Source: a virus (taxonomy: Duplodnaviria > Caudoviricetes). From it: 56,192 nt of DNA. Every line of letters begins with the position of its first letter. Position 1 is the stretch's first letter. The position numbers and the translations under genes are program-made. The stretch covers positions 1 to 56,192 of the IMG/VR virus record IMGVR_UViG_3300008113_000177; one strand, 5' to 3'. This document shows, in pieces, positions 1 to 56,192 of the stretch. The notes beneath the pieces were generated by a model that was not told the origin of the DNA, made no database searches, and saw only the letters and a program-made list of their open reading frames with translations.

Positions 1-202
1 AATGGAACGCGTTAGAATCCAACGTATGGAACGCGTTAGAATATCCGTCAAGGTATGCGATAGCTTCAGACGTATTACCGCAGAATTGACCCCTACCTGA
101 TTTGGTAAATAGCGTTATGACATAACCCGGCATTCCACCCTGGATTTGATGCGTTAGGTTTAACCTATCTGCCATTTTTACAATTTTATCAATTCGTGTC
201 AT
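1..202 (-). CDS. Early hypothetical protein, 3'-truncated by window edge
   Basis: ATG at 202 overlaps the stop of 199..480 (ATGA). Reads MTRIDKIVKMADRLNLTHQ... and stays open to base 1. Not in the ORF track. Confidence 0.6.
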   Translation of the reverse strand, partial: MTRIDKIVKMADRLNLTHQIQGGMPGYVITLFTKSGRGQFCGNTSEAIAYLDGYSNAFHTLDSNAFH

Positions 203-480
203 GCCTGCCATTCTCCCAATTCACCCTTAAGGGTATCAATTGCAATTTGCCTATCCGATTCAAGCGTACCGATTAACGCGTACCCTGTTAATTCCCTAAC
301 TTTATCGGTGATACTTTCAAGCACTACATCCGTATCAACATACGGATATTCCGATAGGGTATGCATATACTCTGATACTTGCGCAGGATTATTGCATCCT
401 GCCAATACCGCAAATGTTACGAATTCCACGCCTTGAATTGTCTTAATACTTGTGAACAAATCAAATCCTGCCATTGTCAT
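199..480 (-). CDS. Early hypothetical protein
   Basis: 93-aa ORF coupled by ATGA overlaps to neighbours. Confidence 0.7.
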   Translation of the reverse strand: MTMAGFDLFTSIKTIQGVEFVTFAVLAGCNNPAQVSEYMHTLSEYPYVDTDVVLESITDKVRELTGYALIGTLESDRQIAIDTLKGELGEWQA

Positions 481-773
481 ACTCCCAATTCCGTAACGTG
501 ATTATTTTCATCTGCGTTGAATTCATCCGCATCATTTGAAGGATAATGAAATTCACAAATGCATGAGTCGCACAAATCAAAATCAAATGCAACGCCGCGC
601 TTGACATCCGTAAAAATTACACTTTGTATATCGTTCCCAATTCGTTTACCTGCGTCAAGGTAACATGAGTCGCATCCGTACCAGCTGAAACATTTTGAAT
701 CATCGGATGTTTCACCAATTACAATAGAATCCAAAGATTCTACGTTTTGTTCTAACAAATCATAAATTGCCAT
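477..773 (-). CDS. Early hypothetical protein, probable Zn-binding (CxxC x2)
   Basis: CDSC twice; leader GAAAGGTAGGTAGAAA-ATG. Confidence 0.75.
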   Translation of the reverse strand: MAIYDLLEQNVESLDSIVIGETSDDSKCFSWYGCDSCYLDAGKRIGNDIQSVIFTDVKRGVAFDFDLCDSCICEFHYPSNDADEFNADENNHVTELGV

Positions 774-827
774 TTTCTACCTACCTTTCAATATGGCAGG
801 GTAATTGATACCCTGCCGATACTTTCC

Positions 828-962
828 CTATCTGCTGTTGTGTAGAATCCACAACCCGATATACAGCACGTAAAACGCTAGCAGGATACCTGCCGATGTT
901 GCAAAGCTTTTCAGGATAGCACGTACGCGTCTCCCTGCGTTATATGATGGTATATGGTGCAT
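828..962 (-). CDS. Small membrane protein (44 aa)
   Basis: Read by hand: MHHIPSYNAGRRVRAILKSFATSAGILLAFYVLYIGLWILHNSR*; TGATG overlap with upstream gene; one hydrophobic helix. Confidence 0.6.
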   Translation of the reverse strand: MHHIPSYNAGRRVRAILKSFATSAGILLAFYVLYIGLWILHNSR

Positions 963-1303
963 CATTTTGAGATACCTACCCGGTAGCAATTCAAGGCATG
1001 CACACCAAATGTTCTATCCGTACCGCAAGGGATACCATCGGCATAACTCCATACCCAATTTGTTTGGGAAATTGACGGGTAGGTAAAATTCCGCAGGATT
1101 GAATTCAATCGCGATTTCGTGGTAGCAGATTTCCGCATTGTGTAAACGGTAATGTAGCCGTTTGACATATCAATTTCTGAAATCAGATTATTGAACAAAT
1201 AAACCCGTCGATAATCACCGGCAGATACAATCCGGGTATTACCCAAATTGATATTTTTACCATCGTGTATCGCTGTTAACATTTTCTTCTCAATTACGCG
1301 CAT
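962..1303 (-). CDS. Conserved phage early protein (MRVIEKK...TTKSRLN.IL type)
   Basis: Start revised to 1303 after GAAAGGAAATAAA; TTKSRLN motif recalled from phage early proteins. Confidence 0.7.
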   Translation of the reverse strand: MRVIEKKMLTAIHDGKNINLGNTRIVSAGDYRRVYLFNNLISEIDMSNGYITVYTMRKSATTKSRLNSILRNFTYPSISQTNWVWSYADGIPCGTDRTFGVHALNCYRVGISK

Positions 1304-1360
1304 TTTATTTCCTTTCAATACCTGCCGATACTTTGTGGATATCGGCAGGTAGTAAACCGA

Positions 1361-1606
1361 TTAATCCCTTGTGATACTTTCCAACCGATTGTTAACAAAG
1401 TCGTATTCCGTAGAATCCCAAATACCACCGGTGGTGTTGAAGTCGTAAGACGTTCCGTCAATAGTGCAACCCGTTATAGCGTTGGAACGGATTAATGATG
1501 TAACGGTGTCTGCCGTAGCCAGAGAGCTTTTAATTGTCATAGGGGAACGTTGCAGACTTGCATACAATGCCAGTCGTAACAATTCCGCTTTGTACGCTTT
1601 GTTCAC
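1361..1606 (-). CDS. Early hypothetical protein
   Basis: 81-aa ORF, GTGA overlap with upstream gene. Confidence 0.6.
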   Translation of the reverse strand: MNKAYKAELLRLALYASLQRSPMTIKSSLATADTVTSLIRSNAITGCTIDGTSYDFNTTGGIWDSTEYDFVNNRLESITRD

Positions 1607-1788
1607 TTTGTGATAACCTTTCCTGCCGTACCGGTAGTATGGAAATTGAGGTATCCACCACGCGACGAATAACGGGTAATTGTTCCGTTGTTAAGAAAGT
1701 GTGTAATGGTGCCAAGTCCTAGTGCGTAGCCGTCAAGCTTGACTTTATCGGCGGGGAACATCTTTCCGTTCCAAGATAACCAATTCAT
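1603..1788 (-). CDS. Probable first early gene, hypothetical
   Basis: Start revised to ATG 1788 after GGAAAGGT; lies just downstream of a predicted promoter. Confidence 0.6.
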   Translation of the reverse strand: MNWLSWNGKMFPADKVKLDGYALGLGTITHFLNNGTITRYSSRGGYLNFHTTGTAGKVITK

Positions 1789-1826
1789 TGTAGTGACCTT
1801 TCCAGTCGGTATTTCTAACACACTGG

Positions 1827-1870
1827 ATTGTACAGTATAAGCACGTTATGCCAGTGTGAACAATTTCACG
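1827..1870 (-). promoter_or_regulatory. Early promoter: CRP-like box TGTGA-N6-TCACG plus -10 TACAAT
   Basis: Box at 1855-1870, -10 at 1832-1827; same architecture at 54.2, 55.5 and 55.8 kb. Confidence 0.55.
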
Positions 1871-2001
1871 CGCCCAAAGCTTGACAATGGAATATGTCTG
1901 CCGTATCACGCGCGCGCGTTCCGTTCTATACACAATTGTTGTATACCCTGCTATCGGTTTACAAAGCTTTGTACCTGCAGCGGAACGTACCAGCTGCATT
2001 C

Positions 2002-2115
2002 TCCAATCTGCGGACTAGGTAAGAAATGAGGACTCCCTTTTTTCCAATCTGCTGACTAGGGGGAGGGGGGTAAGGCAAGCACCCACCCCAGTGCGCAGTG
2101 TGGTAGGGGGGGACT
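2002..2115. other. Divergence point of transcription with an 18-bp direct repeat and G-runs; candidate genome terminus/packaging region
   Basis: TCCAATCTGC(G/TG)ACTAGG near 2002 and 2043; GGGGGAGGGGGG and GGGGGGG tracts; non-coding. Confidence 0.35.
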
Positions 2116-2450
2116 CCGACATCTACATCTCTATACTATCCACATCTCTATTTCTCCCATCGTAGAAACTAACTCATCCTACTACATACTTGCATAGTGT
2201 AATAACTAGAAAGATTCTTTCCTATCTATCTACTCCAATTGTAAGGTGTGCAAATATTGTTAGATTCAATATATACGCAAGTAGAAGATTGGTAGATGGT
2301 GCTGTAATAGCGTGTTCAGTAAGGCTAGCGTATGGTGTGCGTATCGAGGTAGTGCTATCCAGATAAGCTTGTAGTACGCCCACGTACTTCGTACGGATGG
2401 ATAGATATTATCCAGTTGGTGGATAGATTGTAAGGTTGTAGTATGTCCCT

Positions 2451-2813
2451 ATGAGTATAAAGACTAGCCTCTATCAGTACGCTTTACGTCACATACGTGT
2501 TGTTGACGGCGATACGTTAGAAGGTGATATAGACCTTGGATTCAACGTAGAACTGAAGGGTGTGAAGGTACGCCTGGAAGGTATTGACTGCCCTGAAAAG
2601 AGTACACCTGAAGGTATTGCATCACGTGACTTTACGTCTCAATGGATATGTGCAGCTGAGAGTGAGTGTAAGACGGTAGTCATCAACGTAAAGAACCATA
2701 AGCGTGACAAGTACGGTCGTATCCTAGGAGTAGTTACGGTAGACGGTCAGAGCTTGACTGATGTGCTGCTTATCAACGAGTTAGGTAAGCCATATAGCGG
2801 GGGTAAAAGGTAG
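2451..2813 (+). CDS. Thermonuclease (SNase-like) family nuclease
   Basis: VVDGDT, VRLEGIDCPE and DKYGRILG motifs. Confidence 0.9.
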   Translation: MSIKTSLYQYALRHIRVVDGDTLEGDIDLGFNVELKGVKVRLEGIDCPEKSTPEGIASRDFTSQWICAAESECKTVVINVKNHKRDKYGRILGVVTVDGQSLTDVLLINELGKPYSGGKR

Positions 2814-2829
2814 AAGGTATACTGTTATT

Positions 2830-2927
2830 GCCACCGCAAGGTGAGCATCAACAAGAACAACAACTCACAACCAAACAGGAAAGTCCTCTAAGCGTAACTT
2901 GAAATTGCGTAACTAGAGGGCTTTTTT
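2830..2927 (+). ncRNA. Putative sRNA A
   Basis: TATACT at 2818-2823, then 6 nt; 5' GCAA-tetraloop hairpin; C/A-rich single strand; terminator hairpin ending GGGCTTTTTT. Confidence 0.55.
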
Positions 2928-2935
2928 GGTGCTAG

Positions 2936-3065
2936 TCGATACAGGCATACCAGCTAATCCAGCACAGTTGATTATTTAATCCCAACAAATTGATATGCCT
3001 GTATCTTCGAACAGTTGAAAGGTTTTCTGGAATCTTTCTTTTTTAGTTCACTATCTCTCGATAGC
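2936..3065 (-). ncRNA. Putative sRNA B
   Basis: TATACT at 3077-3072, then 6 nt; 5' GCTATC-GAGA-GATAGT hairpin; A-rich linker; 12-bp stem GATACAGGCATA/TATGCCTGTATC. Confidence 0.5.
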
Positions 3066-3120
3066 AAACATAGTATACATCCATACTGGTACAGTTACCA
3101 TTAAATGATACAATTAACAG

Positions 3121-3220
3121 TAAGAACTACTCGCTACCCACGCAACGGTTGCCTATAAGCCTGGCGGCAGTTTGCTCTTAGTATTAGGAGTAAGACGGTT
3201 GGAGTCCGTCAGTAGTTCGA
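3121..3220 (+). ncRNA. tRNA-like RNA (8-bp acceptor, 5-bp T-arm, long extra arm)
   Basis: GAACTACT/AGTAGTTC stem, GACGG-TTGGAGT-CCGTC arm, 9-bp arm at 3172-3193, TGnTACAAT promoter at 3106-3114; D and anticodon arms non-canonical. Confidence 0.5.
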
Positions 3221-3271
3221 GTGTGTGCTGGTATTAATAACCTTGGATTGGTAACTGATGCCAGCACATAC
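3221..3271. terminator. Long hairpin between the tRNA-like RNA and the convergent methyltransferase gene
   Basis: GTGTGTGCTGGTATTA ... TGATGCCAGCACATAC. Confidence 0.55.
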
Positions 3272-3278
3272 AATATTG

Positions 3279-4574
3279 TCAGACTTGCTTATTTATCTCG
3301 TGCTGAATACGCTTTTCAGCTATCTTGAGATACTCTTCGTCAAGCTCACAGCCTATAAAGTTTACACCTTCAAGCATTGCTGCCTTACCAGTAGTACCAC
3401 TACCCATAAAGGGGTCTAATACTGTACCCCCACGTCTAGTTACCATTCGTACTAGATAACGCATGAGGTCGGTAGGCTTTACTGTTGGATGGTGGTTTGC
3501 AGCTACGCTGTCGTTGCGCTGGTAGGCTGTCTCGTTACGTACTTCTCTACCATCATGTGAATATTGCTTAGGTTCTAGGTCTTCAAGTCCTTCGTTACGG
3601 TCACGCTTATTTGATTTAGAGCAGTAGAAGAAACGTGCAGCTGAACCACTTGATGTATCGCTGGCTAGTCGTTTTGGCGATGTAGGCTTACCGTTATTGT
3701 TAAAGTGCCTAGCACCATCAGTTTGTACCCAGGCTCCACCCTTAGTGTCAGGGAATAGGTCTAAGACCTCTTGTGAGCCATCATGTATGAAGTTAGCTCC
3801 CCATCTGCCTAATGGGTTAGCAGGATTAGCACCTGATAGGTCACTGCTGTTCTTCCACGAGTTGTCCATTACGCCACCACGCTCACGTATCTTATCTACG
3901 CCAGCAGATAACTTATTGAAGTCATCTTCATCCATAGGAACACGTGTAGCATCGATGTTGATAGCACCTACACCCCACTTGAGTACGTTATTAGTTACTG
4001 TACCCTCTAGTGGCTTACGTGCCATAGTGATTGGCTCAGAGGCGGGTTTAAGAGCTGTCCCCCAGCCTTGCCAATTCTTTGCTTCATCAGTAAGTGGTTC
4101 GTATGGAGTGACCTCATTACTGGTCAACTTGTTCTCTTTATCGACGTCTGAAGCTTGATACGTAGACGCTGTAGGGATTGCTCTACCCCGATTAGGGTGA
4201 CCAAATGACTTGTCTATGGCACAACTTACGTTATGAGATTTAGGGAATCCGCTACTGTAGACCCAAGCAATCATGTCACGTATTTCAAACCCAGCATCTT
4301 CGATGTTGACAGCCATTCGATGCTGCGTACGAGTACCTGCAAACGATAGGAGGTAACCACCAGGCTTGAGTACACGTAGGCATTCACGCCATATCTCAAC
4401 GGAAGGTACGTCATAATCCCACTTCTTGGACATGAAGGATATACCGTACGGTGGGTCAGTAACAATAGAGTCTATGCTGTTATCTGGGTACGTCTTTAGG
4501 GTGTCTAAGCAGTTGCCAAGATGTAATTGAAATCGTGGAATATCACCAGTTTGTAATTGTGTAGGGTCTACCAT
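3279..4574 (-). CDS. DNA N6-adenine/N4-cytosine methyltransferase (beta class, with large insertion)
   Basis: IVTDPPY catalytic motif N-terminal; HPTVKP and LDPFMGSGTTG SAM motif C-terminal. Confidence 0.93.
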   Translation of the reverse strand: MVDPTQLQTGDIPRFQLHLGNCLDTLKTYPDNSIDSIVTDPPYGISFMSKKWDYDVPSVEIWRECLRVLKPGGYLLSFAGTRTQHRMAVNIEDAGFEIRDMIAWVYSSGFPKSHNVSCAIDKSFGHPNRGRAIPTASTYQASDVDKENKLTSNEVTPYEPLTDEAKNWQGWGTALKPASEPITMARKPLEGTVTNNVLKWGVGAINIDATRVPMDEDDFNKLSAGVDKIRERGGVMDNSWKNSSDLSGANPANPLGRWGANFIHDGSQEVLDLFPDTKGGAWVQTDGARHFNNNGKPTSPKRLASDTSSGSAARFFYCSKSNKRDRNEGLEDLEPKQYSHDGREVRNETAYQRNDSVAANHHPTVKPTDLMRYLVRMVTRRGGTVLDPFMGSGTTGKAAMLEGVNFIGCELDEEYLKIAEKRIQHEINKQV

Positions 4575-4783
4575 ACTGGTTCTTCTACTACAATCCAGTC
4601 ATCAGCAAAGAAACAATCTTGTGGAAGAGTAAGGGACTCCATCATAGTCTCTGCTTCTGGTGTCTTCATAACAAAGCAGTTGAAGCCTTCTGACCACCTA
4701 AGTAGCAGTTGGTCACTACCCCAGTGAACACGACTTACGACCTTGCCATACACAATATCTTTATGGATTTCCCCAAATGTCAT
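4568..4783 (-). CDS. DUF2829/Tad2-like protein
   Basis: MTFGE...GKVVSRVHW...DCFFADDWIVVE matches the family pattern M.F.EA...GKKV.R..W...D.LA.DW.IV. Confidence 0.6.
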   Translation of the reverse strand: MTFGEIHKDIVYGKVVSRVHWGSDQLLLRWSEGFNCFVMKTPEAETMMESLTLPQDCFFADDWIVVEEPVW

Positions 4784-4786
4784 ATG

Positions 4787-5173
4787 TCAACGAAACTTAG
4801 CAACTTTCTTGGCAATGGACTTAGGTTGTGCAACAAACTGCTTGCCAGTTTTGTTGCCCTCTGCCTTGGCTTTATTGGTTGCTGCCTTTTCACCAGGGCT
4901 AAGTGTTGACCAAGCTTTGTCTGGTAGATACCGCTTCTTACCCTCTGAAGGTGTGCTATCACTAGTGCGCCACTTCTGGTCTGTCCACTTTGCTAGACTG
5001 TTATCAGCCTTCTTTGGACCTTCGTAACCACCACCTGAAGCCTTGTATTTCTGTACTGCCAGCTGCGCTTTACGGGCTGACCATTCACCTGAATCACCAC
5101 CCTTAGATGATGACTTTACGTCACTTACTACCTTACTCCAAAGTGTCGGGTTAGTCTTTTTAGCGGTACTCAT
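4787..5173 (-). CDS. Basic phage protein (DUF5872-like)
   Basis: KGGDSGEWSARKAQL...YKASGGGY and SLAKWTDQKWRT...RYLP motifs. Confidence 0.75.
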   Translation of the reverse strand: MSTAKKTNPTLWSKVVSDVKSSSKGGDSGEWSARKAQLAVQKYKASGGGYEGPKKADNSLAKWTDQKWRTSDSTPSEGKKRYLPDKAWSTLSPGEKAATNKAKAEGNKTGKQFVAQPKSIAKKVAKFR

Positions 5174-5251
5174 ATAGCGATTTTATCCTGTTATTTTGCC
5201 AATATTTAGGTGTTTACGCACGTGCGAAATATAGTAAATCCCGACAGTTGT

Positions 5252-5378
5252 GGGGGAAAGTATTTTTAGGGGTATTGGAAAGAATCTTTCCTTCCCCGGT
5301 TATTGAGGGGGAAAGAATTTAGTACCCCTATTAACAAGAGAGATTAATATACATATTACATATGTATATATATTAATA
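5252..5378 (+). repeat. Intergenic copy of replication iterons plus AT-rich tract
   Basis: Matches reverse complement of 47042-47122 (GGGGGAAAGTATTTT, AAAGAATCTT, AAAGAA(T/A)TTAGTACCCC(T/A)ATTAACAAGA); followed by ATATACATATTACATATGTATATATATTAATA. Confidence 0.75.
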
Positions 5379-5408
5379 CGCGCGTAGAGCTTATGTTATG
5401 ATTTGGCT

Positions 5409-5666
5409 ATGCCATACGTAAACAAAGAGAGACCCTACAAAAAAGAATACGCACAGCAAGTCGCTAGAGGTGAACACCCTACCCGTATGGAACGCCAGAA
5501 GGCTCGTAGAGCTATGGACGCTAACGGGGTAGACCGTAAGGGTAAAGACATCGACCACAAGAAACCTCTTTCAAAGGGTGGTACTAATGCACCTTCCAAC
5601 CTACGGTTGGTGAAACCTGCGACCAATCGCAGTTTCAAAAGAAACCCTGATAGAAGCGTCAAGTAA
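5409..5666 (+). CDS. HNH endonuclease
   Basis: DIDHKKPLSKGGTN...NLRL...NRS; leaderless-type ATG at 5409 after TGnTATGAT-N6. Confidence 0.85.
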   Translation: MPYVNKERPYKKEYAQQVARGEHPTRMERQKARRAMDANGVDRKGKDIDHKKPLSKGGTNAPSNLRLVKPATNRSFKRNPDRSVK

Positions 5667-5718
5667 GTATTGTGATATACTGTCACTGATGACAGGTTCC
5701 TGTCAGAGGAGTACAGTG

Positions 5719-5994
5719 ATGAAAGTTATTTCCTTTTCAAGGGATTCGGATGCAGAGGTTGAAATCAACCCTAAGGTTCCTGGAACCTATGATGTCTCAA
5801 TCAAAACGGTAGATAGCACTGAGATGGTATCGGCTGTATCAGCTGGTGAAGCGTGGATGTATATCCGCAACTACGATGCAAAAGTTCCTATGAAGATTAT
5901 GCTTGACTTTGCTGAGTTGGCTATTCGCTCGATGCAAGTTACAAACCAACCGTACACAGTTGTTTTGAATCCAGAGGTTACAGATGCTGAATAG
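5719..5994 (+). CDS. Hypothetical protein
   Basis: AGAGGAG RBS before ATG 5719; TGnTATACT promoter at 5673-5681 (alternative start 5689). Confidence 0.65.
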   Translation: MKVISFSRDSDAEVEINPKVPGTYDVSIKTVDSTEMVSAVSAGEAWMYIRNYDAKVPMKIMLDFAELAIRSMQVTNQPYTVVLNPEVTDAE

Positions 5995-6379
5995 AGTCGT
6001 TCTAATTGGTCGATTGGTTGCTGACCCTGAACACCGCATGACTCAGTCTGGTAAGGGTGTAGCAAACCTACGTGTAGCAGTAGACCGAAAAGGGCGGGAG
6101 AAGGAAACTGATTTCTTTGATGTTACCGCTTGGGGGCAGTCTGCTGATTTTGCTGCTACTTACCTTTCTAAGGGTAGACTTGTTGCTATTGAAGGGCGTC
6201 TACAAGTTCGCCAATATACTGATAAAGACAACACACAGCGTAAAGTATGGGAAGTTGTTTCTGATTCGATTCAGCCTTTGGATAGCGGAAAAACTAAAGC
6301 TGAGGGTGGACATCAACAGCCAGCAGCTCATTCGTCTTCAGCAGATTCAAATGAAGAAATCGAAGACCCATTCGCCTGA
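5984..6379 (+). CDS. ssb: Single-stranded DNA-binding protein
   Basis: MLNRVVLIGRL..DPE, GRLVAIEGRLQ, acidic tail IEDPFA. Confidence 0.95.
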   Translation: MLNRVVLIGRLVADPEHRMTQSGKGVANLRVAVDRKGREKETDFFDVTAWGQSADFAATYLSKGRLVAIEGRLQVRQYTDKDNTQRKVWEVVSDSIQPLDSGKTKAEGGHQQPAAHSSSADSNEEIEDPFA

Positions 6380-6819
6380 TAACCTTTAGGATACCAAGCC
6401 GAAAGGCTTATGAAATGCTTCAGAGGAATGAAAACGGACAGAGCTTCGTCAAACTCATTCCTCTTTACTCTTGGTCCAGCAAGTCTGGAATCTAAGTCAT
6501 CTAGACCCTGTATCTCCGTAATGTAATCACCATCTGTAAACTCAGTGAACAGAATGGAATAACCATTATAGGAACGCAGGTAGTCCCACTTAGACTTAGT
6601 AATCATCACATCTGGGTATGTCCCAAACTTATGTGTTCGTTGCTTGTATTCACATATGCCTGATAGATATGGTGTCCACCAAGTCATGTCGTGTTGACAG
6701 GTTGTAGGCATCAAGGCGATATCGCACTCTCCATAAAGGCAGAACAGCCGTCCTTGCAACTTTAGGGCAGCGTATGACTGAGAGTTCCTATTGGCTGGTG
6801 TTTCAAATAACTTACGCAT
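6328..6819 (-). CDS. Putative PD-(D/E)xK nuclease-like protein
   Basis: HD...CEYKQR pattern and YPDVMI; start revised to ATG 6819. Confidence 0.5.
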   Translation of the reverse strand: MRKLFETPANRNSQSYAALKLQGRLFCLYGECDIALMPTTCQHDMTWWTPYLSGICEYKQRTHKFGTYPDVMITKSKWDYLRSYNGYSILFTEFTDGDYITEIQGLDDLDSRLAGPRVKRNEFDEALSVFIPLKHFISLSAWYPKGYQANGSSISSFESAEDE

Positions 6820-6840
6820 AATAGATTTTATAGGGTGAAC

Positions 6841-7491
6841 ATGAACAAAGTAAGTACTGTTTGGAAAACCCCCAACGCACTCGAACATATATGTTTCTGT
6901 GCAAGAGTCTCCTCCAGTAATCAGAATGATAGGTCGGATGCTGCAAATAAACGACTTATCAAATACTGCATGAGGAATAAACACTGGTCAATCTTTGAGA
7001 TGGCTAACTGGACAATAGAGATTCATACGTCTAGAATGGTGAGCCGACAATTTATTCGACACTCATCCATCAAGGTTCAGGAGTTTAGTCAAAGATATGC
7101 AGAAGTCAAAGAAGAAATCACGCCTCCAAATATGCGTGGCAAACATCCGTACAACCGGCAATCATCTGTTGAGATGCCTCTGGATATGCAACTCTATGCT
7201 GACAGCATTGTTTCTAATGCAATTCAGCAGATTGAAAGTGCATATGACAAACTTGTAGAAGCTGGTGTAGCACTAGAAACAGCACGTGCGATATTGCCTG
7301 AGTGTGCGCCAACTACCCTATATGCCAATGGACGTTTACGTGACTGGATTCACTATATGGACGTAAGGCGTGGTAACGGTACGCAGAGTGAACATGAGGA
7401 CTTGGCAAATAAGATATATGAAGAGTTCCAGGTTGAATTCCCGATGCTTGCAGAAATAGTAGAAGAACTCAAAGGAGATGAGGTTGTTTAA
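6841..7491 (+). CDS. thyX: FAD-dependent thymidylate synthase
   Basis: HWSIFE, RH...QEFSQRY, ETARAILP, TQSEH motifs. Confidence 0.93.
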   Translation: MNKVSTVWKTPNALEHICFCARVSSSNQNDRSDAANKRLIKYCMRNKHWSIFEMANWTIEIHTSRMVSRQFIRHSSIKVQEFSQRYAEVKEEITPPNMRGKHPYNRQSSVEMPLDMQLYADSIVSNAIQQIESAYDKLVEAGVALETARAILPECAPTTLYANGRLRDWIHYMDVRRGNGTQSEHEDLANKIYEEFQVEFPMLAEIVEELKGDEVV

Positions 7492-7906
7492 TTTACTTGA
7501 TAAAGATGCTGTAGTACCAACAAGGGCTACGGCTGGTTCAGCTGGTTTTGACCTCTATGCATTGAATGATGCATTTGTAGAGGATGGTGATGTAGCGGTT
7601 GTATCAACGGGTGTGTCTGTAGACATCCCAGAGGGTCACTACGCCCTTGTTTGCTCAAGGTCTGGGCTTGCTGCCAAGTATGGTGTATTCGTCCTCAATG
7701 CGCCCGGAATTATTGATGCAGATTACAGGCAGGAAATCAAAGTCATCTTAGCCAAATTTCCTAACAGTATGGATAATGGTCGTTTCCAAATTAACAAGGG
7801 TGACCGTATCGCTCAGTTGTTATTTGGTCAGTGTGATGTAAGCATTCTTAGTCGTGTAACAGCAGATGCTGAACGCACTGGCGGATTTGGTTCTACAGGA
7901 ATTTAA
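7478..7906 (+). CDS. dut: Trimeric dUTPase
   Basis: AGFDL, RSGLA, GIIDADYR, RIAQ, RTGGFGSTG. Confidence 0.96.
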   Translation: MRLFNLLDKDAVVPTRATAGSAGFDLYALNDAFVEDGDVAVVSTGVSVDIPEGHYALVCSRSGLAAKYGVFVLNAPGIIDADYRQEIKVILAKFPNSMDNGRFQINKGDRIAQLLFGQCDVSILSRVTADAERTGGFGSTGI

Positions 7907-7907
7907 A

Positions 7908-8138
7908 ATGGATAACATATTCTTTGTATGCGTCGGGTTTGCTGCATATGCACTTGTAAACTATGGGCTAAATATGCTTGGCGCATACAGAGAATATAAA
8001 GAGCTTACTGAATGGCTTGATGAAAGGGGTGTGGAGATATCGTCCCTAGATAAACGGGAGTTATCAAAGTACCTTTCAATATTCAGGTTATCTGAAATAG
8101 ATGGTGTTGAAGTAGTCTCGATTGATGAGCCTGAATAA
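7908..8138 (+). CDS. Small membrane-anchored hypothetical protein
   Basis: MDNIFFVCVGFAAYALVNYGL... starts right after the dut stop. Confidence 0.6.
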   Translation: MDNIFFVCVGFAAYALVNYGLNMLGAYREYKELTEWLDERGVEISSLDKRELSKYLSIFRLSEIDGVEVVSIDEPE

Positions 8139-8212
8139 GGAGGAGCCAGCCGCTGGGAGTACGACTGGCTCTGGATAGGTTGCCTGAAAGGTAAGGTAGG
8201 TAGGTATCAGAC
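8138..8212 (-). ncRNA. Putative anti-RBS small RNA targeting early-gene leaders
   Basis: TATAAT at 8224-8219, then 6 nt; stem GUCUGA/UCAGGC with loop UACCUACCUACCUUACCUU; 3' hairpin GAGCCAGUCG/CGGCUGGCUC. Confidence 0.7.
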
Positions 8213-8226
8213 AGTAGGATTATACC

Positions 8227-8460
8227 TTAGTCTTCTTTGTTGGCAAGTTGCTTTGAAACATAATCTGCATATTCAAGGGCGAGTTTCATTTGAGACCTAG
8301 CGTTAGGTTCGTAGCCTTGCTTCTTGTAGATGTTCTGAAGGTGATAGTGAACAGTTCGTTTAGAGATTAGTAGCTTTTCGCCTATCTCATTTACTGTCAT
8401 CCTGTCTATTGCCATAAGATTCAAAATAGTGTGTTCTTTAGGCGTTAGGTTGTCATACAT
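8227..8460 (-). CDS. LuxR/GerE-type HTH transcriptional regulator
   Basis: LTPKEHTILNLMA...EIGEKLLISKRTVHYHLQNIYKK. Confidence 0.88.
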   Translation of the reverse strand: MYDNLTPKEHTILNLMAIDRMTVNEIGEKLLISKRTVHYHLQNIYKKQGYEPNARSQMKLALEYADYVSKQLANKED

Positions 8461-8812
8461 CCCTTGCTCTCCTCTTTAGTGTGTTGAACTGTGTTTCAGC
8501 CTTTGCCTCATCTTCATAGAAGTAAATCACGCTTTGGTTTTTACCATTTGAGTAATCTTCTCGATGGAATACAAAGAATGAGTAGGTTGGATGCTTTACG
8601 ATTGTTCCCAGATTGCAAATAAGTGTATGACCAGGACAACGTCCATTAATGCATCCATCTTCACAATATTGCTTTCCCATAAACTTCTCTTTCCATTTAG
8701 GAGATACACCCATAGGTGTTCCAAATGTACGTTCGTCGAGTAAGTTTGCTAGATGGACAATTGCATTGATGTACAAAGGGTCATCAGTTGAAGTGATTAA
8801 TTTTTGTGCCAT
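8453..8812 (-). CDS. Hypothetical protein
   Basis: 119-aa ORF; TGnTAAACT-N6-ATG start. Confidence 0.7.
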   Translation of the reverse strand: MAQKLITSTDDPLYINAIVHLANLLDERTFGTPMGVSPKWKEKFMGKQYCEDGCINGRCPGHTLICNLGTIVKHPTYSFFVFHREDYSNGKNQSVIYFYEDEAKAETQFNTLKRRARDV

Positions 8813-8864
8813 ATGACAAGTTTATCAGGTATGCATTAGATAGCATATACGTTACAATCCGATT

Positions 8865-9113
8865 ATGGGCGTCGTAAAGAAATATCAGAACCCCAAGGGT
8901 GGATTGAACGCAGCTGGTAGAGCGCATTTCAAGAAGACTACTGGTGCTAACTTGAAGCCCCCGGCTCCTAAGCCTAAAACGCCAAAAGATGCTGCTCGCC
9001 GTAAGTCATTCTGTTCAAGAATGAAAGGTATGCGTGAGAAGAACACATCGCCTGAAGTAGCAAAAGACCCTAACAGTAGAATAAATAAGTCCTTAAGAGC
9101 TTGGAATTGTTAG
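8865..9113 (+). CDS. Small basic phage protein (DUF6321-like)
   Basis: GGLNAAGRA...RRKSFCSRM...DPNSRINKSLRAWNC. Confidence 0.8.
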   Translation: MGVVKKYQNPKGGLNAAGRAHFKKTTGANLKPPAPKPKTPKDAARRKSFCSRMKGMREKNTSPEVAKDPNSRINKSLRAWNC

Positions 9114-9123
9114 TGAGATAATC

Positions 9124-9297
9124 ATGAAAACTAAAGCGCATCGTGGCTTCAAAGTAGTACAAGCAGAGATTGCTAAGAAGCAAGGTATCTCTATGAATAG
9201 TGCTGGTGCTATCCTAGCAACTTCTGCACGTAAAGCTAGCCCTGCCGCTAAGGCTAAAAACCCTAGACTAAAGAAAGTATTAGGCAAGGCTAAGTAA
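9124..9297 (+). CDS. Small basic phage protein (57 aa)
   Basis: Read by hand: MKTKAHRGFKVVQAEIAKKQGISMNSAGAILATSARKASPAAKAKNPRLKKVLGKAK*. Confidence 0.75.
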   Translation: MKTKAHRGFKVVQAEIAKKQGISMNSAGAILATSARKASPAAKAKNPRLKKVLGKAK

Positions 9298-9570
9298 ATG
9301 CTGAACGAGATGAACAAGCATATGAACCATCTTTCTATGGGTACTTTGATGACTATAGAAACGAAGGAACATAACCTCAAGAAAGCACCTACGAAAACGG
9401 AGCTTCTGAAAATGGAGCAACGTGAGCATAAGTTAGGCAATCGCCCGACTATGCGAGAAGCAATGGAAGCTGAGTACGCAGAGCATTCTAACGCTGAAGA
9501 TAAGTTGGTAATCAAACCGAGTCGAGCGCAGGAAGCCAAGGCTACTGCCATTTATAAAAAAAGGAAGTAA
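9298..9570 (+). CDS. Hypothetical protein with internal E.EH.L...PT repeat
   Basis: ETKEHNLKKAPT and EQREHKLGNRPT; abuts previous stop. Confidence 0.7.
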   Translation: MLNEMNKHMNHLSMGTLMTIETKEHNLKKAPTKTELLKMEQREHKLGNRPTMREAMEAEYAEHSNAEDKLVIKPSRAQEAKATAIYKKRK

Positions 9571-9575
9571 CTAAA

Positions 9576-9743
9576 ATGCCAATGGGAATGCCCTATCCAA
9601 AGGGTGAAATGTCTATGTCGAAGATGATGGGTGTTGAGTCCAAGAAGGATGCAATGCCAGCGAAAAAGGCTAAAAGCATGAAGCCTGCATCTAAGAACGG
9701 TAAGAAGATGACCGCAAAGATGATGATGAAAGGTAAATGTTGA
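9576..9743 (+). CDS. Met/Lys-rich microprotein (55 aa)
   Basis: Read by hand: MPMGMPYPKGEMSMSKMMGVESKKDAMPAKKAKSMKPASKNGKKMTAKMMMKGKC*; TGATG overlap with next gene. Confidence 0.7.
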   Translation: MPMGMPYPKGEMSMSKMMGVESKKDAMPAKKAKSMKPASKNGKKMTAKMMMKGKC

Positions 9744-10822
9744 TGGCGGCTGCATCCGCTAATATGAGTGCCGCTAAACGCTTTCAGGCAAGTATGAGGA
9801 GTAATAACCCTGGTATCGTTCCTGATAAGCAAGGCACTGCACGAACGCTAGAAGCTGCTCGTCGTTTTCAACAAACTATGCGTCTACGTGACCCCGGTAT
9901 TGTTGGTAATGCTAGTAGTGAATTGTCTAAAGCGTTAGTTCGGTCTGCACCTTCTGAGATTGCCACACGTGCTAGTGGTGAACTAATGAAGCGTGAGGCT
10001 GGTGATATTGCTCGTCGTGCAAGTGGTGAAATGGTTAAGCGTCCAGCAGGTGAACTTGCAACTCGTGCCGCTGGCGAGATGGTTAAACGTCCTGCTGGAG
10101 AACTCGCTACACGTGCTGGTGGTGAGATGGTCAAGCGTGGTGCAGGTGATGTTGCTAGACGTGCTGGTGGTGAACTTGCTAAGGTTGCTGCCTCTGAAGG
10201 TAGCAAGGCTGGTATGCGTCAAGTTGCCGGTCAGGTTGCTAGTCAAGCTGCTGGTAATCTTGGGCGAACCGCTGCACAAGGACTTGCTATGGGTGCGGCT
10301 AAAGCTGTTTTACCAATAGCAGTTGTTGCGGCTACACAAAAAGGTTCTGGTGAATTTCCTGAACTAGAGAAGTTGCGTCGCGAAGAATCTGAAAACCGTC
10401 GTGTCAAAATGCAACAAGGTATGAAAACAGGTATGGGTAACACTGCACCTGGTGCATACCGTCACGAAACGCATATGACAGGTCTCAAAGGTGAATATAA
10501 ACCTATTGAAGACTTGACTGGATATGCCGTTAGCCTCATTGAAAAAGGTCGTAACTTTGGTGAAGCTCGTAAACTTATGCAGGGAACTGAAAAGTTTAGG
10601 GGTATGTCAGATGACATGAAGCGTATGGCTCTTCAGTACTACGATGATTGGCAGAAGGGTCAGTTAGCATCTACTAATCCTGCTGGTCGTGCTAAGTTGA
10701 ATGCTTATCTTGCATCTGAAAAACAGGCAAGGGAACGTGCTGCAAATGCAAATAAACCTTTGACGCCTACTGACCCAACTGGAATGCGTAAGCCTATTCG
10801 TCGTGCGCTTGGGATGGAATAG
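9743..10822 (+). CDS. Hypothetical protein with 8-aa tandem repeats
   Basis: About 9 units of R-x-x-G-E/D-hydrophobic-x-x (RAAGEMVK/RPAGELAT). Confidence 0.8.
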   Translation: MAAASANMSAAKRFQASMRSNNPGIVPDKQGTARTLEAARRFQQTMRLRDPGIVGNASSELSKALVRSAPSEIATRASGELMKREAGDIARRASGEMVKRPAGELATRAAGEMVKRPAGELATRAGGEMVKRGAGDVARRAGGELAKVAASEGSKAGMRQVAGQVASQAAGNLGRTAAQGLAMGAAKAVLPIAVVAATQKGSGEFPELEKLRREESENRRVKMQQGMKTGMGNTAPGAYRHETHMTGLKGEYKPIEDLTGYAVSLIEKGRNFGEARKLMQGTEKFRGMSDDMKRMALQYYDDWQKGQLASTNPAGRAKLNAYLASEKQARERAANANKPLTPTDPTGMRKPIRRALGME

Positions 10823-11054
10823 CAGATACTGCTATAACAATATTGTCAGCAATAGATGTTGACTTAGTAATCTCAAAAACTAAATACCAGAGTGCCTTCT
10901 GCAAGTCATCTTGTTCGGAGGCACTTTTCTTTTTGCCAGCACGTCCTATGTACTTGATAATATTACCTAAACAGAAGTCTAAGTCCCAGTCAACTATTAC
11001 ATCTAGTGGCTGAATATTACTCTTGCGGTAGTGTTCTATCTGTTCATACGACAT
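10794..11054 (-). CDS. DUF3310 family protein
   Basis: HY...IQPLDVI...FCLGNIIKYIGRAGKK...DLQKALWYL; TATAAT-N6-ATG. Confidence 0.85.
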   Translation of the reverse strand: MSYEQIEHYRKSNIQPLDVIVDWDLDFCLGNIIKYIGRAGKKKSASEQDDLQKALWYLVFEITKSTSIADNIVIAVSAIPSQAHDE

Positions 11055-11090
11055 AATGGGATTATACACTGGTAAAGGTGCTAACTACAA

Positions 11091-11957
11091 TTGACAGATA
11101 AGCGTAAGATGTTCCTTCAGAAGGGTGGGTTGGAAATCACTGACCCTATTACTGAAACGGATGGAGTCCGCTACAAGAACCGTAACGGCACATTAATTAG
11201 GTGTTGTGATGCAGAGGTTGGGCAAGGTTCTAAAACGTGGAAGTGTCGAAACATTGCAGTCAAGGGGAGTGCATTTTGTATAAAGCACGGCGGAGTACCG
11301 AAACCAGCCAATACCAATTCGTTATTATTCAACACAGGTCTTCAAAGTAGCAACCAAGGTAGATTCCGTAATGTTGGTAAGAAGATGCTTGACCGCATCG
11401 ACAAGCTTAGGGAAGACCCTGAACTTTGGTCATTGCGAGATGACACTGCATACATCACTGCTCTTCTTGATATTAGAGCAGAAGCAGCTGCTGAAGGTGT
11501 TAGTCTTGACCAATACAAAAAGATTCAAGAGATGTATAAGTCTTGTGCTGACCATAAATATCAAGAGGACTTTTGGGATTTATTTGATGAGTTAGGTAAG
11601 GCTATTAGTCATACGTTAAGTGAGTTTGCTGCATCAAAGGATGTACTTGAACTCATTGAACGACGTACTGATATTGTGGAAACAGAACAACGGTTGATGC
11701 ATCAAAAGGCATATACTCTTGAAGTAGACCAAGCATTCAGTCTTGTCATGCAGATTGTGAACGTTATTAATCGCACTGTAAGTAACTCTGATGAGAGGCA
11801 AGGAATCAAGGCTGGCATTGGCAAACTGTTGACTGTTTATAAGCAGTCATATGAAGAAGAAATTATAGATGCCGAGGTAATAGATGGCGCAGCAGAAGAG
11901 TCAGGTGAATACCAAGATAACTCCCAAGGCACTGAGGAAGTTCATCCGACCGAATAA
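11091..11957 (+). CDS. Probable terminase small subunit
   Basis: Directly upstream of TerL; C..C...CIKHGG motif followed by helical region. Confidence 0.6.
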   Translation: MTDKRKMFLQKGGLEITDPITETDGVRYKNRNGTLIRCCDAEVGQGSKTWKCRNIAVKGSAFCIKHGGVPKPANTNSLLFNTGLQSSNQGRFRNVGKKMLDRIDKLREDPELWSLRDDTAYITALLDIRAEAAAEGVSLDQYKKIQEMYKSCADHKYQEDFWDLFDELGKAISHTLSEFAASKDVLELIERRTDIVETEQRLMHQKAYTLEVDQAFSLVMQIVNVINRTVSNSDERQGIKAGIGKLLTVYKQSYEEEIIDAEVIDGAAEESGEYQDNSQGTEEVHPTE

Positions 11958-13626
11958 GCCGTTATCTGTCGCATTGCTTGAAGCGATGCAAGAGAAGTTT
12001 GATGAAGTGATTGATGGAAGTGGCTTTGATTCAAGGGCATATGCTATTGATGGTTCGGAACTTGAGTATCAGAAGTGGTTACGTAAGTTTGCTCCTCATG
12101 CTGCATCTGCACCATTAGCAAGGCATCACATTCGTGCGTGGGAATGGGCTGAAGGCATAGAGGCTGGTAATCCGCCTCCTGCTCTTATTGAGTGCTGGTT
12201 TCGTGGTGGTGGTAAGTCTACTACTATGGAGCTTATCTCTAGCCGTATTGCAGTCAAGGCTACACGCAGATTCCTTCTATATGTGTGTTCAACCCAAGAT
12301 GCCGCTAACCGTCACGTTGCAGATATAGCGAATACGATGGAGAAGTGTGGCATTGAGAGAGCCATCAATAAGTATGGATACTCTAGGGGTTGGAATGCTG
12401 AAAAACTACGTACTGCCAACGGGTTCAATATCTTAGCGTTTGGATTAGACACTGGCGCACGTGGTGTAAAGTTAGACAACCTTCGTCCTGACATGATTAT
12501 CTTGGACGATATTGATGAGCTTGATGACTCCGTCAATCGTGTTGAGAAGAAGATTCAGACTATCACCCAGACTATTCTCCCAGCGAAGAGTACCGATTGT
12601 GCGATTGTTTTTGTACAGAATAAAATTCACGCTAACTCAGTAATGAGTCGGGTATTAAATGGTGAGTTAGATATGTTACAAAACAGAATCCAATCACCTA
12701 TTGTTCCTGCCATTGAGAACCTAGAGTACATACCTATTGAAAAAGAAGACGGTCGTACTGGTTACAAGATTAAAAGTGGTGAGGCTAACTGGGACCACAA
12801 GTCTCTTGAGGTTTGCCAAAGAGAGATAGATGATTTTGGTATCATCGCATTCTTGCGTGAGTGCCAGCATGAAGTTGGTGTTGGTGGTAAGTTCTTCGGT
12901 GACTTTAGGGAATATGGTCCAGACGGAGAGCCTTGGCACGTAGTCGATTCTGTTGATACTCAGCCTTGGTGGAGATTCTGGGCAAGTCACGACTTTGGTA
13001 CGGGTTCACCAGCTGCATTTATCCTTTACTGTTCTGATGAAAAAGAGAACATCTACGTCATAGGTGAGTTCTATGAAGCAGGTCACGTATCAAGTAAGCA
13101 AGCCGAGAATGCTCTTCTCCTCTTGGAGAAGTTTAAGTTAGCAGAGGCATCTGATAGACGGTTTAAAGAAGGTAAGTGGAATACGAAGTTAGAGGCTATT
13201 GCCTTTGACTGGGCTAATACATTCCCACCTGAGAATCCTGCACAACGCATTGGTGAGTACCCTGTTGAGATTTGGTGGAAGAAGGGCTTGCCTTGTGTAC
13301 GTGCAGTCAAAGACCGTAAGGCTGGATGGCGTCGTGTCAAGGAATGGTTGATGGCGTCAAGGGTTGAAGGTGACAAGGTTAAGCCTAAGATACGCATAGT
13401 GCGTGACGCTTGCCCTAACCTGATACGTGAGTTAGGCAAGACTATGGCTGACCCACGAGACCCTGAAGATATTGATGGTGGTACACGTAGCGACCACGCT
13501 ATTGACTCGTTTAGGTATGGATTGATGTGGCGTGAATATCCTGTTCAGTGTCCAGAGACTTCTGACATGAAAACGTGGAAACCTTTGTGGGCAGATGATG
13601 GATATGGAAGGAAAGATTACCTGTGA
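11884..13626 (+). CDS. terL: Terminase large subunit
   Basis: Walker A FRGGGKST, Walker B IILDDID, nuclease SHDFGTGSP...DHAIDSFRY. Confidence 0.92.
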   Translation: MAQQKSQVNTKITPKALRKFIRPNKPLSVALLEAMQEKFDEVIDGSGFDSRAYAIDGSELEYQKWLRKFAPHAASAPLARHHIRAWEWAEGIEAGNPPPALIECWFRGGGKSTTMELISSRIAVKATRRFLLYVCSTQDAANRHVADIANTMEKCGIERAINKYGYSRGWNAEKLRTANGFNILAFGLDTGARGVKLDNLRPDMIILDDIDELDDSVNRVEKKIQTITQTILPAKSTDCAIVFVQNKIHANSVMSRVLNGELDMLQNRIQSPIVPAIENLEYIPIEKEDGRTGYKIKSGEANWDHKSLEVCQREIDDFGIIAFLRECQHEVGVGGKFFGDFREYGPDGEPWHVVDSVDTQPWWRFWASHDFGTGSPAAFILYCSDEKENIYVIGEFYEAGHVSSKQAENALLLLEKFKLAEASDRRFKEGKWNTKLEAIAFDWANTFPPENPAQRIGEYPVEIWWKKGLPCVRAVKDRKAGWRRVKEWLMASRVEGDKVKPKIRIVRDACPNLIRELGKTMADPRDPEDIDGGTRSDHAIDSFRYGLMWREYPVQCPETSDMKTWKPLWADDGYGRKDYL

Positions 13627-13763
13627 GATTTACAGATATTTACTTTGGTACACTCGCATTTATAGTTGCAAGTGCGTGTATGTATACTGCATATGAATTA
13701 CACTGCATTCGTAGAAACATTCCTGTAAAGAAAAAACAGGATGACAAGGGATGGTACATCTGA
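13623..13763 (+). CDS. Small membrane protein (46 aa)
   Basis: Read by hand: MRFTDIYFGTLAFIVASACMYTAYELH...; GTGA and TGATG overlaps on both sides. Confidence 0.6.
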   Translation: MRFTDIYFGTLAFIVASACMYTAYELHCIRRNIPVKKKQDDKGWYI

Positions 13764-15994
13764 TGAGACTGCCGCTTCAGCGTAAAAGGAATAAGAATAC
13801 TAGTGGGATGGACGTTATGTCTGGGCTTGTGTCCTTTGCTGAACAGAAGATTCAGGAAGAAAACCAGCCTAAGGTAATGGCTTACGAACAACGACTTGTA
13901 TCAGGTATCCCTGGTGCTGCGAAGTTGAAGAACGATGAAACTATTACTGATAATAATCTTACTCTTGACCATAACTCTAATGAGTGGAAGGTATTACCTG
14001 AAGCACCAGACGAAGAAAAGATAAAGATTACCAAGTTTGTCAAAGAGCAATTTGATATTGCTTATCGTGCTAGGCAAGAGATGGAACTTGAATGGGCTAT
14101 GTCAGTAGCCTTCTTTGAGGGTCGGCAATGGTTTCGTATTTCAAGTCAGACTCGTAATCTTATTCAGTTACAGAATAAGGACGAACCTAACCGTTACATC
14201 ACTGTCAATAAGATGCGTCCATTGATTGATGGTGTAGTAGGCAAGCTTACGCAGGTTGGTCCAGATGCAAGGGCTGTTCCACTATCTCAGTCGCAACGTG
14301 ACTTATTAGCATCTGATGAAGCAAACCATATCTGCAATCATTATAATCGTCAGTTTAGTCGTGAAACTCAGCTCAAGGAACGTGTTCGCTGGGCTTGTGT
14401 ATGTGGAACGTCTTACCTGAAGATTTACTGGGATGCTAACGGTGAACAGGTTATGCCTTACTTCTCTCCTGAAACAGGTGAGATTACAGGTTATGAGAAT
14501 ATCCAGATTGGTGATGTACGAGAAGAGATTCTTCCAGCCTTTGACGTATTCCTAGACCCAACAGCAAAGCGTGATGCTGATGTTCGTTGGTTGATTCATG
14601 CGTCTGCAAAGCCACTGTCTTGGTTTGTAGATAACTATGGTGACACAGGTAAGTTAGTCAATCCTGACGCTATGATGGGCAACAACGCATCGTATATTGA
14701 TGCTTACTTAGAGGGCGGTAACGGTTCTGGTAATGGGTGGGTTCCACCTTCTACTGCTAGGCTTGCTCAAAGTGACTCAAAAAAACGTGCTGCAATTGTT
14801 TATGAGTACTGGGAAAAACCGTCACAACAGTATCCATCAGGGCGATATATAGTTAGCACTAACTCAGTTCTACTTCACGCTGGACCTTGGCTATACAAGA
14901 AGAAGGATGAGTTCCCATTCATTCCTCTCCGATGGCAACCACGTAGTGGTACACCTTATGGACACGCACTAGGCTTTGACTTGTGTTCGCTTCAGCAGAC
15001 ATACAACCGAGTCTATTCACGTATGCTTGAGCAGTTTGAGCAACAGCGTGACTACGTGATGGTTCAACGATTGTCTAATGTAGGTGCTGACGCTTTCAAT
15101 CATACTGGTGATGACTATTATGATGAGAGCCGTACATACAAGAAGATTTACTACAACCCCGGTGCTGCGCCTCCAGTTGTAAGTCGTGCGCCGGGTATCG
15201 GTGGTGACCTATTCCCTATGCTTCAATACATAGAGAAAGACATGATGGATATTGCTGGATTGCATGACGTATCGCAAGGTATGGCTCCTGCTGGAACACC
15301 AGCTGAGGCAGTCCAGTTGCTTCAACGTGCAGACAATACTCAACACTCTTATGTACGTGCGGACATCGAAATATCAGCCGCTAAAATCAAGGAGTGGGAG
15401 ATTTCTCTCGTAGAGCAGTTTGGTGTTGCTCCATTCATTGGAAATGTTGAAGGAAGCGGTAATCCATACGACAGTATTGAGCAAGGTGTTATTACCTTTG
15501 AGCATATACGTAATGGTGGTCAATACCGCATCGTCTATGTCCCAGGCTCCAGTATGGAAGACAGCCCTGACCAGAAGCTGCAAAAGGTTTTGACTATGCG
15601 TCAGATGGGATTATTTGGTGACCCAAGCGACCCATCAACAAACAAGCTTGTAGTCAGTATGCTCAACATACCTGAGACATCAAAGATTATTCAGCACTTG
15701 AATGAGCAAGAAGAAGGTATGGCTCAACAAGCAATGATGGCACAGCAGATGGCTATGCAACAACAGTCTGTTGCTGAACAGTCTGCTAGTAAGTTTGACC
15801 CAGAGACTGCTCAGATGCAGTCACAACTGGAGATACAGAAGATACAGGCACAGGTCGCTGCAAAGACTGACGCTGACCTAGTCAAGATGCGTGAGCGTTC
15901 TCGATTGACTCAAGAGAACGATGCTGCAAAGGGTATTGTTGACATTTCTACGGAAAAAATTAAAAGTCAAACAATGCCGAACGCCAATCAATAG
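13763..15994 (+). CDS. Portal protein (P22-like, Q-rich helical C-terminus)
   Basis: Position after TerL; size; AFFEGRQW, TVNKMRP, FPFIP motifs; QQMAMQQQ tail. Confidence 0.85.
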   Translation: MRLPLQRKRNKNTSGMDVMSGLVSFAEQKIQEENQPKVMAYEQRLVSGIPGAAKLKNDETITDNNLTLDHNSNEWKVLPEAPDEEKIKITKFVKEQFDIAYRARQEMELEWAMSVAFFEGRQWFRISSQTRNLIQLQNKDEPNRYITVNKMRPLIDGVVGKLTQVGPDARAVPLSQSQRDLLASDEANHICNHYNRQFSRETQLKERVRWACVCGTSYLKIYWDANGEQVMPYFSPETGEITGYENIQIGDVREEILPAFDVFLDPTAKRDADVRWLIHASAKPLSWFVDNYGDTGKLVNPDAMMGNNASYIDAYLEGGNGSGNGWVPPSTARLAQSDSKKRAAIVYEYWEKPSQQYPSGRYIVSTNSVLLHAGPWLYKKKDEFPFIPLRWQPRSGTPYGHALGFDLCSLQQTYNRVYSRMLEQFEQQRDYVMVQRLSNVGADAFNHTGDDYYDESRTYKKIYYNPGAAPPVVSRAPGIGGDLFPMLQYIEKDMMDIAGLHDVSQGMAPAGTPAEAVQLLQRADNTQHSYVRADIEISAAKIKEWEISLVEQFGVAPFIGNVEGSGNPYDSIEQGVITFEHIRNGGQYRIVYVPGSSMEDSPDQKLQKVLTMRQMGLFGDPSDPSTNKLVVSMLNIPETSKIIQHLNEQEEGMAQQAMMAQQMAMQQQSVAEQSASKFDPETAQMQSQLEIQKIQAQVAAKTDADLVKMRERSRLTQENDAAKGIVDISTEKIKSQTMPNANQ

Positions 15995-16027
15995 TTGGCA
16001 AAACCATAATTAAGGAGTACGATTAAT

Positions 16028-16861
16028 TTGTCAGACGAGATGATGATACCTACACCCGAATCATCAACGGGTGCGTCAGACGGTTACGGCGTTGGTAACG
16101 CCATATTGGACGAAGTACGTGGAGCCGCCGTCTACGATACTTATAGCACAGAAGGCGTTAACGATGATGCTATGGTCCCAGCGGAGCAATCCGCAACTGA
16201 TGATGACTTCGGTTATCTGTCAGAGCCAGTTGAAACTTCTAATGAGCCTGGACCAATCCCATACGAGCGGTTCAAGGAAGTAAACGATAAAGCTAAGTCT
16301 TATTCCGACCGTTACGAGAAGTGGGCTGATGTTATCCAGCAGTTTGAACAGCAGGGGTTCCAATCCTCAGCTGACATTCGCAAGATGCAACAGCAACAAC
16401 AAGTCGAAATGCAGGAAGAGTCAATAAGGCAGCATTATCGAGAACTTCAATCTCAAGAACTTGTTGACCCTACTACTGCCCAACTGCAACTTGATGCTGA
16501 ACTCCAGAAGTTCCGCTATGAACAAGCAATGCAGGAAGTTGGACAGTTTATAAGTCAGCGAGAGCGAGAACAGGCGATACAGCAGTATCCACTGGCACAA
16601 AAAGCAAGTCACTTAGTGGACAGTCTGGTTAATGTAGGTATTAAGCCTACTGATGCCGTAAAGATGGTTCACGAACAAATCCAGAGTTTACAACAATCGT
16701 TAGTGCCAGAACTTACTAAACAGGTTGTTCAAAGTCAGCGTACTCCGACTCCGCAATCTCAAGCAGGTTCGGCAGCACCAACGGTTAGTGGAAACTCACA
16801 AGCTCCTCGAAGGATGAGCTTATCGGATTTAATGGGTATTAATCGAAATAGACCAATGTAG
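16028..16861 (+). CDS. Capsid scaffolding protein
   Basis: Acidic N-terminus, IPYERFKEVN motif, coiled coil; between portal and capsid; AAGGAG RBS. Confidence 0.75.
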   Translation: MSDEMMIPTPESSTGASDGYGVGNAILDEVRGAAVYDTYSTEGVNDDAMVPAEQSATDDDFGYLSEPVETSNEPGPIPYERFKEVNDKAKSYSDRYEKWADVIQQFEQQGFQSSADIRKMQQQQQVEMQEESIRQHYRELQSQELVDPTTAQLQLDAELQKFRYEQAMQEVGQFISQREREQAIQQYPLAQKASHLVDSLVNVGIKPTDAVKMVHEQIQSLQQSLVPELTKQVVQSQRTPTPQSQAGSAAPTVSGNSQAPRRMSLSDLMGINRNRPM

Positions 16862-16874
16862 GAAGGCTAAATAA

Positions 16875-17891
16875 ATGGCTATTGACTTCAACGGTGCTTT
16901 GACGCTTGCGGACCAAGCAGCAATCAGCAATGACCCTCTCGTCAAAGAAATCACCAAATCTCTTCACAAAACGTGGAATGCCCTTAAGGATATTCCTCTC
17001 TACACATCACCATCGCTCAAGCAGATTGGTGTTCGTTACCTCAACTCCGGTATCCCTGCGCCAAACTGGACGGGTGTAAACTCTGAACCAGTCGCAGTAA
17101 AGGGACGCCCAAAGTCGTACGAAGAGCAGATGTACCTGATTCGCAACAAGATTCTTGTTGACCACGTACTTCTCGACCAGCCTACGAATATTATCGACCC
17201 AATCGAAGCTCAGGTACAAATCTTCCTTGAAGGTTTTGCTTATGATTTCAACGATAAATTTGTAAACAATAACCCGCTAACAGGCAATATTGACTGTTTT
17301 CCGGGTCTTGCTTATCGTATGGACAACCCTAGTGACTTTGACATTCCTTCTGAAATGTCTTTGGTTGCACCAGACGCTGCCCGTATTGATATCTCTGCTA
17401 GTACAACATCTGCTACGGCTAACGCATTCTTTGCTTACCTCCAGCAGTTGCTTGACAACATGAATTCCCCAGATGGAGATGGTGTTGTTTTGTATATGTC
17501 TGAGAAGGCAAAGCGTTCCGTTGAGTTTGCTATCCGTACTATGGGTATTGGTGCTGGTTTCGATGTCACTCGTGACTCGTTCGACCGCCCAGTTGAGAAG
17601 TACAAGAATGCAACCGTTCGTACAGTTGGTCGTAAGGCTGACGGTACTACGAGTGTAATCTCGGATACTCAGACCGCATCTGGTATTACAGGTTCCGTTG
17701 CTTCCTCCATCTATGCAGTTCGTTATGGAACTGGATATGCACAGGGATGGCAGAGTGGACCATTCAAGCCAACCTACCTTGGTCTCTCCAAGGAAAATGG
17801 CATCATGCACAACGTTGTCTTCGACTGGGGTATCGGGTTGTGGATTCCACACACTCGTGCTGTTGGTCGCTTGTTCTGCCGAGTCGCATAA
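16875..17891 (+). CDS. Major capsid protein
   Basis: 338 aa after scaffold; IDCFPGL, SSIYAVRYG and terminal RAVGRL are typical of HK97-fold MCPs. Confidence 0.85.
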   Translation: MAIDFNGALTLADQAAISNDPLVKEITKSLHKTWNALKDIPLYTSPSLKQIGVRYLNSGIPAPNWTGVNSEPVAVKGRPKSYEEQMYLIRNKILVDHVLLDQPTNIIDPIEAQVQIFLEGFAYDFNDKFVNNNPLTGNIDCFPGLAYRMDNPSDFDIPSEMSLVAPDAARIDISASTTSATANAFFAYLQQLLDNMNSPDGDGVVLYMSEKAKRSVEFAIRTMGIGAGFDVTRDSFDRPVEKYKNATVRTVGRKADGTTSVISDTQTASGITGSVASSIYAVRYGTGYAQGWQSGPFKPTYLGLSKENGIMHNVVFDWGIGLWIPHTRAVGRLFCRVA

Positions 17892-17909
17892 TAGAAAGGA
17901 AGAATAGAA

Positions 17910-18482
17910 ATGGCACGTGATAAGAAGGCTTCCTTCAAATTTACAGCTGTAACTGGAGCAACTGCTCCTCAGATGAACCAGACTGCAACAACTGATAAGT
18001 TGGGTGCAACCATTACGGTTACAGCATCATCTGTTGCTTATCGTGGCGCATCTGATGTGTTCTCGACTCCAAACATGATTCTTGCAGCTGCTGCAGACTT
18101 TGCTTCACAGGCAGATACTGCTGCATCAGGGTCATCTGACCTTGCAGGAACAAACGGGCAGAATAGCCCACTGTTTGCAAAAGTCATTTACACAATGGGT
18201 GGAACACTTACAAACATTGGGTCTCCAGTTTGGAAAGTCGTTGCTTCTGCTGCATCTACAGTATCTGCTGGCGCACTGTCCTCGTCTCCTGTAAGTATTT
18301 CGGCTGAAGTCCCACTTCAGACTTCCGCTGGAACGTATGTTGCATACCTACCTGTATTGTCTCCTAAGCCATATTGGCAACTGCAACTTACTGGTACTGC
18401 TTCTGGTTCTGCATCTGGAGCAACAGTACAGGTAGTTATGGCTGCACTGGTCAATGGACGTGATGGCGCAGTCGGTCTCTAA
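17910..18482 (+). CDS. Probable capsid decoration/minor head protein
   Basis: A/S/T-rich beta protein directly after MCP. Confidence 0.5.
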   Translation: MARDKKASFKFTAVTGATAPQMNQTATTDKLGATITVTASSVAYRGASDVFSTPNMILAAAADFASQADTAASGSSDLAGTNGQNSPLFAKVIYTMGGTLTNIGSPVWKVVASAASTVSAGALSSSPVSISAEVPLQTSAGTYVAYLPVLSPKPYWQLQLTGTASGSASGATVQVVMAALVNGRDGAVGL

Positions 18483-18500
18483 TTAGACTAAGGTAACAAG

Positions 18501-19142
18501 ATGACACTAGGTGAAATCAAACAAAAGGTCAGGATGATAGGTTTGCACCACTTTGGTAGCAAGCAAGACCTTGACCCATTTGGCTTAGAATACCTAGTGT
18601 TGGAAGCTGCCAATCAGATAGCCCGTAAAACAGACTGTTTGTTTGGCAGACGTTACCTAGACTTAGAAGATGGTACAGACGAGTATTGCTCCCCTGATAT
18701 GTATCGTATTAGGGGAGTATTCAAGTTAGAAGATAACGAGTACCGACGGCTACGACTGTTAGACTTTGCTGATAGGCAAGTAGACCGCTATAGGACTCAA
18801 GGTGACGCTGTTATTGACGCTTGCATACTTTATGCAACGAATAGGCTTAGGTTCCTTCCTACGCCAATCTCAAGTGTTACAAACGGCGTGATGATTGAAG
18901 GTTACTGTCAGCCTGGAATGATATGGCAGTACGATACGAACGGTAATGCTGTACCTCTGGCAGATGACCAAGAGTGTCCATTGCCAGACTCAGCACACGA
19001 CTGTCTTGTTTTTAGTGTTCTTTACTCTCGTGCTATGCAGATGAAGGATGCTAATGTACTTGCTATATATAAGGCAGAATATTTAGATAGACTGGGTATG
19101 GTTGAATCTAACTCTGCTATCTATGGTCGAAGGACAGTTTAA
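18501..19142 (+). CDS. Head-tail adaptor
   Basis: MTLGEIKQKVR start, LRFLPTP, ECPLPDSAHDCLV. Confidence 0.6.
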   Translation: MTLGEIKQKVRMIGLHHFGSKQDLDPFGLEYLVLEAANQIARKTDCLFGRRYLDLEDGTDEYCSPDMYRIRGVFKLEDNEYRRLRLLDFADRQVDRYRTQGDAVIDACILYATNRLRFLPTPISSVTNGVMIEGYCQPGMIWQYDTNGNAVPLADDQECPLPDSAHDCLVFSVLYSRAMQMKDANVLAIYKAEYLDRLGMVESNSAIYGRRTV

Positions 19143-19882
19143 TGGCAACCCTGACTACACTTACATCAGAGGTTATTCGCCTCCTGAACGAAGCAACTAA
19201 CTCCTCAGTAGGTGAAGTTGGCGATGGTTCAGGAACTGTTACGACTACGACCAATCAAACGATTGAGGTTTACCTCAACGAAGCTATTAAAGAAACGTGT
19301 AGGACTTGTATATACGTTCCAGCAAAAGGAACAGTTACTCAGTCCAATCCTATTATCAACTTGTCTAGCATTAGCCTAGACTCAACCTATGTACCAACTG
19401 ACGCTTCAACGGTGAACGACGCTAGTAGTATGTGGTTTCCTCTAACTGTCCAATCTGGGCTTACAAACCTAGTCCACTGTAGTGAACCTACCCTAAGGGC
19501 ATATGACCCCACGTTCGAGTCTACAGCGGCTGGTACGCCTAAGTATTGGTATCGCTCTGGTGATTACCAGATAAGGATTTATCCTGCTCCATCAGCATCC
19601 ACTGTATTTACTGTTTATGGTTGTGGCACACTTGGTGATATTGGTGCTACATCTGTTACGGTTATTCCTGATGACTTGCAGTTGAGAATGTGGGCTAGTT
19701 ACGCTGCCTACAAGTTGGCATTAAAGAATACGGATGACCCATCTGTTGCTCAACGTGCCTTCTGGGGAAATTGGTACAACGAGACTCGTATGAGATTGTG
19801 GTCTCAACTTGATACATTCTTGCGTATGCCAGGTTCTCCATTTGCAATCCCTCCAGTTACAGGTGGTTCCGATGGAAGCTAA
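19142..19882 (+). CDS. Second head-tail adaptor-like protein
   Basis: YLNEAIKE, GTPKYWY...IRIYPAP, IPDD..L...YAAYK pattern. Confidence 0.6.
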   Translation: MATLTTLTSEVIRLLNEATNSSVGEVGDGSGTVTTTTNQTIEVYLNEAIKETCRTCIYVPAKGTVTQSNPIINLSSISLDSTYVPTDASTVNDASSMWFPLTVQSGLTNLVHCSEPTLRAYDPTFESTAAGTPKYWYRSGDYQIRIYPAPSASTVFTVYGCGTLGDIGATSVTVIPDDLQLRMWASYAAYKLALKNTDDPSVAQRAFWGNWYNETRMRLWSQLDTFLRMPGSPFAIPPVTGGSDGS

Positions 19883-20141
19883 AGACATCCTCCCAGTAGT
19901 ACTTTCTACTTTGCTAACCGGCGTATCGTCGTTCTTAGGCGCATCATTTACGTTTGTACGTAAAGTAGACAAGCTTGAGATTATGCTGGCTAACCTTACA
20001 ACACAAAGTGAGATTCAGTATAAAGACCTGAAGAGTAGCATTCACGATATGCGAGTTGAGATTGTACGACTGGATAAAGAGTTGCAGAATGTCAAGGAAC
20101 GACTGAGAGTCCTAGAGGAAAAGACTAAGACATCAAGATGA
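19872..20141 (+). CDS. Membrane-anchored coiled-coil protein (lysis-associated?)
   Basis: N-terminal TM helix plus heptad region; start revised to ATG 19872. Confidence 0.55.
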   Translation: MEAKDILPVVLSTLLTGVSSFLGASFTFVRKVDKLEIMLANLTTQSEIQYKDLKSSIHDMRVEIVRLDKELQNVKERLRVLEEKTKTSR

Positions 20142-20473
20142 ACATAGCCTGGAGTAGACTGGTATGGATTGCACTTGGTGCATTTATGGCTAGTGCTGGA
20201 CCCGCATTCAATATGGAGTGGGAAGCAAAGCACATACCAGATACTGCCACGTTTGGTTATGTTATGAAAGCGTTTACGTTATGTGCTATTGAAGGAGTAC
20301 GTGCAGGTGTTCCTGCACTGGTAACTGCGGTAATAGCATTCTTTGTACGTCAGGACTCAGATGCAAAAGTCTTTCAGTTGCAGTCTCAAAAAGAAGTAGT
20401 ATTGAAACATATACGTGAGAGTTCACCAAGTGACTTAGTTTTTGGTAAGTCAACTAAAGAGGAAATAACATGA
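20138..20473 (+). CDS. Holin-like membrane protein, module copy 1
   Basis: Two hydrophobic segments; similar to 22645..22896. Confidence 0.5.
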   Translation: MNIAWSRLVWIALGAFMASAGPAFNMEWEAKHIPDTATFGYVMKAFTLCAIEGVRAGVPALVTAVIAFFVRQDSDAKVFQLQSQKEVVLKHIRESSPSDLVFGKSTKEEIT

Positions 20474-20652
20474 GCTGGCTAAGTAAGTTATTGAAGAAGA
20501 CTACTAATGTCCCTGAGGTCAAGATACCTTTTGGTGAGGCTATGATTCTGAGTCAGATTGCTGACAACCTAGACTTTATGAGTGTGAGTGACCTTGAGAT
20601 GTTGCGTGACCTTACGCTAGTTGCTATTGAAAATCGTAGGGTGAAGAAGTGA
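20470..20652 (+). CDS. Hypothetical protein
   Basis: 60 aa, coupled overlaps on both sides. Confidence 0.6.
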   Translation: MSWLSKLLKKTTNVPEVKIPFGEAMILSQIADNLDFMSVSDLEMLRDLTLVAIENRRVKK

Positions 20653-20876
20653 ACCTCCAAAACTTCCGCATTGAAAAGGAACAAGCACCGTCTACCGATT
20701 GGAAGGTCTTTGGTGACATCTACGACGATAATGGCAATCTTATAAACACATTCGGTGTTGATGGTACAAGCGTTAATGTTTGGTGGGTTACTCAAGACGA
20801 ACAGTTTCAGTTTGGTATTGTCAGCCAGTTTGCGGTGATTATGGCACAGCAGATAACACAAGGTACATCTGAATAA
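20649..20876 (+). CDS. Small tail-fiber/spike-associated protein, copy 1
   Basis: Paralog of 22893..23120 (GD.YDD.GNL..T.G.DGTSV..WW.TQ). Confidence 0.7.
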   Translation: MNLQNFRIEKEQAPSTDWKVFGDIYDDNGNLINTFGVDGTSVNVWWVTQDEQFQFGIVSQFAVIMAQQITQGTSE

Positions 20877-22635
20877 TGGCTACTTATTATGTTGCGACAT
20901 ATGGCTCCAACAGTAACAATGGCACAAGTGCATCAACGCCTTGGAAGGATATATCTTTTGCAATTGGTGCTGCATCTGGTACTAATCCCGGTCTGTCTGC
21001 TGGTGATACCGTTTGGGTTGCGCCGGGGACATACAGGGAATCACTTAGTGCAGCTTTGCAGTATCTCGGCGGTAATGGGACATCTGGAAGTCCTATCACA
21101 ATTAAAGGTGACCCGCTATCTACTCAATCTTGGACTGCAACAACAGCAGGTGTTGTTCGGTGGACTGCTTTTCCTACTGACACAACTAATCCAACGACTG
21201 GTTGGGCTTTACTTACAGCTACAAGCAAAAACTATATAAACTGGGAATCCTTGTACTTTGACACTTGGGTAAGTGGCTATGCAATTAACCTGACAACGTG
21301 TAGGGGATGGACCTTCACTAAGTGTGTTTTCTCTGTAGTGCAACTGAACTGTCAAATCTTTACGATGACGAATACGGCTGGTACGCCATACGACTTTACA
21401 CTTGATAGGTGTGTATTACTTGGTGGGCAGTGTTGTACCGTTTCATGTGCGCGTCATTCATCCACTTATGATGTGAATATAAACATCAAGGATTGCATAT
21501 TCTTGGGATGTCCTCCAACTGGTCAAGCGTTGGTTTTCACACAATCCGGTACAGGTTCAGATGGTAATGGCGTAAAAATATACAACAGTCATTTCCAAGG
21601 GTTTGACAGTCAAACAATCTATGTTTCCAGTACGAACACCACTCACAACAGCATAGTCAAAAACTGTGTTTTGATTCGTGGCAACATTTTCGGCGGCACT
21701 ACTGGAGCAGTGGTTCAAACATATAATCGATTAATAAACGTAACACTGCAAAACACTGCAACAAGTGTAACAAGTGTTACCGCCGGTAGTGCTGGCGTAT
21801 CGTTAGCATATGAACGCATCAATGGTTTGACAGGTAACGATACTTTTGCACCGTATCCAAACAGTCCTAATATGCAAGCACAACAGGTGGCGGTAAGACC
21901 GGTATTGCCTTCAACGCTGCGAGCTTTACCGCTTACTATGTTCGACCTCCAGTTGCTGGAGTAGGTGGTACAGCAGTACAGATTACGTTAGCGACACAAA
22001 CAGTCAGCGGTGCGTATTCATCTGGTGGATGGGTTGAGGTAGACGCAACTAACCTTCCTGGAATCTATCGTTTTGACATTCCTAACGCTGTATTTGCCAC
22101 AGGCGTAGACCACGTTGTCGTTATGCTCAAGGGTGCATCTGGTATGGCTCCTGTTTCTTTGGAGTATCAGTTGACTGGCTTTGACCCATTGACATCTTGG
22201 CTTTCAGGAGCGCAGACAGCAACTGCTGTATGGGGTGCTTCACCTACTGGATACGTTGATGCAACCACCTTTGGTGGTGTACTTATGGAAACAAATTCAC
22301 TTGCAAATGGCATCGATGGTGAAGTGGGTGATATCCCATCTAACGTGTGGGAAGAGTTGAAGGTCAATCACACAACGGCTGGTACGTTTGGTGCTAAGTT
22401 GCAAGATAATGTAATGGCAGATGAACTCCTTGCAAGAGATGTAGGAAGTGGTTCAGGTGCAGGAGCAATCAACGAGCGGACTGTAAGGTCTGCTCTAAGA
22501 GGTTTGCGTAATAAGACTACAGTCATCAATAATGAGATGACTGTTTACAAAGAAGACGATACGAGTACTGCGTGGTCTGCTACAGTGAGTAGTAGTGATA
22601 GCAGTAAGACTATTACTGGCGTTGACCCAGCGTAG
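20876..22635 (+). pseudogene. Beta-helix tail spike/fiber copy 1, split by apparent deletion and frameshift at ~21870
   Basis: Similar to 23120..25096 up to ...SPN. Homology resumes in another frame at 21871 (ASTTGGGKTGIAF...AYYVRP...PGIYRFDIPNA), which runs into 22123..22635. Confidence 0.7.
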
Positions 22636-22644
22636 AGGTATTAC

Positions 22645-22896
22645 ATGAATAAAATCAGTATAAGCAGGTTGCTAGTTATTGCTCTTATCGCATTCGTTGC
22701 TGCGTTTACAGCAGTTTTTGGCGATGGTATCCGCACAAGCGAAGTACACGACATCAGCGAGCTCGGCGCAGTGCTGGCACTCTACGGCAGCAAGGCGGTA
22801 GCGGCGGGTGTCTCCGCTGCGGTAAGCAGTGTGCTGGCGTTCCTCACGATGCCGTTCAAGGGTACGAATGCAAACAGTTTGAAGGTGGGCAAATGA
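22645..22896 (+). CDS. Holin-like membrane protein, module copy 2
   Basis: Two TM segments; MNKISISRLLVIAL vs MNIAWSRLVWIAL. Confidence 0.55.
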   Translation: MNKISISRLLVIALIAFVAAFTAVFGDGIRTSEVHDISELGAVLALYGSKAVAAGVSAAVSSVLAFLTMPFKGTNANSLKVGK

Positions 22897-23120
22897 ACTT
22901 TCCAGACTTGGCTATAACACCAAACCCTAACGTGGTCGGTGACTACATTGTCACTGGTGATTTCTACGATGATGCTGGCAACCTGCTCGGAACTTACGGG
23001 CCAGATGGAACAAGCGTTTTCACTTGGTGGGCTACACAAACTCCTGAATTTCAACTGCGGTATGTGTCGCAGTTCTCGCAGATTATGGCGCAAGAAATAG
23101 CAAATGGAGTGACTCCATAA
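22893..23120 (+). CDS. Small tail-fiber/spike-associated protein, copy 2
   Basis: Paralog of 20649..20876. Confidence 0.7.
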   Translation: MNFPDLAITPNPNVVGDYIVTGDFYDDAGNLLGTYGPDGTSVFTWWATQTPEFQLRYVSQFSQIMAQEIANGVTP

Positions 23121-25096
23121 TGGCCACATACTATGTTCGGCAGGATGGAAACGATTCCAATACTGGATTAGGTTCGACTACTAACCTTGCGTGGAAGACA
23201 CTACAAAAAGCGTTAGGGGCTACTGGCATCGGCTCCGGTGATACTCTTTACATTGCCCCCGGAATATACATTGAGGCAGTTGTAATTGGTGGCACGTATA
23301 CAGCACCAACGTACGTGATTGGTAACCCAACAGCGTCACAGTTTAGTGGTGTAGCGGCTGGTCTTGTGAACCATACTGCACTAAATGCTTCAGGTACAGC
23401 AACTACGCTTTTAGGTGTGAATTTGCTTACAGGTACATCAAAGTCATACCTAAAGTTTTCCTATATTTACTGGAGCAACAATCTTATTAGTGGTTATGGT
23501 TCAGTTAGACTTGTAAGTATAAGTGGTCGTTACAATGAGTTTCGCAATTGTGTTTTTGAACACATGAACATTAACTATGATTCATTATTTCTAACCGCAT
23601 TAAGTAGCCAACCACTAGACGCAGTCGTAGATAAATGTATTTTTTATAAAGGTAATTATCAAATACGTTTTACTGGCGGTTCAAACCTTGCAGACACAAG
23701 TCAAGTGACATCATGCCTTGGGGTTTTACAAGGCTTTATATTTGTACAGACTGATTCAATACCATCAAAAATATACAACTGTACGGTTTTATCTAACACT
23801 TTGTATTCGATAGGCGTTACCGTTGGCAGTGCAACTAATCAATCGTTTGTATACAACAATATAATCCCCGGTACTCTTTATGTTGATGTCGCAAATAGTA
23901 TGGTTGAAAACTACAATCGTTTTGTCAGTAATAGGCAAGGAACAATTGCTGTAGGTTCAAACACGACGAACGCTGGTGCATATGGACTTGATATCGGTCA
24001 GACGTTATTGTTTGGTATTCCGAACTCACAGATAAATACATCTGCGCTGGTCAGTCCTAACCAAAGTTATGGCATAACCGCAAACGCTCCTGCTACCGAC
24101 CTCTATGGAATTGCTTGGACAGGGTCAAGCCCAGACGCTGGTTGTGGTACTTACCGGAACATCTCAACTTTGACTGGTTATCTTCCAACAGAGCGGAACG
24201 CTTCCGCAATCACAATCGCTCCCGGCTCGACCTCACAAAGCATCGAACTCTACCTAGGTGCTACAGGGCTGACATTTGCCACCTCCGGTCTAGCGGCCTA
24301 CTACGTCCGCAATCAGAGCGCTCCGGTGGCTATAACGCTGGTCACGCAGACAGCAACAGGCGCGTGGACATCTGGTGGCTTTGCAGAGATAAGCTCCTCC
24401 CTAGTGCCGGGCGTGTATCGGCTTGATGTTCCTAACGCGGCATTTGCTGCTGGTGCATCTGATGTCACGATTGTCGTTAGAGGTGCCTCTGGTACGAATG
24501 GAGCAGTCTTGACCGTTACACTTTCAAGTGGTGGCTTGACGGCAGCGCAGACAGCGTCTGCTGTTCTTGATGCAGTCGCATCAATACATAATAATGCTGG
24601 TTCTATTGGTGCATCTATACAAGATAAGGCTGGCTACTCGCTATCAACTCCTCAGTCATTCAGTACTACAGGGTCAGTTGGTAGTGTTACAGGTAACGTG
24701 GCAGGTAACGTAACAGGAACCGTAGGTGGTGTAGTTGGCAACGTAGTTGGAAACATTACTGGCTCTGTTGCAACTGTCGCTACGCCTGACAACATTATTG
24801 ATGGCGTGTGGGATGAACAACGTACTGGTCATACAGGAGCCGGTTCGTTTGGTGAGAAACTACAGACTAATGCTCTTGCGGATGAGATGCTTGCGAGAGA
24901 CCTTGGTAGTGGTTTGAATGCTGGTACTGCTGAAGAGCGTACCGTTCGTTCTGCTCTACGTGCGTTGCGTAACAAGGTAAACGTTGGTAGTTCTCAGATG
25001 GTTGTGAAGAAGGAAGATGACACTACGGATGCGTGGACAGCAACAGTCACGACTACTGCGGTATCATCCAACGTAAGTGGAATAGACCCTAATTAA
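23120..25096 (+). CDS. Tail spike/fiber with N-terminal pectin-lyase-like beta-helix, copy 2 (intact)
   Basis: MATYYV...G.DSNTG...WKT...GDTLYIAPGIY start, N/C-rich beta-helix repeats, GSVTGNV repeats. Confidence 0.75.
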   Translation: MATYYVRQDGNDSNTGLGSTTNLAWKTLQKALGATGIGSGDTLYIAPGIYIEAVVIGGTYTAPTYVIGNPTASQFSGVAAGLVNHTALNASGTATTLLGVNLLTGTSKSYLKFSYIYWSNNLISGYGSVRLVSISGRYNEFRNCVFEHMNINYDSLFLTALSSQPLDAVVDKCIFYKGNYQIRFTGGSNLADTSQVTSCLGVLQGFIFVQTDSIPSKIYNCTVLSNTLYSIGVTVGSATNQSFVYNNIIPGTLYVDVANSMVENYNRFVSNRQGTIAVGSNTTNAGAYGLDIGQTLLFGIPNSQINTSALVSPNQSYGITANAPATDLYGIAWTGSSPDAGCGTYRNISTLTGYLPTERNASAITIAPGSTSQSIELYLGATGLTFATSGLAAYYVRNQSAPVAITLVTQTATGAWTSGGFAEISSSLVPGVYRLDVPNAAFAAGASDVTIVVRGASGTNGAVLTVTLSSGGLTAAQTASAVLDAVASIHNNAGSIGASIQDKAGYSLSTPQSFSTTGSVGSVTGNVAGNVTGTVGGVVGNVVGNITGSVATVATPDNIIDGVWDEQRTGHTGAGSFGEKLQTNALADEMLARDLGSGLNAGTAEERTVRSALRALRNKVNVGSSQMVVKKEDDTTDAWTATVTTTAVSSNVSGIDPN

Positions 25097-25106
25097 GGAA
25101 TAAGCG

Positions 25107-25496
25107 ATGCCTACTACTACTGCTATGACGAACACTCTTGAGAGTGCGTTGATTAATCTTATATTGAATGGAACCGGATATACGGCTGGTCAAGTTACGT
25201 ATATTGGTATCTTGAGTGCGGCTGGTTCTGACTCAGCACAAACTGAGATGAGTGGTAGTTCTCGTCAAGCGATTGCGTTTGGAGCATCAACAAGTGGAAG
25301 TGCAGTTACTAATACAGGGGCTATTACATTCACTAACTCAGGTTGGGGTTCTACTTCTGTTTATGGTGTGGGTTTTTATACTGCTGCTTCAGCTGGCACT
25401 TGTCTGCTATACGGTAATTTTGATAGTGTTGTCACTGTAACTTCAGGTCAATCCCTCCAGTTCAACATTGCTGGCATTACTATATCTATGGATTAA
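25107..25496 (+). CDS. Virion structural protein
   Basis: LE..LIN.IL...RQAIAFGA...TNTGAITF...WG...LLYG pattern seen in tail-associated proteins. Confidence 0.55.
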   Translation: MPTTTAMTNTLESALINLILNGTGYTAGQVTYIGILSAAGSDSAQTEMSGSSRQAIAFGASTSGSAVTNTGAITFTNSGWGSTSVYGVGFYTAASAGTCLLYGNFDSVVTVTSGQSLQFNIAGITISMD

Positions 25497-25499
25497 TAG

Positions 25500-26249
25500 A
25501 TGCCTACAGAAGAAGAAGAAGGTGGACTGCCTCCTATTCCCGTACCAGTACCTGCTCCAATTGACTTTGGTCAGGGTGGTGGTGGCGATGCAGTCATTAC
25601 GATTGAGCCTCCAATCATTGTCCCTCCTTCTGACTTCAGCCTGTCTGGTCAAGCTACTGTAACCTTACCTGTCTTTGCTACAATATCTTTATCGGGACGT
25701 GCAACGACTAGTGTTACACCTGCTCAGATAAGAGCGGTATCTCTCAGTACTACAACAACTGCTACGACTCAGGTTAGGTTTGTTCAATCACTTAGCTTGA
25801 GTGGTAATGTTGGTGTAACAAGTACACCAGTAATCAATTTTGCATTAGCGTTGAATGGTAAGGCTAGTGTTACTACCGACCCTATTGTTGGTGGTGTAGT
25901 CGAAGCAAGTATCTCGTTATCAGCAAGTGCAAGTGTTGACCTTGATGTAGGTTACACTGTTTGTGAATGTCCTGATTACTTGTTTGACCCGGTAGATGAT
26001 TTACCTGCTGGTTCATTCCGTAGTGGTGTATTCATCCCTATATTTAGGTTGGCTGCTGGTAACGTATTTGTACCGGCTACAACTGAACAGACGTGGATAC
26101 GGCGTGGTGACAACGGTTGCCTTACGTATGGTCCTGTAGGTTTTCAATTCCCTCTAGGTCCACTAATGTTACGATATGCAAATGGTGTTTCTGGCACTAA
26201 GCATGATGGCAGTAAGTCTAATAGCTGGAAGCGCAGAGGGTGTGATTAA
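25500..26249 (+). CDS. Virion structural protein (Pro-rich N-terminus, SLSG repeats)
   Basis: ORF in tail cluster. Confidence 0.55.
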   Translation: MPTEEEEGGLPPIPVPVPAPIDFGQGGGGDAVITIEPPIIVPPSDFSLSGQATVTLPVFATISLSGRATTSVTPAQIRAVSLSTTTTATTQVRFVQSLSLSGNVGVTSTPVINFALALNGKASVTTDPIVGGVVEASISLSASASVDLDVGYTVCECPDYLFDPVDDLPAGSFRSGVFIPIFRLAAGNVFVPATTEQTWIRRGDNGCLTYGPVGFQFPLGPLMLRYANGVSGTKHDGSKSNSWKRRGCD

Positions 26250-29200
26250 TGGCAGATACAACACGTATGGTTACTGACTCAGCCCAGCCTTTTATCGTTG
26301 GTGACAAGATATGGCGTGGTGTTGATACCTATAACGACCCAAACAAACTTGAGACTGGCTACGCTGAAACCATAAGTAACCTACAACTTGATGGTGGCTC
26401 CCTTGTGTTACGTAATGGATGGCAGGGACTACTACAGCCTACTGAGTTGAATGGTGCTGGTAGTGACGCTAACGGCGTGTATGAGATGGTTCCTATCAAG
26501 GGTGCATCTGGTGTAACAAGTAACTTTGTATATACATCAGCTGGTGATGTCCGTCTATTCAATACGACTACGAATGCGTATACGAACCTAACAACTAACA
26601 GTGCTTTTGATACGTTGTACAGCCCTAATGTACGTATGGTTTCCTATGGTAAGTACGTCTATGGTGTTCCAGGACTAAAGTCAGATGGTACTGAATCACC
26701 TGTTGGGTTGTTCCGTACTGATGGTTCTACTATCGAGATAGTCCCTACTATCACTGGATTTCCTAACCTCAAGCCGTCTGCTAGAGCATATGCGTTTGTT
26801 GAGTATGGTGTTCCTGCTACTAACAAGCATACGTTTATTGATAGTGCTGTTGGTCCAATCCTTAGAGCGGGTGGAATAACAACCCTTATCTCTGATTGGA
26901 ACTTTACTGCTGGCAGTACAGGTTCTATGCCTACATCAGGTGCAGCTTGGTTGAAGTATTCAGGTGACCCAGTACGTAAGGCTATTCCACTTACTGTTGC
27001 TGCTGGTAACTTTCCATCTGGTGTAACAGCCCAGATTGTTTCCCCTCTAGGTCAAGGGGCAACTCGCATGATTGAGATTGCTGGTACGGATGATGGCATC
27101 TACCAGAACGTCCCTTATACAAGTACTGCAATTACGTTTACGAATGGTAGTGCCAATATAGGTGGTACGTTCAATCCTGTTCCTGCTGTTGATACACCTA
27201 TACAAATTGCAACTGCTGGAGTATTACCAACTAACTTCGCTATCAACACAACATACTTTGTTGTTGGTACACCAACCTCTTCTGTTATTACTGTTTCGAG
27301 TACTGTTGGTGGAACTGCTATTGTTGCTGGTAGTGCTGGTAGTGGTACTCATTCGTTGCAATACATCAACGTCGCTGATGAGCAACTGAACTTTACTAAT
27401 CAGAATGATAGTTCAACAGCAATCACTTGTACGGTTGCGTCAACGGCTACAGTAACTAGCGCAAGCCATAACCTCAAGGTTGGTCAACAGATACTCTTTA
27501 TGGGTACTGTAGGTATCCCTGCTAATACTCCTGCGTGGGTGTTGACTGTACCTACGGCTAATACCTTTACCGTATCGATTGTTTCGCAGGGTGGTGCTGC
27601 ATACACGTTTACTGCTACAGGAAGCAATAGTTACCATACTATTCAAGGTGCAGGTCTATACCTAGTTAGTCTATGGGCTATCAACGTAGACACCCAGAAC
27701 AGTGTTACGGGTCAATCCATCAAAGTGGCATTACAAGCTTACAAGAATGGCGTTGCTATTCAAGGTGCATATGCATCTGCTATCATTGCACCACCTATTG
27801 CTAGGTCAGGTACTGACTGGATTAAGGCTAACCTCTTATGTGACTTCCGTCCATTCAGAGACCAGATTACATCCTTCCAGATATTGATACAGAATGTAAA
27901 CGCAAAAGATGGTGACCAAAAAGGTATCTACGTAACCAACGTAAATCTACACGCTGTAAGTCCTAGATTGAATACGGATAGTACTGATGCTGCGGACCCT
28001 ATCACTGGGTTGGTCAAGGTCAAGGTTTATCAGAACAATACTAATGTTGCTGGGTACGCAGGACTCCTCAAAGGATGTGCTGTCAAGTTCTCTTTTGCAA
28101 CGGCAAAAGACTGGAGTAAGTACGACAGTGTTAGTATGCGTATGCAGTTACCTGAGAAGATTAGGGATATAGCACCTAACCTTAGAATCGGTTTACAGCA
28201 GAGTGGTGCTGCCATCGAGTGGGGTGGTTATGGCACTATCAACGAGAAGACAGGCTATATGACGTGGAGTGTAAGAGGATTTACAGACTCCCGTATTAGT
28301 GCTGTACGTCAGATGTATATCCGTTGTGAGACTGACATTCAAGACCTAGTTGATGGTGAAGACTTTATGTATATTGGTGACATAGTTGTGAATGGCAACT
28401 TGTCTGCTGATATCAAGTACACCTATAGATTTTCAAGGTGGTATCCAGAGGATGGTGCATCTGCACCATATATTCCAGGTGTTGGTACTGCTGCCTCAAC
28501 TGTATATGCTAAAGGGTTTGAGAGTGAACTCTCTGGTGCAAGCGAACAGATAACTGCTACTGAAGCACTTAGTGCTAACCAGATTATGCTGAACCCTGCT
28601 AACGAGACACTTACTGCAGCAGGTTACACACACCTCATTATCTATCGGTCTAGCACTTCATTTACTGATGGGTTGTATCGTTGTCTTGGTTCTTTGAAGC
28701 TAAGTGACAATACTATCAACGGTGTAAACCTCACACTGCTTAGTACTACAGGTGGCATTACACTTATTGATAACGTCGCTGAGTCTGCTGTCTTAGATGA
28801 TGGTCCAAAGGGTTCACAGGGTGATGTATACGAATCTGGTCAGGATTACTTCCCGACTGGTGCTACTGCTATCTCTGTTCACCAGAATAGATTGTGGGTA
28901 AGTAAGAATAACTCTTTATGGGTATCTTGGCAGTTTGATTCAGACAACGAATACACCATTAATACTACTCACGTACCGCTTCTTACTGACCCTAAGGTAG
29001 CAATCAAGGGTGCATCGTTTGATGTCTCATCAAAAGATGACAAAGAGTACATCGTGAATATGTTGTCGTACCACGGCGATATGATGTCACGTAACAACAG
29101 TACAACAGCTGTACTACTCGTCTTTCGAGAGAATACCGTTTATCCGGTTACAGGTTTTGACCCAACTAACTATTCAATACAGGCATTCCTACGTGAGCCT

Positions 29201-30235
29201 GGTATTGGTTTGCTTGCACCTAGAGGTCTTGCAAACATACTTGGTCAACCTTGGTATTTGAACACGAGTGGTGTTGTACAGTTTGCTGGTACTCAGGTTA
29301 TTCCTAAGTCTGTTGCCCTTGATGGCTTGATGTCAATCAGTAAGTATAGGGTTCAGATTGATAGTGACAACTATATAACATCTGAGCAGTATGCAAAGTC
29401 CTTTATGGCTATGCACGATAAGAAGCTGTTCTTGTTTGCTCCAAGGGCATATAAGACTGCTTCCGTTGATTACCGTAGTAACGTGCAAGCATATGTGTGG
29501 GACACACGTTATTCAGGGTGGGTTGCATTTAGTGCGCCATCAGTTATGACCGGCGGCTTATCTATAGATACGACAAATGACAGAAGTATCCTTTATGTTG
29601 GTGGATATGACGGTCAAATATATGTGTTGAATAACTTCTACGACAGCCCATATAGGTATAAGCCCACGAGTGGTTCAGGGACTAGCACTCTGTCATTCTC
29701 AGGTACTACTAATACTACAGGACTAACAGTCAATGACCCTGTGACTATTGTGAAGGCTGGTGGTGGTCTTACTGTTGATACGACTATGTACGTAAAGACG
29801 GTAACAAACAATAGTGTTCAACTTAGTGCTTCTGTTAGTGGTACGGCTTATACGTTCACTGGTGGGACTGTCCCACAGTTCTGTCTACTTGGAGAGATTG
29901 ATTGGGAAGTATTCACTAGAGCTTTTGGTCAGGCTTACTCAGATGGTATTTCATACTACTCAAAGAATCGTCCTAGCCAGATAGACTTACACGCTATTGG
30001 TGATACGTCTGGTGGCTCAACTGTTAGTTGGGTTGTTCAGAATGAGGTTGGTGTACAGACTACTGGTGATTACACTATTACGGGTAATGCATCTAGGGCT
30101 ATACGTGGATTGAACAGAGATGTGATTGGTGTGAACTTCCAGATTGGATTATCTGGTACTGAGCTAGATTATCCATTTAGGTTGTATGCAGTACATATCC
30201 ATATGGTTGAGAGTGGAATCCAGAGGCATAGATAA
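26249..30235 (+). CDS. Tail nozzle/hub protein (1328 aa) with inserted beta domains
   Basis: N-terminal W.GVD...ISNL.LDGG.L..R.G and HQNRLWV beta-propeller-like motif; position before ejection genes. Confidence 0.6.
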   Translation: MADTTRMVTDSAQPFIVGDKIWRGVDTYNDPNKLETGYAETISNLQLDGGSLVLRNGWQGLLQPTELNGAGSDANGVYEMVPIKGASGVTSNFVYTSAGDVRLFNTTTNAYTNLTTNSAFDTLYSPNVRMVSYGKYVYGVPGLKSDGTESPVGLFRTDGSTIEIVPTITGFPNLKPSARAYAFVEYGVPATNKHTFIDSAVGPILRAGGITTLISDWNFTAGSTGSMPTSGAAWLKYSGDPVRKAIPLTVAAGNFPSGVTAQIVSPLGQGATRMIEIAGTDDGIYQNVPYTSTAITFTNGSANIGGTFNPVPAVDTPIQIATAGVLPTNFAINTTYFVVGTPTSSVITVSSTVGGTAIVAGSAGSGTHSLQYINVADEQLNFTNQNDSSTAITCTVASTATVTSASHNLKVGQQILFMGTVGIPANTPAWVLTVPTANTFTVSIVSQGGAAYTFTATGSNSYHTIQGAGLYLVSLWAINVDTQNSVTGQSIKVALQAYKNGVAIQGAYASAIIAPPIARSGTDWIKANLLCDFRPFRDQITSFQILIQNVNAKDGDQKGIYVTNVNLHAVSPRLNTDSTDAADPITGLVKVKVYQNNTNVAGYAGLLKGCAVKFSFATAKDWSKYDSVSMRMQLPEKIRDIAPNLRIGLQQSGAAIEWGGYGTINEKTGYMTWSVRGFTDSRISAVRQMYIRCETDIQDLVDGEDFMYIGDIVVNGNLSADIKYTYRFSRWYPEDGASAPYIPGVGTAASTVYAKGFESELSGASEQITATEALSANQIMLNPANETLTAAGYTHLIIYRSSTSFTDGLYRCLGSLKLSDNTINGVNLTLLSTTGGITLIDNVAESAVLDDGPKGSQGDVYESGQDYFPTGATAISVHQNRLWVSKNNSLWVSWQFDSDNEYTINTTHVPLLTDPKVAIKGASFDVSSKDDKEYIVNMLSYHGDMMSRNNSTTAVLLVFRENTVYPVTGFDPTNYSIQAFLREPGIGLLAPRGLANILGQPWYLNTSGVVQFAGTQVIPKSVALDGLMSISKYRVQIDSDNYITSEQYAKSFMAMHDKKLFLFAPRAYKTASVDYRSNVQAYVWDTRYSGWVAFSAPSVMTGGLSIDTTNDRSILYVGGYDGQIYVLNNFYDSPYRYKPTSGSGTSTLSFSGTTNTTGLTVNDPVTIVKAGGGLTVDTTMYVKTVTNNSVQLSASVSGTAYTFTGGTVPQFCLLGEIDWEVFTRAFGQAYSDGISYYSKNRPSQIDLHAIGDTSGGSTVSWVVQNEVGVQTTGDYTITGNASRAIRGLNRDVIGVNFQIGLSGTELDYPFRLYAVHIHMVESGIQRHR

Positions 30236-30684
30236 TGAGTATTCCTACACCTGCACCAGTAGTCCCACCGGGTGACCAAGGCGTACCTGCTGTACAGATA
30301 CTGCCGGGTTCTAGCGTTGTTGTTATTGAGGGTGACTTCAGTACATACAACGAGAGACCAAAGGCTGTTGCAGCTGAAGTAACGATTACAACGACTACGG
30401 ATGCTACGATTACTTTGGATAACGCACCTTATGTTTTGAGGTGTGATTGTACGAGTAACAATATTGCAGTTACGTTGCCACCTGCTAACTCTTGTATCGG
30501 TCGTATTATCTGGATTGCTAAGGTTGACGTTGGTTCTAATGAAGTTAGTATTGCAGTCCAGACTGGTGACACGTTTTGGAGACCATCTCACTTTACAGTA
30601 TTAAAGAATAGCCATATATGTTGTTCTTTGATTGCTTGTAGTGATGGAACTAGTCCTGGATGGCAGACACTAAGTTTCTCTTAG
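30235..30684 (+). CDS. Tail protein
   Basis: CDCTSNNIAVTLPPA...GRIIWIAKVD...N.V motif common in tail proteins. Confidence 0.6.
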   Translation: MSIPTPAPVVPPGDQGVPAVQILPGSSVVVIEGDFSTYNERPKAVAAEVTITTTTDATITLDNAPYVLRCDCTSNNIAVTLPPANSCIGRIIWIAKVDVGSNEVSIAVQTGDTFWRPSHFTVLKNSHICCSLIACSDGTSPGWQTLSFS

Positions 30685-30694
30685 GTATAGATGT

Positions 30695-30826
30695 ATGTAT
30701 GAAGAGTTTGAAGATGTGGTCAAAGAGTTATCAGTAGATGACCTAATGCACCTTATATGTATAATGCAGGAAGAGATTGAACGAAGGATTCGCACAACCA
30801 AAGAAGCGAATGACGGTACAAATTAA
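30695..30826 (+). CDS. Hypothetical protein (43 aa)
   Basis: Read by hand: MYEEFEDVVKELSVDDLMHLICIMQEEIERRIRTTKEANDGTN*; TAATG overlap. Confidence 0.55.
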   Translation: MYEEFEDVVKELSVDDLMHLICIMQEEIERRIRTTKEANDGTN

Positions 30827-32232
30827 TGGCAAGTAATTCAGCAAATCCATTCGCTTGGTTTGGTCGAATGTCAAAACAAAACCCTAAGTGGGCGCAGGAC
30901 ATCAATAGTATTGGTGGAATGGGCGGTATCGATAATGCCAATACTACTATGGGTTACTTAGATGCTGGTCAAAAAGCACTCAAGGGTGACGTTAAAGGTG
31001 CTTTGACTAGTGGTGCTGATACTTACCTTCGTGCTGCTGTACCTGCATATGGTGCAATCAAAACCTTCAACGACATAACAGGTGGAATCAACTTCAATCG
31101 AATGATGAATCCACGTAAACCTGTTTATGATGAATCTAAACTAGCGTCTCAGGCTATGAACGCCAATATGATTGAGAGTCAGCGTAATCTAGCCTCACAA
31201 CAAATGCGTGATGCTACAGAACAACGTCAACAGATTCGACCTCAATATGAGAAGGTACAAAGTGACCTTCTTGATATGTTGACTCAAGGTGTATCAAGCC
31301 GTCAACTTGCTCCTATCTATGGTGCTGGTGAATCTCGCAATCGTGCTATTGGTGCTGCATCTGAATCTGCTATGGCGCAGAACTTGGCGGCAAGAGGTGT
31401 AGGTGGTGGTATTCAGGCTGGTGTAGAACAAGCTAACCTTGCTGCACAAAGTGGACGTTCCGCTGACCTCAATAACGCTATTGTCCAACAGCAGTTACAA
31501 CAACGTCCTGAGATGTTGAATATGGCTGCTAACCTTCTTGCTAATCGAGATGCTCAGGCGGCTGCTGAACTACAGGCTGGTCAAGGGATGAATCTGCAAG
31601 CGTCTCAAATGGCGTTGAACCAGATGAATCTTGAGCGTCAACAGCGTATGCAAGAAGAGGCTATTGCTAGGGCTAACCGTCAACAGGAGATGGAGAGTAT
31701 TGGCTCTGTTCTTGCGTTGCTAGAACCTGAGTTACAGCGTATGCGTACTCGTGGGAAGAAGACACCCGGTCAGCCTGACTTTATGCCAACAGACACGCCT
31801 TCATCTGAGCAGATTGCTTCAGAGATTATGGCAGACGAAGCCAAGGCAGCGGAGTTTGATAAAGTCTGGTCTGGTCTTGGTAACGCTTTGACGAATACAC
31901 CTACTGGATATAACTTACCTCTTACAGTTGAAGAACAACAGACTAGAGATTTTAGTTTCTCAGCTCCAGAAAATGTTGGTGGTGGAATACAACAGGTTAC
32001 TGATATTGCCACTATGCAAGAAATTGAGAATAGTAAAACCAAGAGAATAACCAAAAATCTTGGTAATGGTCTTGCGTTAGTTGCATACCTTGACCCACGT
32101 ACTGGTCGATATATGAAGATGTATGCACGTACTAACCCTGAGTTAGCCAATAGACCTATAGAACAAACAGGCAGTCCGTCGGAAGTGCCTATGACGCAGC
32201 GAACACTTGGAAGGGCTTTCTACGGAGCATAA
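30826..32232 (+). CDS. Probable internal virion/ejection protein 1
   Basis: Q/A/G-rich helical protein; position. Confidence 0.55.
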   Translation: MASNSANPFAWFGRMSKQNPKWAQDINSIGGMGGIDNANTTMGYLDAGQKALKGDVKGALTSGADTYLRAAVPAYGAIKTFNDITGGINFNRMMNPRKPVYDESKLASQAMNANMIESQRNLASQQMRDATEQRQQIRPQYEKVQSDLLDMLTQGVSSRQLAPIYGAGESRNRAIGAASESAMAQNLAARGVGGGIQAGVEQANLAAQSGRSADLNNAIVQQQLQQRPEMLNMAANLLANRDAQAAAELQAGQGMNLQASQMALNQMNLERQQRMQEEAIARANRQQEMESIGSVLALLEPELQRMRTRGKKTPGQPDFMPTDTPSSEQIASEIMADEAKAAEFDKVWSGLGNALTNTPTGYNLPLTVEEQQTRDFSFSAPENVGGGIQQVTDIATMQEIENSKTKRITKNLGNGLALVAYLDPRTGRYMKMYARTNPELANRPIEQTGSPSEVPMTQRTLGRAFYGA

Positions 32233-32234
32233 TA

Positions 32235-33869
32235 ATGGCTATTAATCTTTCTGGAATACTGCAAGGATTCCAACAGGGCAATCAGTTCGTCCAACAACAG
32301 AAGCAGAATAAACGTGCTGAAGAACAGTTCAAATTAACTGAGCGACGTCAGCGTGGAATGGAACTTGATACTAAGTTCAAGGAAGCACGTCGTGTCGCAG
32401 AACTAGATGCGCTTGATGACGATACCACCCTAAAGCAACTATCTGTACCGGGTATGGATGAAGCAAGCCGTCAAGCTATTCTTGAAGCCCGTAAGCGTAG
32501 ACGTTCTGAGAATGAGGTTTACCTCAAGTCTATGACGGCTGACCCTGAATCAGCACAAGAACTGACTACTAGGTTTGGTGATGTAACCAAGCTGATGAAG
32601 CCATCAACTATTCAACAAGGCTTATTACCTAAGCCAACTATGGATATTGCTGCACTAATCAAGTCGGCTGAAGCGTATCGTAGAGAAGCAGAACTTACTC
32701 CAGATGAAGAGTCTAAGCAGTTCTTGGTTACTCGTGGACGTGATGCTCTTACGGCGATGGGTGCATCCCAAGATATTGTCAACAAGTTCCTCCCTGGCTA
32801 CAAGTCTGTTATCGGTAAAGGTCAAGAAGCGGTATCACCACTTTCGCTTGTGTCTGAACCTGAGGCTTTGAAGGCTAGAGGTATTGGTGCTGGTGGTTCA
32901 TTCGTAGACCCTCAGACTGGTCAGACTGTTCGTATTACCGAGCAGGATGGCAAGATGATGAAGTCTTACGTCACACCTGCTAAGGATGTCGTTGCGAACT
33001 ATCTTCCTGCTGGTGCTGAAGGTGCTAAGGTCAAGAAGATATATGCTGATATTGACCGTACTGATGCTGCCATTAAAGATATTGAATCTAAGATAAAGAT
33101 ACGTCCTCAAGAGATGCAACTAAAAACTGAGAAGGCATTATCTCAGATAAAGAATGCAGAACTACGTACTCAGATTGCCAAGGATAGTCTTGGTGTAAAG
33201 TATGCTGGTTTAGCACTACGTCGTGACCTTGCTATGATGGCACGTGATGATGCTCGTCGCAAACTTGGGATTAGTACATCATTCAAGATGGCAGACCATA
33301 TGCGTAAGATACAGAATACTGCCCAGAACAACCTGTCAAAAGCTGAAGGTTCTTTGCGTTCCGCACAAGAAAAGATGGCTAAGGCAAAGACTGAAGGTCG
33401 TAGTTCAGAAGTCAATCAGTTGAGGAGTATTGTTGGATTCCTTGAGAGTGAAGTTGGGACATTACGTCAAGCTGCTAGTGGTCGTATTGACTACAATATG
33501 TTCCAGAACTCTATGGATAACCTTGGACTTGGTGACGTAGACCTTGATATGTCTATGTTCAGTAATACTGCACCACAACAATATATGTATCAACAAGCTC
33601 CTGCACAACAGCCTATCTATATTCCACAACCATATCCTGTTCAGGGTGGATATCCTATGCAAGGTGGATACCCACCACCACAACCATATCCTCAACCTGC
33701 GCCGGGTCCTGCTCCAGCACCTGCTCCTCAAGGCGGTGGTGTTGGTGGTATGTTCATCAAGGCTGGTGGCAAACTTGTTCCATATGACCCAAGTGGCAGA
33801 GCCGGTATGCGTATGACACAGGGCGGTAAACTAGGGCAAGCCGCTACGGCTCTCTCTCAAATGAAATAA
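32235..33869 (+). CDS. Probable internal virion/ejection protein 2
   Basis: LSGILQGFQQG N-terminus, coiled coils, P/Q/Y-rich tail. Confidence 0.55.
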   Translation: MAINLSGILQGFQQGNQFVQQQKQNKRAEEQFKLTERRQRGMELDTKFKEARRVAELDALDDDTTLKQLSVPGMDEASRQAILEARKRRRSENEVYLKSMTADPESAQELTTRFGDVTKLMKPSTIQQGLLPKPTMDIAALIKSAEAYRREAELTPDEESKQFLVTRGRDALTAMGASQDIVNKFLPGYKSVIGKGQEAVSPLSLVSEPEALKARGIGAGGSFVDPQTGQTVRITEQDGKMMKSYVTPAKDVVANYLPAGAEGAKVKKIYADIDRTDAAIKDIESKIKIRPQEMQLKTEKALSQIKNAELRTQIAKDSLGVKYAGLALRRDLAMMARDDARRKLGISTSFKMADHMRKIQNTAQNNLSKAEGSLRSAQEKMAKAKTEGRSSEVNQLRSIVGFLESEVGTLRQAASGRIDYNMFQNSMDNLGLGDVDLDMSMFSNTAPQQYMYQQAPAQQPIYIPQPYPVQGGYPMQGGYPPPQPYPQPAPGPAPAPAPQGGGVGGMFIKAGGKLVPYDPSGRAGMRMTQGGKLGQAATALSQMK

Positions 33870-33881
33870 AGGCGTTCAATA

Positions 33882-36800
33882 ATGGCTGAAGACCAAAGGC
33901 AAAGATTCCGTCGGCTTGTACAGACTCTTGCTGACGATGACCGTACATTCTTAGACTCTAGCCTTCTTGGCACATACAAGAATAGTCTTTCACTAGGTCT
34001 TCAGAAGAATTGGCTATCTCAATCAGAGTACAACAATTATCTTGGTGTAGGTGACAAGCGTCTAAAGACTTTGCGTGGTGTCCAGTTGATGGATGCTCAA
34101 GGTAATAAACTTACCAAGTCTATAGATGTTCAAGTCCCTACACCTCAAGGGTTTACTACTCAGACTAAGACTACACCTATCACACCACTTGACCTACTAC
34201 GTCGCACTGGTGGGCAGATGGAAGGTGCTGATGTAGATGCGCCTAACTATACTGGCTTTACTCTTGAGTTAGGTGAACCTGCTCAGACGATGTATGACCA
34301 GCGGCAGAAGATGGGTGACATCGCTGCTAAGGGTAAAGCAGCAGCAACTAAACTTGAAAAGGAGAGAGGTCTTACGGCATTCGATAGACCTCAGACTGTA
34401 CCGGCTATGCTTGCTGGTATTCCTTTTGGTGTTCTATCTGGTGTATCTAAGGCAGTTGCCACACCTGTATTGTCTACTGCTGGACGTATTGCATCTGCGT
34501 TTAGCCCTGAGGCAGGTCGTTCTGTAGACCAATTTACTGCTGACACTCTGTATTCAAAGCCTGAACTTAGTCCATCAAATCCATTTCAGTATGGTGCTGA
34601 GTTATCAGAGATTGGTGGTGCTACGTTTACTGAAGGTGCATTACCTACTGTTGTTGGTGGTATTACGGGTACTGCTGCTGCAATTCCTGTTTCATTAGCT
34701 ACTACACCCATTGGAGGTGCTATTGCTGGTTTTGGTACAGGTCTTGCTGCATCCACTGCAACTCAACAGGCTCAGAACTTTCTTGGTGAGCTTGCGATGG
34801 GGTCTTCATATACTCCATCAACGACTGGCTTTGGGTTTGATATTCAGCGTAGCCCACTTAGTCAAGCTCGTGCTGAGTATATGCAAGAGGGTAGAGAACG
34901 CGCCCCTGAGTTAGCTTACGCTGGACAACTTGCTACTAACTTCTTAATGGCAAACCCATCACTCCCTACGGGCTTTGGTGGTGGATTAAAGTCAGGGCTT
35001 GCTGCAACTAAACTAGGTACTGCTGGTAGAGAAGCACTTGCAACAGCGGCTGTTCCTACTCAAGGGCTTGCTGGTAAGTTAGCGTCTACTCCATTCATGC
35101 AAGGTGCTAGGACTGCTGGTCAACAACTAGAACGTATTCCGGGTGTTGGTACTGCCGCTACGTTTGGTCGTGGTTTTGCTTCGTCTGTACCGGGACGTGA
35201 GTTCCTGAGTGATGTTGCCGAGCGTGGTGTAGAAGCCAGTTCCGACCTTGCAATGGCACTTCAAGAGAACAACCAAAAGCCTGAATCAGAGCGTGACCCA
35301 CTATGGATGATTCTAGGTAAGACCGCTCTTGGTGGATTGTTTGAAGGTAAAAGTAAAATTGGTTCATACCTGAATGCACCAGGGCAACGTGCTGGTATGG
35401 CTATTACTCGTGCGCTTGATAAGCGTTTCGATACGTACACCCCTGAAGCCTATCAACCTATTGTTGCTCCGTCACCGTTTGCTCGCACACCAAGTGCTGG
35501 TGTGACACCGGGTGTAACTCCAACACCTACTCCTTCTGCTGGTGGTATTAGTCCTACATTTGCTGAGGCACGTACTGCTACTGCTGCTCCAAGGAATCCA
35601 CTAGGTGAAAACGTAGTGCCTATTGGTGGTGGGCGTGTAGTCAATATCAACCCAGAGAATATGTCTGCGACCATTGGTAATGCACCTGTATTTGAATCAG
35701 ATAGGGCTGGTGCTGATAACCCTATGGTTGGTCAGAGCCTACTGAATGCTGTTAGTTCACTAGCCCCTAAGAAGGGATTCAGTATTGCAGGGACGTATGC
35801 CAAAGCTGCAAGTACGTTTGGTAAAGTCCAGACTCGTGGTGATGAGTCGCAAGCATTCCTTGGTCTTACGCATGACGGTCTTGCAACAGTTAAGACAACT
35901 GATAAGAAGACTGGTGAGTCACGACTTGACTTGGTCAGTACGGATATGTTGTTTGGTGAAAACCAGAAACTAGCGGCTGATGCATTCAGGGCTGGTGGTA
36001 TTACACCAAGTGATAAGACTGGTTACCAACTCAAGAACTACGAGTATGACCTTAGTAGGGCAGCTGATTACATTCCTTCAAAGGATGGTGATGGACCTTC
36101 TGATACTGACTTCAATCGTCGTATCGATGTAGTTGGCACACCTCTTTATGGGCGTGTAGTCAAGGCTATCGATAAGAACTATTCTGTTGTGCAGGTTCCA
36201 TCACCTGTTGGTGGCTTTGATATGTTAGTTGTCCCTAACGATACTGTTGAGGGACTATCACGAGATTCTGTCGCTACAAAGTTTGAGGGTGAAGTACTAG
36301 ATACATCCTCTATGAATGTTGACCCATCTCAGTTTAGGGTTGATAGAAGTAAGTATGACCCTATCTTCAAGTCATCTGATAGAGAGAGATTCACTGGGCA
36401 AGACCATCCAGTCCTTCTTACACCTGAACAAGTTGCAGATGCTAAGACACGCAAAGATAACCTGAATGGTTATCGTAATAAGATGCGTTCTGAGGGTGTT
36501 CCTGGAGGTACAGCGCAGACTAGGTTGGCTGATGCGAGTAAGAACACACGCAAGGAATTTACTAAGTCATTCTCAAAGAGTGATACAGACTATGAAGTAG
36601 GTTCTATTGTTGAGTACAGAACTCCTTCTGGTGAAGTTGATAATGGCGTTGTTGTAGGTAATACGCAGTTTGGTCCAACCGTTGTTAGTGTTAGTAATCC
36701 ATCGGCTCCTGCGTTTACAGTTCAGCAATCCGCTATCACACGTGCTTATGGTGGTGTAACGCAAAAGGCTACACCTGAGAAGGCACGTAGGACAAAACGT

Positions 36801-39800
36801 ACCGAGGCTCCACGCCCTGAGCCAACTGCCACAACTGCACCTACTGCTGAGGCTACACCTACGGAACCAGAGGTTACTCCAGAACCACGAGAACGCACTA
36901 CTACAAGGCGTACTAGGGCAACTGAGCCAACGGCTGAAGTAACGCCGTCAGAGGCTCCTGTAGAGGCTCCTGAGCTTACTCCTCGTCGTAGGACACGCCG
37001 TCGTGCAGCACCAGTAGTAAACCCTATTGCTGATGAGCCAGTAGGTGAAGCTCGTATGCGTGAGGCAGAAGCACGTGCTGCTGAAGTAGAGATTCCTGTT
37101 ACACGTCCTGAGCCTACTGTAGCCCCTGTTGAGCCGGTCGTAGTGCCTGAGCCTACACCATCTATTATCACTGAAGCGGAGTTGTTAGGTGAATCAGACA
37201 TTCTCCCTGCGGAAGAAGGTAGCGCACTTGACGTCACTATGCCGGGTGATGTTGAGATGCTTGACAACGATTCTCTTGTACGCATTACCGCATCTATTGA
37301 AGGGCTTGGAGACATTAATGATGTGTTCCGTAAGGCACGTAATGTCACCGAACTCAAAGACATTCTCAAGCAAGTAATCAAAGATGCTAACGTCAAGATG
37401 CCGGAATCAGAGGTTGATAAGTATGCAGACTCTGTATCAAAGTATTACGACGAGTGGATTCGTGCATTCGTAAACAGAGACCTGTTGATTGCACAACAGT
37501 ATGCACAAGGTGTACGAGCGTTCTCTTCTACAGTTACTAGTGGAAGCCTGACTAAGTATAGTATTGATGAAGTACCTATCCTCGATACTGACACTAAGCA
37601 AGCTGCAAAGCAGAAGCGTGTAAGGAATAGGATTGCTCGTCTTTACCAGAAGTTTGAGATTCCTCGTGTCACCAACATTATTACTATGTTGAATGAGGAA
37701 GCATCAAAGAAGTCTCTGGTACGTAACGCTGATGGTACGTATTCACGTGATGAGCGTGTCATGTACTTTGGTGATGCATTATCGACTGACCAAAAGCGTG
37801 ATGTTGTACGTAAGGTGCAGTCAAGACTTATCCGAGAACGATATCAGACGAACACTCCTGTATTCGCTGTACTCTCCAAAGCACCTAATATCTCAGCTGC
37901 ATTTGACGAAGTCTTTGTAGGTGAAGGTGCATACGTCAATATTCGTAACAAGAATAATGATGTCGGTCAGCAGGTGGTGTTCATCACTATGAACCAGGCT
38001 GACTCAAATACCATTATAGAAGAGTTGTCACACGCCATTCTTGAGAATATGCCTGTTGATATGGCACGTGAGGTGGCAACCAAGCTTGGTAAAACTTTAC
38101 GTGAGCCTACGACTACAAACCAAAGCCTAGCCTCATACGAAATGCAAGAGATGTTTGCAGCACGTATGAAGGCATCATTCCTAAATGGTGAGAATGCTTT
38201 CGTTCAAAAAGAAGGTAGTACTGAAGCCAAGGCTCGTATGACAGAACTTTGGGACAACCTCCGTACGTTTATGCGTTCTGCATATTCAGAGATGTCCTCG
38301 GCTGTTGTAACACCTCTTGAGAATGGTAAGTACGAAGCTCAGTGGTCTGTTCCATACGATTGGCGTCGTATCTCTTTGTGGGATAACGCACCTGTTATTG
38401 TGGATGTAGATGGTATGCCTGTACGTGGAAAGATTCTTTCTACTAAAAAGTATCCTTTTGGACCCTTGATGGTTTCAGAGCGTAACCTAGATAAGCCGAT
38501 TGTGGCTGTTGAGTTATACGCTGAAGATGGAACAGTAACCCAGACTGAAGTCACCCCACGAGATGTGATTGCCTTGTCTGATGATATTGGGTTCAGTCCA
38601 GAGTTTGGCAAGATGTTGCTGAACTTTGTGTCTGGTTCATCGGGTCCACGTGGTGTTCAAGTTATTGGTCTTGATAACCCTTATAACGCTGTTACAAAGG
38701 CTCTTGAAGATAACTCCTATACTGGTATGACCAAGCGTGTTGCATCATTCGCTGATACCACCTTGAAGGAATACTCAGTCAAGTCTGTAAGTAATAAGCC
38801 TGAAGATATTGAACGTGCTACAGGTATGCTCGAAGGCATCATTCCTAACAAGCTCTTGGCTATTGTCAATCAGGCTAACGAGTATGGGTTGCTATCTGAT
38901 GTCTCCACTAATAGTGATGATTCGCTGAGTTTACAAAACTGGCTGAACGTAATTGGTACAATGAAAGCGGGAGAAGGTAGAACTCGTGAATCATTCACAA
39001 AGCAAGGTAATCGCAAACTCACAGCAGAAAAGTGGATGCGAAGGTCACTACCAGAACTGCAAGCCAATATTGCGGACGCAACACCATTTGCAGCTGCGCT
39101 GGAGGCACAAAGCCGTAATCAACGGTCGGCTTACAACGATGACGCAGGTAACACCGGCGGTAATATCCTGTACTCCAGTCGTAAAACTCGTTTTGCAGAC
39201 AAAGCGGACAGAGCGTTAGCCAACGGTCAAAGTTCCACAATCAATCCTGATGCACGTACACCTGTAGACTTTGCTGAGTCTGCTACAAGAAGTGGTGTGC
39301 CACGTGAGTCTGTTACCCCTATTGTTCAACAGAGATTAGACTCTGATGTCTTACGTTCTGAACTAGGTAATAGCAACATCAAGTTGATGGAGATAAACGA
39401 CGTATTAGTCATCGATGGAACAGTCGGTATCAACGATGCTGGTATTGACACCATTGGTAAGGCTATTGACTTTGCTGTCCGTAACAACATCCAAGAAGCA
39501 TTACTTGTTACAAAGGCAAGCTCTGGTGAAGAGATAGGTTACAACGAGAAGCGTGGTTATTCGGTAGAGCCATCAGTCACCTTTGAGTTTGATGGTCCAG
39601 TGACAGACAACGTGTACGCTGCTATGAAGCGTATGTATCCATACCTACGTAAGAGTATTGATGGACAGTCTGTAACGCTACATAACGTAGAGCAGAGAGG
39701 TAAGACATATGAGGAATCCCTCAACAACTTTGAAAAAGCCGTCGGCAACATTACCAGCGAACTCTCTAAGAGACGCATTCCAGTTCAAGCTATCCAAGAT

Positions 39801-42431
39801 ACTGAAAGAGTCTGGCATTTCGGAAACGAAGCGGCGGAAGGCTATGCCATCCCCTTCTATGAAGCGAGAAATGTACTTCACCTCATCAAGCCGGAAATCT
39901 ATGAAGCCGGACATCAGTCTATTGCCGACCAAAGGCTAAAGGATGTCATAGAGTCTTCTCTATCAACGGTTGCTGGGCGTGAAATAAAACTACCCGGTGA
40001 CTGGACTTACGCTCAGGATAATCAAGAACGTCGATTGGGTATTGCAAGCAACTACGACAAGTTACCTGCTAACTCGTATGACACTAACCCTGAGACTAAG
40101 ATGGCGTATGACGCTTTGATGTCTGAGATTGATAGACAGTTTACTTACTTGAAGATGGAAGTAGGTGACGTCTCATCTGAAACACCTGCGACAACAAGAG
40201 TAAAACGTGTGGATGATACTAAGGGTCATCCTTTGATGGCTGATAGTAAGCAGGTTGATGTTGATGGTAAGCCTCTTCGCTATATAGATGTTTTGAATGC
40301 TATCCATTCAAACCTTATTGATGCAGTTGAGGTTTCAAGTGGTGGAGAGTATGCAGACTATGGTGCGTTTGCAGCACACTCCGCTATTACAAAGGACGTC
40401 AACGCTATTCGTGCGTTGTATACAGAAACCTTTGGTCGGTCTAACTACAAGTCACTTGGTGGTGTAGATGTACATAAGGCTGCACTAGCCCCTATTGAGG
40501 ATATCAAGACAGGTATCGTTGCACTCGATAAGCGTATAGATAAGAACTACGAGACAACCAAGTCACCTTACGGAGACTTGAAACCTAATCAAGTCAACAA
40601 CCCTATGGGACGTGTACAGTATGCAACTGGCAGGGGTACTCCTCTCTACAGCCTTCGCCCTATACGTGATGCTGATATCAAAGATGTTGATGACTCTGAT
40701 TTGCCAACACCAGAGAATCCAATAACCTTTGCTGATGAGGATGGTGTTGAGACTACCTTTACTGACCCAAATGAATACAGCACATTCATCAAGGTTGTGC
40801 AGAAGATTGATGAAAGCTGGTTGATGAAGGGTTTTGATGTAATCAACGCATTAGGTCGCTTCCCAATGGCTGGAGACTGGTCTGCACCGCTCATCCAGAA
40901 CTGGATGCTTGCTAACCCTATTGAGTCACCTGACTTGTTTTTCAAGTCGTTACTGCTTGGACCTAAGTCTCTTGCACCTAATTTAGGTATTGATAACGGC
41001 GTTGGAACTATCAACAAACAGATGTTCAAGGGTCGTGAGCAGGTCCATATTATGGGCAATCAGATTCGCGCAAACAAGTATTACGAACTAGCAAAGCAGA
41101 GTAGGCTTACTCTTGCTACATCACAATACGACAGAATCCTAGATGAACTAAGAGTCAAAAGGGAAGAGCAGTTGGCTGAACTTCGCAAGACAAATCCAGA
41201 TGCAACTCTTCCTGAGATTGACTTGATGGATGTCAACGAGTTGGATGTTGACCCAGATATCCAAGGTGTTCTTTCTGGTGAGCGATACGTACCACTCAAA
41301 GCATCATCTGAACGTGCTATGACGATGATGAAGGACTACGTGAAGTTCAATAAGTTTGCACAGACGATGGCTACATATGAAGAACTAGGCTACGACCCAT
41401 CATCTGCTGGGTTCAAAGAAGCAGCGGCTGATATGGCAGCTGTTTTGAACGTCATGAATGGTGACATCAAGTTTAGCGCACAAGATTACGACAAAGCTAT
41501 CGGTCGCATGATGCGTCGTATTATGTTCGCACCACGCTGGCTTGCAAGTCGTGTAATGGCTGACCCAATAGGACGATGGGCTTTAGGACAAACTGATGTC
41601 GGTAAGAAGTGGATGGAGTTGAATGGCATTCCATCAACACGTAGTCTGAATCCGTATGCATTCAGGGCTAACTGGAAGATGCTATTGAAGGCACGTGCAT
41701 TGTGGTATGCACTACTTGCATACTTTGGTTTGTATCGTCCATTCGACCAGTTCAAGGTAAAGACATCTGTTGCTGCTGCCGGTACAAAGATACAGGTTGG
41801 CAACTATGTATTCAAAGCTCCTGGTGGAATCATGATGTTCCTTGAGTTTGGTGATGCAGTCGCTAACGCTATGAAGATGTCCCCAAAGGATTCACCTAAA
41901 GAGGCACGTGAGAAGTTCACTAGTATGCTGAGTTCGTTTGTTGAGGGACGGTTAGTAAACGCTCCTGCTGTCAGCATGATGAAGGAGATGTTCACTGGGC
42001 GTGACTTTATGGGTAAGCCTGTAGGTTACGTAGATGAAGACCTCAAGACTTGGTATGACAACGTAACCAAACCTATGTTGAAAGAGGTTGGTATTGATGC
42101 CCCTGACATGAAGCTCAGTAAGTTGGTTACCAAGAACCTTATGTTCCTTTGGGTGCAGTCGTACCTTGAAACGTATAAGGCGGCTAATGATAGAGAAGAA
42201 GAAGACAAGAACTTTGAGGCAGCCTTCGTTGGTGCAGTCAACGCACTAGGTGGAAGGCTTAGGTATAACCCACCGGCTGGTAAGGGTGAATATGACTACG
42301 ACACATACGGCAATCCTCCAGGATGGCAGTATTACTTACTTGGTTCAGACAAAGAAGAGTGGTTGATGAATCCTGAGTCTGAGTTACGACCAGACCAGAT
42401 GGAGCAAGTTGAGGAGGAGGTTCTTGAATGA
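33882..42431 (+). CDS. Giant internal virion/ejection protein (2849 aa), polyvalent-protein-like
   Basis: G/A-rich membrane-like N-region, Pro/Glu linker, degenerate zincin-like motifs, helical C-terminus. Confidence 0.65.
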   Translation: MAEDQRQRFRRLVQTLADDDRTFLDSSLLGTYKNSLSLGLQKNWLSQSEYNNYLGVGDKRLKTLRGVQLMDAQGNKLTKSIDVQVPTPQGFTTQTKTTPITPLDLLRRTGGQMEGADVDAPNYTGFTLELGEPAQTMYDQRQKMGDIAAKGKAAATKLEKERGLTAFDRPQTVPAMLAGIPFGVLSGVSKAVATPVLSTAGRIASAFSPEAGRSVDQFTADTLYSKPELSPSNPFQYGAELSEIGGATFTEGALPTVVGGITGTAAAIPVSLATTPIGGAIAGFGTGLAASTATQQAQNFLGELAMGSSYTPSTTGFGFDIQRSPLSQARAEYMQEGRERAPELAYAGQLATNFLMANPSLPTGFGGGLKSGLAATKLGTAGREALATAAVPTQGLAGKLASTPFMQGARTAGQQLERIPGVGTAATFGRGFASSVPGREFLSDVAERGVEASSDLAMALQENNQKPESERDPLWMILGKTALGGLFEGKSKIGSYLNAPGQRAGMAITRALDKRFDTYTPEAYQPIVAPSPFARTPSAGVTPGVTPTPTPSAGGISPTFAEARTATAAPRNPLGENVVPIGGGRVVNINPENMSATIGNAPVFESDRAGADNPMVGQSLLNAVSSLAPKKGFSIAGTYAKAASTFGKVQTRGDESQAFLGLTHDGLATVKTTDKKTGESRLDLVSTDMLFGENQKLAADAFRAGGITPSDKTGYQLKNYEYDLSRAADYIPSKDGDGPSDTDFNRRIDVVGTPLYGRVVKAIDKNYSVVQVPSPVGGFDMLVVPNDTVEGLSRDSVATKFEGEVLDTSSMNVDPSQFRVDRSKYDPIFKSSDRERFTGQDHPVLLTPEQVADAKTRKDNLNGYRNKMRSEGVPGGTAQTRLADASKNTRKEFTKSFSKSDTDYEVGSIVEYRTPSGEVDNGVVVGNTQFGPTVVSVSNPSAPAFTVQQSAITRAYGGVTQKATPEKARRTKRTEAPRPEPTATTAPTAEATPTEPEVTPEPRERTTTRRTRATEPTAEVTPSEAPVEAPELTPRRRTRRRAAPVVNPIADEPVGEARMREAEARAAEVEIPVTRPEPTVAPVEPVVVPEPTPSIITEAELLGESDILPAEEGSALDVTMPGDVEMLDNDSLVRITASIEGLGDINDVFRKARNVTELKDILKQVIKDANVKMPESEVDKYADSVSKYYDEWIRAFVNRDLLIAQQYAQGVRAFSSTVTSGSLTKYSIDEVPILDTDTKQAAKQKRVRNRIARLYQKFEIPRVTNIITMLNEEASKKSLVRNADGTYSRDERVMYFGDALSTDQKRDVVRKVQSRLIRERYQTNTPVFAVLSKAPNISAAFDEVFVGEGAYVNIRNKNNDVGQQVVFITMNQADSNTIIEELSHAILENMPVDMAREVATKLGKTLREPTTTNQSLASYEMQEMFAARMKASFLNGENAFVQKEGSTEAKARMTELWDNLRTFMRSAYSEMSSAVVTPLENGKYEAQWSVPYDWRRISLWDNAPVIVDVDGMPVRGKILSTKKYPFGPLMVSERNLDKPIVAVELYAEDGTVTQTEVTPRDVIALSDDIGFSPEFGKMLLNFVSGSSGPRGVQVIGLDNPYNAVTKALEDNSYTGMTKRVASFADTTLKEYSVKSVSNKPEDIERATGMLEGIIPNKLLAIVNQANEYGLLSDVSTNSDDSLSLQNWLNVIGTMKAGEGRTRESFTKQGNRKLTAEKWMRRSLPELQANIADATPFAAALEAQSRNQRSAYNDDAGNTGGNILYSSRKTRFADKADRALANGQSSTINPDARTPVDFAESATRSGVPRESVTPIVQQRLDSDVLRSELGNSNIKLMEINDVLVIDGTVGINDAGIDTIGKAIDFAVRNNIQEALLVTKASSGEEIGYNEKRGYSVEPSVTFEFDGPVTDNVYAAMKRMYPYLRKSIDGQSVTLHNVEQRGKTYEESLNNFEKAVGNITSELSKRRIPVQAIQDTERVWHFGNEAAEGYAIPFYEARNVLHLIKPEIYEAGHQSIADQRLKDVIESSLSTVAGREIKLPGDWTYAQDNQERRLGIASNYDKLPANSYDTNPETKMAYDALMSEIDRQFTYLKMEVGDVSSETPATTRVKRVDDTKGHPLMADSKQVDVDGKPLRYIDVLNAIHSNLIDAVEVSSGGEYADYGAFAAHSAITKDVNAIRALYTETFGRSNYKSLGGVDVHKAALAPIEDIKTGIVALDKRIDKNYETTKSPYGDLKPNQVNNPMGRVQYATGRGTPLYSLRPIRDADIKDVDDSDLPTPENPITFADEDGVETTFTDPNEYSTFIKVVQKIDESWLMKGFDVINALGRFPMAGDWSAPLIQNWMLANPIESPDLFFKSLLLGPKSLAPNLGIDNGVGTINKQMFKGREQVHIMGNQIRANKYYELAKQSRLTLATSQYDRILDELRVKREEQLAELRKTNPDATLPEIDLMDVNELDVDPDIQGVLSGERYVPLKASSERAMTMMKDYVKFNKFAQTMATYEELGYDPSSAGFKEAAADMAAVLNVMNGDIKFSAQDYDKAIGRMMRRIMFAPRWLASRVMADPIGRWALGQTDVGKKWMELNGIPSTRSLNPYAFRANWKMLLKARALWYALLAYFGLYRPFDQFKVKTSVAAAGTKIQVGNYVFKAPGGIMMFLEFGDAVANAMKMSPKDSPKEAREKFTSMLSSFVEGRLVNAPAVSMMKEMFTGRDFMGKPVGYVDEDLKTWYDNVTKPMLKEVGIDAPDMKLSKLVTKNLMFLWVQSYLETYKAANDREEEDKNFEAAFVGAVNALGGRLRYNPPAGKGEYDYDTYGNPPGWQYYLLGSDKEEWLMNPESELRPDQMEQVEEEVLE

Positions 42432-43204
42432 GTCCTGTACAAGAGTTCATATCGGTAGCAAGAGGCTGTGTTGGTATCAAAGAAGAGCCTATTGGCAGTA
42501 ATAGGGGTTTCCATATTGACGTATGGAATACGGCTTGTAATGTTCCGCTTGGTAGTTTTTGGTGTGCTTCGTTTCTCAGTTCTGTACACTCAAGGTGGAA
42601 GTTCAAGACTAACCTTGACTGGCAACTAGGTCGTTCAGCCAGCTGTGATGTATTGCTTGCTCGTGCAAAGAAGTTAGGTATCTTGCACAAGACACCATAC
42701 GTAGGTGATATTGGGTTTGTACTAGCGGCTGAGGATAGTGATGACGCTGTCCACGTATTCCTTGTATCTGGCTATAAGGACAACGCATTCACATCTATTG
42801 AGGGTAACAGTAACCTAGATGGTTCAAGGAACGGTACGTCCGTTGTAGAGCGTCCTAACCTATATGCAGGACGTAACCTCAAGCGTCTCGTGTTTGCTAG
42901 ATGGGCTGACTTGCTTGATGATGTTTCATCTGAGCGTAATGTTGTCATAGGTTCTGACTCCATTAAGTCTATATTGACTAACGGCAAAGCTTATGCTGCG
43001 CTACGTCCTATGCTTGAGGCTCTGTATGGTGAAGATGTCAAGACTAGGTTGACCTTTGACTTAGTCCCTTTATGGGACGACAAGGCTGTCCCTTGTTCAC
43101 CTATCATTCTTGGTGGTAAGTCTATGGTGTCTGTACGTGACTTTGCAAACTGGCAAGGACTGACAGTTGCTATTGATGAAACTTCTATCATCCTAAAGAG
43201 ATAA
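42428..43204 (+). CDS. Endolysin, CHAP-type, with C-terminal copper-amine-oxidase-N-like repeats
   Basis: GSNRG, WCASF, HVFLV, SIEGNSN; C-terminal GKAYAALR.MLEAL and GKSMVSVRDFA. Confidence 0.8.
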   Translation: MSPVQEFISVARGCVGIKEEPIGSNRGFHIDVWNTACNVPLGSFWCASFLSSVHSRWKFKTNLDWQLGRSASCDVLLARAKKLGILHKTPYVGDIGFVLAAEDSDDAVHVFLVSGYKDNAFTSIEGNSNLDGSRNGTSVVERPNLYAGRNLKRLVFARWADLLDDVSSERNVVIGSDSIKSILTNGKAYAALRPMLEALYGEDVKTRLTFDLVPLWDDKAVPCSPIILGGKSMVSVRDFANWQGLTVAIDETSIILKR

Positions 43205-43209
43205 ACAAA

Positions 43210-43238
43210 TAAGACACCAGCGTTATGTTGGTGTCTTA
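43210..43238. terminator. Hairpin between convergent late and early/replication arms
   Basis: TAAGACACCAGC-GTTAT-GTTGGTGTCTTA. Confidence 0.7.
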
Positions 43239-43245
43239 CTCTTGT

Positions 43246-43509
43246 TCATTTATTGTTTATTTGAACTGTTCGTATGAGATTCCTATTTTTATAGGTGGAC
43301 ATTGTAAGTGCTGCGCCATCCATAAGCGTTACATACTTTGGATTTACTATCTGCCCTACGTGTCCAACGATTCCATCTTCGCCTTTTGCGTAGATATCAG
43401 CAGCATATTCATTTGGGTGTTTATCAAAGAACTTGTATGCAGTCTTTGCCAGTTCGATTATGAGACTCTCGTCTTCATTAGGTCTTATTGCTTGTGCTTC
43501 AAATTTCAT
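43246..43509 (-). CDS. Hypothetical protein
   Basis: 87 aa, ATGA coupling. Confidence 0.65.
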   Translation of the reverse strand: MKFEAQAIRPNEDESLIIELAKTAYKFFDKHPNEYAADIYAKGEDGIVGHVGQIVNPKYVTLMDGAALTMSTYKNRNLIRTVQINNK

Positions 43510-43706
43510 TCAACTACCTCCCAGTCATTAGACAAGATGTCAAATGATGACAGGACTGTAACCCCATCAAAGACTCTGGTGTTAGCACCATTCAGTTTGT
43601 ACGTACATAACTTCTTGTCTACCATCTGAACAAACCATCTAGCCCCAACACGCCTAATCGCCTTACCGCTTTTTGCATCTTCCAGTATCTGCGTAAAGTT
43701 CTTCAT
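43506..43706 (-). CDS. DUF2829/Tad2-like protein
   Basis: MKNFTQILEDAKSGKAIRR.G...LSSFDILSNDWEVVE; start revised to 43706. Confidence 0.6.
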   Translation of the reverse strand: MKNFTQILEDAKSGKAIRRVGARWFVQMVDKKLCTYKLNGANTRVFDGVTVLSSFDILSNDWEVVE

Positions 43707-43960
43707 ACCTTCTCCTTGTACTTTGCTATAACTACAGTGATTGCATTTATTCCCCAAGGAAGAGTCATCTTAGGAGATGGCACTCCCTCTGCAATCAAGA
43801 CATCGCTAATACCACGTCTACTCATTCCATCTTTATGCATCGCCCAAATGCGTAACTGGACGTCTTCTGGTATCTGGTCGATAAGCTTCACCATCTTTAC
43901 AGGAGGTGATTTCCAGTTTCCAGATGCAGATAATTGACTGATATGTTTCACCCCAATCAT
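43703..43960 (-). CDS. Recombinase-domain-like HTH protein
   Basis: IWAMHKDGMSRRGISDVLIAEGVPSP...W. Confidence 0.55.
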   Translation of the reverse strand: MIGVKHISQLSASGNWKSPPVKMVKLIDQIPEDVQLRIWAMHKDGMSRRGISDVLIAEGVPSPKMTLPWGINAITVVIAKYKEKV

Positions 43961-44061
43961 TTACGTCCCTCCGCATACTGCCCTATCACGTATCCTATAC
44001 CCAAAAAGCAACACACTATCGCTAAAATGATGACACCTACGATGGTTATAAATATGGTCAT
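43957..44061 (-). CDS. Small membrane protein (34 aa)
   Basis: Read by hand: MTIFITIVGVIILAIVCCFLGIGYVIGQYAEGRK*; overlaps on both sides. Confidence 0.55.
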   Translation of the reverse strand: MTIFITIVGVIILAIVCCFLGIGYVIGQYAEGRK

Positions 44062-44291
44062 TAGTCGCTCCTATTTGCAAATCCCCTACTACCTAGAATA
44101 ACTTCTGCTTCCTTGATGTTGCGACAACCCATCGTCTTGTATGCACGATACAAAAGGTCATCAAGGGTTCGTATCTTCAACCCTAGTCTCTCAGCTGCTT
44201 CTGCCCTGGTCTTTGATTCTGCTACCGTCATAATCACGTGTCGTTGCCAGTTGGACACACGCTTGTATCCTGTTCGGATTGATACATCCAT
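44061..44291 (-). CDS. LuxR/sigma-region-4-like HTH protein
   Basis: TRAEAAERLGLKIRTLDDLLYRAYKTMG. Confidence 0.7.
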   Translation of the reverse strand: MDVSIRTGYKRVSNWQRHVIMTVAESKTRAEAAERLGLKIRTLDDLLYRAYKTMGCRNIKEAEVILGSRGFANRSD

Positions 44292-45667
44292 TAGAGACTT
44301 CCTTCTGGAATATCAGCGAAACGTGCCACACGTTTGTGGAACTCGATTCGTGATACTCCAATAGACCCATTGCGGTTTTTCGCTGTTATCACTTCTGTCT
44401 CGGAAGGCATATCTTCGTCCCAAGCATTCCTATCTTCAGCGTAATAGTCTGGTCTATACAGAAATTGTACCACGTCAGCATCTGACTCAATATCCCCGGA
44501 CTCTCGTAGGTCTGACATGATTGGTCGCTTGTCATTACGCTGTTCACTTGCACGTGAGAGTGACGATAGAGCTATGACCGGGATACTAAACTCTTTGGCT
44601 ATGGACTTCAACCCTCTGCTCAGTACGCCAATATCACGTGTCCTACCTTGCGTCTCCTTGCCTGTATCCAGCATCTGTAGATAGTCAACGACAAGCATAG
44701 AGAGTGTGCCTCTGCGCTGCATATCACGAGCCTTAGCCCTGATGCTCTGAATGGTCACAGGAGTCTCTGTTGAGAAGTAAAGGGGTAATGTGTCCACCTC
44801 ACGTTGTGTAGCCTCCATACGGTCACGCTCGCCCTTAGAGAAGTAGCTGTTGTGAAGTGCTTGACCGTCTACGTTTCCTATTATCTGTAAGAGCCTCTGA
44901 CTAATCATGTCCTGTGACATCTCTACGCTGATGAAGAGCGCACCTCCACCACCATCCGCCTTGCACTGCCTTGCTGCGTTGATTGCATACTGTAGCCCAA
45001 GGGATGACTTACCCATAGAAGGTCTGCCACCAAGGATGATTAGTTCACCTTCTTTGAATCCGTTGATTACCTTATCGATATCAGCAAAGCCTGTAGGTAT
45101 GCCCTTCTTGCGACCGTTGAGGATACCTAAGATGCTTTCACGTAGCACATCACCTGCGCTTGATACTACGTTGGTTGCATTCTTTATCTCAGTACCCTTA
45201 GCAAAGTCTAGGGTGATTACCTCAGGGTCAATCTCACCTTGCTGCGCCCTGAGCATAGCGTACTCAGAGTTGACTACAATATTCCTAAGCTCGTGGTATC
45301 TCTTGACCTTATTGGCATACGTTACAGCGGTTGATGTAGTGAACTCCATATCACCTAACTGCATCAGATATGCCAAGCCACCTATGAGGTCTATCTGGTT
45401 ATGGTTAGTTAGGTCATCATTGAGTAGGACGATGTCGCAACTACCTTGCGTCTGAGCAACCACTCGCTTCATAGATGAATAGACAGCTTGGTTACCAGGG
45501 CGATAGAACATCTGTTCGTTGACGATATGCTCTACATCATCAAGAACCTTCTTGCCCCCAAGAAGGATAGTCCCAAGAAGGGACATCTCCACCATAGGGT
45601 CGAACGGGTAATACCCATCCTTCTTGCGTGATGATAGTTCAGATACACGCTTCTCAACTTCTGTCAT
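44291..45667 (-). CDS. dnaB: Replicative DnaB-like helicase
   Basis: GGRPSMGKS, SVEMS, VVDYLQ, SDLRESGDIESDAD, KNRNG. Confidence 0.96.
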   Translation of the reverse strand: MTEVEKRVSELSSRKKDGYYPFDPMVEMSLLGTILLGGKKVLDDVEHIVNEQMFYRPGNQAVYSSMKRVVAQTQGSCDIVLLNDDLTNHNQIDLIGGLAYLMQLGDMEFTTSTAVTYANKVKRYHELRNIVVNSEYAMLRAQQGEIDPEVITLDFAKGTEIKNATNVVSSAGDVLRESILGILNGRKKGIPTGFADIDKVINGFKEGELIILGGRPSMGKSSLGLQYAINAARQCKADGGGGALFISVEMSQDMISQRLLQIIGNVDGQALHNSYFSKGERDRMEATQREVDTLPLYFSTETPVTIQSIRAKARDMQRRGTLSMLVVDYLQMLDTGKETQGRTRDIGVLSRGLKSIAKEFSIPVIALSSLSRASEQRNDKRPIMSDLRESGDIESDADVVQFLYRPDYYAEDRNAWDEDMPSETEVITAKNRNGSIGVSRIEFHKRVARFADIPEGSL

Positions 45668-46161
45668 TCTGAGATTGCCTTCACTTCAGGCTTGACATCA
45701 ATCTGTACAAGGTTCTGAACCGTATCGTTTGCGTCCTTCGTCCAGTCACGTAGTGCTGAGGTAAGCTTATCTCTATCCATCTTCCCTGCGACTTGCCATC
45801 CACCGATGTACTTGACAGCAACGATATCAAAGGGATGCAGGTCACCATCTGTCAGCCACTCAACCTCACGCTCTGAACGCATCTTAGGATGGACATCTGA
45901 GAGGAACCGGCAGATGCGATTGAACATCTGAATGACGGATGTTTCACCACACCGGATGCCACGTACCCTTCGAAGGATTGCAGCTGGACTAGGACGGAAG
46001 TCCTCAGTCTTCAACATATCGATGACTACGTCAATAGCCGTCTTATCGTCTACATCTTTGAGGGAAAGAGCGTAGCCTACCGCAACGCCATCATCCCATC
46101 GCTGTTGTGCTGGCATAGCACTAAGGATGCCAGCAACTGTACCAAACGCCTTATCAGTCAT
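45664..46161 (-). CDS. Probable helicase loader/inhibitor
   Basis: Between initiator and DnaB; L.DVDD...FRPSPAAIL motif; start revised to 46161. Confidence 0.55.
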   Translation of the reverse strand: MTDKAFGTVAGILSAMPAQQRWDDGVAVGYALSLKDVDDKTAIDVVIDMLKTEDFRPSPAAILRRVRGIRCGETSVIQMFNRICRFLSDVHPKMRSEREVEWLTDGDLHPFDIVAVKYIGGWQVAGKMDRDKLTSALRDWTKDANDTVQNLVQIDVKPEVKAISE

Positions 46162-46555
46162 AGTAGTTCTCCCATTCCTCTCCACTTGCATACGACTCAA
46201 ACTTTGCTTCCACATAACGGTCAATCTCTGGTTGAATCTCTTCATTAATCCAGTGACTAATCATGTCAAGTACTTCCTCCTCATCCATTGGAGGCGCACC
46301 TGTTTGTTGCCATTCTTCATCTGTCACTTCGATAGCCCACTTGACTTTCTCAACCCACTCATCACCATCCTTCAATAACTCAGGGTCGATTGGCTCTTTG
46401 CGGAATATCTTCCTTGCTTGTTCCAAGACCTTATCAGTTATGATGCAGTGGTACGTGACAGTGAGATTGGACTCATCATCCTCTCTCTCACCCTCGCCAA
46501 GCAGTTGGTCTGGAAGTGTCCAGCCAACGTGTGTGTACATATCGATGTCTATCAT
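46154..46555 (-). CDS. Acidic hypothetical protein
   Basis: AGGAGGTAGGT-ATG leader; strongly D/E-rich. Confidence 0.7.
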   Translation of the reverse strand: MIDIDMYTHVGWTLPDQLLGEGEREDDESNLTVTYHCIITDKVLEQARKIFRKEPIDPELLKDGDEWVEKVKWAIEVTDEEWQQTGAPPMDEEEVLDMISHWINEEIQPEIDRYVEAKFESYASGEEWENYYD

Positions 46556-46575
46556 ACCTACCTCCTATGCCAAGT

Positions 46576-46603
46576 ACTTTACCACAATACACCGTACTGT
46601 CAA
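46576..46603 (-). promoter_or_regulatory. Sigma70-type promoter
   Basis: TTGACA-N16-TAAAGT with TG extension. Confidence 0.5.
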
Positions 46604-47463
46604 GACATATTCCTAACGAACTTCATTACATCCTCAGCTGATGTTGCGTGGTCTCGTGTCGAAGCTTTCTTGAGAGGTGTTCCGATGGTCGTAGTAAGTT
46701 GCGTTGCAGTTGACCAGTGTTTCCATACAGAGTTGATTGTGACCATATCTGCGTTGCCCCACTTGTTGGTGAGGTTCTGGCAAGCATTCACCAGGGTCTC
46801 ACCACTAATACCTTTGTTGACCATCTGGTAGAGGATGAAGTAAACGGACTTCCATTCAGTGACGTTGAAGTCAGATGCCTGTAGTGATGGATACTTCCAT
46901 TCCCTGAATGCTACGTAAAGCTCACGTGCTGGGTCATCATCCTTTGGAAGGGATACCTTTGAGCGTTTCTTTGTTGGAGCCTTTGGCTCAACAGCCTCTG
47001 GTACAGAGGATATATAGTTAATTGATTCTTGTTCTAATTGTTTCTTGTTAATTGGGGTACTAATTTCTTTACCCTCCCCCCTATAAGATTCTTTACCCTC
47101 CCCCTCCAAAATACTTTCCCCCTGATAGCCGGGAAGGATGATGTATTCGTTACTTGTTTGACGTCCTTCTTGGAACCTCATGCGACGTGATACAACCTTA
47201 CATCCTTCAATCTCTTTTGTCTCTAGCCCTGCGATTGCTGCACGTATCGTAGGTGCTGATAAGCCTGTTGACTTCATTAGTCTAGGGATAGATGGGAAGC
47301 ACACACCTTCTTGGTCAGCGTGTAATGAGATAGCGCAGAACACCATCCATTCACTTGACGTGAACTTATTCATATGCTGGAGTATGCGGTGTTCAAGTTG
47401 CACAAAAGAACTATGTTCGGACGTACGTAAGCTACGTGTCCTACCGTTGAATATTGTAATCAT
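46600..47463 (-). CDS. Replication initiator (lambda O-like, N-terminal winged HTH)
   Basis: CFPSIPRLMKSTGLSAPTIRAAIAGLE...TSNEY; internal iterons; upstream of loader and DnaB. Confidence 0.8.
   Translation of the reverse strand: MITIFNGRTRSLRTSEHSSFVQLEHRILQHMNKFTSSEWMVFCAISLHADQEGVCFPSIPRLMKSTGLSAPTIRAAIAGLETKEIEGCKVVSRRMRFQEGRQTSNEYIILPGYQGESILEGEGKESYRGEGKEISTPINKKQLEQESINYISSVPEAVEPKAPTKKRSKVSLPKDDDPARELYVAFREWKYPSLQASDFNVTEWKSVYFILYQMVNKGISGETLVNACQNLTNKWGNADMVTINSVWKHWSTATQLTTTIGTPLKKASTRDHATSAEDVMKFVRNMS
47042..47122 (-). repeat. Iterons (probable origin) inside the initiator gene
   Basis: Three ~21-bp-period units GGG(G/T)AAAG(T/A)A, encoding GESILE/GKESYR/GKEIST, followed by A-rich sequence. 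Confidence 0.7.
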
Positions 47464-47568
47464 GTTGCCTACCTATAAAGCGAATATTCCCCTCAGTTAA
47501 TGTGCTTCAGGGAATAGGACTATATCACATACGATTAGATACACCTTGTATCCGTTCGCCTATGTATC

Positions 47569-48021
47569 TCATGTGTTTAGTGTCTTCTCCCATCTTGCTT
47601 TCCTACACGTTGGTTGGTCTGTCCTACGTGGCTTGCCATCTGTATGTGACCATAACCCACCTTGTGTCATAGCCACCATAGTCCAACCAGATGCCTTGAG
47701 TGTCGTACCAAGTTCGTCTTCTAAGATATACGTTTGTATCTTCTTGTAGCCGATAGCTTTACCAGCACGTGCAGCTGCCCCATACAGTATTGAACAGGCG
47801 TTGAACGTGCCATCTGTAACCAAACGTGTGACTTCAAGGACTTCTGAATAGTTGATGGCTCGTGCTACTGGACGTCCTACGATACAAGCTCCACGTAATA
47901 CTCCATCAGCGTCTACGCATCCGATAGAGAACCTATGACCACGTGCAGGTTTGTGATGCCTATGGTGTAGTTCAACGAATGCGTTTGCTTGCTTTAGTTC
48001 AAGGGAGACTATCTTTAACAT
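47569..48021 (-). CDS. XF1762-family / Mom-like GNAT-fold protein (putative DNA modification)
   Basis: ANAFVELHHRHHKP..GHRFSIG...VGRPVAR...LEVTRL...NACSILYGAAAR...TYIL..E.G..LKASGW. Confidence 0.75.
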   Translation of the reverse strand: MLKIVSLELKQANAFVELHHRHHKPARGHRFSIGCVDADGVLRGACIVGRPVARAINYSEVLEVTRLVTDGTFNACSILYGAAARAGKAIGYKKIQTYILEDELGTTLKASGWTMVAMTQGGLWSHTDGKPRRTDQPTCRKARWEKTLNT

Positions 48022-48569
48022 TACTTGTCCTTCCTGAAAGGACACTCGTCACATAGTGACGTGCAGTTGTTAGCCTGGTGAAGAACCGCATTCGCTTCAG
48101 ATACAGACATACCTTTAGGGACGCTCACCTGCTCTATATTATTCTTAGGTAATGGTTCACCACGTACCTCTTCCATCAAGGTAGTGATAGTCCAATCTTC
48201 AGCCTTTGCCCGTTTTAGTAACTCTGTCTGCTTCTCAGGGTCAAGCTTTGCTACAACCCGGTGATGTGTCCAGCTAAGACCTGCGACACGCCTATCTTTA
48301 TCAACTGCCTTGCTAACCCATACATAGTTAGCGAGTGACTGATACGACTGCCCTGTCACGTCAACAGCTTGAGCGTAGCGTTCACCATAACGGCTTTCAC
48401 CATAGAGGAGTGCATCCCCTATGGCGAACTGGAACGCCGTATCCATACGACTGAGAGTACCCATAAGGGTTGACCATTGGTCAAAGGACAACTCCTTGAC
48501 AACAGACAACCCTGTTTCACTTATGGATACAGAATCGGTAAGGCTACCGATATGTACCACTTCACTCAT
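48021..48569 (-). CDS. LmbU-like / DNA-binding hypothetical protein
   Basis: FAIGDALLYGE.RYGE.Y...LSWTHHRVVA motif. Confidence 0.55.
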   Translation of the reverse strand: MSEVVHIGSLTDSVSISETGLSVVKELSFDQWSTLMGTLSRMDTAFQFAIGDALLYGESRYGERYAQAVDVTGQSYQSLANYVWVSKAVDKDRRVAGLSWTHHRVVAKLDPEKQTELLKRAKAEDWTITTLMEEVRGEPLPKNNIEQVSVPKGMSVSEANAVLHQANNCTSLCDECPFRKDK

Positions 48570-48805
48570 AGCTTGAATCCTACAAACATATTGAACTTCT
48601 GAGCCAAAGTCTTAGGTGTCCTATCCTTTGTTGCATAAACCTCTTTTGTCAGTAGGTTAATCGTCTGGTCTAACTTCTCAAGGACGTTTGATACAGGGAA
48701 CTGAGGTTGCCCTGTCTTTAGTTCTTCATTCACCTGGATGCAATGAGCCTTAGCCCTAAGTTGCACTAGTCCTTCAAGCACATTCTCAAGCTCACTTCGT
48801 CTCAT
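48566..48805 (-). CDS. Hypothetical protein
   Basis: Start revised to MRRSEL at 48805. Confidence 0.55.
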   Translation of the reverse strand: MRRSELENVLEGLVQLRAKAHCIQVNEELKTGQPQFPVSNVLEKLDQTINLLTKEVYATKDRTPKTLAQKFNMFVGFKL

Positions 48806-49382
48806 CTTTAGTCTCCATAAGCGTTTTGATGGTGATGCTTTCTCCACCTTCCACTACAGCAAACCCGAATGCTTCAGCACTTGATGGGTCACTCAACAAC
48901 TTAGCCTTCACTGAATCTGGAACCATAGATATAAGTACAGATTCCTGTACCTTGATAGCCTGTGGACATTCCAACTTTGCGAATGCTAGTGCAACATTAG
49001 ATGTCATTACCTTTATCGTTGGTGTTGTCGTACGTTGACCGATAGTCCCGAATGGGCATCGATACGTCTTGCTACGAAGGTTGCCTTCCTTATCTCTAGG
49101 GAGGAGTGTGTTTGCTACCTTTGCAGCTTGACCTTCATACATAGCCCTAAGGTAAGTGACCTTAGACTTATGACGCTTGACCATCTTATTGATGTTCTCT
49201 AAGACAGACTTGTACTTCATCTCTTCTGCTGCAGCACGTGTCTCAGCGTCAAGAAGGATTCTCATATACTTGAGAAGGTCTTCTTCACCTTCAAGGATTG
49301 AGGGGAGGTCTCTCCCCGTTGGTCCCGCATACTCGCCTGTCTCATCATCAAACAGGTCACCGTCAATCTCAATAATAGCCAT
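48792..49382 (-). CDS. Gam/Gp157-like protein
   Basis: Coiled coil then SKTYRCPFGTIGQR; next to ERF. Confidence 0.6.
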   Translation of the reverse strand: MAIIEIDGDLFDDETGEYAGPTGRDLPSILEGEEDLLKYMRILLDAETRAAAEEMKYKSVLENINKMVKRHKSKVTYLRAMYEGQAAKVANTLLPRDKEGNLRSKTYRCPFGTIGQRTTTPTIKVMTSNVALAFAKLECPQAIKVQESVLISMVPDSVKAKLLSDPSSAEAFGFAVVEGGESITIKTLMETKDETK

Positions 49383-49396
49383 ACCTACCTACCTTT

Positions 49397-50137
49397 CTAT
49401 TCGTTCGCTTCCAAACATCCAGTGATGAATACATCTGCCTCTGCTTTGTCTTTGCATTCAGACAAACAATCTGCTACGTGTGATAGTGAATCCTTTGTGA
49501 TAGGAACCTCTGAACCGCCAGCTGCGACAGCGTTGTGGATTCCCTTACGGTCAGCCTTAGATGTCTCTTTACCCCAGAGCCTATCAATCTCTGCGTTGAA
49601 CCTATCCAATGGTGCAGGTACTGTTGGCGCAGGTGTCTTAGGTGCTTGCTTTTGTGGAGTCTGCGGCTGTCGCAAAGGTTGTTGTGGAGCCTGAGATTGA
49701 TTCTGGTATCCACTAGCATTGTTGCCGTCATCATCCGTATCTGATGCTTCACCGATAGCCAAGAGTGCAGACAAGCTATATCTGCGCCCATAAGTAATAG
49801 CAGAGCCTACTCGATGTGCATCTACTGGCTGTACCTTGCCATCCCTGTTAATGATAGGGTTGACTGGTACAGATACTTCATTAGCAATCCACTCACCACT
49901 AGCATGAATCAACGTGGAGCGAACAGTAATCTCGCTATCAGTATGGCTTTGCACTGACTGTGACAAGAAGATGTTGTACTGACTAAGTACTGGACGAACA
50001 GACAGTAGAATGCTATCAAGCGTGATGTATTTACTACGGAAAATAGGGTTGTTGCCATCCTTTGCAACACCATTAATGCCAGCCTGAACCTTCACAAGGT
50101 CAGGTGCAATACTAGACAACGAATCTGAATGAAACAT
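49397..50137 (-). CDS. erf: ERF-family single-strand annealing protein
   Basis: KDGNNP.FRSKY.TLD, LIHASGEW, GSAITYGRRYSL, DDDGN. Confidence 0.92.
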   Translation of the reverse strand: MFHSDSLSSIAPDLVKVQAGINGVAKDGNNPIFRSKYITLDSILLSVRPVLSQYNIFLSQSVQSHTDSEITVRSTLIHASGEWIANEVSVPVNPIINRDGKVQPVDAHRVGSAITYGRRYSLSALLAIGEASDTDDDGNNASGYQNQSQAPQQPLRQPQTPQKQAPKTPAPTVPAPLDRFNAEIDRLWGKETSKADRKGIHNAVAAGGSEVPITKDSLSHVADCLSECKDKAEADVFITGCLEANE

Positions 50138-50159
50138 ATGTTTTCTCCCTTACGTAGAA

Positions 50160-50188
50160 AGTGTACTCCAAGAATACTGTATTGTCAA
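50160..50188 (-). promoter_or_regulatory. Sigma70-type promoter for recombination genes
   Basis: TTGACA-N17-TACACT, followed by a GGGAG RBS. Confidence 0.7.
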
Positions 50189-50835
50189 TAATCCATCTTA
50201 GACAAAAGAAGTTCTTCTTCATCATCATCTGGGTAGAGGTTTGAGATTTCCTCAAGGTTGAATGGTGATTCAGTATCCTGGAGTATGAGGAAGTCAGCTT
50301 GTGAATAAATCTTTGTGACTGGGATGTATTCAAGTATCATCGCTGGGTTGAGCATAGCCTCTTCAGGGTTATCGCTCGTATCCTTTATGACGCCTAATGC
50401 GTGTTCTATATCAGCTGATACTACTTGATGTGGCTTGCCGTTGATTAGTCTATGGACGCATCCAAGCTTGCCATCCTGTACCTTTGCCACCCGGTAAACA
50501 AACCCGCCAAAGTCTGGTGTAAGTCTGCCATCTGGTGCATCTGTAGGGCAGGTACATAGTGTTCCATTACATCCTAGTGCCTGTACCTTACGTCCGTTGT
50601 ATTCAAAGAAACGGTAACGATTCATCAAGGTACGAAGTTGTATTCTTGTGTTGTACTCGATGCCGTTCTGCGTTACTTCATCATCAAAGATAACTGCATA
50701 TCGCCATCCATCCTTCTCTGACTCTTGTATGAGATTGATACCCTCTATGGTCTCCATATTGACCCATACGTAGTCTCCACCTGTCTTCTGGAACACGTAG
50801 TCCCAACAATCAATACTTGGTTTCAAATAGCCCAT
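50185..50835 (-). CDS. Hypothetical protein
   Basis: GGAGG RBS before MGYLKPS; acidic tail. Confidence 0.7.
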   Translation of the reverse strand: MGYLKPSIDCWDYVFQKTGGDYVWVNMETIEGINLIQESEKDGWRYAVIFDDEVTQNGIEYNTRIQLRTLMNRYRFFEYNGRKVQALGCNGTLCTCPTDAPDGRLTPDFGGFVYRVAKVQDGKLGCVHRLINGKPHQVVSADIEHALGVIKDTSDNPEEAMLNPAMILEYIPVTKIYSQADFLILQDTESPFNLEEISNLYPDDDEEELLLSKMDY

Positions 50836-51232
50836 AGTTTGCCTCCACAAATCTTGTAATCTTATCTACGGTTGTCCAGTTGTTAAGTTCTGCCTCAACC
50901 CTTGATATAACCAATAGAACCTCTTCGGTAGAACGACAGATTGTCGTATACCCAGCATCTGCTATCTTTTGCTGTATCTCAGATGCCTTACCTTTCGCAG
51001 CCTTCAGTTCGATAGCTACTGCTTTGCTGCCCCATAGATGGTGTGACGAATGTATGTACAAGTCTGGTAGCCCTGGTGTGTTACCCTGATAGCCTGTCGC
51101 ATAACTGTACGCACCACATTTAGTGCATCTAACCTTAGTTCTAGTCTTCCCTGTTTCAAAGACTTTGTAACCTAGCACCATCAAAGTATCTATCACTTGT
51201 TTTTGTAGTGCTGCTTCAGGCTTAATCCTCAT
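50810..51232 (-). CDS. VRR-NUC family nuclease with Zn-knuckle insert
   Basis: EAALQKQV, PGLPDL, AIELKA.KGK.SEIQ; CTKC. Confidence 0.85.
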   Translation of the reverse strand: MRIKPEAALQKQVIDTLMVLGYKVFETGKTRTKVRCTKCGAYSYATGYQGNTPGLPDLYIHSSHHLWGSKAVAIELKAAKGKASEIQQKIADAGYTTICRSTEEVLLVISRVEAELNNWTTVDKITRFVEANYGLFETKY

Positions 51233-51782
51233 GCGTAACTCTCCATACGTATTGTGCTACGCTTGCAGTAATGGGAGCTTTGAGCATATCTATCTTCCTG
51301 AGTGCCATCTTAAATGCTGTAGGTGTTGGCGCACGTTTACATAATTCAAAGAGACTCTCGTTGTTTTGGATAATCTCTAACCCATTCTTCATAGGTTGTG
51401 TTGGATTCACGATAGGCGTAGTAAACTCCTCAAGGGTTGCATAGTTACGCTTTTGATTCACCTTATCTATGAACTTAACAACCTTCCCACCTGTGATGGA
51501 TACGTCATAAATGGTTGTCCATCCAAAGTCTCCATTTAGAAATGCGATGATATCCTTCTTAGTCCAGTGATGACTTACCTGTCTACGGAACTGACTAACT
51601 AGCACGTGTACCCTGCCTGTCATCCGCTGCTTCATCATGTTGTATTGGATACCTCTCGCTTCCTGTATGGCATCCTCTTTACTTTCAAAGTATCTGGTAA
51701 TGCTGCCCCAACGTAGCTGAGTTACGTGTGCATAGTTACCTCTACCGAAAATGGGCTTGCGTCCCGTTTTAGTTTCTGCCAT
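51222..51782 (-). CDS. Hypothetical protein
   Basis: Leader GAAAGGAATAGATAGATAGAT-ATG. Confidence 0.7.
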   Translation of the reverse strand: MAETKTGRKPIFGRGNYAHVTQLRWGSITRYFESKEDAIQEARGIQYNMMKQRMTGRVHVLVSQFRRQVSHHWTKKDIIAFLNGDFGWTTIYDVSITGGKVVKFIDKVNQKRNYATLEEFTTPIVNPTQPMKNGLEIIQNNESLFELCKRAPTPTAFKMALRKIDMLKAPITASVAQYVWRVTHED

Positions 51783-51849
51783 CTATCTATCTATCTATTC
51801 CTTTCGTGCGAACTGGTTTCAGAACTGGTTTCAAAAAGAGAAAACGGAC

Positions 51850-51972
51850 TCACCGCTTGCCTGAAAAGACAAGGGTGAATCCGATTACTAGTAAACCAAT
51901 CGCTAAAGGTACATATCCCATAAACAGGGTAGACCATCCTAGGAAACAAACAAAGCTTCCAGTCTGCCTCAT
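51850..51972 (-). CDS. Small membrane protein (40 aa)
   Basis: Read by hand: MRQTGSFVCFLGWSTLFMGYVPLAIGLLVIGFTLVFSGKR*; ATGA overlap. Confidence 0.55.
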   Translation of the reverse strand: MRQTGSFVCFLGWSTLFMGYVPLAIGLLVIGFTLVFSGKR

Positions 51973-52205
51973 GAATACAATCCCTTTACATTCTTCGCAT
52001 AATCGATAGCTTTGTGTACTAGATTCCACATATGCACACTATCCGTATGTGTGTACAGATACTCTGCGACCTTCGATGCATCCTTATCCTGGAGTGTTGC
52101 ATCAGCTATCTTGTATTCATCTGGTGAGAATGCCTCTATATGGCATTCGGGGAACATCTGCCTGAGACGTTCCAATTCAGCGTTAAATAACTTTTGATTG
52201 AACAT
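51969..52205 (-). CDS. Early hypothetical protein
   Basis: AAGGTAGGTAGGT-ATG leader. Confidence 0.75.
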   Translation of the reverse strand: MFNQKLFNAELERLRQMFPECHIEAFSPDEYKIADATLQDKDASKVAEYLYTHTDSVHMWNLVHKAIDYAKNVKGLYS

Positions 52206-52266
52206 ACCTACCTACCTTAGGGAATGAATACCTGTACCAGAAATGATACAGGTATATGTAAACGTA

Positions 52267-52827
52267 TCAGCAGCCTACCGCTGTTACCAAACGTCCAGCG
52301 ATACATTCTTTGATTTCCATACGTGAGTATGCACCAGCTAACTCAATTTGTTGAATGATTCGTTGCATACCATCCCTACCGTAACGGAATGTGATACTTT
52401 CCAAATGACTATTCTTATCAAATTGGAATAATGCATGATTGTGGATATCACCATTCCCATAGACTGAGATTTCTATGTCTAAGCTTCCATCTAGAGGATT
52501 CTTTAATCCTATACTTACAGATTCGATGTCAAGGATATGTTTCCAAAACATAACACGTATATCGTCCAACTGTACCGAATGACGTTTGATGCCATATTGT
52601 GCATAAACGGCATCTGTCACATTATCGATACTTTCATTCCATACCGTATCTCCACCAGCGAATACGCCTATGGTGTTAGGTAATTCCATCACCTGGTGTT
52701 TACTATCATCTACGAATGCGTGATAGAGCTTGAATGGGATACTTTCCCTTTCACATACCGCTATCTGTTCCAACATATCCGACGCTGAGATTTGGTCGAT
52801 ATCGACCGATTCAATTCTGATTTCCAT
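52267..52827 (-). CDS. Early hypothetical protein
   Basis: GTAGGTAGGTAGCT-ATG leader. Confidence 0.75.
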   Translation of the reverse strand: MEIRIESVDIDQISASDMLEQIAVCERESIPFKLYHAFVDDSKHQVMELPNTIGVFAGGDTVWNESIDNVTDAVYAQYGIKRHSVQLDDIRVMFWKHILDIESVSIGLKNPLDGSLDIEISVYGNGDIHNHALFQFDKNSHLESITFRYGRDGMQRIIQQIELAGAYSRMEIKECIAGRLVTAVGC

Positions 52828-52837
52828 AGCTACCTAC

Positions 52838-53167
52838 CTACTCCTTTACTAAACCTTTGTGTGTGTCCCATACAGCGATAAGAATGTCTGCATCTGAGTA
52901 TTCTTCGGTATTATTCAAGTCTGCTACCAGTCTGATAAATTCTCGTTGCCAGACTTCAGCGTGACCCAGATGTTTACATTTGTATAACTCGAATACCATA
53001 TCGACGAATTGCCGTACAGACATAATCGTCGCATAGCTCGTCAAGTCTGGTAGCGTAACGTGAAGGGATGATATTACATCATCCATTTCTATCTTGTATC
53101 CACCTAACGCAATTACCTTTGCCAAGCTCACCAATTCAACATTTGTGAATGTCTTAGATATATTCAT
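52838..53167 (-). CDS. Early hypothetical protein
   Basis: AAAGGTAGGTAGGT-ATG leader. Confidence 0.75.
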   Translation of the reverse strand: MNISKTFTNVELVSLAKVIALGGYKIEMDDVISSLHVTLPDLTSYATIMSVRQFVDMVFELYKCKHLGHAEVWQREFIRLVADLNNTEEYSDADILIAVWDTHKGLVKE

Positions 53168-53181
53168 ACCTACCTACCTTT

Positions 53182-53382
53182 CTATTCTTCGTCCCTATCA
53201 TCATTCGTACCCATATGTTCTTCGATGATTTCGTCATTCTCAAACAGGTAAACCGATTCACCAGCTACCCTGCCATACCCTGATGTCGATAACTCAACGT
53301 ACGATTTGTATGATTCCTGGGCTAATTGACGTGACGCATATTCGCCTATTTTGCCTACGTTACCTACGATAACTGTATACAT
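53182..53382 (-). CDS. Early hypothetical protein
   Basis: Start revised to MYTVIVGNVG at 53382. Confidence 0.7.
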   Translation of the reverse strand: MYTVIVGNVGKIGEYASRQLAQESYKSYVELSTSGYGRVAGESVYLFENDEIIEEHMGTNDDRDEE

Positions 53383-53384
53383 AC

Positions 53385-53639
53385 CTATTCTCCTATCCCT
53401 GCATCGTCGCATACTGTCGCTGAAATAATGATGTTTGTACCTTTAGGGAATTCGATTGTGAAGGTATCACCATTCCAGCTGTAGTAATTATGTGTGTACG
53501 TGATACCTAGTGTGCGCTTGACCTTGCGTACAATCGCTGCATCTGAAGCTTTACCCGTATGCTTTACAGTCTTACGTACAACCCAGCTGTAATTTGGCAC
53601 GTCACAAAACGTATCTGTCATTTCTATACTGAGATTCAT
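53385..53639 (-). CDS. Early hypothetical protein
   Basis: EMTDTF...NYSWV.R motif; TAGGT-ATG coupling. Confidence 0.7.
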   Translation of the reverse strand: MNLSIEMTDTFCDVPNYSWVVRKTVKHTGKASDAAIVRKVKRTLGITYTHNYYSWNGDTFTIEFPKGTNIIISATVCDDAGIGE

Positions 53640-53641
53640 AC

Positions 53642-53935
53642 CTACTCGCTTTCTTCGTCTGTATCGTCTGATTCTTCGGACAATTCGGCAGCATCGTTTA
53701 CAGACTTGGCTATCTCATTCCAATCTACGCTAGACATAAAGCTCCCAACGATATCGCCTATGAATCCTTGGAATACGTTACGTACGGAATTCTCTAGGTA
53801 TTCTTCCACCATTTCCTTGCACCATCCGGCATCGATAGCGTATCCATTTTCCTTGGCTACATCATGCATATCATCGCCAAACCATAGGTTAACCTGCCAC
53901 GTATCTTTATTCGTCCAGCCGTTATAACTTTCCAT
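53642..53935 (-). CDS. Conserved acidic early protein (YNGWTN..TW.V.LW family)
   Basis: Recognisable N-terminal motif, VDWNEIA, acidic tail. Confidence 0.75.
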   Translation of the reverse strand: MESYNGWTNKDTWQVNLWFGDDMHDVAKENGYAIDAGWCKEMVEEYLENSVRNVFQGFIGDIVGSFMSSVDWNEIAKSVNDAAELSEESDDTDEESE

Positions 53936-53937
53936 AC

Positions 53938-54189
53938 CTACCTACCTTTCCCTGCTGGCATAAAACCTGCCACATAATCAGCGATACTCTTATCTGTGAG
54001 ATTGTACAAACCATAATCAATATCGGAACGAATATCATCTACATCTGATACGCTCCAAAGCTCATTTTCATCTGTGAATACTGCATCAAGATTGTTTGTA
54101 ACGTCATACACTTGGATGCTACACAATCCACGTTCCTGCCAGATGTTCACAGAGAAAATCCTGCCATCGTTTACATTAACTAATGCCAT
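53938..54189 (-). CDS. Early hypothetical protein
   Basis: GAAAGGTAGGTAGGT-ATG leader. Confidence 0.75.
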   Translation of the reverse strand: MALVNVNDGRIFSVNIWQERGLCSIQVYDVTNNLDAVFTDENELWSVSDVDDIRSDIDYGLYNLTDKSIADYVAGFMPAGKGR

Positions 54190-54210
54190 ACCTACCTACC
54201 TTTCATACCT

Positions 54211-54255
54211 AGTCTACCAGAGTGTACGGTAGTGTGATGTGTGAGATATTGCACA
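54211..54255 (-). promoter_or_regulatory. Early promoter with CRP-like box
   Basis: TGTGAGATATTGCACA at 54240-54255; -10 TAGACT at 54216-54211. Confidence 0.6.
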
Positions 54256-54267
54256 CTACCTACCTAC

Positions 54268-54561
54268 CTATCGTCTGATTGTTTTACTTAGTAACGATTG
54301 TTCCATAAATAGATGCAGCATATCGATATCCTCTGCGATGGTATAGCCTACACCAGCTTTATAGTCGTGTTTCCATACCTCAGCTAGATTCTGTACCCTA
54401 CACACTTCGTATGAGCGTGGTTCCCTAAGCTCACCGATACTTTCAGCGATAGATTCTAGCTGTTGAATACGTTTACTCTTATCCTGGATTGTATGTAAAT
54501 CCCTGATATCTGAAAGGATGTCGAATACGCGTTCCTTGCGTGTCAAATTACCTATTACCAT
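54268..54561 (-). CDS. Early hypothetical protein
   Basis: Start revised to MVIGNL at 54561 after AGTAGGTAGGATT. Confidence 0.7.
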   Translation of the reverse strand: MVIGNLTRKERVFDILSDIRDLHTIQDKSKRIQQLESIAESIGELREPRSYEVCRVQNLAEVWKHDYKAGVGYTIAEDIDMLHLFMEQSLLSKTIRR

Positions 54562-54565
54562 AATC

Positions 54566-54877
54566 CTACCTACTTTCCTGAATACGTATGCTGGCAGCCT
54601 GTACATGAGCGTATGCGTCACCCTTTATAGGGTAAAGCTTCAGATAGTTACGGGTACGCATTAACTTGACGTCAAACCTACCTACTACACTTCCATTCCA
54701 TCCGTCACGCTGAATTACTACGATGTGATTTCCATTGTATGCATGACGTGAGTAGAATGGTAATTCGTTATTTGCTACCTCGAAATCCTTCAAGCTCTTA
54801 TATTCTCTGAATATCCTAACACCACGATTTGATGCATAATCAGCAGCAGATGATGCCACATGAATGTCTAACGTCAT
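54566..54877 (-). CDS. Early hypothetical protein
   Basis: GAAAGGTAGGTAGGTT-ATG leader. Confidence 0.7.
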   Translation of the reverse strand: MTLDIHVASSAADYASNRGVRIFREYKSLKDFEVANNELPFYSRHAYNGNHIVVIQRDGWNGSVVGRFDVKLMRTRNYLKLYPIKGDAYAHVQAASIRIQESR

Positions 54878-54937
54878 AACCTACCTACCTTTCATCTGGT
54901 AGGGTATCCAACGGTATGAATACCCTACCTGCTATCA

Positions 54938-55243
54938 TTACCTGTACAAATCACCGGGATTCTGTACGCTATCGCGCATTTCTTCGAATGTCTTATCCTT
55001 TAGCTGGACGTTTGTAATGAATGCGTGTACCCGTTTGGTATCAGCTGATTTCAATTTGCTGCTATTCATTATCAAATCCATAATGTCATTCGGTACGTCG
55101 ATACCAGCATACAATCTGCCATTCGTTACGCTATATGATGTGAATACTACGTGTTTAACAGCTTTCCTGCGTTCCGTACAAACGCATATACCTATGGCAT
55201 CATTCATCTGTACGAATAGAATTCCGCTGACGTTTACTTTCAT
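54938..55243 (-). CDS. Early hypothetical protein
   Basis: ATAGGTAGGTAGTT-ATG leader. Confidence 0.7.
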   Translation of the reverse strand: MKVNVSGILFVQMNDAIGICVCTERRKAVKHVVFTSYSVTNGRLYAGIDVPNDIMDLIMNSSKLKSADTKRVHAFITNVQLKDKTFEEMRDSVQNPGDLYR

Positions 55244-55245
55244 AA

Positions 55246-55458
55246 CTACCTACCTATCCTTTCCTTGACACAAGTACTTGCGTTCAAATCGTATAGTAAT
55301 ATTGTCTTATTCGGGAATTGTTCAGCTATGGAATCAAACGCATTCATAGCATCATCCAAAGTTTCACACGCGCATTTGACACCATTACCGACAACCCAAA
55401 TACTAAAGCTCGCCCAAACGGATTTTGATGCTAGGCATCTGCATTCTTCTAACGTCAT
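55246..55458 (-). CDS. Early hypothetical protein
   Basis: GAAAGGTAGGTAGGTT-ATG leader. Confidence 0.7.
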   Translation of the reverse strand: MTLEECRCLASKSVWASFSIWVVGNGVKCACETLDDAMNAFDSIAEQFPNKTILLYDLNASTCVKERIGR

Positions 55459-55480
55459 AACCTACCTACCTTTCAATAAG

Positions 55481-55525
55481 AGTATACTACGCTATACGGT
55501 AGTATGTAATGTGAGATATTCCACA
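55481..55525 (-). promoter_or_regulatory. Early promoter with CRP-like box
   Basis: TGTGAGATATTCCACA at 55510-55525; -10 TATACT at 55486-55481. Confidence 0.6.
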
Positions 55526-55798
55526 CTAGTCTGCGTCATTCCATAGCAGGATATCGCTGCAATTATCATCGTCGGATAGCACAATCCATCCTGTAGGTTT
55601 GTAGCCATTACGTTCCTCCAGCTGATTGTATATCGTGGCAGATTCCGGTGAATTTGGCATACGCTCAGATGCTGCCGGTTTATAGTACTGTTGCATTTTG
55701 CATAGTCGTTTGTATTCATTACTCCACATACCAGAATGGTAATGTGTGAAATACCAATAGTATCCTTGACATATCGCAAACCTATCGAATGATTCCAT
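55526..55798 (-). CDS. Conserved early phage protein (FDRF.IC...YH.G.WS..Y.RL type)
   Basis: Motif recalled from phage early regions; GAAAGGTAGGGTAG leader. Confidence 0.7.
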   Translation of the reverse strand: MESFDRFAICQGYYWYFTHYHSGMWSNEYKRLCKMQQYYKPAASERMPNSPESATIYNQLEERNGYKPTGWIVLSDDDNCSDILLWNDAD

Positions 55799-55828
55799 AA
55801 CTAACTACCCTACCTTTCCTACACATCT

Positions 55829-55873
55829 ATTCTACTACACTATCCGGTATCTAAGTATGTGAAGTATCTCACA
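55829..55873 (-). promoter_or_regulatory. Early promoter with perfect CRP-consensus box
   Basis: TGTGA-AGTATC-TCACA at 55858-55873; -10 TAGAAT at 55834-55829. Confidence 0.65.
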
Positions 55874-55932
55874 CTATCTATCTATCTAACTATCTAAACT
55901 TTGCGTCTATCTATCTATCTATCTATCTATCT
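55874..55932. repeat. (TCTA)n tetranucleotide repeats
   Basis: About 6 perfect units at 55906-55932 plus imperfect units at 55874-55896. Confidence 0.85.
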
Positions 55933-56023
55933 GCGGAACTGGTATTGGAACTGGCATCGTGGAATCTGCCAGCCGTTGCCAGCTGGCAGGTATCGCACAC
56001 GTATGCTGCCGATTAGCCTGGAG

Positions 56024-56192
56024 TTAGCCTACCCTGCATTTGTCAAGCTTCAATACTGGCAGGGTATCGCCTGTAATATCAGACTCTGCAGCAAAACCGG
56101 TAAATCGTTTACCGTTTACCCGTACCGTAGCCGTTGCAAAATTACCGAATTGTTCGAAATAATCCACGCGCCTAACTTTGTTATAACCTTCA
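56024..56192 (-). CDS. Early hypothetical protein, 5'-truncated by window edge
   Basis: Open frame EGYNKVRRVDYFEQFGNFATATVRVNGKRFTGFAAESDITGDTLPVLKLDKCRVG*. Confidence 0.6.
   Translation of the reverse strand, partial: EGYNKVRRVDYFEQFGNFATATVRVNGKRFTGFAAESDITGDTLPVLKLDKCRVG

Follow-up and report, generated by a model that had tools for sequence, protein, structure and literature searches.

We identified, in the DNA of an uncultured podophage lineage that appears to be virulent, a candidate small RNA (sRNA) gene whose hairpin loop is antisense to the ribosome-binding leader repeated before the early genes. It occupies positions 8133-8212 on the minus strand of the window, by which we mean the whole 56,192-nt stretch analysed here. 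On the evidence of its sequence, the gene quite likely encodes a trans-acting antisense RNA that occludes early ribosome-binding sites (RBSs) and shuts off early proteins. The model is based on sequence features and their conservation, on strand specificity, on where the targets lie and on the way loop and leader have changed together; from these we infer the transcription of the sRNA, its pairing in vivo, its repressive effect and its timing.

The sRNA would be made by two routes: from a near-consensus sigma70-type promoter of its own, and by read-through as the 3' end of the LuxR operon mRNA. Its first hairpin would present a pyrimidine-rich loop of 15-19 nt, followed by a short single-stranded linker and an intrinsic terminator. 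That loop is antisense to a stereotyped leader, GAAAGGUAGGUAGGUAUG, which supplies the Shine-Dalgarno (SD) region and the start codon of about 10-13 early genes; some clades have a linker or terminator loop that is antisense to it as well. Pairing would cover both SD and AUG and so block 30S binding; the paired mRNAs would probably be exposed to decay, and early protein synthesis would stop once the sRNA had accumulated. A broader reading, which we regard as evenly balanced, is that these phages use a private translation code for early genes: a non-canonical, near-identical SD/start leader and one co-evolving sRNA would form an all-RNA temporal switch, an RNA counterpart of T4 RegA/RegB, with both clade E loops retuned to GGAGGGG and GAAGGGGU and a second anti-leader copy in the clade F linker.

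Table 1 Features of the candidate sRNA gene, its neighbours and the early leaders in the window.
Feature	Positions	Strand	Remarks
-35 hexamer TTGCCA	8241..8246	-	within 3' end of GerE/LuxR gene; part of 11/12 promoter match
-10 hexamer TATAAT	8219..8224	-	2 nt past LuxR stop codon, 6 nt before stem
Predicted sRNA, about 75-80 nt	8133..8212	-	stem-loop 1, single-stranded linker, terminator hairpin, tail
Stem-loop 1, GUCUGA/UCAGGC stem and 19-nt loop (8188-8206)	8182..8212	-	predicted fold
Anti-leader 15-mer AUACCUACCUACCUU in stem-loop 1	8207-8193	-	antisense to leader
Single-stranded linker AACCUAUCCA	8172..8181	-	between stem-loop 1 and terminator
Terminator hairpin GAGCCAGUCG(U)/(G)CGGCUGGCUC, loop UACUCCCAG	8143..8171	-	sequence and fold
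Tail CUCCUUAUUC, 3' of terminator hairpin	8133-8142	-	sequence
GerE/LuxR-type HTH gene, 77 aa	8227..8460	-	immediately upstream of sRNA; Pfam GerE 1.3e-11
Conserved 119-aa gene	8453..8812	-	first gene of small minus-strand module
Exact leader/RBS copy	49381..49395	-	before ATG 49382 (Gam-like, 196 aa); duplex -26.4 kcal/mol
Exact leader/RBS copy, 16 nt perfect	52204..52218	-	before ATG 52205
Exact leader/RBS copy	53166..53180	-	before ATG 53167
Exact leader/RBS copy	53934..53948	-	before ATG 53935; duplex -29.7 kcal/mol
Exact leader/RBS copy	54188..54202	-	before ATG 54189; duplex -28.2 kcal/mol
Near-copy span	52826..55815	-	starts 52827, 54877, 55243, 55458, 55798; 10-13 nt perfect or -21 to -25 kcal/mol
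Weaker leader copies	54561 (within span 52826..55815); 46555 and 773 (outside span)	-	motif comparison

A sequence-only reading of this DNA had described, on the minus strand, a TATAAT box followed after 6 nt by a GUCUGA/UCAGGC stem-loop, a linker and a second hairpin. All of these are present, and a -35 hexamer comes in addition: the promoter TTGCCA-16 nt-TATAAT (8246..8219, minus strand) is an 11/12 match of the sigma70 type, the only one on either strand of the window. The predicted sRNA folds at -27 kcal/mol (z = -4.16), with equally good folds in 0 of 200 shuffles, and a covariance model has its sole match in the window at 8133-8212 on the minus strand (64.6 bits, E 1.4e-11). ATG, GTG and TTG are all absent from it. 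The structure is specific to one strand: a U.G pair of the minus-strand stem becomes an A-C mismatch in plus-strand RNA, and the G.U pairs work only in minus-strand RNA. Promoter and intrinsic terminator together delimit, at the level of sequence, a transcription unit of its own. The anti-SD-like 3' end that had also been claimed stands in part: CUCCUCCUU is there, but it is not conserved, occurring among relatives only in clades A, D and F.

No Rfam family reaches its gathering score in the window and none matches the sRNA; at E <= 10 the interval 8050-8350 gives two chance-level matches only, rpfG and sR53, both on the plus strand, and a search for tRNA and tmRNA found none. Identity with the sRNAs that titrate CsrA/RsmA, defined by multiple GGA motifs in loops (PMC4894983), was rejected: the loops and linker contain no GGA motif.

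The element sits between convergent genes, those of the LuxR operon and of the dUTPase operon. No other terminator-like site lies between the LuxR stop and 8171, and, judging by the sequence, the GerE/LuxR mRNA must run into the terminator of the sRNA. Such a location, together with the terminator-like hairpin, would also suit a plain 3' UTR and terminator of the LuxR operon that closes the dUTPase operon too and whose complementarity has no function. We give this explanation hardly any credence: a terminator requires neither a conserved promoter nor an upstream hairpin with a 15-19-nt loop of invariant core, and all 14 distinct variants from clades A-D and F share the core ACCUACCUACC unchanged while the linker varies. 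Moreover, read on the plus strand, the hairpin contains an A-C mismatch and lacks a T-run, and the statistics of complementarity, given below, speak against chance.

In the window, AAGGTAGGTAGGTAT occurs exactly once on the plus strand, at 8193-8207, and in five exact copies on the minus strand, the counts that the sequence-only reading had given; near-copies are commoner still. Sites with at most two mismatches number 11 against 0.06 expected, a figure reached in 0 of 100 shuffles, and GGTAGGTAGG is found once on the plus and eight times on the minus strand. All five exact minus-strand copies directly adjoin an ATG that opens an ORF, within the early region at 49-56 kb. The motif lies 0-3 nt from start codons, including those of intra-operon starts that have no promoter. 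Such linkage to starts without linkage to promoters is what a signal acting at the RNA level would look like. The plus-strand copy, which had been said to lack a usable start, indeed reads on as ATC AGA CAG TAG and opens no ORF; at no point is the motif the RBS of a plus-strand ORF.

Ten starts, 41-48 kb from the sRNA gene, offer the loop 8-16 nt of perfect match or a duplex of -21 to -30 kcal/mol. The loop was scanned for duplex energy along both strands. Leaving aside the complement of the sRNA itself, the top 11 sites (<= -22 kcal/mol) all fell on the minus strand at 49-56 kb, 10 of them at start codons. At <= -18 kcal/mol the real loop has 24 sites, ten shuffled loops 1-12. Duplex folding of the whole sRNA against the start regions, as had been proposed, is unspecific because the GC-rich terminator pairs with anything; we therefore used loop-only scans, and it is there that start codons come out on top. 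The two early starts credited with 13-nt perfect matches have them (54877 and 55458), and the shorter matches at 773, 46555, 52827, 54561, 55243 and 55798 are as described; the one at 53639 exists but is weak, at 8 nt.

Could the repeat be a DNA operator of a phage regulator, for instance of the adjacent GerE/LuxR protein, with 8193-8207 as one more operator and no trans-acting RNA? DNA sites work in both orientations, this copy does adjoin an HTH gene, and a joint change of all copies, such as clade E displays (see below), would be expected of an operator and its regulator too. We nevertheless hold this to be highly improbable, as the motif keeps its fixed 0-3 nt from start codons even at promoterless intra-operon starts. 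LuxR-type dimers usually bind palindromes, whereas the motif is a direct repeat. An operator also leaves unexplained why the flanking stem is conserved, why its G.U pairs suit one strand only, why the promoter spacing is fixed and why there is a terminator, and the two sRNA loops of clade E fit two different leader types.

The candidate sRNA gene recurs in relatives. Clades A-D and F all retain promoter, stem, loop and terminator downstream of the same GerE/LuxR gene, together with the -35 hexamer and its 16-nt spacer; the LuxR-sRNA synteny holds in all clades. The -10 hexamer is TATAAT or TATACT throughout, at a constant 6 nt ahead of GTCT (5 nt in E1), and this geometry persists despite diverging flanking coding sequence, the LuxR proteins of clades A and B sharing 66% identity. 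The terminator, used alone as a query, yielded 17 IMG/VR loci, every one with the anti-leader loop upstream. Searches with neighbour proteins found the sRNA element at 9/9 loci in a first round; a second covered 24 loci (17 of A-D type, 4 of E1 type, 1 without the element, 2 truncated) and a third 25 (18 with the element, 1 doubtful, 3 without, 3 truncated). Each clade A-D/F locus from the protein searches that showed the region had the same loop in its terminator hairpin. The sRNA hairpin is missing from the more distant relatives L117, L140-L142 and L149, which do have the 119-aa gene and the LuxR gene.

In the MFE fold the anti-leader is unpaired in its loop for all 14 distinct A-D,F variants. 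All 235 stem cells of 13 distinct sequences are paired, against 94.8% in shuffles and 23-46% in slid controls, in an alignment that was itself fitted to the model; clades A and B had their 5' arm wrongly placed in an all-clade MAFFT alignment, and the model-based one was used instead. Covariation in the stems is thin, consisting mostly of one-sided changes (G-C/G-U, A-U/G-U), with one true double change, in the terminator (C-G to U-A, 2 sequences). Seven cells of helix 1 that change on both sides apparently stem from one sequence, taken as L132 in a shifted register.

Relatives' terminators end in U-rich tails (UUUUAAUUUG, UGUUGCUUUU). The linker, AACCUAUCCA in the window, is (A/U)ACCUUUC in other clades, the complement of GAAAGGU, and that of clade F holds a second ACCUACCUACCU. 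The asymmetry of the window is repeated in the relatives' genomes, where there are many sense leaders and one antisense locus; the possibility raised earlier, that the motif is there the RBS of a plus-strand ORF, is realised in none. Clade B counts against the pairing model: many of its leaders read AGGCAGG and would form A-C mismatches with the clade B loop.

It had been suggested that loop and leader should co-vary, and in the sister clade E they do. Its early leaders differ, being GGAGGGG and GAAGGGGU; the leader TGGAGGGGTTCA occurs five times on the plus strand and never on the minus strand, and (G)AAGGGGT stands at four RBSs. Both clade E sRNA loops, UUCCCCUCCC and ACCCCUUC, are altered to complement these leaders. 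Mean duplex energies were compared crosswise: loop A gives -23.8 on leaders A (as good in 0/1000 shuffles) and loop E gives -16.4 on leaders E (19/1000), against -7.7 for loop A on leaders E (919/1000) and -8.8 for loop E on leaders A (720/1000). The clade E terminator loop on type-2 leaders reaches -11.9 (10/2000 shuffles). Of the observations made here, this natural change between clades A-D and E comes nearest to a compensatory-mutation experiment. Two points weigh against so specific a reading: clade E pairing extends over 7-8 bp only, and it resembles generic anti-SD/SD complementarity. An E-loop scan of the clade E genome returns 64 sites at <= -15, and among the top 22 listed there is no TGGAGGGGTTCA leader and one early RBS of the AGGGG type, at 4566; the clade E case is built on motif counts and shuffle tests, not on genome-wide energy ranking. 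The covariance model gives clade E2 only 16 bits (E 0.7) and misses E1, so that the E type is taken as homologous on the grounds of synteny, architecture and TATAATCCTACTGTCT, shared by A and E2.

The clade A terminator loop UACUCCCAG was considered as a second seed and set aside as unproven: its complement TGGGAGTA appears once on the minus strand of the window, at start codon 480, and in relatives it is found only at the sRNA locus (G002) or away from any recognised start (G001). Clade G (L146/L148) has a hairpin with loop AACCUAACCUCCUAA on a 4-bp stem that lies outside the MFE fold, and its 52-kb contig does not include the far early region; the contigs of clades D, F and E2 end short of that region as well. 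For these clades the loops predict the leaders: AGGUAGGCAGGU in F, GGGAGGGG in E2, ...AGGUAGGUAGGUGG in D and AGGAGGUUAGGUU in G.

The promoter bears on when such an RNA would act. Being near the sigma70 consensus, it should fire on DNA entry, and a repressor of early genes then needs an extra delay; no evidence was found for late DNA entry, slow accumulation or a regulator as its source. The idea that the LuxR-type gene could time the sRNA has found no tie beyond conserved adjacency. The central proposal, one trans-acting RNA with a standardised early leader, has come through its in-silico tests (a conserved unit, targets confined to early starts, no use of the motif as a plus-strand RBS, joint change in clade E); the anti-SD tail and the LuxR timing have gained no support.

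A constitutive-looking promoter of this kind suits an always-on immunity RNA better than a timer. The RNA may be real and pair with SD-like sequences while its main job is to block the early genes of superinfecting relatives, an RNA-based exclusion or immunity like that by c4 of P1/P7, or the damping of host mRNAs that have strong SDs through CCUCC-type loops. The clade E and G loops (UUCCCCUCCC, AACCUAACCUCCUAA) do resemble a generic anti-SD, and the whole-genome energy scan with the E loop fails to single out leaders. We consider this unlikely all the same: the A-D,F loop ACCUACCUACC fits canonical GGAGG poorly and the phage's own leaders perfectly. Neither integrase nor repressor families are among the matches of the early-region and module proteins (20 with PHROGs, 10 with Pfam), and a search of 185,579 species' genomes for the terminator as an exact pattern did not find the element. 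One RNA could serve both exclusion and self-shut-off.

Pairing of sRNA and leader could also serve mRNA processing or stabilisation in place of repression, for example by guiding RNase III cuts that would separate or mature early polycistronic mRNAs. At 13-16 bp, the perfect duplex has the length that RNase III requires, and the leaders are flanked by other conserved hairpins. This, too, strikes us as very unlikely to be the function, because the duplex spans SD and AUG: cutting or occupancy there removes the RBS, and translation would be lost in either case.

The timed shut-off of early genes by virulent phages is known chiefly from proteins, such as T4 RegA and RegB and inhibitors of host RNA polymerase; RegB acts on the SD motif of early mRNAs. 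For T4, a review notes the lack of any functionally characterised trans-acting regulatory RNA (PMC3014915). RegA brings about global post-transcriptional shut-off, competing with the ribosome for the translation start regions of some 30 phage transcripts, on sites that overlap the AUG or lie just 5' of it, and the endoribonuclease RegB cleaves the SD motif GGAG, easing the early-to-later switch by mRNA inactivation (PMC3014915). RegA is a 122-aa protein with loose A+U-rich sites, whereas the effector proposed here is an RNA and the leader near-identical over 15-18 nt; RegB is a protein nuclease with neither a private leader nor antisense recognition, both of which the proposed RNA has.

Among RNAs, c4 of phages P1 and P7 is close in kind. 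It is encoded upstream of its target in the same operon, and Rfam includes a c4 model; our sRNA resembles no Rfam family in sequence or structure, and its gene belongs to a three-part module of its own, over 40 kb from its targets. The c4 RNA is a small phage RNA whose loops pair around an RBS and block translation, with specificity sequences that differ between related phages (PMC12197685). The candidate described here likewise has a loop complementary to RBS regions, and may be regarded as a multi-target relative. However, c4 controls one operon (icd/ant) and immunity in temperate phages, whereas here one RNA would face about 10-13 separately placed early genes, some 40 kb away, in a phage without recognisable lysogeny genes.

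Bacterial sRNAs of the DapZ/MicL type derive from 3' UTRs, have an internal promoter, depend on Hfq and serve host regulons. Ours resembles them in that its promoter overlaps the end of the coding sequence before it and its terminator is common with the mRNA; unlike theirs, the proposed regulon consists of the phage's own early genes. By its sequence it has the hallmarks of a base-pairing sRNA, a conserved unpaired seed and complementarity to SD/start regions at distant loci. Other phage-encoded base-pairing RNAs, VpdS, PreS and AsxR among them, are described as acting on host RNAs or genes or on single phage targets (PMC12197685), whereas here the leader of a gene class is concerned. The sequence-only reading knew of no phage sRNA paired with a dedicated repeated leader, and our search agrees: we found no paper on such a system, although supplementary tables (38 sRNAs without known function in the review; an ONT-cappable-seq paper) might list comparable RNAs. 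The passages searched in that 2025 review have no sRNA matched to a leader common to a whole gene class and use 'early gene' 0 times (PMC12197685).

If the model is true, a phage can mark a class of genes with a private RBS and control that class with one small RNA. Leader and loop would then make a compact, orthogonal and easily re-programmable translational switch for synthetic biology, and uncultured phage genomes could be searched for such regulators by a sequence rule, namely a hairpin loop that holds the prevailing early RBS in antisense.

Six metatranscriptome runs contain 21-36% of the sampled words of 7000-9500. Logan contigs from four of them cover the region patchily, at depth 2-6 and over genes of both strands, and give neither strand, ends nor level; between them, the pieces 8184-8485, 8162-8309 and 7923-8199 run from the LuxR gene across the predicted start and past the terminator, strandless and with DNA carry-over possible.

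None of 50,697 phage records matched 7000-10000 by megablast, and the portal protein finds cultured relatives only at 22-23% identity, from which no named group or host follows. The 119-aa protein has no Pfam or PHROG match; it is 90-100% identical across clades A-D and F, with invariant Cys/His. A clade-C-like copy of the element lies on one 8.6-kb contig binned into a MAG labelled Cyanobium, a weak host hint from a short binned contig.

The motif AAGGTAGGTAGGTAT occurs once on the + strand of the window and in five exact copies on the − strand; allowing up to two mismatches gives 11 copies where 0.06 are expected. Each exact − strand copy sits directly 5' of an ATG that opens an ORF (consensus GAAAGGTAGGTAGGTATG, hereafter the leader). 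The antisense copy follows, on the − strand, the sole promoter of its quality found on scanning both strands of the window, TTGCCA-16 nt-TATAAT, with 11 of 12 positions matched. Six nucleotides past TATAAT starts the stem GUCUGA/UCAGGC, enclosing a loop of 19 nt. The rest of the element is a 10-nt linker and a second hairpin, and the predicted fold has an energy of −27 kcal/mol (z = −4.16). Both stems contain a U·G pair where a + strand RNA would have an A-C mismatch. The predicted RNA holds no ATG, GTG or TTG, and on the + strand the motif runs into ATC and, after three codons, a stop. The sequence-only reading is thus upheld in its antisense copy of a repeated early leader, its − strand promoter with two hairpins and its lack of a usable + strand start. 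Its anti-SD-like 3' end is not a conserved feature, since the tail CUCCUCCUU is limited to clades A, D and F of the locus in uncultured relatives (the window belongs with clade A), and clades B and C carry ordinary U-rich tails.

Features of the window and of one relative, with their coordinates
Feature	Position	Strand	Remark
Predicted sRNA	8133-8212	−	
Antisense copy of the motif	8193-8207	+	
Second hairpin of the element	8171-8143	−	
GerE/LuxR-type gene	8227-8460	−	77 aa
119-aa gene	8453-8812	−	
Small ORF	7866-8138	+	between dUTPase gene and sRNA terminator
TAAGGAGG	8136-8143	+	overlaps stop codon of the small ORF
TGGGAGTA	480-487	−	overlaps start codon of ORF 199..480
Start codons at 10 of the 11 best loop-pairing sites	53935, 54189, 49382, 53167, 52205, 55243, 55798, 55458, 54877, 52827	−	
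Weaker loop-pairing sites	46555, 773, 54561		
Hairpin GGTAGGGTAT...ATACCCTACC	54890-54930	−	
Promoter-like cassettes	54200-54262, 55470-55510, 55810-55850	−	
Promoter-like cassettes in relative L119	7090-7150, 7550-7610, 10040-10090	+	
Mom-like DNA modification protein	47569-48045	−	
N6/N4 DNA methylase	3279-4574	−	
Structural-block ORF	33882-42431	+	2849 aa; no Pfam match
Structural-block ORF	26249-30235	+	1328 aa; no Pfam match

Two short matches lie beside these features. TAAGGAGG, a perfect copy with no ORF behind it, is nothing more than the sRNA tail CCUCCUUA read on the other strand; clades B and C lack it. TGGGAGTA, in its single − strand occurrence, complements the invariant terminator loop UACUCCCA; this match is not reproduced in G002, a near-identical complete relative, and may be due to chance.

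The element is placed between convergent genes: SSB, ThyX, dUTPase and a small ORF on the + strand, ending at 8138, and the 119-aa and GerE/LuxR genes on the − strand, ending at 8227. The −35 hexamer falls within the LuxR coding sequence. No second terminator was found on the − strand ahead of 8171, so that the mRNA of the LuxR operon should also bear the element as its 3' end; such a layout resembles that of 3'-UTR sRNAs with an internal promoter. Clades C and D lack the small ORF, and there the dUTPase gene runs directly up to the sRNA terminator; an RNA-library contig of a relative has the identical junction, such contigs carrying no information on strand, ends or level. The 119-aa protein is conserved far better than the proteins encoded beside it (90-100% identity across clades A-D and F; LuxR, 66%), keeps C50, C54, C59 and H62 invariant and matched no Pfam or PHROG family. 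Its gene is always accompanied by the LuxR gene and, in most clades, by the sRNA too.

Three kinds of search, none requiring the loop, converged on one element. It was present at 9 of 9 loci reached through the LuxR protein, and the terminator pattern alone gave 17 loci, with the anti-leader loop upstream in all 17. The 119-aa protein led to 24 loci in IMG/VR (17 with the A-D type, 4 with the E1 type, 1 lacking the element, 2 truncated) and to 25 in metagenomes (18 with the element, 1 doubtful, 3 without, 3 truncated). A loop-based pattern returned 12 more matches in unrelated coding sequences, without stem or terminator; the loop motif by itself is therefore not diagnostic. Promoter geometry is kept in clades A-D and F: the −35 is TTGCCA, TTGCGG or TTGACA, the −10 follows a spacer of 16 nt as TATAAT or TATACT, and GTCTG begins after another 6 nt. 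The LuxR proteins of clades A and B are only 66% identical. Were the element a mere terminator or 3' UTR, there would be no need for an invariant loop or a promoter.

The two-hairpin fold with an unpaired anti-leader recurs in 14 of 14 distinct variants, and a covariance model trained on clades B, C and D matches the window in one copy only (64.6 bits, E 1e-11). All 235 stem cells are paired across 13 distinct sequences, against 94.8% in shuffles and 23-46% in slid controls. True compensatory change is scarce, amounting to one terminator pair (C-G to U-A, clade B). Seven double changes in helix 1 were not counted as covariation because all apparently come from one sequence, probably locus L132, aligned one register off. 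The single-stranded linker has a conserved (A/U)ACCUUUC, complementary to the 5' part of the leader, GAAAGGU, and that of clade F also includes a full second copy of ACCUACCUACCU. The clade F loop ACCUGCCUACCU is the exact complement of AGGTAGGCAGGT, the leader variant of clade B genomes; the clade F contigs themselves end short of the early genes. We regard the element as a real, conserved and strand-specific RNA element.

We scanned both strands of the window for targets by duplex energy with the loop alone. Besides the element's own complement, the 11 best sites (≤ −22 kcal/mol) all fall in the 49-56 kb stretch of the − strand; at ≤ −18, the real loop has 24 sites and ten shuffled loops 1-12. 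We infer that the leader-bearing genes are early from their gene content, left-end position and upstream promoter-like modules. Late genes have RBSs of the ordinary AGGA/GGAG type, which argues that the leader is a signal reserved for the early class. The repeated cassettes comprise, in clade A, an inverted repeat GTAGTGTG..CACACTAC, ACTACCGTACA, TGGTAGACT or TATACT, and the leader, and in clade E, TTGACA, CACCGTACAGTGTGGTATCAT and ACATATATTGGAGGGGTTCAATG; with this layout, early mRNA 5' UTRs would be just ~15-20 nt, nearly all leader. Just 5' of several leaders lies the conserved hairpin GGTAGGGTAT...ATACCCTACC, also seen in the early regions of relatives G001 and G004 (loci L062, L064). An alternative pairing partner for its 3' arm CCCTACC would be GGTAGG of the RBS, and the hairpin could be a terminator, a processing site or an RBS-masking switch.

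Clade E comprises relatives whose 119-aa protein is 69-71% identical and which have a similarly built element in the same place: TATAAT, the stem GUCUA/UAGAC or GUCUAC/GUAGAC, a linker, the terminator GACCAG../..CUGGUC and a U-tail (z = −4.94). By eye, compared with the other clades, pair 5 is changed from G-C to A-U and the terminator is one G-C pair shorter; TATAATCCTACTGTCT is common to clades E2 and A. The clade E loop reads UUCCCCUCCC, and in G005, a 58-kb genome of clade E, the GGTAGG leader is missing from the early genes. Five of them have TGGAGGGGTTCA(A)TG, a motif with 5 sense-strand copies and none on the opposite strand, and four have (G)AAGGGGTT. GGAGGGG is the complement of the loop of stem-loop 1, and GAAGGGGT that of the terminator loop ACCCCUUC; this 8-mer occurs in G005 twice on the sense strand, at two early RBSs, and once on the other, at the sRNA locus.

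Co-variation of loop and leader in relatives, put forward as a check by the sequence-only reading, appears as a clean swap in duplex energy. Loop A has a mean of −23.8 kcal/mol on leaders A (shuffles at least as good, 0/1000) and −7.7 on leaders E (919/1000), and loop E −8.8 on leaders A (720/1000) and −16.4 on leaders E (19/1000); the A-E swap is one independent switch. The clade E terminator loop gives −11.9 on the second leader type (equally good shuffles, 10/2000). The clade E pairings, of 7-8 bp, resemble generic SD/anti-SD complementarity, and an energy scan of the whole clade E genome did not rank the leaders first for the E loop. A joint change of all copies would also be explained if the LuxR-type protein bound the leader repeat as a DNA operator. 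Such an operator, however, leaves unexplained why the motif is tied to start codons within operons, why the stem is conserved and has strand-specific wobble pairs, why the promoter spacing is fixed and why two loops fit two leader types.

Altogether, the most likely function, in our view and with moderate confidence, is that of an antisense sRNA acting in trans on the early RBSs of the phage itself; that a functional RNA gene exists is more probable still. By the same pairing mechanism, the sRNA may exclude superinfecting relatives or, in clades E and G, damp host mRNAs with strong SDs. For action on the phage's own early genes, the near-consensus promoter argues for early, constitutive synthesis. 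A timer would then require an additional delay, which might come from a regulator, from a slow build-up to stoichiometric amounts or from late arrival in the cell of this DNA, 50 kb from the left end. In G002 (59,001 bp, direct terminal repeats), the leader-bearing genes lie 1.2-7 kb from the left end and the element at 50.4 kb, on the same strand. Many clade B leaders have a C facing an A of the loop, and in more distant relatives the 119-aa and LuxR genes persist but the hairpin is missing. The antisense sRNA reading is directly testable by reporter and toeprint assays.

No Rfam family matches the element, and a literature search of article main texts found no phage sRNA matched to a gene-class-wide leader. 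In phage T4, the GGAG targets of RegB are SDs of early mRNAs. RegB, a nuclease cutting GGAG and thereby easing the early-to-late switch, is functionally close to the predicted sRNA, and closest of all is the T4 protein RegA, a competitor of the ribosome on about 30 mRNAs (PMC3014915). According to that review, T4 had no characterised trans-acting regulatory RNA. As to mechanism, the closest parallel is c4 RNA of phages P1/P7, which pairs through its loops with sequence around an RBS (PMC12197685). The c4 RNA serves one operon, in temperate phages, as against many predicted early targets here.

An exact-pattern search of the species-genome collection did not return the element. L152, an 8.6-kb contig assigned to the bin of a MAG labelled uncultured Cyanobium, has a clade-C-like sRNA together with a 119-aa gene of 92% identity. 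This is a weak hint of Cyanobium as host; mis-binning is likely because the phage G+C is 44%. The virus record has 56,192 bases and a completeness of about 90%, and its portal is just 22-23% identical to those of the nearest cultured phages. Families matched in the 30 window proteins scanned include no integrase or repressor. The proteins comprise a P22-like portal, DnaB helicase, the GerE/LuxR-type HTH protein and Erf-like, Gam-like and Holliday-junction-resolvase-like proteins, and numerous small ORFans fill the 52-56 kb stretch. The Mom-like protein and the N6/N4 methylase suggest that the phage modifies its own DNA.
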